Shown here: in pieces, positions 1 to 33,503 of the stretch
Position numbering within the stretch: the first letter of the stretch is position 1
Layout: every line of letters starts with the position of its first letter
Assembly: GCA_012511485.1 (NCBI GenBank)
Contig: JAAZFZ010000111.1
Location: 1 to 33,503 of the forward strand
Reading direction: 5' to 3'
DNA length: 33,503 bases
Source of the DNA: Clostridiales bacterium
Lineage (GTDB): Bacteria; Bacillota; Clostridia; Oscillospirales; Acutalibacteraceae
Translations under genes and position numbers: made by a program
Notes under the pieces: generated by a model
Seen by the model: only the letters and a program-made list of their open reading frames with translations
Databases searched by the model: none
What the model was told of the DNA's origin: nothing

Positions 1-3000
1 ATGGTGATAACCCATAATGCCTGCGTTGTAGACACCTCCACCGATTTCAACATCCGAACCGACATTGCAGCCTGTTATTATCACCTTTACATTGTTTCTT
101 CTGTTGTGCTGCCCGAAAATTCCGGAGGCAGAACTGTTATTTGCGCCATTCGAAACGATTTCAGTGTTGCCCAATACATTACAATTCTCAACAGTCATAT
201 CATTGGCTGCAGATGCTGTTCTGGCTAAAATACCTGCCGCAACTGCCCCTTCAATCCTGGAATCGTACAAATTACAGTTGCGGATTGTGCCCAAAAAGGC
301 ACCTGCAAAACCGCCCGTTATGCCGCCCTGTGTATTAGATGTTGCATTCACATTATTAACAGTAGTATTGCTTATTGAGCAGTTTTTTATAATTGAGGAG
401 GAGGTAACTGTAGCACTGCTCACGAAGCCGCCGGCAAAACCGGTCTGAGCTGTGATGCTGCTATTAGATTCCCCTGTTTTATCAAGGCTGACACCGTTTA
501 TTGTCAGAGTACCGACAGCTGTCGTAAGTGTTTGGGTTAAGCTATATAATGCACCAGCCATGCCTACAAGACCACCAACATATTCAGAACCGTTTACGCT
601 TAAATCATTGATGACCACATCCGGCTCAACAGGGTCCTGATTAGAGGCGGCACCGATTTGAAGTGTGCCGCCAGTGCTCACGAAGCTGCCGACTAACCCG
701 CCGACAAATCTTGAGGTTGGGGCAGAAACTGTTGCACCGTTTATTGTTACACCGCTGATTATGCAATGTGAATTATCAACGCCTATAATACCGGCAAATA
801 TGCCTGCGTTTGTGGTCGTAGCAGTAAGGGTTGCATTTGTGATGCTGATATCTGTAAATGAACAATCGCCTTCCATGTAGCCGACAAATATTGAAGAATA
901 GAGCCCGCTACCTGTTGAGGTGATATTGACAAAGTCAAGGTTTGAAAACGAGCAGCCGTTTCCACTCTGGAAAAACGCCACATTTTCATATGACAGAGGG
1001 TTGCCATAAGCATCATTTTCAGGGACGATATTCAGGTTGCTTATTGTGTATTTGCCCCCGCCGGGCTTTTCATCACCGAAGAAGGAGCCTTGAAATGAAG
1101 CGCGTTCGCTAATAGTTTGATAGGTGCCCATGGCTGTGAATTCATAGCCCTCCATGTCAATATCGCCACGGATAACATAATCCTCCTCGTCAAGAGTTGA
1201 ATCCGCAGCTAACTCCGGATAATTCTCATTGAGGAAAATGAGGTCGTCCCTTGTGGAAATGATATATGCATTCAACTCGAGATCCTTTGAAAGGCCGTTT
1301 AGTATATTTATTCTCGCCTTGAGCCCTGTTTGATTGTGAGTAATTGTGACTGTAGTGTTGACAACATCTCCAAGAGCTGAAAAATTAAACCTCAGAACAC
1401 TGTTGTTTGGCCCTTGAAATACGGTGGAAACATTGGACAGCATTGTGTTATCGTAGTCAATTGTCAGGTCTGAGAGCTGAACATTTTCAAAGTATTCAAT
1501 GCCCTGCGGCATATTAAGAGTAACATAGCTCGAACCGCCCGGTGCAACCGAGCCTGCACTTTCGTTGAAAGCCCACTTGACAAAACCTGTTGTTAACGGA
1601 CTGGTAGGCAACAAGGGCTGGACAGAGGTATCATCACTCTTAAAGCTCCAGTAAACATTCGAAATAACAGCTCCTGAAGCAACTGAGCCGAAAATTAAAT
1701 ATTTGAATAGTAAATCGTTGACTAAGCCCGAAGTGAAGCAGTTTGTAATGCGCGCATTGCTGCCCACCGAGCCTATAAAGCCGCCAATGGCGTTTGGTGT
1801 GCCGGGTATAGCACTAAAGCTCTCGCCTTTGAGCATATCGGATTGAGAGCCGCAATCTTCAATAATGCAGACACCACTTGCCCTTCCGGCAAAGCCGCCT
1901 ACATTTGAGCAGGACTTTCGCTCTATTATTACATCTATATCTGTCATGCAATCAGTCAGATAGCAGTTGCCTTCAATTTCATTGAGAAATGAACCTACTT
2001 CCGTTGCGGAAGTCGTCACCTTCCCGTTTGCAGTAGCATAGAGATTCACGTCGGAGAATGTGGCACTGAATGCCTTTCCGAAAATAGCTGATGATATGTT
2101 ACCGTTGAGAGTGATGTCAAGGTTACAAATATAGCCATATCTTAGGTTAGAGGCACTTGTCTTCCATGCCTCCAAGTCACTCGTATTAGAGTCCCTTTTT
2201 CCGTAAACACCTGAAAAGAGAGTTGATATCACAGTCAGTTCATGTCCGTCACCGTTAAGCGTTCCGCTAAAAGCATAGATAATCCAGCCAGAGGGCACAT
2301 TAATGTCTGCTCCCAGTTTAAAATGAGAGTATCTGGCATGTCTTATCAGGTTAAGCTCATTTGAATTTGAAATAATAATCGGGTTTTCATATGTAAGACC
2401 GGCACCCACCTCGGCGGTTAAAGTCTGCAAAACAGTGACCGTAAGCTGTTGTGAAATGACGGTTTCCTGAGCACCGATATCAGTTGGGAATTCGATATTT
2501 ACATTATAATTCACCTGATTCCATGCACCCGGATATGTTCCGGCGTCAATTTCAAATCCGCTTTGAGTTTGAGTTAAACTCATTCCCGTATCGCTGCTTA
2601 CAAGGGAGTAGCCTGCTATGGTGTCAAAGTCAATGCTTGTATTGCCCCATGTCGGGACAACATCTGTTGTTGACACAGGCACATCAGTGTCTTCAACTGC
2701 CACATTGAGTACGCTGACAGCTCTAGTCATACTATTAGTCAGCAACTGGGAATCGCTATAGGCACAGGGATTGCTCCTGCCGCTTATCTCCGCCGACCAG
2801 TAGCAGTTGGTGAGCACTCCGGATGAACCGTTTCTACCTATAACTGCACCGATATCTCTGGGCAGTGAAGGGAGCGAAACGAGCGCATAACAATTCTCAA
2901 CCACAGTGCCTGAAGAAGCCTGGCCGATTATACCGCCCGTTTGAAGATATGTATAGAATGAACCTATATTTTCATTGCCGACCTTACCCGTGGCAATACA

Positions 3001-4419
3001 TTTTGAAATTGGGCTTGTGGATGAGTTTTTGCCCACAATCCCGCCGTATATATTGAGCAAATTATCTGGCTTATAGTAATACATACCGATATCCAGCGCA
3101 CTGCAGTTTACAACTGAGCCTTCGTTTTCAGCAACAATGCCGCCAAAAACCTTCATGCCATACATATTGTAATGGGAGGCTGTCACGCTCTGGGCATTTG
3201 AGATGCGCCCCTGCACCGTGCAGTAGGACACTGTGCCGGCATTATAACCGGAAATGCCACCAACAACGCCACCCTTAGTGAAGTTATTAGTCACAGGAGT
3301 GCCTGTGCCACACATATCTACGCTGCACTTCGTAATAGTGTAGCCCGAATGGTTGTAGCCGGCTATGGCACCCGAATATGTAGAGGACGACTGGTCGTTA
3401 GTCGGGCTCGAAGGTGTTGAAGTGATTTTTATGCCCGAAATTGAAACATCGCTTATTGTGCCTTTGTTTTGCCCCGTTACACAACCTATATATTTTCTGG
3501 TACCTGTAATACTTATTGTGATATTGCTGGCTGTCACCGGGGTATTTGTACCTCCGATTGTGCCGAGGTTTGAGCCGCAAATAATGCCATATCCGGTCGG
3601 TAGCATATAACCTGAACCTATTTCAACGGATTCCGTAGTAATAGTGTTGTTGCCCGTTACCGTCAAGGAGAGGTTATTAAATTCACAGTTTGAGATTGTG
3701 CCGGCATTTTGAACAGCCAAAACTGCGCTGACAGCATTCTGCATATATGAGGTGGTGAGATTGCAGTTGATAAAACTTACATTATCAATTACCGTGTTCG
3801 AGCTCAGATAACCGAAAATGGCAGTGGTACTTCTGCCCTGGCTGGTTACATCCAAACCGCTGATTGTATAGCCGTCGCCGTCAAGTGAAAAGAATACATT
3901 TGACGGGTAACTGACAGCGTCGGCGGGATTCATTGAAATCAGTGAAGTGAAGCCGTAATAGTCCTTAAAATTGTAATCAGGGTTTAGATTGCCGCTGAAG
4001 GTAATCGGAGACAGGTCGATATCTGCAGTCAATTTAAAATACTTATCGGCTGAAGATGTATTATTGATTATAGACTGCATACCGAGAAAATCATCTAAAG
4101 TGTTAATTTGATACGGATTTTGCTGTGTACCCGTTCCCCCATTATAGTCAATAGTCAGGGATTGAACGGAATGTTTGACACGGCCGCCGCCGGTTATGAC
4201 ATTGACACCGTTACGGTCCAACTCTCCGCCCTCGGTTGTTACTTGAGCGCTTGTAGTCTTTTCGGTTTCTGATGTTGTTTTTTTCTCTTTAACTGCGGAG
4301 GTAGCTGTTGAATTCAAATCCTCCGCAGATACAATTATGGAGCTGATTCCGGTTGAAGACAGCAAAACAGATGCCGTTAACAGCATTACCATTAACCTTT
4401 TGACTATCTTTTTCTTCAT
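1..4419 (-). CDS. Giant secreted cell-surface protein with GLUG-type (parallel beta-helix) repeats; 5' end in window, 3' end runs off the left edge (>=1473 codons)
   Basis: Hand translation of the minus strand from the ATG at 4419 (GGAGG 7 nt upstream) stays open to position 1 (4419 = 3 x 1473). It is not in the ORF track, apparently because it has no stop inside the window. No listed minus-strand ORF shares its frame. N-terminus MKKKIVKRLMVMLLTASVLLSSTGISSIIVSA|ED is a classic type I signal peptide. The body is full of GLUG-like units (VGGLVGSF, YVGGLVGMAG, VGGFAGRASGVCIIEDC, IGGFIGSVGSNARITNC, GGIIGQASSGTVVENCY). There are three module starts of the type NPYxI...L..I...F.L..DID (near 4119, 2391, 1270). 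Confidence 0.8.
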   Translation of the reverse strand, partial: MKKKIVKRLMVMLLTASVLLSSTGISSIIVSAEDLNSTATSAVKEKKTTSETEKTTSAQVTTEGGELDRNGVNVITGGGRVKHSVQSLTIDYNGGTGTQQNPYQINTLDDFLGMQSIINNTSSADKYFKLTADIDLSPITFSGNLNPDYNFKDYYGFTSLISMNPADAVSYPSNVFFSLDGDGYTISGLDVTSQGRSTTAIFGYLSSNTVIDNVSFINCNLTTSYMQNAVSAVLAVQNAGTISNCEFNNLSLTVTGNNTITTESVEIGSGYMLPTGYGIICGSNLGTIGGTNTPVTASNITISITGTRKYIGCVTGQNKGTISDVSISGIKITSTPSSPTNDQSSSTYSGAIAGYNHSGYTITKCSVDMCGTGTPVTNNFTKGGVVGGISGYNAGTVSYCTVQGRISNAQSVTASHYNMYGMKVFGGIVAENEGSVVNCSALDIGMYYYKPDNLLNIYGGIVGKNSSTSPISKCIATGKVGNENIGSFYTYLQTGGIIGQASSGTVVENCYALVSLPSLPRDIGAVIGRNGSSGVLTNCYWSAEISGRSNPCAYSDSQLLTNSMTRAVSVLNVAVEDTDVPVSTTDVVPTWGNTSIDFDTIAGYSLVSSDTGMSLTQTQSGFEIDAGTYPGAWNQVNYNVNIEFPTDIGAQETVISQQLTVTVLQTLTAEVGAGLTYENPIIISNSNELNLIRHARYSHFKLGADINVPSGWIIYAFSGTLNGDGHELTVISTLFSGVYGKRDSNTSDLEAWKTSASNLRYGYICNLDITLNGNISSAIFGKAFSATFSDVNLYATANGKVTTSATEVGSFLNEIEGNCYLTDCMTDIDVIIERKSCSNVGGFAGRASGVCIIEDCGSQSDMLKGESFSAIPGTPNAIGGFIGSVGSNARITNCFTSGLVNDLLFKYLIFGSVASGAVISNVYWSFKSDDTSVQPLLPTSPLTTGFVKWAFNESAGSVAPGGSSYVTLNMPQGIEYFENVQLSDLTIDYDNTMLSNVSTVFQGPNNSVLRFNFSALGDVVNTTVTITHNQTGLKARINILNGLSKDLELNAYIISTRDDLIFLNENYPELAADSTLDEEDYVIRGDIDMEGYEFTAMGTYQTISERASFQGSFFGDEKPGGGKYTISNLNIVPENDAYGNPLSYENVAFFQSGNGCSFSNLDFVNITSTGSGLYSSIFVGYMEGDCSFTDISITNATLTATTTNAGIFAGIIGVDNSHCIISGVTINGATVSAPTSRFVGGLVGSFVSTGGTLQIGAASNQDPVEPDVVINDLSVNGSEYVGGLVGMAGALYSLTQTLTTAVGTLTINGVSLDKTGESNSSITAQTGFAGGFVSSATVTSSSIIKNCSISNTTVNNVNATSNTQGGITGGFAGAFLGTIRNCNLYDSRIEGAVAAGILARTASAANDMTVENCNVLGNTEIVSNGANNSSASGIFGQHNRRNNVKVIITGCNVGSDVEIGGGVYNAGIMGYHH

Positions 4420-4503
4420 TTTGCTACCTCCGGCGAAATAATGTATGTAAAGTATATAAGCTTTACGGATTATTATTGCAGGTTGAGTTTAAATATTGCT
4501 GTT

Positions 4504-6279
4504 TTACCCCACATCATTTGAACTCTTTTTATCCTGCTCTGCTTTTATTTTAGCTATGCGCTCTCTTTCGCGCTGACGCTGCTTTGCCTTTGCAGCTCTT
4601 TCTTTTTCAAGCTGTGCGGCCTTTAGTCTATCAAGGCGTTCCTTTTCACGCTGTTTTGCCTTTGCAGCCCTCTCTTTTTCAAGCTGTGCGGCCTTTTCTC
4701 TGGCAAGGCGTTCCTTTTCACGCTGTTTTGCCTTTGCAGCCCTTTCTTTTTCAAGCTGTGCGGCCTTCTGTCTTTCTATGCGTTCCTTTTCACGCTGCTT
4801 TGCCTTTGCAGCTTTTTCTTCCTCGAGAGCCCTGAGCTTCTCTGCACGCTCTTTTTCCCTTTGAAGCCTTGCTTTCTCTTTGGCTTTTGCAAGCTTCTCT
4901 GCTTCTATTGCCTTCTGCTTCGCTATGCGTGCTCTCTCTCTCTCTTTTGCCGCCTTTTCTTTTGCAAGAGCTTTTTCTTTCTCTTGCTTTGCCTTGAGAG
5001 CGGCCTTCTGTTTTGCTATGCGCTCTTTTTCACGAGCTTTTTCACGGGCAATTCTTGCAGCCTCACGCTCTTTTTTGCGTTTCTCAATTTCTTTCTTACG
5101 CTGAATTTCAGCCTTAATACGAGCTTCAATCGCTGCCTTGCGCGCTTTTTCAGATTCGAGTGCTCTGTTAATTGCAGCCTTAATTCTCTCCTCGCCTGCA
5201 ATTTTCTTCTTGCTTGCTCGCTTAACTTCATCCAGGAAAATTCGCCTGATTTCGACCTCTTCAAGATCATAATCAATCACAAACTCTTCGGCAAGGCGTT
5301 TGAGAATTTTGGGCTTGATTTTGCGCTGCTTGACCTTGCCTTTTATTAACTCCGGATGCAGAGAATTATTTTTAAGCAACATATAATTGACCGCAACCTG
5401 CTTATAAAGCTCGTCACGGGTTTCGTCGGTTACCATTTCATTGCTCTCTTTTGAGACAATTTCATAGCCGACTTCATCATAGGCTGAAATGAACTGCCAA
5501 AGATTAAGGCAAGCCTTGAAGTTCGGATCCTTGCTGATAATATTTGTCCTCATAATGGGAGGGCGCACGGGAGTACATCCGTGTAGCTCATTAATAAATG
5601 AGGAACGCGCAAATTCATTAACAATGCCTTTAATTCTCTCAATTCTCTGAAATGCCGATGCCTGCTTTGTATCTTTAACACTTGAATCAATCTTTTCTTT
5701 TTCCTGTGAGGACTGTGTTGAAATCTCGAGCTTATATGAAATTTTTTCCCTTCCGTTTGCAATATCGCTTTCCATTTTCAGCGATGTCATATTCTCGTTA
5801 TCGGAAAGGCCGAAAAGAACATTATAGCGAGCATCAATGAACCGTTGAAGATTCATCATTAGTGTATAGATAAAACGATTTTCGTATATTTCATAGCTTT
5901 CTTCACGGAATACATTTAGAATCTGGCTGGGAGTAACTCTGTCATCATCGACCCTTGCTATCAAATTTGTATGCTGCGCGAGGTGACGCACCGACTCTGC
6001 GGTTATCTTTCTAGCGCGCTCGATAGGAACTATTTCTTCCTCCTGAACGATAAACTTGCGGGGATTCCTTATTATCGTATCTAAGGGAATAATACATTCT
6101 TCAATTGCATCTACCCAACGCAAATCAATGTTCTTTTCAAAATACTTGCTGAACAATGATAATCTATTATTCCCGCGTTCGGTAACATCAAGGATGTGCT
6201 CATAAAAGTCATTACCTTCCATGAGGGACGATATGCTCTCTTTATATTCGTTATATAAATCCTTGTATGATTTTTCCAT
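4504..6279 (-). CDS. McrC/DUF2357-like N-terminal domain protein without a recognisable nuclease domain, carrying a ~230-aa C-terminal E/R/K/A-rich helix
   Basis: 591-aa ORF, GGAAGGGA RBS, starts 34 nt after the McrB-like gene. N-terminal ~330 aa contain RKFIVQEEEIVPIERARKITAESVRHLAQH ... ESYEIYENRFIYTLMMNL, which resembles the McrC N-domain/DUF2357 pattern as I remember it. Residues ~355-585 are almost only E/K/R/A/Q. No PD-(D/E)xK-like motif found by eye. Confidence 0.85.
   Translation of the reverse strand: MEKSYKDLYNEYKESISSLMEGNDFYEHILDVTERGNNRLSLFSKYFEKNIDLRWVDAIEECIIPLDTIIRNPRKFIVQEEEIVPIERARKITAESVRHLAQHTNLIARVDDDRVTPSQILNVFREESYEIYENRFIYTLMMNLQRFIDARYNVLFGLSDNENMTSLKMESDIANGREKISYKLEISTQSSQEKEKIDSSVKDTKQASAFQRIERIKGIVNEFARSSFINELHGCTPVRPPIMRTNIISKDPNFKACLNLWQFISAYDEVGYEIVSKESNEMVTDETRDELYKQVAVNYMLLKNNSLHPELIKGKVKQRKIKPKILKRLAEEFVIDYDLEEVEIRRIFLDEVKRASKKKIAGEERIKAAINRALESEKARKAAIEARIKAEIQRKKEIEKRKKEREAARIAREKAREKERIAKQKAALKAKQEKEKALAKEKAAKERERARIAKQKAIEAEKLAKAKEKARLQREKERAEKLRALEEEKAAKAKQREKERIERQKAAQLEKERAAKAKQREKERLAREKAAQLEKERAAKAKQREKERLDRLKAAQLEKERAAKAKQRQRERERIAKIKAEQDKKSSNDVG
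4570..4830. repeat. About 3.5 tandem copies of a 72-bp (24-codon) unit inside the E/R/K tail coding region
   Basis: The string tttgcctttgcagc recurs at 4583, 4655, 4727 and 4799 (exact 72-nt period). The encoded unit is AAQLEKERAAKAKQREKERLxRxK. Confidence 0.85.
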
Positions 6280-6313
6280 GTATATAGTCCCTTCCTTCGA
6301 TTGTAGGCATTAT

Positions 6314-7864
6314 TTAGATAAGCTTCTGGAGTCTTTCAAGATAATCCTTGGACTCTTTCATATTCGATTTGCCAAAGTTCTTATTAAGATATGTAATCAA
6401 ACCGCCGATTTCATCACGGATGAATGAAAGGTTGAGTGACTCAAATTTACGCAGAATCTTGTGGCAAAGCAAAAAGTCAAGTCCGTCAATTTCAGTGCCG
6501 CCGCAGCCTACATATGAGGGTATGAAATCGGTTAGCTGCTTTACAATACGGTTACCGAACGCCAAACGGAAATGTTCGATAACATAGTCATCAAGCTCGG
6601 CAAGCTTTCTTAGGCTTTCTTCGGAAACCTTGTATTTGACCTTTGACTCTCTGAACATCTCTTCAAGATGCTTATAGTTGAGTGATAAATTTTCAGTCCA
6701 CGGGGCGTCGAAATACTTACCCTTTGAGTTAATGTCTATCGGAATGGCACGGTCATAAACCTTATCGGTAACTGCGAATGTCGAGTCATCGTTATTGATT
6801 GTGCCGACATACCACATATTTTCGGTAAGTCGGAGCTTGCCGTCAAACGAATGCTTAGGGCCAGTAGGCCAAACAGAGGGTACAAGGCTGTCAACCCACG
6901 CATCACGACTTGGCATTTCAAGAATTGAAAGCATTTCAGCAAAGTAATACTCAACACGGGCGATGTTCATTTCATCAAGGATTGTAACGAAAATATCCTC
7001 TTTATATGTAGCTTCATACATCTTTTTAAGAACTTCCGTTTCATTGAAGCGTTTTGTAAATTCATTGAAGTAACCGAAAAGCTCGGTGCGGTCACGCCAG
7101 GAAGGCTGGACTGATGCAATAGTGGCGTCGTTTTTGAGGAATTTACCAAATGCATAAGGAAGCGAAGTTTTACCGGTACCGGAAATACCCTGAAGGATAA
7201 TGAGCCTTGTTGTGGAAAAGGCGGCCAGGAACAGGCGTATGATTTTATGGTCGTAATACAGCCCCATCCTTGAGCTCGCATAGTTGCGGAACATATCAAC
7301 GATTTCAGGCAATGTAATATCGTTGTTGTAATCGGGCGGCTCATAGTTCTCAAGGGCAAGGTCAACCTGGGTCAGCTTATAGAAACGGCTGAAATCCTCA
7401 TTGGTCGCATCCGTATCTGCGCCCTCGCCTTCCTCTTCGCCCTCCTGAGTCTCATCGATGAACGGGCTTTCACCCGGCCGAAGGCCGAGCTGTGAAACCT
7501 TCATAGCAAGGATTTTCTCCTTCTCGGTTGTGAGCTTTATTACCTCTCTGTTAAGAGTAGCAACTTCGTTAAGAAGTTCTTCCTGGTCTACAACTGTTTT
7601 GTGGAACCTGACATACTTCTTGATAAGAAGAACAATAAGCCAGATTATGCCAGCCAGAACAGCTAAAACAATAATAATGGATAGAATTGCCAAAATCCAT
7701 GTTCCTGCTGAGAATTCGTCTTTCCATTGACTAAAGACATCAATATATTTCGGGATGTTAAAGATATTTTTGATTCCCACACCGATACCTTTAATTATTC
7801 CCCATATGCCCTCAACAAAAAACTGGCTCAAAAAATCTTCCAAGAACTTAATTAGAGCTCCCAT
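6314..7864 (-). CDS. Membrane-anchored McrB-family AAA+ GTPase (AAA_5-like)
   Basis: 516 aa. Strongly hydrophobic helix TWILAILSIIIVLAVLAGIIWLIVLLI followed by KKYVRFHK, then a coiled-coil-like segment and the acidic linker EEGEEEGEGADTD. Walker A GISGTGKTS (7163-7189) and Walker B/McrB signature ILDEMNIARVEYYFAEMLSILE. VGTINNDDSTFAVTDKVYDRA corresponds to the McrB GTMNTADRS...RRF block (NxxD). Confidence 0.85.
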   Translation of the reverse strand: MGALIKFLEDFLSQFFVEGIWGIIKGIGVGIKNIFNIPKYIDVFSQWKDEFSAGTWILAILSIIIVLAVLAGIIWLIVLLIKKYVRFHKTVVDQEELLNEVATLNREVIKLTTEKEKILAMKVSQLGLRPGESPFIDETQEGEEEGEGADTDATNEDFSRFYKLTQVDLALENYEPPDYNNDITLPEIVDMFRNYASSRMGLYYDHKIIRLFLAAFSTTRLIILQGISGTGKTSLPYAFGKFLKNDATIASVQPSWRDRTELFGYFNEFTKRFNETEVLKKMYEATYKEDIFVTILDEMNIARVEYYFAEMLSILEMPSRDAWVDSLVPSVWPTGPKHSFDGKLRLTENMWYVGTINNDDSTFAVTDKVYDRAIPIDINSKGKYFDAPWTENLSLNYKHLEEMFRESKVKYKVSEESLRKLAELDDYVIEHFRLAFGNRIVKQLTDFIPSYVGCGGTEIDGLDFLLCHKILRKFESLNLSFIRDEIGGLITYLNKNFGKSNMKESKDYLERLQKLI

Positions 7865-7940
7865 ACTTAGTCCACCTTCTCAATTTGTTTTTGTAATAAT
7901 ATTGCTATAGTTAACACTAATAAATCCTTAACAGCAACCG

Positions 7941-8693
7941 TTATCCGCCGTTATCTTCAAACGATGTACCTGTCTTCTCCTGCCCGGTTTCTTCTTGCGC
8001 CGGGACTGTCTGCGGTTGTGAATCCGCATTCTGCAGCTTTTGCTGCTGAGCAAGATATTCGGCAATCACCCTATCCTTTTCTTCCTCTGTTTTGGATGCA
8101 ATCTCCTCGAGCGCTCTTTCTTTTTTGCTTTCAATTAATGTAATTATGAATTTATATAGCTGAAAGGCAAACAGTAGTGCAAGCGGAACAACAATGCAGA
8201 CCAAAAAGCCTTTCGGAGAGCTTAGAAAATCCAAAACCATGCCGAGGTTGCTGATTTTTTTGCCTGTCCATAGGCCGACAATATAGTCGGGTGACAGCTC
8301 GTCAACATCTGACTCTTTATTATGGTCGCCTCGAGTAACATAGGTAATTACTGTTTGATTATAAATTTCAAATCGTGTTTCCTTTTTTTCGATAATTCTG
8401 TGAGTGTTGAGAAATCTGCTTTTATTGTCCGGCGAGTATTTCCAGAAGGTGACAACATCACCCTTTTTTAGGGTTTCGGGGTTGCAGTCCATATCAATAA
8501 TGAGGTCGCCCTTCTCAAATACGCCGGACATTGAATCGGACTGAACAGAAAGAAATGAATACCCGAACAGCTTGGGCACTCCGCTATCCCTCGAGGAAAA
8601 CGCCATAACAGTAACGGCAACCGAAAAAATAATTATTATGAAAATTGCAATGTCTCCAAGTACACTTAACGCCTTTCTTGCTTTGTCATTCAT
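7941..8693 (-). CDS. sipW: Signal peptidase I, SipW/ER-archaeal type, with extra C-terminal TM helix and acidic tail
   Basis: N-terminal TM, SVQSDSMSGVFEKGD (catalytic Ser box), GDVV, and LNTHRIIEK (His box typical of SipW-type Ser/His peptidases). Lies next to a protein with a SipW-cognate signal peptide. Confidence 0.85.
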   Translation of the reverse strand: MNDKARKALSVLGDIAIFIIIIFSVAVTVMAFSSRDSGVPKLFGYSFLSVQSDSMSGVFEKGDLIIDMDCNPETLKKGDVVTFWKYSPDNKSRFLNTHRIIEKKETRFEIYNQTVITYVTRGDHNKESDVDELSPDYIVGLWTGKKISNLGMVLDFLSSPKGFLVCIVVPLALLFAFQLYKFIITLIESKKERALEEIASKTEEEKDRVIAEYLAQQQKLQNADSQPQTVPAQEETGQEKTGTSFEDNGG

Positions 8694-8985
8694 AGGATTT
8701 ACACCTCATTATTGTTTCAATATCAAAGGTCATTAAAACTTTGAAAAAGGCTCTCAAAGCATTAATCGCCTTTGATGCCTGCCACGGGCGGCGGCGCCGC
8801 CGCCCGTGAATTTTATTTGTGCAGTAGGAGCCATTCATAAACGGCCCCAAAGTTAGCTAACAACGAGGGCGATTTATGAACCGCCCCTACCAAAGAGAAT
8901 GGGGAGATTGGGGAGTTGTATGGGGCGGGGCGACCGCCCCATACTAATTTCAATAATTTGCAAAAAATCTTTACTTTGATTTAAC
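8694..8985 (-). promoter_or_regulatory. 292-nt GC-rich, highly structured intra-operon spacer between the TasA-like gene and sipW (attenuator/processing/stabiliser candidate)
   Basis: Perfect 26-nt palindrome CACGGGCGGCGGCGCCGCCGCCCGTG (8783-8808). 10-bp hairpin TATGGGGCGG-ggcga-CCGCCCCATA (8919-8943). A third GGGGCGG copy on the minus strand (8881-8889) could pair alternatively with CCGCCCC. TTCATAAA/TTTATGAA arms (8834-8841 / 8873-8880). ATCAAAGG/CCTTTGAT arms nearer sipW. Confidence 0.5.
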
Positions 8986-9777
8986 TTAGGGGGAAGGTTC
9001 CTCGTCAGGAATAAAGTTGAGGAGGAGATTGATACCGACTGTGCCGCCGCTATATGAACCTTGACATTGGGCATCCTGACCTTCAATCCAAACTCTGACA
9101 GTAATGCTCTGAGTCCCTGCATCAGTAAAAACAAGTTCGTATGAGTCGATAAGTCCTGATTGGATTGTGGTGGGCGTAACATGGGCCGCAGTCTGGGCAA
9201 TACCGTTCAAAGCCTCTGTTGAAGTTACGTCAGAGTTTATTGCATTATAAGCACCGTTGCTATCCGCCGCATAGATTTTTGTTCCTTCTGAATCAGTGAT
9301 AGAAGCATAGGCAATAGTAGCAGTGTTAAGACCGCTAATTGAGCTTTCGCTTCCAGTGCCCTGAGTGAATTGAACCGTACCGGGTTTGCCGACACGCAGG
9401 TTCAAATCAAACTCAAGGTAATCAGCATTAGCTGTTGCAGTACCCATTGTTATTACATCATCGGCAAGTGAACCCTTTCTGAAAGACAGCGTGTCATCTC
9501 CTAGTCTTAAAGCGTCAACAGGTGCGAAATTCAGTGCAGAGAGATCAAGTTCCTTAACAGTTTCAAAGTGTTCCTCTGTGATTGTTGAAAACCAATCCAC
9601 ATTGTTTAGTGAGAGCTCAAGACCGCTCTGAGCTGCTACTCTTACATCAAGATTTTCGACTCTTGCTGAATTGCTCATTGAAAACCATGCATAGGTTGCT
9701 GATGTCAAAACAATTGCAGAAACAACAAGCATTGCAACTGCTGACAAAAGAGAACGCTTTTTCATTGACTTTTTCAT
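8986..9777 (-). CDS. Secreted TasA/camelysin-like protein with SipW-cognate class signal peptide
   Basis: 263 aa. MKKSMKKRSLLSAVAMLVVSAIVLTSATYAWFSMS matches the SipW-dependent signal peptide pattern (T-x-A-x-F-S). GGAGGAAAAC RBS. Adjacent to sipW. Confidence 0.75.
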   Translation of the reverse strand: MKKSMKKRSLLSAVAMLVVSAIVLTSATYAWFSMSNSARVENLDVRVAAQSGLELSLNNVDWFSTITEEHFETVKELDLSALNFAPVDALRLGDDTLSFRKGSLADDVITMGTATANADYLEFDLNLRVGKPGTVQFTQGTGSESSISGLNTATIAYASITDSEGTKIYAADSNGAYNAINSDVTSTEALNGIAQTAAHVTPTTIQSGLIDSYELVFTDAGTQSITVRVWIEGQDAQCQGSYSGGTVGINLLLNFIPDEEPSP

Positions 9778-9901
9778 ATGTTTTCCTCCGAATAAAAAAT
9801 TTTGAATGCTTATCAGCGTTCAATTAAATATATATCCTTAAAGTGTGTGCGAATCCGGGTGGCTGCAAGTTGGATTCCGCCTTACCCGTGCAGTGTCTCC
9901 C

Positions 9902-10729
9902 CTACGCCTGCACGGCGCTTGCGGCTTCTTCCTCCAAAACATTGAAGTTCATGGAAAGCTTGCATTCGCCTCCCAGGATTTCGTCCACACATTCTGGATC
10001 CCATCCTTCAAGCCAGATGACAACAGTGTACTTATCCACATCACCGGCTTCAAAGTTTTTCCTTATGTCTTCGCAAACCTTTAAATCCGACTTAAAAAGC
10101 TGGTCTATTGCAAACATTGCATATTGATTATTTATGTCGCGCGGGCGTTTGCCGTAAACGGTAGGCTTGCCGTTCCTAAACAACATGACCCTGATTGCAT
10201 CGTCAACACCCTTTGTGTAGGAATCAATGTCAATGCTCATATAGTAGTCAATAGTATCCTTGCCGCTGTTTTTAATATAAAAGGTATAGGCAATATTGTT
10301 TGTGCCGTTGTGGCTTCCGTTGACATTATCAAGCTCCTGAATTGACTTATATGTAGGGTCACTGGAAATATAATTGCCTGAAGTTTTCGGGTCATTTGTG
10401 AGCCATTCTTTGGTAATGTTCGTCATATTCTCAACTGCAGAACCCTGCAGCATAATTGTCGGGTCGCCAAAATCAGGGCTTTCGCAAATTGAAATTCCCT
10501 TCTCCTTAAAGGCATCAGGGTCCAGGTTAACTGTAAAACGACCTGCCTTATTAACAAAACTGACGCAGGCAAAGCTGATTGACATTATCAGCAAAAGCAA
10601 CAAAAGAACAACGAGCAGCAGCTCTATCATCTGATTTCTTTTGCTAACCTGCTTAGCGGTTACACGAACCTCTCTGCGTGCCCCTCCGGCAACAGCCGCC
10701 TTAGGCTCACTCGCTTGCTTTCGGCTCAA
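9902..10729 (-). CDS. Membrane-anchored TasA-like paralogue (possible TapA-like anchor/assembly factor); TTG start
   Basis: 275 aa. Charged N-terminus, poly-Leu TM (IELLLVVLLLLLLIMSISFACVSF), AYTFYIKNSGKDTIDY (TasA-like F.F.N.G strand). Its C-terminal block VVIWLEGWDPEC...LSMNFNVLEEE parallels VRVWIEGQDAQC...LLLNFIPDEE of the 263-aa neighbour. Confidence 0.7.
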   Translation of the reverse strand: MSRKQASEPKAAVAGGARREVRVTAKQVSKRNQMIELLLVVLLLLLLIMSISFACVSFVNKAGRFTVNLDPDAFKEKGISICESPDFGDPTIMLQGSAVENMTNITKEWLTNDPKTSGNYISSDPTYKSIQELDNVNGSHNGTNNIAYTFYIKNSGKDTIDYYMSIDIDSYTKGVDDAIRVMLFRNGKPTVYGKRPRDINNQYAMFAIDQLFKSDLKVCEDIRKNFEAGDVDKYTVVIWLEGWDPECVDEILGGECKLSMNFNVLEEEAASAVQA

Positions 10730-10749
10730 AGCTACTCAGCTCCTTTCAG

Positions 10750-11502
10750 TTAATTAATCTTAATCTGTCTCTCGGCAATAGGCTTACCGTAATAAGGACC
10801 CTTCATCTGGTCAACGCCCATTGCCCGAAGCAGGGCAGCTTTTTCTTCATTGTCAACACCGTCAACCTTAACCTTTGTTTCGATTTTTTTCGCAAAATCA
10901 ATTATGCCCTGAACAACATTTTGCGCCCGCTCGTTTTCAAGTATTCCGTCAAGCAGGCTTGCATGAACCCCAATATAATCCACCTTATAATGACTCAAAT
11001 GAGTAAGAGAAGTGAACTCAACCCCAAAATCGTCAATTGAAACTAAAAAGCCGAACTCCCTGGCGTCATTAATGTTTTTAATAACCTGCTCCTTTGTGTT
11101 ATCAAGGATGCTCTCATTTATGTTGAAACAAAACTTATCAGGGTCAATCTGCTTTTTCTCGATGATTTTTTTTGCCTGATTAAGAAAGTAATTTTTTGCA
11201 AGATATTTGACTGAAATCGGAACTATAATACGGTTAATAAATACATCACGATTTGCGCATCTCGTTATTGCGTCACAGCACTCTTCAATTGCCCATTTAT
11301 CTATTTCACAAATCTGATTTGATTTTTGTGCAATGGGCATAAACTTTTCGGGCAGGAGTACGCCGAGTTGCCTGTCGTTTATCTGCATACTGATTTCATA
11401 ATCAATTGCCATATTCAGATGAACATCAAACACCGGCTGATAAAAAATCTCAATCGCTCTTAAACGAGAACCACGGCTGACTGCCGTTTTGTTTTCTTGC
11501 AT
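10750..11502 (-). CDS. Stand-alone EAL-domain protein, apparently catalytically degenerate
   Basis: 250 aa. IFYQPVF, YEISMQ (in place of EALxR), SIDDFGVEFTSL (DDFG box), VDGVDNEE (in place of EGVE), KGPYYGKP (in place of QGxxFxxP). GAGGAG RBS. Confidence 0.75.
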   Translation of the reverse strand: MQENKTAVSRGSRLRAIEIFYQPVFDVHLNMAIDYEISMQINDRQLGVLLPEKFMPIAQKSNQICEIDKWAIEECCDAITRCANRDVFINRIIVPISVKYLAKNYFLNQAKKIIEKKQIDPDKFCFNINESILDNTKEQVIKNINDAREFGFLVSIDDFGVEFTSLTHLSHYKVDYIGVHASLLDGILENERAQNVVQGIIDFAKKIETKVKVDGVDNEEKAALLRAMGVDQMKGPYYGKPIAERQIKIN

Positions 11503-11597
11503 ATTAAGGCACTCCTCATCAGCTTATTATATATGTAGACCGATATAAAAATCGATAATTGCTAAAAATTTAAACAAAGACATACCTTCACTGTTTT

Positions 11598-11626
11598 ACT
11601 TTACCATGAGAGGATAAAATTGTCAA
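11598..11626 (-). promoter_or_regulatory. Candidate sigma-A promoter of the EAL/TasA-like/sipW cluster
   Basis: Minus strand TTGACA (11626-11621), 17-nt spacer, TGG-TAAAGT extended -10 (11603-11598). ~90-nt leader inside a 349-nt AT-rich gene-free region. Confidence 0.45.
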
Positions 11627-11790
11627 CAAAATTTATCTATTTTTGTCATTTAAAAATTTCTATTTTAAGTTTCAGATAGATAGCATCAATTATTATTTAA
11701 ACCAAAACAAAAAATAGAAAAAGAGTCTAAAAAATTGTCATATAATACTATGAATAAAAAAACAAAAAGATTATTTGCCGTTCGTTTTTT

Positions 11791-11840
11791 TATAAAAAAA
11801 CAATGCGAAAACAAGCCGATTTTATCGATTGCCTTCGCAA
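11791..11840 (-). terminator. Possible intrinsic terminator after the Gfo/Idh/MocA gene
   Basis: Minus strand CATTGCGAA ... TTCGCATTG imperfect stem (8 of 9 bp) with a 24-nt partly paired loop, followed by TTTTTTTAT. Confidence 0.4.
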
Positions 11841-11851
11841 TGTGTAGTTTT

Positions 11852-12841
11852 CTATTCTTTTTTCGGGAAAAGTATTGAGCATTTCTCTCTGATATTCTGC
11901 ATTACTTCGCTCACATCGAGAGCAAGGCCGCGCGCATAATTATACTTATGACGGTATGCTTCTCTCTGCGTGATGTAGAGATAAAAGGCCTTCGCTTCAT
12001 AGCCCATCAGCTTTGTTTTTGGGGTATACCCGCAGATAGTTGCCCGACTCCCGTCATGGCGGCAAATCTCAATATTTTGAAGCTGTGAAATTGACCCGAC
12101 AGTAATTGTCCCCTCGTCACCTAGTATCTGAGAGCCGCTGTAGCTCTGCGCAAGTTTTGAGTATGTAAGGGTAACCTGCTTGTCGCTGAAATCGAAAATA
12201 GTTGAGCCATAACCGTCCGCTCCGGTTTTTATGAAGCCTGCCGAGGATGATATTTTTTGCGGGATTCCCAAAAAATCAAGTGCAGGATAGACGCAGTAAA
12301 TGCCCAAGTCCATTAAGCAGCCTCCCGCAAATTTCGGGTTAAAAACATTGGGCAACTCCCCTCGTTTATACTGAGCATATCTGGATGAAAACTGCGAATA
12401 ATCAAAGTGGGCGCTGGTTATCTTCCCTATTCTTTTTATGGAGTTTATCAAAAGCTCTCTGGCGGGAGAATAGAGGTACATTATTGCCTCCATATAAACC
12501 AGCCCTTTCTCTTCCGCTATACACTCTAGCTCTCTGAGCTCTTCGGGCGTAACTGTTATCGGCTTTTCGCAGATGACATGTTTGCCATTTTCAAGCATCA
12601 GCTTTGACTGCTCATAGTGAAGGGAATTGGGGCTTGCAACATAAACGGCATCAATATCTGAGGATGCAAAGCTTTCAATATTGGTATAAACAACGGGAGA
12701 ACCAAATTTTTGTGCAAAATCCTCACCCCTGCGCTCAGTGCGTGAATACACTGCCGCAAGCTTGAGTCCGTCAACATCCTGCGCTCCGATGATAAATTCC
12801 TCGGTGATTTTTCCGGTGCCTATCACGCCGTATCTTATCAT
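11852..12841 (-). CDS. Gfo/Idh/MocA-family NAD(P)-dependent oxidoreductase
   Basis: MIRYGVIGTGKITEEF Rossmann N-terminus, EKP motif (HVICEKPI), 329 aa. Its ATG overlaps the upstream stop (TAATG). Confidence 0.85.
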   Translation of the reverse strand: MIRYGVIGTGKITEEFIIGAQDVDGLKLAAVYSRTERRGEDFAQKFGSPVVYTNIESFASSDIDAVYVASPNSLHYEQSKLMLENGKHVICEKPITVTPEELRELECIAEEKGLVYMEAIMYLYSPARELLINSIKRIGKITSAHFDYSQFSSRYAQYKRGELPNVFNPKFAGGCLMDLGIYCVYPALDFLGIPQKISSSAGFIKTGADGYGSTIFDFSDKQVTLTYSKLAQSYSGSQILGDEGTITVGSISQLQNIEICRHDGSRATICGYTPKTKLMGYEAKAFYLYITQREAYRHKYNYARGLALDVSEVMQNIREKCSILFPKKE

Positions 12842-13401
12842 TACATCAGCTCCAGACCCATCACGACAGAACCTGAAACTGTCGCAATTTTTTTGAAACC
12901 GTATTTTTGGTAAAAGCTAATCCCCTTTTCGTTCTTTGCGCCGACCACGAGCATGAGCCCCCTAATTTTTTTCTGCTTGAGGTGATTGACAAGGGTATCC
13001 ATAAGCTGAGTTCCAAGACCCATTCGCTGGTATTCGGGCAGAATATCGATATGCATATGCGCAGGATAAAAGCCTGCGTATCTTTTTGTTATCATTGCCG
13101 ACGCCTTCGCAAGCATCGCCTTGAATGTCCCGCATTTTTTAATTATGGGATAATATTTTTCAAAAAAGTTTTTCTCATACCTTGAATAGTTTTCGGCGCA
13201 GATTATGTAGCCCACTGCATTATCGTCATCATCAACTGCCACAAAACAATTCTGAGGCTCGCACTCAACATAATAATTGCAGAAGGTATTAATTATGGCT
13301 TTCCGCTCAACCTCGGTTTTTTTTCTCATATCAGTTGTTTTCAGGCAGATGCTTCTGACACTGTCAATATCGCTTCTTTCATATGGCCTTATTCCCGGCA
13401 T
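12841..13401 (-). CDS. GNAT-family N-acetyltransferase
   Basis: 186 aa. QRMGLGTQLMDTLVNHLK (acetyl-CoA binding Q/RxxGxG/A motif), YQKYGF near the C-terminus. Confidence 0.8.
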   Translation of the reverse strand: MPGIRPYERSDIDSVRSICLKTTDMRKKTEVERKAIINTFCNYYVECEPQNCFVAVDDDDNAVGYIICAENYSRYEKNFFEKYYPIIKKCGTFKAMLAKASAMITKRYAGFYPAHMHIDILPEYQRMGLGTQLMDTLVNHLKQKKIRGLMLVVGAKNEKGISFYQKYGFKKIATVSGSVVMGLELM

Positions 13402-13439
13402 GATAATTCCTCCTATTATATATATATCATGGTATCAGC

Positions 13440-14894
13440 TCATAAAACAGCTTCAACTGCCGCCTTCATGCCCTTTGATTCAATCAAAGCAAGGCAACTG
13501 CCGACTCTTTGTGTCAGCCCTTCAACAGTATTTAAATCCATATCCCAGAAATTCCTGTTACCAAGCACTGCTTTTGCGGTGCCGTCTTCGCCCCATACCT
13601 TTGCCATAAACGAAAGAACCTCCGGATTATCACGGATTTCATAGGGCTCTTCGTTTCTGCCGCCGATATACTTGCCGTCAATAAAACGCCCTTTATAAAA
13701 ATAGATAAGCGCCGCAAGCCCGTTGGTCAGCACAGGTGGCAGTGAACCGTTGGCGTCTTTATAGTCGAGCAGGCTTTCAAGGCACCTCGCCTTAAACTTA
13801 GAAACGGAGTTGAGTGAAATGTCAAGCAGCCTGTGTTTTATAAAAGGGTTTTCAAATCTTTCGATTACAGCCCTTGCAAAATAATCCAGCTCCGATGCCG
13901 GCAGGTTGATATTGGGCACAATCTCATCAAAAATAACTTTGGTAATGTATGTAAGCATTTGAGTGTCATTCATCATATCGAGCACGGTATCGCACCCGCA
14001 GTGATAGGCTGCAAGCACACTTGCGGTATGTGCGCCGTTGAGAATCCTGACCTTCCTTGTGCGGTACGCCGTCATATCGTCGGTAAAAATAATATTAAGC
14101 CCTATACGGTCAACGGGGAATTTCTCAATCCACTTTTCGTCACATTCTATAACCCAAAAAAGGAAGGGCTCGCAGGTGACAAGCAGCTTATCCTCATAGC
14201 CGAGCCTTTTTTCTATCTCGGGGTATTCATCTGAGGGGAAGCCAGTAACAATCCTGTCAACCAAGGTGTTTGCAAATCCGCAGGCTGTTTGAAGCCAATT
14301 GGTAAACTCATCACCGAGTGCCCATTCCTGCGCATATCGATGAACTATCATTTTTAAATTGTCGCCGTTTCTTTCAATAAGCTCAACAGGAAGGATAAGC
14401 AAGCCCTTATCCATATCACCGTTAAACTCGAGGTATCTTTTATAAAGAAGGGCGGTTAGCTTTGCAGGGTAGGAGGTCTGCGGGGTTTTGTCCAATCTGT
14501 CTCCCTTATTATAAGCAATGCCCGCCTCAGTTGTGTTGGATATGATAACCTCAAGGCTTGGCAAGCAAATTGCCTTTATAAGCTCCCGGTAGTCAGTATA
14601 GGGATTGATGCACCTTGAAACGCTTGTGATTCTTTCAAACCGCTCAACGGTTTTGCCCTGCTCCTTGCCTCTCATAAGCACAGTGTACATACAATCCTGC
14701 TCGTTGAGTTTTTCACACATACCCTTTTCAATTGGCTGCGAAATAATGACGCTTCCGTTGAAAACGCCTTTTCTGTTTGCACTCTCGACAATCCAATCCG
14801 CAAAGGCTCTAAGAAAATTGCCCTCACCTATTTGCAAAACCTTCACGGGCAGTTTTGAGAAAGTTTTTTCGTACCTTTGGTTAATTTTGAGCAT
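13440..14894 (-). CDS. uxaB: Tagaturonate reductase (altronate oxidoreductase), mannitol dehydrogenase family
   Basis: 484 aa. LQIGEGNFLRAFADWIV N-terminal signature, size and overall pattern as UxaB. TGA stop. Confidence 0.8.
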   Translation of the reverse strand: MLKINQRYEKTFSKLPVKVLQIGEGNFLRAFADWIVESANRKGVFNGSVIISQPIEKGMCEKLNEQDCMYTVLMRGKEQGKTVERFERITSVSRCINPYTDYRELIKAICLPSLEVIISNTTEAGIAYNKGDRLDKTPQTSYPAKLTALLYKRYLEFNGDMDKGLLILPVELIERNGDNLKMIVHRYAQEWALGDEFTNWLQTACGFANTLVDRIVTGFPSDEYPEIEKRLGYEDKLLVTCEPFLFWVIECDEKWIEKFPVDRIGLNIIFTDDMTAYRTRKVRILNGAHTASVLAAYHCGCDTVLDMMNDTQMLTYITKVIFDEIVPNINLPASELDYFARAVIERFENPFIKHRLLDISLNSVSKFKARCLESLLDYKDANGSLPPVLTNGLAALIYFYKGRFIDGKYIGGRNEEPYEIRDNPEVLSFMAKVWGEDGTAKAVLGNRNFWDMDLNTVEGLTQRVGSCLALIESKGMKAAVEAVL

Positions 14895-16813
14895 TAAGCG
14901 TCCTCCCCTTCATTTAACTCATAAAGGTTGCGGTTGAGCTGCTCCCACTCTTCCATTTTTTGCAGCTGTCTACCTTCGAGTTCTTCGATTTTTTCAGAAA
15001 GCTCCAAAAGCAGCTCATATTTATCTGCCGTTTCGGGGCTTGAGAGCTGTGCGCTCAGCTTTTCCTTCTCTTTATCCAGCTCATCGACAGCCTGCTCGCA
15101 GCGTCTTATCCTGCCCTCAAGCTTTCTGATTTCGCTTGCCCGCCCACGGCGCAGCTTATAATCGCTGACCTTTGCAGGCTTCTTTTCTTCCGCAGCCGGG
15201 CTTTCAGTAATAAGGGAGCGGAAATAATCATCATACCCGCCCGAAAACTCCCTGACCCCCTCAGTGCTCAGACTCAATATTTTAGTTGACAGCTTGTTAA
15301 TAAAGTATCTGTCATGCGAAACTATAAGCATTGTGCCTTCAAAGCCCAGAAGAGCCTTTTCCAAAGCCTCCATTGATGTAATATCAAGATGGTTTGTCGG
15401 CTCATCTAGCAAAAGGAAATTTGCACCGGAAAGCATGAGTTTTAGTAAAGCCACTCTTGCCTTTTCTCCGCCGCTCAAATCCGAAATGGGCTTGAAAACA
15501 TCCTCCCCTTTAAATAAGAATGCAGCAAGAGCGCTCCTTATTTGAGTCTGGTTCATTTCCCTATGGCAATCCCATATTTCGTCAATAACCCTTTTTGATT
15601 TATTGAGACACGCAAGAGTCTGGTCATAATAGCCGATTTTGACATTGGCACCGAGAAAAAAGCTACCCGAATCCGCTCTTATGGCTTTTGTAAGAATCTT
15701 CAGGAGTGTAGTCTTTCCGCAGCCGTTTGAGCCTAGGAGAAATACCCTTTCATTTTTCATTATTCTGAAAGAGACGCCCGAAAAAAGCCTGCTTTCATCA
15801 AAAGCTTTTGAAATATCCCTGACGGTAAGCACCTCGTTGCCGCTCTCGCACAAGGGTTTGAAGTCAAAGCCGAGGACATCCTCCTCACTTTCCGGCTTAA
15901 CAAGCTCGGCTAGCTTTTTTTCAAGCATCTTCTCCTTGCTTGCGGCTGTTATAAAATTGCGTTCCCTCCCCCAGCGGCGCTGCTGCTCAATAATGGCCTT
16001 TATATGCTCAATTTCCCCCATCTGATTGTCATAGTTTCTTTTTATAACTTCTGTTTGAATTTTTTTGTGCTCAAGGTCTTCGGAGTCATTGCCATTCCAC
16101 TGCGTTAAGCGGTGATGCACCAGCTCCATTGTTTTTGCGGTCACCTTGTCGAGAAAATACCTTTCATGGGAAATAATTAACGCCGCACCCTTATATTCAG
16201 CAAGGAAGCTCTCAAGCCATTCGATGCCGGAGATATCAAGATGATTTGTCGGCTCGTCAAGCAAAACTAAATCCGAACCCGAAAGCAGTAGCTTGCCCAG
16301 ACTCAGCTTTGACCTCTGCCCTCCGCTAAGACTGCTGCACGGCAGGTCAAAATCCTGCTCGGCAAAACCCAGACCCAGTAGAGCCGACCTAGCCCTGCTC
16401 CTGAATGTCAGCCCGCCTTCCCGCGCAAACTCATCATGCAGATTTGACTGGCGATTAATAAGCTCGCCCAGGTTGCCTTCATTCCTTTCGATTTTCTGTG
16501 CAAGAATTTCAAGCTCCGCCTCGATTTTTATGAGAGGCTCGAATACGGATTCCATTTCACCGTAGAGAGTTCTATCGGAGCCTTCACAGGCGTGCTGCTG
16601 TGCATAGCCCAGATTTATTGCCTTTGATTTGACTATTTGACCGCCTGTCGGCTCAAGCTCCCCTGTTATAAGTTTAAAAAGAGTGGTTTTGCCCGTGCCA
16701 TTTGAGCCGACAAGCCCAACCTTGTCCCTTTCGTCTATTCTGAAATTGACATTTTTAAACAGCAGGCTTTCGCCAAAGCTCATATTCAGATTAAATGCAT
16801 TGAGAACTGCCAT
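14894..16813 (-). CDS. ABC-F family ATPase (two NBDs, no TM domain, coiled-coil C-terminal extension)
   Basis: 639 aa. Two Walker A boxes (GSNGTGKTT, GSNGCGKTT), two LSGG signatures (LSGGQRSKL, LSGGEKARV), two LLLDEPTNHLD Walker B boxes, interdomain linker. Confidence 0.9.
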   Translation of the reverse strand: MAVLNAFNLNMSFGESLLFKNVNFRIDERDKVGLVGSNGTGKTTLFKLITGELEPTGGQIVKSKAINLGYAQQHACEGSDRTLYGEMESVFEPLIKIEAELEILAQKIERNEGNLGELINRQSNLHDEFAREGGLTFRSRARSALLGLGFAEQDFDLPCSSLSGGQRSKLSLGKLLLSGSDLVLLDEPTNHLDISGIEWLESFLAEYKGAALIISHERYFLDKVTAKTMELVHHRLTQWNGNDSEDLEHKKIQTEVIKRNYDNQMGEIEHIKAIIEQQRRWGRERNFITAASKEKMLEKKLAELVKPESEEDVLGFDFKPLCESGNEVLTVRDISKAFDESRLFSGVSFRIMKNERVFLLGSNGCGKTTLLKILTKAIRADSGSFFLGANVKIGYYDQTLACLNKSKRVIDEIWDCHREMNQTQIRSALAAFLFKGEDVFKPISDLSGGEKARVALLKLMLSGANFLLLDEPTNHLDITSMEALEKALLGFEGTMLIVSHDRYFINKLSTKILSLSTEGVREFSGGYDDYFRSLITESPAAEEKKPAKVSDYKLRRGRASEIRKLEGRIRRCEQAVDELDKEKEKLSAQLSSPETADKYELLLELSEKIEELEGRQLQKMEEWEQLNRNLYELNEGEDA

Positions 16814-16823
16814 AGATTTTACC

Positions 16824-17783
16824 TCAGATTTCGGTCTCCAGTATATTCAGCCTGCCGCTGATAATAATTTCCCCGCTCTCTGCGGGAATAAAAATGCTTT
16901 CTCCCTTATTAAGGCGAAGCTTTGTACCCGCACACCGAACTTCTCCGCTGCCCTCGAGAGCAAGAAGGGATACAAAGCTCTTTTCACCCGCAAAAGACCT
17001 GAATTCACCGTCAACCTCATATGTGCAAACGGTAAAAAGCTCACAGGAGGTCAACATTTTCTTGTTTTTTTTGTAAAGCTCATGGGCTTTACAGCTATCT
17101 TCATTCCGTGGTTTATACGGGATGGTATTTGTGACTGCAACGGATTTTTCTATGTGCAGAGCCCGTGGTTTGCCGTCCGCTCCGACTCTGTTATAATCAT
17201 AAACTCTATATGTCGTATTTGAATTCTGCTGAACTTCGACAAGTAAAATACCTTTACATATTGCATGAAGTGTACCTGCCTCAATAAAGAAAAAATCACC
17301 CTTTTTGACCTTGATTTTCCGAACAAAATCGAGCAGGGTGTCATCTTCAATTGCTTTTTTAAACTGCTCAGATGTGATGTTCTCTTTGAAGCCCACAATA
17401 AGCTCGGCGCCCTCGTCACAATCGAGAATATACCAACATTCCGTTTTGCCCGCTTGCTGCTCAACCCTGCGTGCATATTCCTCCTGCGGGTGCACCTGAA
17501 TGGAAAGATTATCCCTAGCGTCAATAAGCTTTATGAGAATCGGGAATTCGGAGAACCTTGCGGCGTTTGTTCCGCATATGCTCTTATCCCTTGCAAAAAT
17601 CTCGCCGAGAGGAGTACCGGCAAGCTCACCGTTTTCTACAACGCTCTGCCCGCTCGGGTGGCATGAAAGAACCCATGCCTCGGCGGCATTGCATTTGTCA
17701 GTTTTTATCGAATACTCGTCGATAAGCCTCCTGCCGCCCCAGATTGTGCTTGAAACTGCCGGTTTTAGCTTTAAAGGGTACAT
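16824..17783 (-). CDS. manA: Mannose-6-phosphate isomerase, class I
   Basis: 319 aa. MYPLKLKP...STIWGG, QVHP, and cupin core as in Firmicute ManA/Pmi. TGA stop lies within the RBS of the ABC-F gene. Confidence 0.85.
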   Translation of the reverse strand: MYPLKLKPAVSSTIWGGRRLIDEYSIKTDKCNAAEAWVLSCHPSGQSVVENGELAGTPLGEIFARDKSICGTNAARFSEFPILIKLIDARDNLSIQVHPQEEYARRVEQQAGKTECWYILDCDEGAELIVGFKENITSEQFKKAIEDDTLLDFVRKIKVKKGDFFFIEAGTLHAICKGILLVEVQQNSNTTYRVYDYNRVGADGKPRALHIEKSVAVTNTIPYKPRNEDSCKAHELYKKNKKMLTSCELFTVCTYEVDGEFRSFAGEKSFVSLLALEGSGEVRCAGTKLRLNKGESIFIPAESGEIIISGRLNILETEI

Positions 17784-17869
17784 AAAAAATGCTCCTCCGT
17801 AAAATATATCTGAATTATTTTATCATATTTGTCCAATAATTGCTATAAGTATTTATAGGGAGGACTATT

Positions 17870-18154
17870 ATGGATACTGTTAAAATATTCTCACTTGACA
17901 GGAATAGAAAAGCCGAAGGTAAAAGCGACAGAGGCAATGAAATAATTGAAGATATCAGAAATATATGCAAAATGCTGGACAGCGCATATGAGCGATTCCA
18001 GTATGAGCAGGATGAAGACCTTGTTGATGCAACAATTTATGAAATGGAAGCCCTGAAGGCAAGGTATCGCTATCTGATAAGAAAGGCGAAGGCAAGCAAC
18101 ATAGCAAACCTTGAACTGACCGCCTTCTGGGACGCAAACGGAAGGGTTGATTAG
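17870..18154 (+). CDS. yaaL: YaaL-family protein (DUF2508)
   Basis: 94 aa. AYERFQYEQDEDLVDATIYEMEALKARYRYLIRKAK pattern. Immediately precedes bofA as in Bacillus. GGGAGG RBS. Confidence 0.7.
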   Translation: MDTVKIFSLDRNRKAEGKSDRGNEIIEDIRNICKMLDSAYERFQYEQDEDLVDATIYEMEALKARYRYLIRKAKASNIANLELTAFWDANGRVD

Positions 18155-18418
18155 ATGGGACTCGGATTAAAAATCTTTGTCGGCACCGTATTCATCCTGG
18201 CTGCCATAGTAATCATTGGGGCTTTGTTAAAATCAAAGCATGGACTCAGGGGCTTTATTCTGACAGCACTCCAGGGAATAATTGCTATTTTCGCCGTTAA
18301 CACTGCCGGGCTTATCACAGGTGTTACCATAGCGGTGAACTGGTACACAATAGGGTTCGGTATGATTTTCGGAACACCGGCAGTCGTTGCATTGCTGATT
18401 ATGGGCACAATATTCTAG
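18155..18418 (+). CDS. bofA: Pro-sigma-K processing inhibitor BofA
   Basis: 87 aa. Two hydrophobic helices, C-terminal GFGMIFGTPAVVALLIMG. Start abuts the yaaL stop (TAGATG). Confidence 0.8.
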   Translation: MGLGLKIFVGTVFILAAIVIIGALLKSKHGLRGFILTALQGIIAIFAVNTAGLITGVTIAVNWYTIGFGMIFGTPAVVALLIMGTIF

Positions 18419-18432
18419 AATTTATTACGACA

Positions 18433-18466
18433 TACCCCGCCAAAAAGGTCTGCTTTCGGCGGGGTA
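18433..18466 (+). terminator. Hairpin after bofA
   Basis: TACCCCGCC ... GGCGGGGTA 9-bp stem. The T-run comes only after a short A-rich gap, so the terminator call is tentative. Confidence 0.5.
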
Positions 18467-18496
18467 AAAACGTAATATTTTTTTTCAGTTTTGGAC

Positions 18497-18525
18497 TTGC
18501 TTTTTTTAAATCTATCGTATATAAT
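18497..18525 (+). promoter_or_regulatory. Candidate sigma-A promoter for tRNA-Val
   Basis: TTGCTT (18497-18502), 17-nt spacer, TATAAT (18520-18525), ~20 nt upstream of the tRNA 5' end. Confidence 0.5.
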
Positions 18526-18545
18526 AATTTCTGCACTCGCGACAT

Positions 18546-18621
18546 GGACGTTTAGCTCAGCTGGTAGAGCATTCGCTTGACGTGCGAAGGGTCAGCGGTT
18601 CAAGTCCGTTAACGTCCACCA
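18546..18621 (+). tRNA. tRNA-Val (anticodon GAC), CCA encoded
   Basis: Acceptor GGACGTT/AACGTCC, D arm GCTC-AGCTGGTA-GAGC, anticodon arm TTCGC-TTGACGT-GCGAA, T arm AGCGG-TTCAAGT-CCGTT, discriminator A plus CCA. Confidence 0.92.
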
Positions 18622-18628
18622 AAAACAG

Positions 18629-18667
18629 CAGCTCCGAATTCAGCTATTCGGGGCTGTTTGAGTTTTT
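18629..18667 (+). terminator. Rho-independent terminator after tRNA-Val
   Basis: CAGCTCCGAA / TTCGGGGCTG 10-bp stem (one G-U pair), 8-nt loop, then TTTGAGTTTTT. Confidence 0.75.
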
Positions 18668-18721
18668 AAACGGCTGCCTTTTGCATAACGCATAAGGCAG
18701 CCTTATAATTATCTTTTTCTT

Positions 18722-20158
18722 TTAATATGCCTTACCCCAGTAAAGCATGAGCTTTGCGCTTTTGCCGCAGCAGACACATTCATCGCTGATTTGCTCTTGT
18801 TCAAACGGGATGCAGCGTGAGGACACACCGGCGATATCCTTGAGTTTTTCTTCACATTCCTGCTCGCCGCACCACATTGCCTTAATAAAGCCCGGGCGGT
18901 TATCGGCAATGTCTTTCAACTCCTCAAGGTTCGTTGCGCTGTAGGTCATTTCCTCGCGACGCCTGAGAGCCTTTTCAAACAGCCCGTCCCTGACTGCTTT
19001 GAGAAGCTCGGTTACCTTTGCTTCAAGCTCGTCAAGCGAGACAACCGTTTTCTCCATATTATCCCTACGGACAAGCACGCACTGGTTGTTCACAATATCC
19101 CTGGGCCCTATTTCAAGGCGAAGGGGAACACCCTTCATCTCATACTCCGAGAACTTCCAGCCTGCCGAATTATCCGAATCGTCAAGCTTGACTCTGAAGC
19201 CTGCTGCCAGCCTTTGCTTTAGCTGCCTTGCCTTGTCGAGCACCCCCTCCTTATGCATTGCAATGGGAAGGATAACAACCTCAATGGGAGCTACTGCGGG
19301 GGGAAGTACAAGGCCGTTATCGTCGCCGTGTGTCATAATAATAGCTCCGATAATGCGGCTTGACAAGCCCCAGGATGTCTGGTGCGGATACTGCAGGGTA
19401 TTATCCCTGCCGGTGAACTGAATATTGAAAGCTTTGCTGAATCCGTCACCGAAATAGTGCGAGGTTGCGCTCTGCAGCGCCTTGCCGTCATGCATAAGAG
19501 CTTCAATGGTGTAGGTCGAAATTGCACCCGCAAATTTTTCCTTCTCGGTTTTTTTGCCCTTTACAACAGGTATTGCGAGGCACTGTTCTGCAAAATCGGC
19601 ATAGATATTTAACATTCTTTCGGTCTCTTCGATTGCATCTTTTGCGGTTTCATGCATCGTATGACCTTCCTGCCAGAAGAACTCCATAGTGCGCAGGAAG
19701 GGTCTGGTGGTCTTTTCCCATCGGACGACGGAGCACCATTGGTTATATAGTTTAGGCAAATCCCTGTATGAATGGATGATTTCACTGTAATGGTCACAGA
19801 AAAGTGTTTCGGAGGTCGGGCGCACGCAAAGCCTCTCCTGAAGTTTTTCGTCGCCGCCGTGAGTCACCCAAGCAACCTCGGGAGCGAAGCCCTCAACATG
19901 GTCCTTCTCCTTTTGCAGGAGGCTTTCGGGGATGAAAAGTGGCATCATAACATTCTCATGACCTGTTGCCTTGAAGCGGGCGTTGAGCTCGTTTCTGATA
20001 TTCTCCCACAAAGCCGTGCCGTACGGGCGCACAACCATGCAGCCTCTGACACCCGAATAGGATGCAAGTTCAGCCTTTTTCACGACATCTGTATACCACT
20101 TTGCAAAATCCTCTTTCATAGAGGTGATTTCTTTAACCAATTTTTCTTGCTGCGCCAA
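18722..20158 (-). CDS. proS: Proline--tRNA ligase (archaeal/eukaryote-like short type)
   Basis: 478 aa. [30 protein letters not shown], class II motifs, C-terminal Zn-like CxxC...CVCCG. The track start is a TTG. An in-frame ATG at 20119 is an alternative start. Confidence 0.9.
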
Positions 20159-20190
20159 AATAAAGACCGCCTTTCAAGTCCTTTTGCTGA

Positions 20191-20415
20191 TTAATTCTCA
20201 TCAATATATTTGACAATGTCACGAACCGATTTGATTTCCGCCAACGCCTCGTCAGGCACTTCGATTTCAAATTCATCTTCAAGGCTCATTGCAAGGTCAA
20301 TAAGATCCATACTGTCAGCATCCAGCTCTTCAATAGTTGTGTCCAAGGTTATCATGTTTTTCTCAACAATATCAAACTGATTGCAGATGATTTTTTGAAC
20401 CCTTTCAAAAACCAT
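20191..20415 (-). CDS. Acyl carrier protein-like (phosphopantetheine site DSMD)
   Basis: 74 aa from ATG 20415 (GAGGAG 8 nt upstream). The track ORF starts 18 nt earlier at a TTG. LDADSMDLIDLAMSLEDEFEIEVPDE is a typical ACP helix II region. Confidence 0.8.
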   Translation of the reverse strand: MVFERVQKIICNQFDIVEKNMITLDTTIEELDADSMDLIDLAMSLEDEFEIEVPDEALAEIKSVRDIVKYIDEN

Positions 20416-20564
20416 AGAGTTGACTCCTCTCAAAAATATTTTAGGTAAAGAAAAAGGTTTTCGATTCCTATGATATGAATATTATTAACTATTTGTCACT
20501 TTGTCAAGCTAAAAATATTTTTTTTAAAAATTGAAACCATAAACTCTTTTTTTAAAGTCTTTCG

Positions 20565-20593
20565 TTGCCTGAATTTTGTTCATGTGCTATAAT
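20565..20593 (+). promoter_or_regulatory. Sigma-A promoter of the radical-SAM operon
   Basis: TTGCCT, 17-nt spacer, TGC-TATAAT (extended -10), ~35 nt upstream of the ATG at 20627. Confidence 0.6.
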
Positions 20594-20626
20594 ATTTACT
20601 TAAATATATTATTTTCGGAGGATAAT

Positions 20627-22075
20627 ATGCTGCCCTCAAATGTTGAAAAAATTCTGCGTCTGGTTGAGAAGCCCGGCCGCTATACCGGCGGTGAGCTGAA
20701 TTCGGTGATAAAAGATAAAAAAACAGTCGATATAAGATATGCGTTTTGCTTTCCCGACACTTATGAAATAGGTATGTCACATCTCGGGATGAAAATACTC
20801 TACAGCCTTGCAAATGCCAGAAATGATACCTGGTGTGAGCGTGTTTTCGCGCCGTGGAAGGATATGGAGGAGCAGATGAAATGTAAAGGTATACTCCTTT
20901 ACGGGCTTGAAAGCGGTGACAGTATCAAGGATTTTGATATTATCGGCTTTACTCTCCAGTATGAGATGTGTTACACGAATGTGTTGAATATGCTTGACCT
21001 TTCCGGCCTGCCTGTCAGGAGTGAAAATAGAAAAGCTCTCACTCCGCTTGTTATTGCGGGCGGTCCATGTGTCTGCAATGCCGCGCCGCTAGCGCCCTTT
21101 ATTGATATATTCCTGCCCGGTGAGGGTGAAGAGGTCACAAATGAGCTTATTGACTTGTTAAAGGAGCATAAGAAAAAGTGCTCCACAAAGGAGGAGTTTC
21201 TGATTGCTGCGGCTCAGGTTAAAGGAATATATGTTCCAAGCCTGTATGATGTTTCCTATAATGAGGATTTTACGATTAAAAAAATTGTCCCCTTGAAGGG
21301 CGCTCCCGAAAGGGTTGAAAAGCGAATAGTGTCTGACCTTGATAACTGTTTTTATCCCGAGAATTTTGTTGTGCCCTTTCTGGAGGTTGTGCACGACAGA
21401 GTAACGGCGGAAATATTCAGGGGCTGCATAAGGGGCTGCCGGTTTTGTCAGGCAGGCTTTATATACAGGCCGATACGGGAAAAAAGCGCAAAGATTATAA
21501 ATAAACAGTGCAAAGCACTCTGCGATTCAACGGGCTATGATGAAATCTCACTTTGCTCACTGAGCACCAGCGACTACACTCAGCTCAAGCCCCTTCTGGG
21601 CGATATGCTTGAATGGACTGACAGCGAGAAAATAAACATTTCACTGCCAAGCCTTAGGATTGACAATTTCCCTCGGGGGCTTATGGAAAAGCTGACGGGT
21701 GTGCGCCGCAGCGGCCTTACCTTTGCGCCCGAGGCGGGAACTCAGAGGTTGAGAGATGCCATTAACAAAAACATTACCGAGCAGGAGGTGCTGAGCACTG
21801 CCCGAAAGGCATTCTCCGGCGGGTGGATATCGGTGAAGCTCTATTTCATGCTCGGACTGCCTACCGAAACAATGGAGGATGTTGAGGGTATTGCCGACCT
21901 TGCGCAGAAGGTAGTTGACGAATTTTATAAAAACCCCGATAAACCCAAAGGGAAGACCGTTTCCGTTTCGGTGAGTGTGTCGTCCTTTGTACCCAAGCCC
22001 TTCACTCCCTTCCAGTGTGAGCCTCAGGACAGCACGGAGCTTCTCCTCAAAAAGCAGAAGCATCTCAGGGACTGA
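20627..22075 (+). CDS. B12-binding-domain radical SAM protein (TIGR03960-like), terminated by TGA at 22073-22075
   Basis: ATG 20627 with GGAGG 6 nt upstream (the track ORF starts at an upstream TTG). MLPSNVEKILRLVEKPGRYTGGE, radical SAM cluster box CIRGCRFCQAG, GLTFAPEAGTQRLR. Confidence 0.85.
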   Translation: MLPSNVEKILRLVEKPGRYTGGELNSVIKDKKTVDIRYAFCFPDTYEIGMSHLGMKILYSLANARNDTWCERVFAPWKDMEEQMKCKGILLYGLESGDSIKDFDIIGFTLQYEMCYTNVLNMLDLSGLPVRSENRKALTPLVIAGGPCVCNAAPLAPFIDIFLPGEGEEVTNELIDLLKEHKKKCSTKEEFLIAAAQVKGIYVPSLYDVSYNEDFTIKKIVPLKGAPERVEKRIVSDLDNCFYPENFVVPFLEVVHDRVTAEIFRGCIRGCRFCQAGFIYRPIREKSAKIINKQCKALCDSTGYDEISLCSLSTSDYTQLKPLLGDMLEWTDSEKINISLPSLRIDNFPRGLMEKLTGVRRSGLTFAPEAGTQRLRDAINKNITEQEVLSTARKAFSGGWISVKLYFMLGLPTETMEDVEGIADLAQKVVDEFYKNPDKPKGKTVSVSVSVSSFVPKPFTPFQCEPQDSTELLLKKQKHLRD

Positions 22076-22483
22076 ATCAAAACCCGAAAAATCAACCTGA
22101 GCTTTCACAAAATCCCGACAATATCCCTTGAAGCTGTTCTGGCAAGGGGTGACAGAAGGCTTGCCGATGTTATTGAATCTGCGTGGCGCAGGGGTTGCAG
22201 ATTTGACGGGTGGGATGAAGAATTCCGTTATGAACTGTGGGAGCAGGCTTTTGAGCAGGCGGGAATCAACCCCGAATTCTATGCAAACCGCCGCCGTGAA
22301 TATGATGAAATCCTCCCGTGGGACCATATGGACTATGGTATCAGCAAAAGCTTTCTGATAAACGAGAGCAAAAAAGCAATCATGAGCGCAACCTCCCCGC
22401 ATTGCAGAGAAAAATGCAATGCCTGCGGAGCGAGCAGGCTCAACGGAGGTGTCTGCCATGCGTGCGGTAAGAATATGGTATAA
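22076..22483 (+). other. In-frame continuation of the radical SAM gene beyond the TGA (135 further sense codons to TAA at 22481-22483)
   Basis: Same frame as 20627 (checked against the track: the TTG at 22128 is +1 relative to this frame). Encodes IKTRKINLSFHKIPTISLEAVLARGDRRLADVIESAWRRGCRFDGWDEEF...EILPWDHMDYGISKSFL...CREKCNACG, which looks like the conserved C-terminal domain of this family. Confidence 0.7.
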
Positions 22484-23132
22484 AAAATACGGTACGGCAA
22501 AATACATTTCGCATCTTGACCTTTACAGATGCCTGAGCAGGGCTGTGAGAAGGGCAGGTATTCCGCTCTGGTACACCGAGGGCTTCAATCCCCGCCCATA
22601 TATTAATATTCTCCTGGCTCTCCCCCTGGGTCAGCAGGCTGATTGCGAGCCTGTGGATTTGAAAATTGAAGGTGAGATAGATGATGACGAAATAGTCGAG
22701 AGGCTCAATTGCGTTTTGCCATACGGGATAAAAATTGTGAGGGCAGGTGCCGCTGTGGAAACGGCAAAAGAGATTGCTTTTGCCCGCTATGATATTTCTC
22801 TGACTCTTAATAGTAAAAGCGATGCGGAGGATTTTGCGGCGGGAACCGTCAGGCTCATTGAAGGCGGCATGCTTTTAGACGAAAAGGCAGGGAAAAAGGG
22901 CGGCAGAAGAATAATAAAACAGATTAATTTGTGTGAGAGTATTGCAAAGCTCAATGTGTCTGCAGATAATAATACCGTGCATATGGAGGCTGTGCTTTCT
23001 GCGGGCAATACGGCGAATTTAAACCCCGATTTACTGACAGGGGCATTGGAAAAGGCTTTAGAAATAAAATGCGAATATACAAACATAGTCAGACGAGCGC
23101 TGTTAAATCTGAATTTTCTGAATTTCGGTTAA
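22458..23132 (+). CDS. Radical-SAM-linked protein (TIGR03936/DUF2344-like)
   Basis: ATG 22458 with GGAGG 8 nt upstream. MRAVRIWYKKYGTAKYISHLDLYRCLSRAVRRAGIPLWYTEGFNPRPY is the family N-terminal signature. The track ORF starts earlier at 22419. Confidence 0.8.
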   Translation: MRAVRIWYKKYGTAKYISHLDLYRCLSRAVRRAGIPLWYTEGFNPRPYINILLALPLGQQADCEPVDLKIEGEIDDDEIVERLNCVLPYGIKIVRAGAAVETAKEIAFARYDISLTLNSKSDAEDFAAGTVRLIEGGMLLDEKAGKKGGRRIIKQINLCESIAKLNVSADNNTVHMEAVLSAGNTANLNPDLLTGALEKALEIKCEYTNIVRRALLNLNFLNFG

Positions 23133-23170
23133 AGTTTTTTAAGAATAATAATAAATTTTTATGAAAAGGC

Positions 23171-23199
23171 TTGAAACAGGGGTTTAATTATGTTAATAT
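23171..23199 (+). promoter_or_regulatory. Sigma-A promoter upstream of rplS
   Basis: TTGAAA, 17-nt spacer, TGT-TAATAT (extended -10). Confidence 0.6.
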
Positions 23200-23205
23200 G
23201 ATTCA

Positions 23206-23328
23206 GCATTTGTTTCCGTCACTTTAAGACGGGGTTTAATGCTTGGGTATTTGCCCAACACATTAAAGCTGATGGTCCTCTTATACTGTAAGTATTATGA
23301 ACATCTGATAAAAATCGGAGGAAATAGA
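23206..23328 (+). promoter_or_regulatory. Structured 5' leader of rplS (candidate L19 autoregulatory leader)
   Basis: ~120-nt leader with nested stems GCATT/AATGC, CCGTC/GACGG and TGGG/CCCA. Firmicute rplS genes are known to carry a ribosomal-protein leader. Confidence 0.4.
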
Positions 23329-23673
23329 ATGGACGCACTCAAATTAATCGCACAGGATTGCATCAAGGCTGAGCAGCCTCAAATCGAAATCGGCAGCACG
23401 GTCAGGGTTCATGTGAAAATCCGTGAAGGCGAAAGAGAAAGAATCCAGATCTTTGAGGGCATTGTTATTGCCCGCAGGGGTTCAGGTGTTTCTGAGACCT
23501 TCACAGTTCGCAGAATATCCTACGGCATTGGCGTTGAAAGGGTCTTTCCCGTCAACTCCCCCAATGTTGCAAAGGTTGAGCTTGTCAGGAACGGCTATGT
23601 CCGCAGAGCAAAGCTTTATTATCTGCGCGGCAGAGTAGGCAAGGCTGCAAAGGTTAAAGAGCGGCTTGGATAA
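23329..23673 (+). CDS. rplS: 50S ribosomal protein L19
   Basis: 114 aa from ATG 23329 (GGAGG upstream). [29 protein letters not shown]...[16 protein letters not shown]. Confidence 0.95.
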
Positions 23674-23698
23674 TTTTAAAATTTAAAATTGACGGGTG

Positions 23699-23805
23699 CC
23701 CGGCACTCAGCAATGCATCTGAGCAAAGCGGATAATTACCGCTGAAGCTGAGCAATAATCAGTTTAGCTGATGTGCATTGCTGACTGTCGGGCATTTGAT
23801 TTTTG
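23699..23805 (+). terminator. Long imperfect inverted repeat plus T-run between rplS and lepB
   Basis: Arms CCCGGCACTCAGCAATGCA (23699-23717) and TGCATTGCTGACTGTCGGG (23774-23792) match at 17 of 19 positions. They enclose a 56-nt insert with its own GCGG-ataatta-CCGC hairpin, followed by CATTTGATTTTTG. Confidence 0.5.
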
Positions 23806-23821
23806 AGAAAGGGGTATTGAT

Positions 23822-24406
23822 TTGTGTGTTTCAGGCGAATACTGGATTAGGTTTTTGAAAGAAGATGAATTGACTCAACCGCCGGCCTCCGGCTGGATTT
23901 TTCTCTATAATTTTTTCGCATCTTTTAAATTTGCGCTTGCAGTTCTTTTCATTGTCTTTTCTTTCGTCATACGGCCCGTCTGGGTTGACGGAAAATCAAT
24001 GCTTCCAACTCTTCAGAATAATGACTGGGTGATTGTCACCGAATTAAAAGAAAGGCCTAAAAGAGGCGATATAATAGTCAGCTGCCTGCCGAATGTATTT
24101 AACGAGCAGCTTATTAGGCGGGTTATTGCCATTGAGGGCGACACAATTGACATAGATTTTAAAACCGGAATTGTTTTTATTAACGGTGAGCCTTATAATG
24201 AGCCTTATATAAATGAGAGCACATTGACTGCCTTCGATGTTCAATTTCCGCTGACGGTGGATGAGGGATGCGTTTTCGTTATGGGTGATAACAGAAACTT
24301 TTCGCTTGACAGCCGTAGCTCAGACATCGGTCTGATAAAAGAGGAATACATACTCGGCAAGGCAAGAATCAGGTTATTCCCTCCCGGAAATACAAAAATA
24401 TATTAG
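23822..24406 (+). CDS. lepB: Signal peptidase I (LepB/P-type) paralogue with Arg in place of the catalytic Lys
   Basis: TTG start with AGGGG 7 nt upstream. TM, GKSMLPTL (Ser box), GDIIV, LIRRVIAIEGD (box D reads RR rather than KR; AGG codon at 24116-24118), GDNRNFSLDSR. Confidence 0.8.
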   Translation: MCVSGEYWIRFLKEDELTQPPASGWIFLYNFFASFKFALAVLFIVFSFVIRPVWVDGKSMLPTLQNNDWVIVTELKERPKRGDIIVSCLPNVFNEQLIRRVIAIEGDTIDIDFKTGIVFINGEPYNEPYINESTLTAFDVQFPLTVDEGCVFVMGDNRNFSLDSRSSDIGLIKEEYILGKARIRLFPPGNTKIY

Positions 24407-24450
24407 AATAAATTATCAATGCCTTGACGGCATGAATGGGGAGTCTGTCT

Positions 24451-25014
24451 ATGGAAGATAATAAACCAAACGAAAATACTAAGACAAAAAGCAAAATGAT
24501 TTTGCAGAATTTTTATGATATTGCCGAAATAATGACTTCGGCGGTTATTGCCATTATGATAATGTTCACCTTTATATTCAGGTTTGTGGGCGTTATTGGC
24601 AGTTCGATGGACACCACTCTCGCCGAGGGTGACTGGCTATGCGTGAGCGCATATATTGCCGAGCCGGAATACGGAGATATTGTTATAATAACCCATTCAA
24701 ACTTTTTCACCGAGCCGATTGTCAAGAGAGTAATCGCAGTCGGCGGACAGAGTGTGGACATCAAAAACGGCAGCGTCTATGTTGACGGAAAGAAGCTCTC
24801 CGAAAAATATACCCGCGGCATGACAATGCCTATTGACTATTCAATTACATTCCCTCTTGAGGTGCCGGAGGGTAAATACTTCGTTTTGGGTGACAACAGG
24901 GAGAATTCGACCGATAGCCGCTCCTCGCTCTGCGGTTTCATAGACGAGGACGATATTCTCGGCAGAGTTCTTTTCAGGCTCCTGCCTTTCGGCAATTTTA
25001 ATGTTAATATTTGA
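24451..25014 (+). CDS. lepB: Signal peptidase I (LepB/P-type), canonical Ser/Lys boxes
   Basis: ATG 24451 with GGGGAG 8 nt upstream (track start 24436). GSSMDTTL, GDIVII, IVKRVIAVGG, GDNRENSTDSR. Confidence 0.85.
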   Translation: MEDNKPNENTKTKSKMILQNFYDIAEIMTSAVIAIMIMFTFIFRFVGVIGSSMDTTLAEGDWLCVSAYIAEPEYGDIVIITHSNFFTEPIVKRVIAVGGQSVDIKNGSVYVDGKKLSEKYTRGMTMPIDYSITFPLEVPEGKYFVLGDNRENSTDSRSSLCGFIDEDDILGRVLFRLLPFGNFNVNI

Positions 25015-25032
25015 TTATTCTGGAGGTCCGCC

Positions 25033-25896
25033 ATGTTTGAGCAGACAGTGCAGTGGTTCCCGGGCCATATGGCAAAAACCCGCAGGCTTATAAAGGAAAG
25101 CCTGCAGCTTGTGGACGCTGTGACTGAAATCCTAGATGCAAGAATCCCTAAAAGCAGCCAAAACCCAGAAATAGCCGAGCTCATCGGCTCAAAGCCCAGA
25201 ATTATACTTCTCAACAAATGTGACCTTGCGGACGAAACCGCCACAAGGCTTTGGATAAAGCATTTTGAAAACATCGGCGCCCATGCTTTGGCAGTCGACT
25301 GCAAAACAGGCAAGGGGCTCAATGCTTATGACCCGCTTGTGCGCAGTGTTCTGAGTGCGAAAATCAAGTCCAACGCTCAAAAGGGAATGGCAGGCAGAGC
25401 ATTGAGGGTAATGGTTGTGGGCATACCCAACACGGGTAAATCCTCCTTCATTAACAGAATGGCGGGCAGGAACCGTGCAAAGGTTGCCGACAAGCCAGGT
25501 GTAACAAGGCAAAATCAGTGGTTCGTTATAGGCGGAGGAATTGAGCTGCTGGACACTCCGGGAGTTCTCTGGCCGAAATTTGAGGACCCCGTTGTGGGCG
25601 ACAGGCTGGCGTTTATAGGCTCGGTCAAGGATACTATACTTGACAGTCAAGCAATGGCAGTAAGGCTTTTGGAGGTGCTCAAGACCTCCTATGCCGACAG
25701 ACTCAGGGAAAGATATAAAATAAACGATTTTTCGGGCAGAGAGCCCTTTGAAATACTCGAAATGATAGGCAAAAAAAGGGGTATGCTCATAAGCGGCGGC
25801 GAGGTTGACATCGAGCGGGCTAGTGTTATGCTGCTAGATGAATATCGTGAGGGAAGGTTAGGCTCAATCACACTTGAGATGCCGGAGGATAGTTAA
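25033..25896 (+). CDS. rbgA: Ribosome biogenesis GTPase A (YlqF/RbgA)
   Basis: QWFPGHMAKTRR, circularly permuted GTPase order (NKCDL before GIPNTGKSS), DTPG. Confidence 0.92.
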   Translation: MFEQTVQWFPGHMAKTRRLIKESLQLVDAVTEILDARIPKSSQNPEIAELIGSKPRIILLNKCDLADETATRLWIKHFENIGAHALAVDCKTGKGLNAYDPLVRSVLSAKIKSNAQKGMAGRALRVMVVGIPNTGKSSFINRMAGRNRAKVADKPGVTRQNQWFVIGGGIELLDTPGVLWPKFEDPVVGDRLAFIGSVKDTILDSQAMAVRLLEVLKTSYADRLRERYKINDFSGREPFEILEMIGKKRGMLISGGEVDIERASVMLLDEYREGRLGSITLEMPEDS

Positions 25897-25974
25897 TTAA
25901 AAAAAGCGGAGATAAGAATTTGCTTTTCTTTTTATTATCTTTCAAAAGCCTCTCGTTGGGGAAGGAAATCGGTT

Positions 25975-26571
25975 ATGGATTGGTTTTTATATGAAAAAGA
26001 GGCGAAAAAGCAGGGCTATTGCTCGGTTTGCGGGATTGATGAGGCGGGCAGAGGCCCTCTTGCCGGACCAGTATTTGCCGCTGCGGTTATTCTGCCCGAT
26101 GGCTGCGTTATTGACGGGCTCAATGATTCAAAAAAGCTGTCCCCTAAAAAAAGGGATGAGCTGTTTGAAATTATCAGAGAAAGGGCAGTTGCCTTCAGCG
26201 TTGATGCCGCAACGGAAAAGGAAATTGATGAAATCAATATTCTGCAAGCTACATTCCTTGCCATGAAGCGTGCGCAGGAGGGGCTGAAGATTAAAGCGGA
26301 TTATGCTCTGATAGACGGAAACCGTATGCCTCCTTTGTCCATACCTGCTATGTCGATTGTTAAGGGTGATTCACGCTCCTCTTCCATTGCCGCCGCCTCA
26401 ATTCTTGCGAAGGTGAGCAGAGATAGATATATGACTCAGCTTGATAAGCTTTATCCGCAGTATAAATTTGCACAGCATAAGGGCTACCCGACCGAGCTTC
26501 ACTACGAAATGATTGCAAAATACGGCATATCCCCTGTACATAGGCTCAGCTTTCTTAAAAAAGTAATCTAA
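25975..26571 (+). CDS. rnhB: Ribonuclease HII
   Basis: GIDEAGRGPLAGPV, DSKKLS, IDG, AASILAKV, GYP. Confidence 0.92.
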   Translation: MDWFLYEKEAKKQGYCSVCGIDEAGRGPLAGPVFAAAVILPDGCVIDGLNDSKKLSPKKRDELFEIIRERAVAFSVDAATEKEIDEINILQATFLAMKRAQEGLKIKADYALIDGNRMPPLSIPAMSIVKGDSRSSSIAAASILAKVSRDRYMTQLDKLYPQYKFAQHKGYPTELHYEMIAKYGISPVHRLSFLKKVI

Positions 26572-26583
26572 CGGAGAAAATCT

Positions 26584-26952
26584 ATGGAAAACACTAGATT
26601 TACAGGCTTATGGGGTGAGATTTTTGCCGCCAGATATCTGAGGGATCTGGGGCTGACAATTCTTTGTGCAAATTACCGCACAAGAAACGGCGAAATTGAT
26701 CTTATCGCCCAAGATGATGAATATATTATTTTTATTGAGGTGAAAACAAGGGGTGAAGGCGCTATTGCGCAGCCGAAGGAGTCTGTTGATTATTCAAAAC
26801 AGAAGAAGCTTTCGGTAACAGCGTTGGAGTTTTTGGGAAACAACCCTTATCAGATGAGCTGCCGCTTTGATGTTATTGAGGTTTTTCTTGATGAAAACTA
26901 CGGGTTGATAAAAATAAACCACATTAAAGACGCTTTTGAAGCGGCTATTTAA
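26584..26952 (+). CDS. yraN: YraN-family (UPF0102) endonuclease-like protein
   Basis: 122 aa. GEIDLIAQDDEYIIFIEVKTR. Position after rnhB as in many Firmicutes. Confidence 0.85.
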   Translation: MENTRFTGLWGEIFAARYLRDLGLTILCANYRTRNGEIDLIAQDDEYIIFIEVKTRGEGAIAQPKESVDYSKQKKLSVTALEFLGNNPYQMSCRFDVIEVFLDENYGLIKINHIKDAFEAAI

Positions 26953-26966
26953 GGGCGGTGGCAACA

Positions 26967-27898
26967 ATGAGGTTTTTTGACCTTCACTGCGACACTATTT
27001 CAGAGTGCTGCGGCAAGAAAAAAGAGCTTTATGACAATGAAATGAGCATATCAATCTGTAAAGGTAAATGCCTTGACAAGTGGTGCGAATTGTTCGCAAT
27101 TTGGATTCCCGATGACCTCAGAGGGCAAGCTGCAATTGACTATTTTGATGAGAACTACAAATACTTTTGCACCCAGATAGAGAAAAACTCCTTATATATC
27201 AAGCAATGCAGGACTTCTAATGAGCTGAAGGATACTATGGAGAGCAAAAAAATGCTGCCATTCTTACAGTTGAAGGAGGCTCGGCTGCGGCCGGCAGCTT
27301 GGCCCGTCTGGACTATCTGGAGAGTCTTGGTGTAAAGGCTATTACCCTTACATGGAATGGCTCAAACGAAATCGGTCATGGCTCTCGTTCCGGCTGTGAT
27401 GACGGGCTGACACCCTTCGGCAAGTCCTTTGTCAGGCGAATGGAAGAAAAAAAAATGGTTGTTGATGTGTCGCATCTCAATTTAAAAGGCTTTTTTGATG
27501 TTGCAAGAACCATTGACGCTCCGTTTATTGCAAGCCACTCAAACTGCGACGCTGTGCGCTCATATCCCAGGAACTTAAACGATGAGCAGTTGAAGCTTCT
27601 CATTGAGAGAAACGGTCTTTGTGGAATAAATTTCTGTGATTACTTTTTGAGTGAGGATAAAAATAACGGGCTTGAAGCCGTTTGCAGGCATATTTCTCAT
27701 ATTCTCGCTCTCGGTGGAGAGAAAATTCTGAGTCTTGGCAGTGATTTTGACGGTTGTAATATTAACCCCGAAATAGATTCGATTGACAAAATGCCTGCCA
27801 TGTACGATTATCTCATTTTTAAGGGCTTTGGCAAAAAAACGGTTGATGCTCTATTCTTTGATAACGCCTATAGGTTCTTCTCTGAGCAGATTGACTAA
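26967..27898 (+). pseudogene. Membrane dipeptidase (peptidase M19) split by a frameshift in an A7 run
   Basis: MRFFDLHCDT N-terminus in frame A. Frame B continues (K)NAAILTVEGGSAAAGSLARLDYLESLGVKAITLTWNGSNE...SHSN...GSDFDG. The frames switch at AAAAAAA 27245-27251. The track shows the two halves as 26958..27335 and 27299..27898 in different frames. Confidence 0.75.
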
Positions 27899-27915
27899 AT
27901 CTGAATAAAAAAACG

Positions 27916-27960
27916 GCTGTATCGGCTTATCTCCGTTTTGGAGAACTGATACAGCTTTTA
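27916..27960 (+). terminator. Rho-independent terminator after the dipeptidase gene
   Basis: GCTGTATC ... GATACAGC outer stem with inner CTCC-gtttt-GGAG stem, then TTTTATTG. A-run upstream, so possibly bidirectional. Confidence 0.65.
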
Positions 27961-28138
27961 TTGTTCAGCGGAACGGTCAAAACCTGACAATTCTGGAATG
28001 GTGCGAGCGTTAGCTGCAATCAAGCAGGGATATCACTCTGCACCCCTTTTTCAAAAATATTGTGGAATTATTATAAATTGTTGAACAAAACGCAACAAAT
28101 TTCTTGCCAATATACAATTACAAAAACGGCAATAGTGC

Positions 28139-28166
28139 TTTCAAGTTAAAAAATATATGTTATAAT
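28139..28166 (+). promoter_or_regulatory. Candidate promoter of purL (extended -10)
   Basis: TGT-TATAAT at 28158-28166 with a weak TTTCAA -35 region. Confidence 0.4.
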
Positions 28167-28201
28167 AAATAATGCAAAATTAAACGGAGGTATTTGTCTT
28201 A

Positions 28202-31200
28202 ATGGCTAATGTAATGAGGGTTTTTGTCGAAAAGAAACCGGGATTTGATGTTGAGGCCGGCCATATTCTTTCAGACCTGCGTGACACTCTTGGACTTAGC
28301 GAATTAACCTCACTGCGGCTTTTTAACAGATATGACATCGAAGGGCTCACAGGGGAAGAATTTGAGCTTGCCGCAAAGAATGTCCTTTCCGAAATAAATG
28401 TTGATAATCTTTATCCTGAATTGGAGCTTGAAGGCAAATGGCACATTTTCGCCTGCGAGTACCTGCCCGGTCAGTATGACCAGCGTGCTGATTCCGCTGC
28501 ACAGTGCATTGCGTTGCTCACGGGCGGTGAAAGGCCAGTGGTGCAGACGGCAAGGATATTCGCCCTTGAAGGTAATATTTCCGACGATACCTTTGATAGA
28601 ATCAAAAGCTACCTAATTAACCCGGTTGAATCACGTATAGCTTCAATGGATAAGCCCCAAAGCCTTGATATAAGGGCTGAAAAACCCGCAGATATTAAGA
28701 TAATTGACAGATTTATTAATATGAATCCTGATGAGATTGCACAGCTTCATAAGAACATGAGCCTTGCGATGAGCGTTGCTGATTTGGAGTTCTGCCAGAA
28801 CTATTTTGCACAGGAGGAGGGCAGGAATCCTACCTTTACGGAAATAAGAGTCATTGATACATACTGGTCAGACCATTGCAGGCACACAACATTTTTAACC
28901 CAGCTTGAAGGCTTTGAGGTTGAAGGCGGAAGGTTGTCAAAGCCCATTGAGGATGCCTGGAATGAATATAATACTACCCGAGCAAGAGTTTACGGCGAGC
29001 TTCAGAAAAAAATCACTCTTATGGATATTGCGACAATTGGCACAAAGCTAATCAAAAAGCGCGGGCTTGCAAGTGATATTGATGAAAGTGACGAAATAAA
29101 TGCCTGCTCAATAAATGCCGAAATAGACGTTTGCGGCGAAAAGGAGCCGTGGCTCATACAGTTTAAAAATGAAACGCACAACCATCCGACTGAAATTGAA
29201 CCCTTCGGCGGTGCTGCAACCTGTTTGGGCGGCGCAATAAGGGATCCCCTTTCAGGCAGGGCATATGTATATCAGGCAATGCGTGTTACCGGCAGCGGGA
29301 ACCCTCTGACGCCGTTTGAAAAAACGCTTGAGGGCAAGCTCCCGCAAAAAAAGATAACACTTGGTGCGGCACAGGGCTATTCATCCTACGGCAACCAGAT
29401 AGGGCTTGCGACCGGCCAGGTTTCGGAGCTTTATGATGAGGGCTATGTTGCAAAAAGAATGGAAATCGGAGCAGTTATCGGTGCTTCACCGAAAAAGAAT
29501 GTCCGCAGGGAAACACCGAGGGCGGGCGACATGGTGGTTTTGCTCGGCGGCAGAACGGGGCGTGACGGCTGTGGCGGCGCAACCGGCTCCTCAAAGGCGC
29601 ATGACACATCCTCTATTGAAACCTGCGGTGCAGAGGTTCAGAAGGGTAACCCGCCAACCGAAAGAAAGCTGCAAAGGCTTTTCAGGAACAGCGAAGCCGC
29701 ACATATGATTAAGCGCTGCAACGATTTTGGTGCGGGCGGAGTCTGCGTTGCTATTGGCGAGCTTGCGGAAGGATTAAAAATAGAACTCGATTCCGTGCCC
29801 AAAAAATATGAAGGGCTCGACGGCACCGAGCTTGCTATATCCGAATCTCAGGAGCGCATGGCTGTTGTGCTTGACCCCTGGGATGTCAAAAGGTTTTTTG
29901 AGCTTTCGCATGAAGAAAATCTTGAAGCAACCGTCGTGGCAATGGTCACTAACGAGCCTAGGCTTGTTATGAACTGGCGCGGCAAAACAATCGTCAATAT
30001 TTCAAGGGAGTTTCTGAATACAAACGGTGTTACTCAAAAGGCAAATGTCAGAATACGAAGCGTTAATGCAAATAAAAACTACCGTGCAGAGGTTCCGAAG
30101 GAGCTAGAGAACCTTGAAGATATAGATGCCCTGAGGGCAAATCTCAAAAGAATTGAGGTCTGCTCACAGAAGGGGCTTTCGGAGCGTTTTGACTCAAGCA
30201 TCGGAGCGTCAACGGTTCTTATGCCTTTTGCGGGAAAGTATCAGCTCACTCCGGAGGATGCCATGGTTGCCAAGGTACCTGTTCCCGGCGGAAAAACCGA
30301 TAGTGCAACCGCTATGAGCTATGGGTTTATCCCCGGTCTGAGCCGCTGGAGTCCTTTTCACGGTGCGGTCTATGCCGTCACACAGGCACTCGCTAAGCTT
30401 GCGGCAGTCGGTGCTGACCCGTTTAGGAGCCGGCTGACTATGCAGGAGTATTTTGAAAGGCTTAACGATGTTCCGGAGCGCTGGGGCAAGCCTGTCGCCG
30501 CCCTTCTCGGAGCATTGACTGCTCAACTCAATTATAATGTCCCCGCTATCGGCGGGAAGGACAGCATGTCAGGCTCCTTTAATGAACTGGATGTGCCGCC
30601 GACTCTTGTCTGCTTTGCCGTTTCAATGACAAAAGCATCGTTGACAGGCTCGGCTGCCTTTAAAGGTAACAGGTCAAGGGTTGTTATGCTCCCCCTGCCT
30701 GTTGACAGCGAAACCTCTCTCCCCGACTGGGAGAAGGTGATTCATCTCTACACTAAGGTTTCCTCCATGGTTCGAAGCTCTCAGATAACCGCAGCCTCCG
30801 TTATACATGAGGGAGGAGCTGCGGCGGCAGTGTGCCGAATGGCTTTCGGTGAGGGAAAGGGCTTCAAGTTCAGAAAAGGGCTCATAAAAGAAACGCTCTT
30901 TGCTCCTTTTTGCGGCTCATTTGTTGTCGAGCTTGCTGAAAACACAAACCTTGGAGAACTTGACTATATTGAGCTTGGCACAACCTGTGATGACGGATTA
31001 TTTGAATTGAGCGGCAAAAGCATTTCCGTGTTTGATTTGATTTCCGATTGGACAGGCACTCTCGAAAGCGTGTTCCCCACAAATTCGAACAAAACCGCAA
31101 GAATGTGGACTATACCTCCTTATAAAACTAGGTCAAATTCTGCTCCCTCAATAAAAACGGCGGTTCCCCGTGTTATAATACCGGTGTTCCCGGGCACGAA

Positions 31201-31960
31201 CTGCGAATATGACAGTGCCAGGGCATTTGAGGATGCGGGTGCTAGGGCTGAGATATTCGTTTTCAAAAACCTGACTCCTAAGGATATTGATGAGAGCATT
31301 GAGGCACTTGCCAGGGCGATTGACAATTCTCAGATAATAATGCTCCCGGGCGGCTTTAGCGCAGGCGATGAGCCTGATGGCTCAGGCAAATTTATTGCCA
31401 CTACTCTAAAAAACAGCAGAGTGTGTGACGCCGTCAACAGGCTGCTCAAGCAGAGGGATGGGCTTATTCTCGGCATATGCAACGGCTTCCAGGCGCTTAT
31501 TAAAACGGGACTTGTGCCATATGGCGAGATAGTTGACCTCAAGCCCGGCGACCCCACCCTTACATTCAACACTATAGGTAGGCATGTTTCTCAGATGGTT
31601 TATACGAGAATCACAAGCATTAAATCCCCTTGGCTTGCGGGTGTGAACGAGGGTGATATTCATGCCGTTCCCGTTTCGCACGGTGAGGGCAGGTTTGTGG
31701 CGGATGATAAAACAATTGCTCTTCTTTCGCAAAACGGACAGATAGCAACCCAATATGTTGACCTTCTTAATATACCCTGCGCCGAAATGCCCTATAATCC
31801 CAACGGCTCTGTCTGCGCTGTGGAGGGAATCACCAGCCCTGACGGCAGAGTGTTCGGCAAAATGGCCCACAGCGAAAGAAAAGGGCTTGATTTATATAAA
31901 AATATTCCCTACAACAAGAATCAAAAAATATTTGAATCGGGCATTAAATACTATAAATAA
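28202..31960 (+). CDS. purL: Phosphoribosylformylglycinamidine synthase, single-chain large form
   Basis: 1252 aa. NHPTEIEPFGGAATCLGGAIRD, C-terminal glutaminase domain with GICNGFQ and SHGEGRF. Confidence 0.95.
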   Translation: MANVMRVFVEKKPGFDVEAGHILSDLRDTLGLSELTSLRLFNRYDIEGLTGEEFELAAKNVLSEINVDNLYPELELEGKWHIFACEYLPGQYDQRADSAAQCIALLTGGERPVVQTARIFALEGNISDDTFDRIKSYLINPVESRIASMDKPQSLDIRAEKPADIKIIDRFINMNPDEIAQLHKNMSLAMSVADLEFCQNYFAQEEGRNPTFTEIRVIDTYWSDHCRHTTFLTQLEGFEVEGGRLSKPIEDAWNEYNTTRARVYGELQKKITLMDIATIGTKLIKKRGLASDIDESDEINACSINAEIDVCGEKEPWLIQFKNETHNHPTEIEPFGGAATCLGGAIRDPLSGRAYVYQAMRVTGSGNPLTPFEKTLEGKLPQKKITLGAAQGYSSYGNQIGLATGQVSELYDEGYVAKRMEIGAVIGASPKKNVRRETPRAGDMVVLLGGRTGRDGCGGATGSSKAHDTSSIETCGAEVQKGNPPTERKLQRLFRNSEAAHMIKRCNDFGAGGVCVAIGELAEGLKIELDSVPKKYEGLDGTELAISESQERMAVVLDPWDVKRFFELSHEENLEATVVAMVTNEPRLVMNWRGKTIVNISREFLNTNGVTQKANVRIRSVNANKNYRAEVPKELENLEDIDALRANLKRIEVCSQKGLSERFDSSIGASTVLMPFAGKYQLTPEDAMVAKVPVPGGKTDSATAMSYGFIPGLSRWSPFHGAVYAVTQALAKLAAVGADPFRSRLTMQEYFERLNDVPERWGKPVAALLGALTAQLNYNVPAIGGKDSMSGSFNELDVPPTLVCFAVSMTKASLTGSAAFKGNRSRVVMLPLPVDSETSLPDWEKVIHLYTKVSSMVRSSQITAASVIHEGGAAAAVCRMAFGEGKGFKFRKGLIKETLFAPFCGSFVVELAENTNLGELDYIELGTTCDDGLFELSGKSISVFDLISDWTGTLESVFPTNSNKTARMWTIPPYKTRSNSAPSIKTAVPRVIIPVFPGTNCEYDSARAFEDAGARAEIFVFKNLTPKDIDESIEALARAIDNSQIIMLPGGFSAGDEPDGSGKFIATTLKNSRVCDAVNRLLKQRDGLILGICNGFQALIKTGLVPYGEIVDLKPGDPTLTFNTIGRHVSQMVYTRITSIKSPWLAGVNEGDIHAVPVSHGEGRFVADDKTIALLSQNGQIATQYVDLLNIPCAEMPYNPNGSVCAVEGITSPDGRVFGKMAHSERKGLDLYKNIPYNKNQKIFESGIKYYK

Positions 31961-31964
31961 AACA

Positions 31965-32008
31965 ATTCAAAAAACGGCATAAAATAATTCAAAAAATGGC
32001 ATAAAATA
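31965..32008 (+). repeat. Tandem 22-bp direct repeat between purL and apgM
   Basis: ATTCAAAAAACGGCATAAAATA / ATTCAAAAAATGGCATAAAATA (1 mismatch), followed by a partial third copy AAATGGCAC. Confidence 0.8.
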
Positions 32009-32054
32009 AAATGGCACTAATTAATAAGTGTGGCAGAAATCAATGAGGTGCAAA

Positions 32055-33266
32055 ATGAAATACGCAATAGTTCTGTATGACGGAATGGCGGACTATCCAG
32101 TCCCGGCGCTCGGAGGCAAAACGCCCATGATGGTAGCCAGAAAACCGATTTTTGATAAGCTGGCAAAAAAAGGCGAAGTGGGGCTTGTGAGAACTGTTGC
32201 CGACGGGCTCAAGCCCGGCAGCGATGTTGCAAATCTCAGCGTGCTGGGATATGACCCCAAAAAATACTATACGGGGCGTTCCCCTCTTGAGGCTGTGAGC
32301 ATGGGTGTTGATATGGCTCAGAGTGATATAGCTCTGCGCTGCAACCTTGTGACGCTTTCAGATGAAGAGGACTATAACCAAAAAACAATGATTGATTATT
32401 CAGGCGGTGATATATCCTCCGCAGAGGCCGCAAAGCTGATTGAAGCTGTTGAGGACTTTTTCGGATGTGAAGAATTCGAATTTCACAGCGGGGTTAGCTA
32501 CCGTCACTGCCTTATCTGGCATTCGGGCACAACGGAGCTAGGTAATATGACTGCTCCGCATGATATTTCGGGAAGGGTTATCGGCGATTACCTTTCTACC
32601 TCCGAAAATGCAGGGTGTTTAATCAGAATGATGCGTGAGAGCTATGACCTGCTCAAGAACCATCCCGTAAATCAAAACAGAATTGCTCAAGGTAAGCGCC
32701 CCGCAAACTCCATCTGGCTTTGGGGTGAAGGCAAGCGACCTGCACTGCCGCTGTTTGAGGAGGAGTTCGGGCTCAAGGGCAGCATTGTTTCCGCAGTTGA
32801 CCTGCTCAAGGGTATCGGCATTTGTGCAGGCATGAATACGCCGGCCGTTGAGGGTGCGACGGGCTACATTGACACGAATTTTGAGGGGAAAGCCAGCGCA
32901 GCAGTTGAAGAATGGTGTAAAGGTCAAGACCTTGTCTATATGCATATCGAAGCGCCGGATGAGTGCGGTCACCGCAACGAGCCGGAAAATAAGGTGCGCT
33001 CAATTGAGCTTATCGATGAGAAGGTTTTGCCTATAATCCTTGATTATCTTGAATCTCAAGGCGCATACAAATTAATGATTCTGCCCGACCACCCCACACC
33101 GATTTCCACGGGAACCCATGCACGCGACCCTGTTCCGTACATGATGTATTGTAAAGGTGAAGAGCTTGACAGCGGTGTCGATTCAATTGATGAGAATAGT
33201 GCCGAAGCGACAGGCAATTTTATTGACTTCGGGCCGGATTTAATGAGGAAGTTTATAGTTTTTTAG
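32055..33266 (+). CDS. apgM: Cofactor-independent phosphoglycerate mutase, archaeal-type (ApgM / proposed-homoserine-kinase family)
   Basis: ATG 32055 with GAGGTG 5 nt upstream (track start 32028). MKYAIVLYDGMADYP, KPGSDVANLSVLGYDP, EAPDECGH, LPDHPTP. Confidence 0.85.
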   Translation: MKYAIVLYDGMADYPVPALGGKTPMMVARKPIFDKLAKKGEVGLVRTVADGLKPGSDVANLSVLGYDPKKYYTGRSPLEAVSMGVDMAQSDIALRCNLVTLSDEEDYNQKTMIDYSGGDISSAEAAKLIEAVEDFFGCEEFEFHSGVSYRHCLIWHSGTTELGNMTAPHDISGRVIGDYLSTSENAGCLIRMMRESYDLLKNHPVNQNRIAQGKRPANSIWLWGEGKRPALPLFEEEFGLKGSIVSAVDLLKGIGICAGMNTPAVEGATGYIDTNFEGKASAAVEEWCKGQDLVYMHIEAPDECGHRNEPENKVRSIELIDEKVLPIILDYLESQGAYKLMILPDHPTPISTGTHARDPVPYMMYCKGEELDSGVDSIDENSAEATGNFIDFGPDLMRKFIVF

Positions 33267-33287
33267 GATTAATCCGATATATATTAT

Positions 33288-33335
33288 GGCTGTATCAACA
33301 ACTCAGTTTGGAGCGTTGATACAGCCTTTGTTGTT
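33288..33335 (+). terminator. Rho-independent terminator after apgM
   Basis: Perfect 12-bp stem GGCTGTATCAAC / GTTGATACAGCC (33288-33299 / 33315-33326), then TTTGTTGTT. Confidence 0.75.
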
Positions 33336-33409
33336 GGAATAGTAAACCTTGTAAAAAGTAGTCAATACCGTTCCCTGTATTAATTAATTTTTAAGATTGC
33401 ATAAAAAAG

Positions 33410-33503
33410 TCAGCGTACCTTTTCAGTGAGAATAACCTCTCCCTCGTTTTTTCTTGATATCTCTGCCATTGATGCTATTTCGTGGCTGGGAATGGTGTTT
33501 TCG
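33410..33503 (-). CDS. 3' end of an unidentified minus-strand gene entering from the right edge
   Basis: Open frame ...ENTIPSHEIASMAEISRKNEGEVILTEKVR then TGA (33412-33410). Only 30 codons are visible, so this is weak. Confidence 0.3.
   Translation of the reverse strand, partial: ENTIPSHEIASMAEISRKNEGEVILTEKVR

Follow-up and report, generated by a model that had tools for sequence, protein, structure and literature searches.

What would a GTPase of the McrB family be doing among genes for a signal peptidase and secreted proteins? McrBC is the textbook GTP-dependent restriction motor, and the locus considered here, part of a 33,503-nt stretch of DNA (the window) from a Clostridiales bacterium (GCA_012511485.1 JAAZFZ010000111.1:1-33503), encodes the McrBC ring-plus-plug core stripped of every nucleic-acid module and fixed in the membrane beside a signal peptidase and secreted structural proteins. 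On balance we consider it probable, from what the genes tell, that the locus specifies a machine, driven by GTP and modulated by c-di-GMP, for processing and assembling a surface fibre or adhesin. It consists of seven open reading frames, all on the minus strand, and the rest of the window is occupied by housekeeping genes. When recomputed, the frames agreed in position and strand with a preliminary description of this DNA, as did the gaps between them (20, 124, 292, 76, 34 and 84 nt) and the AT-rich spacer of 349 nt upstream of the gene for an EAL protein. The promoter candidate proposed within this spacer was recovered by a consensus scan as a sigma-70-like site (11598..11626, minus strand), comprising TTGACA, a 17-nt spacer and TAAAGT preceded by the TG of an extended -10 element; it matches the consensus at 10 of 12 positions and is a candidate by that match alone.

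The seven-gene neighbourhood is a real, conserved cluster of gut Firmicutes, its genes clustering far beyond chance. Gene order is identical in loci L001-L004 and is kept in dozens of independent genomes, bearing out the earlier view that the genes form one conserved unit. Among 48 species-level related loci with enough flanking sequence for synteny to be counted, the gene for the SipW-type peptidase accompanies the AAA+ gene in all 48 and the AAA+ gene directly precedes its partner gene in 46, while a family of beta-sandwich subunits is represented in 41, the EAL protein in 24 and the giant protein in 19. The seven loci that lack the subunit family encode other small secreted proteins, and the A-W-F signal end recurs in one of these families. 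A reverse search, begun from the membrane-anchored subunit, gave the same picture: sipW, the AAA+ gene and the partner gene adjoin its homologue (at least 43% identity) in 11 of 11 metagenome loci with enough downstream sequence. The AAA+ gene also occurs in several loci with a remoter homologue of this subunit (35–41% identical; L121, L125, L129 and L130) and has at least 589 matches in the one-genome-per-species GTDB; the gene order recurs across Clostridia and Bacilli, where the AAA+ protein is 55–83% identical, and the flanking genes gfo and gnat are kept in related loci. The arrangement, whose conservation in relatives the preliminary description proposed to test by comparative genomics, is conserved; the genes for the EAL protein and the giant adhesin are accessories of particular clades and lie outside the core. 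The opposite case, in which the McrB/McrC-like pair was a strain-specific insertion, failed, since the pair has GC content and codon usage like those of its neighbours and, together with the conserved order, this makes it an integral component. A different arrangement is seen in about 25 high-GC human-gut loci, which carry a PilZ gene, an anchor subunit and secreted subunits with no SipW or AAA+ gene within 10 kb. Subunits are thus not always in need of an adjacent motor, a circumstance that counts against a fibre machine; for these loci the motor may be encoded elsewhere, or may be dispensable.

The AAA+ protein (6314..7864, 516 aa) matches the NCBIfam McrB model (3.8e-6) and McrB in the PDB (6hz4, 1.8e-5 over residues 205–409), in agreement with the McrBC-like label first given to the motor, and AAA_5 was matched by 25 of 25 family members. 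It comprises a TM segment (residues 63–81), a heptad-like coiled coil at about 90–125, an acidic linker and a GTPase domain, with the motifs GTGKTS (Walker A), DEMN and INNDD. Across the 25 sequences N357 and D359 are invariant, and conservation of N358 and D360 reaches 90% or more. The adjoining partner (4504..6279, 591 aa) is, by its sequence, a nuclease-less McrC homologue with an N-terminal DUF2357 domain and a long, charged helical tail. DUF2357 is the N-terminal domain of McrC, and in solved McrBC complexes the N-terminal part of McrC is lodged in the McrB ring, where it stimulates the hydrolysis of GTP; residues 1–380 of the partner match this Pfam model at 1.5e-10 (41.2 bits, cutoff 23.3), as do 33 of 34 orthologs. 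The 261-aa helical tail (K 21%, E 19%, A 20%, R 14%) has no Pfam match, and no TM segment was found in the partner. A repetitive stretch of the tail is encoded by a 72-nt tandem repeat (4576..4820, minus strand; 3.4 copies, 90% matches by TRF), which accounts for the strong AT skew at 4–5.5 kb. The E. coli type IV restriction enzyme McrBC (6hz4, 6ut6) likewise pairs a McrB-family AAA+ GTPase with a DUF2357 protein, but here the GTPase has a TM helix and coiled coil instead of the DNA-binding N-domain and carries the signature N-N-D-D, with its third position invariant, and the partner, being DUF2357 and low-complexity helical tail alone, lacks the PD-(D/E)xK nuclease.

The same gene association has already been named CoCoPALM, in one paragraph and with no component list (Bell et al. 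2024, eLife), a precedent that the preliminary description did not mention; the system is known from sequence, and no follow-up on it was found in the literature after that paper. The CoCoPALM GTPase was described as having an FtsB-like TM plus coiled-coil N-terminus and an NxD variant of the NxxD motif, usually followed by E or D, with an adjoining McrC homologue that carries a coiled coil and with associated genes of the signal-peptidase family (Bell et al. 2024). The window locus has the McrB-family GTPase with N-terminal TM, coiled coil and N-x-D(-D) signature, the nuclease-less McrC/DUF2357 homologue with a coiled-coil tail across a 34-nt gap, and the constantly linked signal-peptidase gene, here of SipW type and 76 nt upstream of the AAA+ gene. 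By gene content, GTPase motifs, DUF2357 partner and peptidase it is accordingly classed, at the level of sequence, as CoCoPALM. The I-N-N-D-D motif can also be read as NxxD in an ungapped alignment to E. coli McrB, so the signature is consistent with the NxD variant rather than proof of it, and FtsL_2 or FtsL matched 13 of 25 AAA+ members below threshold (best E 0.011). Neither the beta-sandwich subunit family with its membrane-anchored paralogue, nor the cytoplasmic tail of the peptidase, the degenerate EAL/PilZ link or the giant adhesins are described in the main text and two supplement files of Bell et al. 2024.

McrBC ancestry and the match of the GTPase to the PADLOC candidate PDC-M26A (3.6e-39) leave room for a conflict or defence role. 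The locus would then be an anti-phage or conflict system at the membrane, descended from McrBC and related to CoCoNuTs; infection would be sensed by the GTPase pair, and the secreted proteins would serve as effectors or would remodel or shed the cell surface. We regard this as quite unlikely. Although the sister clades of CoCoPALM are predicted defence systems (Bell et al. 2024) and a hypervariable secreted subunit would also suit an arms race over phage receptors, no nuclease, HEPN or DNA/RNA-binding domain was found anywhere in the locus, the partner gave no match in the PADLOC search, and a SipW-type peptidase and secreted, structural-looking proteins are always present. A GTPase 55–83% identical across orders, with its flanks kept and with housekeeping neighbours of the same composition, is also unlike the patchy, fast-evolving and mobile defence islands in which McrBC is found.

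The secreted side of the locus begins with the peptidase (7941..8693, 250 aa), a SipW/archaeal-type signal peptidase I. The earlier assignment to SipW holds in so far as the protein is SipW-type, scoring 72.2 bits against TIGR02228 (cutoff 51.85) with an intact catalytic Ser54/His98/Asp123, kept in 73 of 82 upstream peptidase copies; against the SipW equivalog model it reaches 90.9 bits (7.4e-26), under that model's cutoff of 190, so it is not a strict SipW ortholog. It has N- and C-terminal TM segments and a charged cytoplasmic tail of 65 aa. Upstream of it lie two genes for mutually homologous proteins (hhalign 98.2%, E 3e-14) that constitute a new beta-sandwich family. The membrane-anchored member (9902..10729, 275 aa, TTG start) has a basic cytoplasmic N-tail, a single TM helix at 38–56 and an extracellular domain with the motif W-x-E-G-x-D-P-E-C; it has no Pfam match and no PDB sequence match, and its AF2 model (pLDDT 86.6) shows a helix at 25–59 followed by a beta-sandwich. 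The secreted member (8986..9777, 263 aa) has TYAWFS at residues 28–33, giving the signal end SATYA/WFS, and the pattern [ST]-A-[ST]-[YF]-A-W-F is near-universal in its family; the AF2 model (pLDDT 85.4, pTM 0.81) is all-beta. Compared with locus L100, the neighbours of this protein are 72–91% identical but the protein itself only 37%, and its family comprises 7612 clusters at 50% identity (E<=1e-3), with one to four or more subunit paralogues per locus. It is a candidate for a major, fast-evolving fibre subunit.

In the 292-nt gap 3' of the secreted-subunit gene, sequence and folding indicate two GC-rich stem-loops (8783..8941, minus strand). A stretch of 101 nt there folds strongly (-40.9 kcal/mol, z = -3.2), no T-run follows the stem-loops on the coding strand, and hairpins of -20 kcal/mol or lower per 50 nt occur at the equivalent place in 25 of the 48 related loci, their sequence unconserved. 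An attenuator or an mRNA 3' stabiliser is possible.

The preliminary description had called the two proteins TasA-like. What survives is that one of them is secreted and has a signal end of SipW type, and that the other is its membrane-anchored paralogue; homology to TasA was not detectable. None of 91 family members matched Peptidase_M73, neither protein has a Pfam match, and the family profile matched nothing in the PDB, which includes TasA (8aur, 5of1). An hhalign comparison with TasA gave a probability of 0.4%, a weak test with a single sequence on the TasA side, and no TasA, camelysin or archaeal bundling-pilus entry appeared in the best 50 PDB Foldseek matches for either model. For the two models Foldseek returned FimA-like and PA14-like beta-sandwiches, with FimA (5nkt; 9.2e-5, probability 1.0) best for the secreted subunit and FimA variants among the top matches for the anchor. 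The TM-scores were low (0.28/0.43), and a pilin similarity this weak counts against a fibre machine. Unlike chaperone-usher pilins, the subunits have no sequence similarity to FimA, chaperone and usher genes are lacking here and the hosts are monoderm; the modelled likeness may be that of a generic beta-sandwich.

There is some resemblance to known biofilm-fibre operons. In tapA-sipW-tasA of Bacillus subtilis and sipW-bsaA-bsaB-bsaC of Clostridium perfringens, as here, a SipW-type peptidase lies beside several paralogous secreted substrates with T-[FYW]-A-[FWA]-F signal ends, one of them membrane-associated. The signal end ...[ST]A[ST][YF]AWF[ST] resembles the ...GTWAAFND of TasA, one subunit-family member is annotated by JGI as having a SipW-like signal peptide, and TIGR04088 gave weak matches in 4 of 91 members (best E 0.0027). 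To our knowledge the classical operons include no NTPase. It could thus be argued that a classical, self-assembling TasA/TapA/SipW operon lies by chance beside a McrBC-like pair and an adhesin gene that have nothing to do with it, and the T-[YF]-A-[WF]-F signal ends next to the peptidase, with the annotations just given, would fit. Such a coincidence is highly improbable: it is contradicted by synteny, as SipW accompanies the AAA+/partner pair in every one of the 48 loci, across classes and in an unchanging order; composition gives no sign of insertion; and the subunits have neither TasA or Peptidase_M73 homology nor a TasA fold. The peptidase differs as well, in its extra charged tail. BsaA oligomers are membrane-anchored (PMC11580942).

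The last gene of the cluster runs off the left end of the window (1..4419) and encodes more than 1473 aa of a giant protein that bears a signal of the Sec type and a region resembling GLUG/IgA-protease-N. The fragment scored 18.3 bits against GLUG, below the cutoff of 20.5; one ortholog (L011) scored 31.3 bits against Peptidase_M26_N (cutoff 27.7) and another (L016) matched neither model. Complete orthologs are 696–2399 aa long and end in a conserved W-G-x-R-S-x-W-x-x-I-G-K motif, with neither LPXTG nor a TM segment. The protein is best described as clade-specific, adhesin-like cargo. Other giant proteins associated with these loci combine BspA-LRR and CBM2 domains, and one or more proteins of 0.9–2.6 kaa, whether GLUG-type, BspA-LRR/CBM2 or long members of the subunit family, are encoded in most loci. 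This raises the alternative of an apparatus for export, anchoring or quality control of giant surface proteins that makes no fibre, in which the role of the beta-sandwich proteins would be accessory, anchoring or like that of a chaperone, and the GTPase would assist in extracting very large Sec substrates or handing them over. Giant orthologs, which lack LPXTG and TM segments, could dock on another component through the conserved C-terminal motif. We nevertheless think this unlikely, as the giant family of the window is present in only 19 of 48 loci, whereas the small subunits, as one would expect of a polymer, occur more universally, in several copies and in hypervariable form, and the high-GC loci have subunits with no giant gene nearby.

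The first gene encodes a stand-alone, degenerate EAL domain protein (10750..11502, 250 aa) that matches Pfam EAL over its full length (1.4e-49). The proposed c-di-GMP-family assignment stands as regards the domain and a plausible link to c-di-GMP, but not the key catalytic residues: at ten catalytic and binding positions, the E/R/N/E/E/D/D/K/E/Q of MorA (4rni) reads E/Q/P/N/E/D/D/G/D/K, the changes being R to Q, N to P, E to N, K to G, E to D and Q to K. The K to G change is found in nearly all of about 30 locus-linked orthologs, and E to N in almost all. With these residues missing, the Lys included, the protein can at best be a sensor, and it is likely to be a c-di-GMP sensor or adaptor and no active phosphodiesterase. 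The R to Q change puts Gln in place of the EALxR arginine that contacts c-di-GMP, which counts against the fibre machine proposed here. Lineage by lineage, degenerate EAL, HD_5-EAL or PilZ proteins are encoded immediately upstream of the anchor subunit, and the presence of HD-EAL and PilZ at this position supports a c-di-GMP input.

We infer fibre formation, the motor role and c-di-GMP binding as follows. The core module would consist of the membrane-tethered GTPase, the McrC homologue, one or more tailed SipW-type peptidases and several paralogous beta-sandwich proteins, one membrane-anchored and the others secreted with an ...A-T-Y-A/W-F... signal end. Sec would export the secreted subunits, whose signal peptides would keep them in the membrane until SipW cleaves after Y-A; they could then polymerise onto the membrane-anchored paralogue, possibly by strand complementation, into a fibre at the surface on which large adhesin-like proteins are carried or presented, in this locus the giant GLUG-type protein. 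A membrane platform of cytoplasmic GTPase ring, McrC rod and peptidase tail would link the hydrolysis of GTP to the processing or extraction of subunits or to the dynamics of the fibre, and the degenerate EAL protein, encoded 20 nt upstream of the anchor subunit, would provide c-di-GMP-dependent control. The FimX-PilZ-PilB system of Xanthomonas, by which c-di-GMP controls type IV pili, offers a comparison. Type IV pili resemble the proposed machine in working principle only, in that they too use a peptidase dedicated to them, a hexameric NTPase on the cytoplasmic face of the membrane, major and minor subunits whose hydrophobic N-terminus is conserved, and a degenerate EAL or PilZ protein as c-di-GMP receptor. 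There is no homology here to PilB, PilC or PilD, the NTPase is a McrB-type GTPase, and a type I, SipW-like peptidase should remove the hydrophobic segment and not leave it. Assembly of TasA-type and chaperone-usher fibres needs no cytoplasmic NTP, and so the fibre reading leaves the role of the motor unexplained. Fibre-like signs are the hypervariable, multi-copy subunit, the stem-loop after its gene, the weak Foldseek matches to donor-strand pilins and the adhesin-like giants. The c-di-GMP-linked fibre/adhesin locus with an energy-using part, as first envisaged, is thus supported as a conserved unit that includes the NTPase pair, but without TasA-type subunits, an active EAL protein or a core adhesin.

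A GTPase that is 55–83% identical across hundreds of species of gut Firmicutes suggests an important cellular job. If that job is fibre or adhesin assembly, it would represent a new way of powering surface-structure biogenesis in Gram-positive bacteria, a new family of hypervariable surface antigens in abundant uncultured gut lineages (Acutalibacteraceae, Oscillospiraceae, Ruminococcus, Christensenellaceae and uncultured Bacilli), and an extra target for c-di-GMP signalling in Clostridia. More tentatively, and with some doubt, it could be speculated that in CoCoPALM monoderm bacteria have an NTP-driven machine for surface filaments, of a class not recognised before, in which a McrBC-derived ring and rod and a SipW-like peptidase assemble, retract or gate a new beta-sandwich polymer under c-di-GMP control. 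Such a machine would give the McrBC motor its first non-nucleic-acid job and would be a new type of pilus, common in the uncultured Clostridia and Bacilli of the gut.

The locus at 1–11502 holds seven genes, all on the minus strand, and on this point the preliminary description was exact. In order of coordinates they encode a GLUG-type adhesin-like giant protein (1–4419; more than 1473 aa, the gene running on past the left end of the window), a McrC homologue, here called the partner (4504–6279; 591 aa), an AAA+ GTPase of the McrB family (6314–7864; 516 aa), a SipW-type signal peptidase (7941–8693; 250 aa), a secreted subunit (8986–9777; 263 aa), its membrane-anchored paralogue (9902–10729; 275 aa) and a degenerate EAL protein (10750–11502; 250 aa), separated, in the same direction, by gaps of 84, 34, 76, 292, 124 and 20 nt. 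An AT-rich spacer of 349 nt lies between the EAL gene and a GFO/IDH/MocA oxidoreductase gene, and contains a minus-strand TTGACA-17-TAAAGT site with a preceding TG (11626–11598). Genes for the oxidoreductase and a GNAT acetyltransferase are found upstream of the locus at 11852–13401, and the remaining window is ordinary chromosome (ProRS, PurL, an ABC-F protein, phosphoglycerate mutase, mannitol dehydrogenase and a radical-SAM protein). The position of the oxidoreductase and acetyltransferase genes is kept in five related loci from other genomes or metagenome contigs (L001, L007, L086, L093 and L100; GTPase identity 81–91%), which indicates that the whole neighbourhood is vertically inherited.

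Homologues of the GTPase number in the thousands; identities in the best 120 clusters run from 59 to 99%, with only one below 71%, and all those with a name are annotated as 'hypothetical'. The seven-gene order recurs on the contigs of three homologues. When one genome was taken per GTDB species, at least 589 matches were confirmed, the best 80 of which come from Acutalibacteraceae, Oscillospiraceae, Ruminococcus, Christensenellaceae and Lachnospiraceae, together with several Bacilli, Erysipelotrichaceae and Mycoplasmatota bins. To count synteny, the window proteins were compared by BLASTP with the ORFs of 48 related loci that had enough flanking sequence. A SipW-type peptidase was present in all 48 and the partner lay directly adjacent in 46, the other two having an intervening gene and then the partner just downstream; the subunit family was found in 41, the EAL protein in 24 and the giant family in 19. 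The seven loci with no BLAST-level subunit match carry other small secreted proteins, one family of which has an A-W-F signal end. In the reverse test, in which metagenomes were searched with the membrane subunit, sipW, the GTPase and the partner adjoined its homologue in 11 of 11 loci (at least 43% identical, with enough downstream sequence), and a GTPase gene was also present at several more distant loci (L121, L125, L129 and L130; membrane subunit 35–41% identical).

The arrangement is thus conserved in relatives, with the McrB/McrC-like pair as an integral part of it, and the energy-consuming component proposed in the preliminary description truly belongs to the locus. That description had also considered that the pair could be a strain-specific insertion, but its GC content and codon usage are those of its neighbours and therefore speak against this; synteny, flanks and composition together rule out both a strain-specific insertion and a defence island. 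A metagenome contig of 12.8 kb (LSQX01235792.1, L085), presumably from the same organism, is 99–100% identical to the window genes from gnat through the partner, while in the closest species-level genome, a goat-caecum Clostridia MAG (L005), the identity of the GTPase is only 83%. Loci of a Bacilli/Erysipelotrichaceae type (L053, L063, L066, L067, L069, L076 and L082) surround the GTPase, partner and SipW core with a different accessory set, comprising a giant protein of about 1.3–2.0 kaa, three small secreted families with signals ending in a Y-A-K-Y-type sequence, and, immediately upstream of the GTPase, a protein of about 340 aa that looks cytoplasmic; these accessory proteins gave no Pfam match.

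The GTPase matches McrB in PDB (6hz4, 1.8e-5) and NCBIfam (3.8e-6), and its signature is I-N-N-D-D, with N357 and D359 invariant across 25 homologues. A single strong transmembrane helix (63–81) is followed by a coiled-coil-like segment and an acidic linker. At full length the partner has no Pfam match because its K/E-rich tail masks one; a scan of residues 1–380 recovers DUF2357 (41.2 bits against a cutoff of 23.3), which is the McrC N-terminal domain and was also matched in 33 of 34 orthologs. In McrBC, the N-terminal part of McrC plugs the McrB ring. A profile of the partner gave only noise against PDB sequences. The remaining tail of 261 residues, of the type EKERAAKAKQREKERL, is rich in K, E, A and R, contains no nuclease domain, and is in part encoded by a 72-nt tandem repeat (4576–4820; 3.4 copies, 90% matches). 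The length of this tail differs between lineages, from 0 to about 900 aa, and the partner of Bacilli-type loci, at only about 370 aa, consists of DUF2357 alone. A defence or conflict system derived from McrBC is a rival explanation, and the GTPase does match the PADLOC candidate PDC-M26A (3.6e-39); in that database the resemblance to a candidate system is confined to the GTPase domain, the partner and other components being without a match, and no mention of PDC-M26 was found in the literature. Against this rival stand the lack of a nuclease, the high conservation and the stable context.

The core association has been named before. In one paragraph, Bell et al. (eLife 2024, PMC11090510) describe a large clade of NxD-type McrB GTPases fused to an FtsB-like transmembrane helix and coiled coil, note that both the McrB and McrC homologues carry coiled coils, and coin the term CoCoPALM for the association of such GTPases with signal peptidases, leaving its treatment to a later paper. 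No such follow-up was found in the literature, and CoCoPALM is not mentioned in the supplement text that was searched. The present locus shows four of the five features described; for the fifth, an FtsB-like N-terminus, the transmembrane helix and coiled coil are there, but comparison with FtsB/DivIC gave only FtsL-type matches, all below threshold. A search for SipW, TasA and McrB named together returned one case, merely an E. coli genotype. The locus is therefore a further example of a named but uncharacterised system.

The peptidase belongs to the archaeal/ER-type signal peptidase I family (TIGR02228, 72 bits against a cutoff of 51.85), which includes SipW; the SipW equivalog model matches at 7e-26, yet under its own cutoff. 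Ser54, His98 and Asp123 are kept in 73 of 82 upstream peptidase copies from related loci. Unlike B. subtilis SipW, the window peptidase has a charged tail of 65 aa after its C-terminal transmembrane helix, and orthologs reach 547 aa. Its putative substrates, the secreted family, end their signals almost universally in [ST]-A-[ST]-[YF]-A-W-F-[ST], which fits type-I cleavage after Y-A and resembles the end of the TasA signal (GTWA|AFND).

The secreted and membrane subunits are homologous to each other (hhalign 98.2%, E 3e-14) and have in common an invariant C-terminal W-x-E-G-x-D-x-x-C motif that holds their sole invariant cysteine (9003–9095, residues 228–258, in the secreted subunit; 9965–10015, residues 239–255, in the anchor). 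Both had been labelled TasA-like, a label that finds no support. No Pfam or NCBIfam match to TasA/Peptidase_M73 was obtained for 91 family members or for single proteins, and TIGR04088 gave only four weak matches among the 91; family profiles found nothing relevant in PDB, though it contains TasA (8aur, 5of1), and hhalign against a verified TasA sequence gave a probability of 0.4%. The AlphaFold2 models are confident (pLDDT 85.4 and pTM 0.81 for the secreted subunit, pLDDT 86.6 for the membrane subunit) and are both beta-sandwiches, with FimA-type pilins and PA14-type modules as best PDB matches, all at low TM-scores; TasA was absent from the top 50 Foldseek matches of either. Homology to TasA was thus rejected by every comparison made, and since no relationship could be demonstrated the subunits are treated as a new family. 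A classical TasA operon with unrelated neighbours is likewise contradicted, in this case by synteny. A profile search of 1.84 billion representative proteins placed 7612 clusters (50% identity) in the subunit family at E ≤ 1e-3, with no bridge to an annotated family among the best 150 matches listed. A possible lipobox (F-A-C) in the anchor subunit was set aside, as the cysteine is missing from distant orthologs. In one Ruminococcus/Eubacteriales clade (L011, L013–L015 and L024) the anchor orthologs are 559–617 aa, about twice the usual length, with an insertion after the transmembrane helix.

The EAL protein matches the Pfam EAL domain at 1.4e-49, but aligned with MorA it lacks most catalytic residues (R to Q, N to P, E to N, K to G, E to D and Q to K), and almost all of the roughly 30 linked orthologs share the K-to-G and E-to-N changes. 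Judged by these residues it is no phosphodiesterase, so that of the proposed c-di-GMP link the EAL enzyme falls away while the link itself stays plausible. Three different modules of the c-di-GMP family occur immediately upstream of the anchor subunit, depending on lineage: the window's clade has a degenerate EAL protein, L032 and L040 have HD_5-EAL fusions, and L145 has a PilZ protein (PF07238, 40.1 bits; cutoff 22.5); L034 has a similar EAL-matching protein of 467 aa. This recurrent replacement at one position is the best evidence that a second-messenger input may be real. The PilZ genes come from about 25 high-GC (0.55–0.64) human-gut contigs (L123–L162), which combine one with an anchor-type subunit and at least two secreted subunits and have neither SipW nor the GTPase within 10 kb. 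In L145 (8973–13550) the PilZ gene immediately precedes genes for one anchor-type and two secreted A-W-F subunits, and at such loci three to four further subunit genes follow about 5 kb on. A low-GC locus, L127, has four SipW genes and no GTPase across 16.9 kb. Physical linkage between the subunit family and the motor is thus not universal.

Several features are suggestive of a surface polymer. Comparison of the window with L100 gives an identity of 37% for the secreted subunit, as against 88% (EAL), 84% (anchor), 72% (SipW), 91% (GTPase), 88% (partner) and 74% (giant), and each locus carries from one to more than four subunit paralogues. Two GC-rich palindromic stem-loops (8783–8941) occupy the 292-nt gap after the secreted subunit gene. 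They were rejected as canonical terminators because the coding strand has no T-run after them; a T-run does follow the second (8783–8808) on the plus strand, but no gene ends there. A strong hairpin is found at the equivalent position in 25 of the 48 related loci, its sequence not being conserved; hairpins so placed are known downstream of highly expressed major-subunit genes. The giant neighbours are adhesin-like, of GLUG/Peptidase_M26_N type here and BspA-LRR with CBM2 elsewhere, and their orthologs have a Sec-type signal, neither LPXTG nor a transmembrane helix, and a conserved C-terminal W-G-x-R-S-x-W-x-x-I-G-K. Complete orthologs are 696–2399 aa (L011, at 13906–21072, L014, L015, L016, L017, L022 and L026); the next gene encodes a small A-W-F subunit of about 150–210 aa, followed, where the sequence reaches far enough (L016, L022 and L026), by a second SipW. 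This makes it probable that the locus in the window continues to the left of coordinate 1. A dedicated system for handling giant surface proteins is a possible explanation, and it overlaps with the assembly of an adhesin-carrying fibre, the reading preferred here.

From the observed gene content, homology and co-occurrence, we infer a membrane platform in which a McrB-type GTPase ring would be tethered through transmembrane helices and stalks, with the McrC-type DUF2357 protein and its long charged rod as second part and the SipW-type peptidase as third, the cytoplasmic tail of which could contact both the ring and the McrC-type protein. The motor's task would lie in this platform, which may process the beta-sandwich subunits and polymerise them on the membrane-anchored paralogue into an adhesin-bearing surface fibre, and ligand binding by the degenerate EAL or PilZ protein could place assembly under c-di-GMP control. 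This system has a wide distribution among uncultured gut lineages.

Follow-up and report, generated by a model that had tools for sequence, protein, structure and literature searches.

A CoCoPALM-class gene pair for a predicted membrane-anchored McrBC-type GTPase beside sipW and candidate surface fibre genes in a Clostridiales bacterium

Introduction

In solved McrBC complexes McrC plugs the pore, and Niu et al. proposed a finger and rotation model in which the N-terminal domains of McrB and the C-terminal domain of McrC both lie at the 'top' (PMC7680126). Canonical McrB is believed to translocate DNA (PMC11090510). That a relative of McrB can take a role outside defence is shown by PcdA of Staphylococcus aureus (bioRxiv 10.1101/2023.09.03.556088). 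A further class of McrBC relatives was named CoCoPALM by Bell et al. (eLife 2024), in a single paragraph and without a gene-by-gene analysis (PMC11090510). In the field of surface fibres, an extra machine was proposed for Clostridium perfringens, which would carry oligomers past the cell wall (PMC11580942).

Here we analyse a gene pair from a Clostridiales bacterium (assembly GCA_012511485.1, contig JAAZFZ010000111.1); the whole stretch of DNA studied, 33,503 nucleotides, is called the window. A preliminary description of the window had implied that the architecture of the two encoded proteins, named P1 and P2 in the following, was novel. This is not the case, as P1 and P2 belong to the already named CoCoPALM class.

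Results and Discussion

The gene row

The genes concerned, listed from the head of the row, are:

10750..11502, reverse strand: stand-alone EAL-domain protein, encoded first in the row (Pfam EAL, 1.4e-49)
9902..10729, reverse strand: beta-rich paralogue of the next protein, a candidate membrane-anchored or minor subunit; its N-tail is basic and it has a single hydrophobic helix
8986..9777, reverse strand: candidate fibre subunit, secreted and all-beta; its signal end (…TSATYA/WFS) is of the SipW type, and W-x-E-G-x-D-x-x-C is its C-terminal motif
7941..8693, reverse strand: signal peptidase I of the SipW type, whose C-terminal tail is charged; the gene ends 76 nt upstream of P1
6314..7864, reverse strand: P1, 516 aa, predicted membrane-anchored McrB-family (NxD clade) AAA+ GTPase (ORF and AGGTGG ribosome-binding site)
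4504..6279, reverse strand: P2, 591 aa, McrC-N-domain (DUF2357) protein without a detected nuclease (ORF and GGAAGGGA ribosome-binding site)
1..4419, reverse strand: giant secreted protein of more than 1473 aa, 84 nt downstream of P2, running off the edge of the window

P2 starts 34 nt downstream of P1, as the ORF coordinates confirm, and a good ribosome-binding site precedes each of the two ORFs. Homologues of P2 are named DUF2357 in the databases. The sipW product is recognized by the NCBIfam SipW model (7.4e-26) and by TIGR02228 (72 bits, cut-off 51.85), and its charged cytoplasmic tail has a net charge of -6.

The secreted protein at 8986..9777 found no match in Pfam and PDB sequence searches, while one of its homologues carries "SipW-like signal peptide" in its name. 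In its family T28, A30, W31, F32, E232, G233 and C238 are invariant, and its AlphaFold2 model reaches a pLDDT of 85. The paralogue at 9902..10729 shares the W-x-E-G-x-D-x-x-C motif; its N-tail has a net charge of +7 and its hydrophobic peak covers residues 39-54. The translation of the giant gene begins with a Sec-type signal peptide behind a GGAGG ribosome-binding site, and a weak GLUG match (0.003) was found in it. The row is flanked by housekeeping genes (ProRS, PurL and genes of sugar metabolism). Across the row and its flanking genes, domain searches found no nuclease domain, and none of P1, P2 and their neighbours showed an effector domain.

P1, a predicted McrB-family GTPase at the membrane

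P1 can be divided into five regions, the N-tail preceding them:

7619..7702, reverse strand: transmembrane helix, about residues 55-82 (Kyte-Doolittle maximum 3.44), with the basic KKYVRFHK behind it
7487..7597, reverse strand: juxtamembrane coiled-coil-like helix, about residues 90-126 (heptad-like L/V/I spacing)
7385..7486, reverse strand: acidic linker, about residues 127-160
6635..7267, reverse strand: AAA+ core of the GTPase, spanning about residues 200-410 and including R372, the NNDDST signature loop and the Walker motifs A (GISGTGKTS, with G226-T233) and B (LDEMN, with D297/E298)
6317..6634, reverse strand: about residues 411-516 at the C-terminus, presumably the AAA+ lid; conservation within P1 is highest here

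The McrB-type core which the preliminary description had recognized was found again by three kinds of search. In the PDB the chains of E. coli McrB are the only significant matches (1.8e-5 to 3.6e-5; the best is 6hz4, E 1.8e-5, over residues 205-409), the NCBIfam McrB model scores 3.8e-6, and a profile of the P1 family aligns with E. coli McrB in hhalign with a probability of 97% (E 1.2e-10, 185 columns). Pfam AAA_5 gave 0.07 only, so that the protein is placed with McrB and not with MoxR or another AAA+ clade. Among 15 diverse relatives G226, G229, G231, K232, T233, D297, N300, N357, D359, S361, T362 and R372 are invariant, and E298 of the Walker B motif is nearly so. From the adjacent arginine pair of E. 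coli McrB only R348 has a counterpart in P1 according to the alignment. Judged by these matches and residues, P1 is a McrB-family AAA+ protein, predicted to be a GTPase, with all catalytic motifs intact.

One detail has to be corrected. The sequence GTINNDDST had been taken to carry an NxxD element, and the NNDD of the window protein on its own is compatible with an NxD as well as an NxxD reading. The motif of its relatives is N-x-D-[D/E/Q]-S-T, with the variants NNDD, NSDQ (in one relative), NNDE, NRDE and NQDE, which assigns P1 to the NxD-variant clade. In the C-terminal region, which includes an invariant FGNR (G437, R439), 71% of the positions are conserved to at least 90% among 66 species.

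In place of a DNA-reading domain, residues 1-170 consist of the N-tail, the transmembrane helix, the coiled-coil-like stretch and the acidic linker, just as had been described, and domain searches with these residues gave no match to a modified-DNA reader. The transmembrane helix is the single segment of P1 with a Kyte-Doolittle value above 1.6, and by the positive-inside rule the GTPase domain would be cytoplasmic. E100, L104 and L111 are invariant in the coiled-coil-like stretch; its matches to family models are all below threshold (FtsL_2 0.067, DivIC 0.11, FtsL_Actino 0.04). Relatives with GTPase domains of about 40% identity bear N-terminal coiled coils of 300-500 aa. Residues 127-170 of the window protein have a net charge of -10, and the equivalent linkers of the 66 homologues compared vary in length but all carry a negative net charge (-5 to -12).

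P2, a McrC-like partner without a detected nuclease

The following parts of P2 were distinguished:

5728..6270, reverse strand: DUF2357 / McrC finger-like domain, residues 4-184 (Pfam PF09823)
5200..5727, reverse strand: conserved middle region, residues 185-360, mostly helical, without nuclease signature
4507..5199, reverse strand: K/E/R/A-rich tail, residues 361-591 (231 aa), presumed long helix (composition, charge)
4576..4820, reverse strand: tandem repeat within the tail, 72-nt (24-aa) unit, 3.4 copies

Full-length P2 has no match in Pfam because of its low-complexity tail. The first 370 aa match PF09823 with an E-value of 1.6e-10 (41.1 bits, gathering cut-off 23.3), and so do 21 of 29 P2 homologues, which bears out the McrC N-domain/DUF2357 features proposed earlier. 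A profile of P2 retrieved no McrC among PDB sequences, the hhalign comparison with E. coli McrC was negative too, and Foldseek did not retrieve McrC structures with the predicted N-domain. In the AlphaFold2 model of P2 (pLDDT 76) helices are combined with long beta strands at residues 37-51, 162-175 and 178-191.

The middle region, where the PD-(D/E)xK nuclease of McrC had been reported missing, consists in this model of helices and a single hairpin (272-281). It contains no alpha/beta nuclease core, the confidence being low at residues 310-353, and Foldseek against the PDB found nothing below E 0.25 and no nuclease. PF10117, PF04411 and Cas4-like domains did not match P2. Its invariant residues (R212, R215, P240, P241, T245, N246, K250, W261 and others) include no acidic one, and the homologue alignment has no invariant acidic residue after position 200. 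By its sequence P2 carries a McrC N-terminal domain, with no nuclease fold or conserved catalytic residues detected.

The tail is composed of 22% A, 22% K, 19% E and 15% R with about 12% hydrophobic residues; the tandem repeat in it has 90% matches and a Tandem Repeats Finder score of 392. Homologous tails are 24-599 aa long, keep a median E/K/R/A/Q fraction of 0.85 and have a net charge of +20 to +51 in 25 of 29 homologues (+37 in the window), some others being neutral or acidic (-13 to +5). Such a tail could suggest that P1 and P2 form a nucleic-acid machine at the membrane, whose ring moves the DNA or RNA bound by the tail, for instance for the release of extracellular DNA into a matrix or for uptake. 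The translocation believed for canonical McrB and the RNA predicted as the target of the related CoCoNuT systems would suit this idea. However, we consider it very improbable, as the searches found no nucleic-acid-binding domain, neither the charge nor the length of the tail is constant, and it is McrC itself that occupies the pore in solved McrBC complexes.

Conservation of the locus and the question of defence

A survey of the synteny of P1 and P2 covered 80 metagenome contigs and 71 genomes. Of the 135 cases with enough sequence, 134 have the two genes side by side: P2 lies directly downstream of P1 in all 64 genome loci with room for it (median gap 48 nt), and downstream in 70 of 71 such metagenome loci. 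The adjacency is thus obligatory in practice, as would be expected if the two proteins act together.

The pair is also linked to sipW. The gene lies within 1.7 kb of P1 in 68 of 71 genome loci, the remaining three being cut contigs. Of the 31 metagenome loci with enough flank, all contain sipW and 30 contain beta-rich proteins; where the flanks are visible there, P1 never occurs without sipW. Peptidase_S26 matches were obtained in loci L074 and L075. A changed gene order, as in Christensenella-type loci, does not break the association, nor does a P2 of only about 40% identity combined with a different type of giant protein. Homologues of the giant protein follow P2 in 49 genome loci. The preliminary description had asked for a survey of whether homologues travel with sipW/tasA-like genes. 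They do so for sipW, but no similarity to TasA was found in the neighbouring secreted proteins.

The genes of the row differ strongly in their conservation. The median identity is 76% for P1 and 64% for the N-domain of P2, in contrast to 39% for SipW, 39% and 30% for the two secreted proteins and 28% for the giant protein. P1 remains 54-89% identical over family-level divergence with stable synteny. The genes of P1 and P2 are under strong purifying selection, which favours a function in fibre formation, and the contrast in identity fits a motor with variable exposed substrates.

Two functions had been offered for the pair, a membrane-acting abortive-infection module and a motor co-opted for the surrounding surface-fibre genes; the evidence favours the second and speaks against the first. 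P1 and P2 could keep watch over the membrane, or over the fibre or pilus as a likely receptor for phages, and kill or arrest the cell through the membrane-embedded P1. The family descends from Type IV restriction, its nearest clade are the CoCoNuT systems (PMC11090510), and the hydrophobic helix would insert P1 into the membrane. In addition P1 matches the PADLOC candidate-defence model PDC-M26A with 3.6e-39, and therefore its nearest relatives may be defence proteins; P2 and the neighbouring genes matched no PADLOC model. We nevertheless regard an anti-phage role as improbable. Searches of P1, P2 and the neighbouring genes revealed neither a nuclease nor another effector domain, P1 is conserved in a stable gene order between housekeeping genes, sipW is always present where flanks are visible, and a search of 2.9 million viral contigs found no relative.

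A possible role in fibre assembly

We lean, if not strongly, to the view that P1 and P2 form a membrane-anchored GTPase complex of the McrBC type (CoCoPALM) which is not a restriction enzyme but the dedicated cytoplasmic part of a SipW-dependent surface fibre or adhesin apparatus. This view is favoured because of the synteny with sipW and secreted beta-rich proteins, the purifying selection, the housekeeping flanks, the absence from viral contigs and the lack of a detected effector. To our knowledge the SipW/TasA systems of Bacillus need no cytoplasmic NTPase, and this counts against a fibre motor.

By analogy with McrBC, P1 would form a hexameric ring under the membrane, in which each of the six subunits is suspended by its transmembrane helix, coiled coil and acidic linker. 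One P2 would insert its DUF2357 finger into this ring and, like McrC acting on McrB, stimulate one active site after another to hydrolyse GTP, the presumed nucleotide. As the N-termini of McrB and the C-terminal domain of McrC share one side in McrBC, the post-finger domain of P2 and its long basic helix would leave the ring on the side facing the membrane. The GTP-driven cycle may then help at the membrane to export, process, anchor or polymerise the giant adhesin and the beta-rich proteins on which SipW acts. A GTP-driven membrane machine for fibre or adhesin assembly is our best guess; the synteny shows a functional linkage and neither the direction nor the nature of the coupling between P1/P2 and the fibre.

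Alternatively, P1 and P2 might do no mechanical work but act as a regulatory switch or scaffold, gating SipW or relaying a signal from the surface or envelope to control fibre production, possibly together with the EAL protein. The acidic cytoplasmic tail of SipW, the EAL gene at the head of the row in the lineage of the window, the complementary charges of the P2 tail and the P1 linker, and the example of PcdA, a co-opted McrB relative that works as a weak NTPase switch, are all consistent with such a role. We think it rather unlikely. The locus strictly retains every catalytic residue needed for stimulated hydrolysis together with P2 as the activator, whereas PcdA has degenerated and lost its partner. 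Moreover, most distant loci lack the EAL gene, which was found at 50 of 71 genome loci, against just 7 of 31 metagenome loci.

Comparison with known systems

With canonical McrBC (E. coli and Thermococcus gammatolerans; 6hz4, 6ut6) the locus shares the AAA+ core with Walker A, Walker B, Asn/Asp loop and trans arginine, and the partner with a McrC N-terminal (finger) domain encoded directly downstream. It differs in the transmembrane helix and coiled coil of P1 instead of a DNA-reader domain, in the NxD variant of the signature, in P2, where no PD-(D/E)xK nuclease was detected, and in a context of neither restriction nor defence. The CoCoNuT systems (CnuB/CnuC) have the NxD clade in common with P1, and their McrC homologues often lack an active nuclease. 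However, CoCoNuTs are soluble and always tied to other nucleases such as HEPN, whereas the pair in the window is membrane-anchored and no nuclease gene was found nearby. PcdA likewise represents a McrB-family protein which moved from restriction to a process of the cell envelope, but it retains EVE reader domains, its Walker motifs are degenerate and no McrC partner is left, while P1 keeps every catalytic motif and the activator gene.

The SipW-TasA/TapA operon of Bacillus and the SipW-BsaA operon of C. perfringens also combine a SipW-type signal peptidase with secreted fibre-forming substrates, for which the subunits in the window are candidates, but they contain no McrB or McrC homologues. 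Neither Pfam nor profile searches of PDB sequences detected similarity of the neighbouring secreted proteins to TasA, and a SipW-type signal end is the only trait they share with it. The top Foldseek matches of these proteins are chaperone-usher pilins, with marginal E-values of 0.014 or worse.

No essential difference separates the locus from the CoCoPALM class, which is defined by an NxD-clade McrB-like GTPase fused to a transmembrane helix and a coiled coil, a neighbouring McrC homologue with a coiled-coil-like extension, and a conserved association with a signal-peptidase-family gene. The coiled-coil trait corresponds to the heptad-like residues 90-126 of P1 and to the charged tail of P2, whose character is kept in homologues. 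The homology to FtsB claimed for the class was not reproduced with the N-terminus of P1 (hhalign against E. coli FtsB, E 0.2). Beyond that description, our analysis indicates that the peptidase is of the SipW type, that it is partnered by beta-rich proteins bearing the W-x-E-G-x-D-x-x-C motif and a signal end of the SipW type, that giant adhesins of varying type follow, and that conservation is far higher in the motor than in the neighbouring proteins.

Organisation of the gene row

The minus strand of the window carries a row of seven genes in head-to-tail order. P1, a 516-aa membrane-anchored McrB-like AAA+ GTPase, is followed after 34 nt by P2, its 591-aa partner with a McrC N-domain (DUF2357), and the P1, P2 and giant genes are each preceded by a good ribosome-binding site.

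Genes of the row, from its head (window coordinates)
10750-11502, minus strand: stand-alone EAL protein, head of the row
9902-10729, minus strand: 275-aa protein with a basic N-tail and one hydrophobic helix
8986-9777, minus strand: 263-aa secreted protein
7941-8693, minus strand: SipW-type signal peptidase I (NCBIfam SipW 7.4e-26; TIGR02228 72 bits against a cut-off of 51.85)
6314-7864, minus strand: P1, 516 aa
4504-6279, minus strand: P2, 591 aa
1-4419, minus strand: giant secreted protein, more than 1473 aa, running past the window edge

From position 11852 onwards the annotated genes of the window are housekeeping genes, including those for prolyl-tRNA synthetase, FGAM synthase, phosphoglycerate mutase, mannitol dehydrogenase and an ABC-F protein. 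These flanks, and the fact that no relatives were found among 2.9 million viral contigs, led us to reject a mobile or prophage origin.

The gap of 292 nt between the gene of the 263-aa protein and sipW is unusually long. It holds a perfect GC-rich palindrome (CACGGGCGGCGGCGCCGCCGCCCGTG, 8783-8808) and a second GC hairpin at about 8920-8941. No T-run comes after either of them on the gene strand, so that they may serve in RNA processing or attenuation between the gene of the subunit and those of the machinery.

The GTPase P1

The sequence features of P1 and P2 listed in the preliminary description are real, and its reading of the P1 N-terminus was reproduced in every part: a single strong transmembrane helix at about residues 55-82 (hydropathy, maximum 3.44) is followed by KKYVRFHK, by hydrophobic residues at heptad-like spacing (90-126) and by a linker (127-170) with a net charge of -10. 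In all 66 homologues compared, the counterpart of this linker likewise carries a net negative charge. According to the positive-inside rule, P1 outside its helix is probably cytoplasmic.

The AAA+ core is of the McrB type. P1 aligns with E. coli McrB from about residue 200, and in a phmmer search of the PDB with P1 the sole significant match was E. coli McrB (E 1.8e-5, covering residues 205-409 of P1). The NCBIfam McrB model matches P1 at 3.8e-6, and the family profile of P1 compared with E. coli McrB by hhalign gives a probability of 97% and an E-value of 1.2e-10. An assignment to MoxR-type or other AAA+ proteins was rejected, since neither the Pfam nor the PDB searches gave such matches. The catalytic set is intact: among relatives as distant as 32% identity, Walker A, Walker B, N357, D359, S361, T362 and R372 vary little or not at all, and P1 therefore looks catalytically competent. 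The NxxD element reported previously stands insofar as NNDD of P1, aligned gap-free with NTAD of E. coli, fits this motif. The wider P1 clade, however, conserves N-x-D with D, E or Q in the next position (NSDQ, NNDE, NRDE, NQDE), which is exactly the NxD variant described as the defining mark of a major McrB branch (Bell et al., PMC11090510).

An exhaustive phmmer search with P1 found 758 cluster representatives at E <1e-30 and 5776 at <1e-10. In the nearest GTPase domains four kinds of N-terminal module are found in front: a transmembrane helix with coiled coil as in P1, a secreted domain with a transmembrane helix, polytopic membrane domains, and soluble coiled coils of 300-500 aa. Membrane modules other than that of P1 are carried by eleven close relatives with GTPase domains 35-56% identical to P1 (P0365, P0371, P0398, P0404, P0419, P0435, P0439, P0446, P0449, P0457, P0480), some having a secreted domain and one transmembrane helix, others being polytopic with 4-8 helices.

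The DUF2357 partner P2

Because of its low-complexity tail, full-length P2 has no match in Pfam, NCBIfam or PADLOC. By itself this blank could be mistaken for evidence against the McrC-like reading. Once the tail is removed, residues 1-370 match DUF2357, the McrC N-terminal domain, over residues 4-184 (E 1.6e-10; 41 bits against a gathering score of 23.3), as do 21 out of 29 P2 homologues; the N-terminal part alone is still without a PADLOC match. The masking of DUF2357 by the tail in full-length Pfam scans also accounts for the lack of a domain annotation in some database homologues.

An AlphaFold2 model of residues 1-353 (pLDDT 76, pTM 0.54) contains helices and long strands at 37-51, 162-175 and 178-191, and is compatible with the architecture of the McrC finger, a helical bundle with a long beta stalk (Niu et al., PMC7680126). 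A Foldseek search with this model did not retrieve McrC, the P2 family profile gave no link to McrC among PDB sequences, and hhalign of P2 against E. coli McrC, which belongs to another Pfam family (PF10117), was negative. The likeness of P2 to McrC is thus put forward as a DUF2357 sequence match, and we do not claim McrC identity at the level of the fold.

Residues 185-360 are conserved and mainly helical with one hairpin, and there is no acidic residue among the invariant ones. As had been proposed, P2 appears to be without a nuclease: Pfam, the AlphaFold2 model, which is weak for residues 310-353, and Foldseek detected no nuclease family or fold. We consider it very improbable that P1 and P2 act as a nucleic-acid machine.

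The tail (361-591) consists of 22% A, 22% K, 19% E and 15% R with about 12% hydrophobic residues, and has a net charge of +37. Tails of the same character, 24 to 599 aa long, are found in the homologues and are net positive in 25 out of 29. A single charged helix accounts for this composition no less well than a coiled coil does. The tail in the window contains 3.4 copies of a 72-nt repeat, which suggests that its length changes by gain and loss of repeats.

Conservation of the locus

A scan of species-representative genomes yielded 71 loci, which come from Acutalibacteraceae, Ruminococcaceae, Christensenella and further metagenome-assembled genomes of Bacillota. P1 and P2 are an obligatory pair: P2 follows P1 in all 64 genome loci with enough sequence (median gap 48 nt). 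The link to sipW is of the same kind, the gene being at most 1.7 kb away in 68 of 71 loci while the remaining three are cut contigs. In loci of the Christensenella type the order is P1-P2-sipW-secreted protein, unlike in the window, so the association of the pair with sipW survives rearrangement. Three distant loci, with P2 identity down to about 40%, have a row of the same kind, which comprises small proteins lacking a Pfam match, the P1/P2 homologues and giant secreted proteins that differ in type from that of the window; two of these loci have a Peptidase_S26 gene downstream.

A family-alignment scan of metagenomes (gut, rumen, sludge and other samples) added 80 loci of 54-99% identity, which were scored with HMMs from the genome set. 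P2 lies downstream of P1 in 70 of the 71 loci with room for it, within 400 nt in 64 and further off in six. Pairing of P1 and P2 homologues is thus the rule. The loci L130, L140 (9375-11956) and L146 (223-1809) break the tight pairing: among them are one P1 homologue without downstream P2 and two of the six looser pairs, one with a gap of about 2.6 kb and one with P1 split into two ORFs. Where both flanks are present (31 metagenome loci), sipW was found in all, beta-rich secreted proteins in 30 and the EAL gene in just seven. Therefore the core consists of four genes, namely P1, P2, sipW and at least one beta-rich secreted protein.

Two functions had been offered for the pair, an abortive-infection module and a motor co-opted for the surrounding surface-fibre genes, and the latter is better supported. 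We regard a fibre-linked defence or abortive-infection system as rather improbable. The sole strong PADLOC match of P1 is the candidate family PDC-M26A (3.6e-39).

Median identity to the proteins of the window in the 71 genome loci
P1: 76%
P2 N-domain: 64%
EAL: 57%
SipW: 39%
275-aa protein: 39%
263-aa protein: 30%
Giant protein: 28%

This gradient is the pattern expected of a conserved cytoplasmic machine with fast-evolving exposed clients. In many Acutalibacteraceae loci (L001, L002, L014-L028 and others) the stretch from the first sipW to P1 holds another sipW and an additional gene for a secreted protein; in the window there is one of each.

Secreted neighbours, signal peptidase and EAL protein

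The beta-rich 263-aa and 275-aa proteins are paralogues which share a W-x-E-G-x-D-x-x-C motif near the C-terminus. T-x-A-W-F is invariant at the end of the signal peptide of the 263-aa protein, and one homologue of this protein bears "SipW-like signal peptide" in its name. Neither protein has a Pfam match or a PDB sequence match. The AlphaFold2 model of the 263-aa protein is confidently all-beta (pLDDT 85, pTM 0.81), and Foldseek places chaperone-usher pilins first among its matches, though with low TM-scores and E-values no better than 0.014. An identity with TasA was rejected by sequence and receives no support from Foldseek. The label "TasA-like" is therefore not justified; we regard both proteins as candidate SipW substrates and possibly fibre subunits.

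The type of the giant protein switches between lineages beside the P1/P2 module: that of the window (1-4419), whose C-terminus lies beyond the window, has a weak GLUG match only, while LRR_5 is found in L074 (7407-12133) and L075 (14563-19211) and Flg_new in L077 (1-3841). The giant protein looks like an exchangeable cargo or adhesin.

SipW has a charged, net acidic extension of 60 aa past its last hydrophobic segment (residues 190-250), and residues 1-34 of the 275-aa protein form the basic tail before its hydrophobic helix. Their positions suggest that both are cytoplasmic, in which case either could contact the P1/P2 complex.

The EAL gene is present in 50 of 71 genome loci as against seven of 31 in the more distant metagenome loci, and L075 has an HD-EAL fusion in its place; it is therefore a lineage-specific regulatory add-on. 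That P1 and P2 themselves, with their intact catalytic set, are a pure regulatory switch seems unlikely to us.

Proposed mechanism

By homology with the solved McrBC (PMC7680126), P1 would form a hexameric ring with one P2 finger in its pore, which would activate single sites in turn. As the McrB N-domains and the McrC C-domain are both located at the "top" of McrBC (PMC7680126), the tethers of P1 and the C-terminal parts of P2 would lie on one side, facing the membrane. From the gene context, the GTP cycle might then drive or gate the steps by which the SipW substrates and the giant adhesin are exported, anchored or polymerised. We lean towards the view that P1/P2 is a dedicated part of a fibre or adhesin apparatus which works by such a cycle. 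More tentatively, the membrane-fixed ring with its six helices and the P2 shaft could be a cyclic, possibly rotary, GTP-driven machine, powering assembly or extrusion of SipW-dependent fibres and giant adhesins through the Gram-positive wall, a version we consider doubtful.

A functional fibre link would mean that Clostridia abundant in the gut and rumen have turned an intact restriction-type GTPase, together with its activator, into envelope machinery. It would show how SipW-processed fibres and giant adhesins come to be assembled in bacteria seemingly without other dedicated systems. If P1/P2 is such a motor, it would open a new class of motors for fibre assembly and would be the first intact McrBC pair with a mechanical role that does not involve nucleic acids. 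The survey narrows the question to four genes, those of the GTPase, the DUF2357 partner, SipW and the beta-rich secreted protein.

Comparison with known systems

The term "McrB" in a paper on C. perfringens SipW refers to an E. coli strain genotype only and was discarded as a link. The McrBC census of Bell et al. (eLife 2024, PMC11090510) devotes one paragraph to a large clade of NxD GTPases. In these an FtsB-like module of transmembrane helix and coiled coil is fused to the GTPase, coiled coils are usual on both the McrB and McrC homologues, and a gene of the signal-peptidase family is a conserved associate. The clade was named CoCoPALM and its analysis deferred to a later paper; our literature search found no such follow-up, and the text of the eLife supplement contains no CoCoPALM rows. 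All features of P1/P2 that we examined agree with CoCoPALM except the FtsB homology of the P1 N-terminus, which was not reproduced. The architecture is therefore already published as a named, unstudied class.

A precedent for co-option of McrB is PcdA from S. aureus, which has degenerate motifs and no McrC partner, whereas the P1/P2 pair is intact. If the link to fibres is functional, P1/P2 would be the second such case after PcdA, and a mechanistically intact one.
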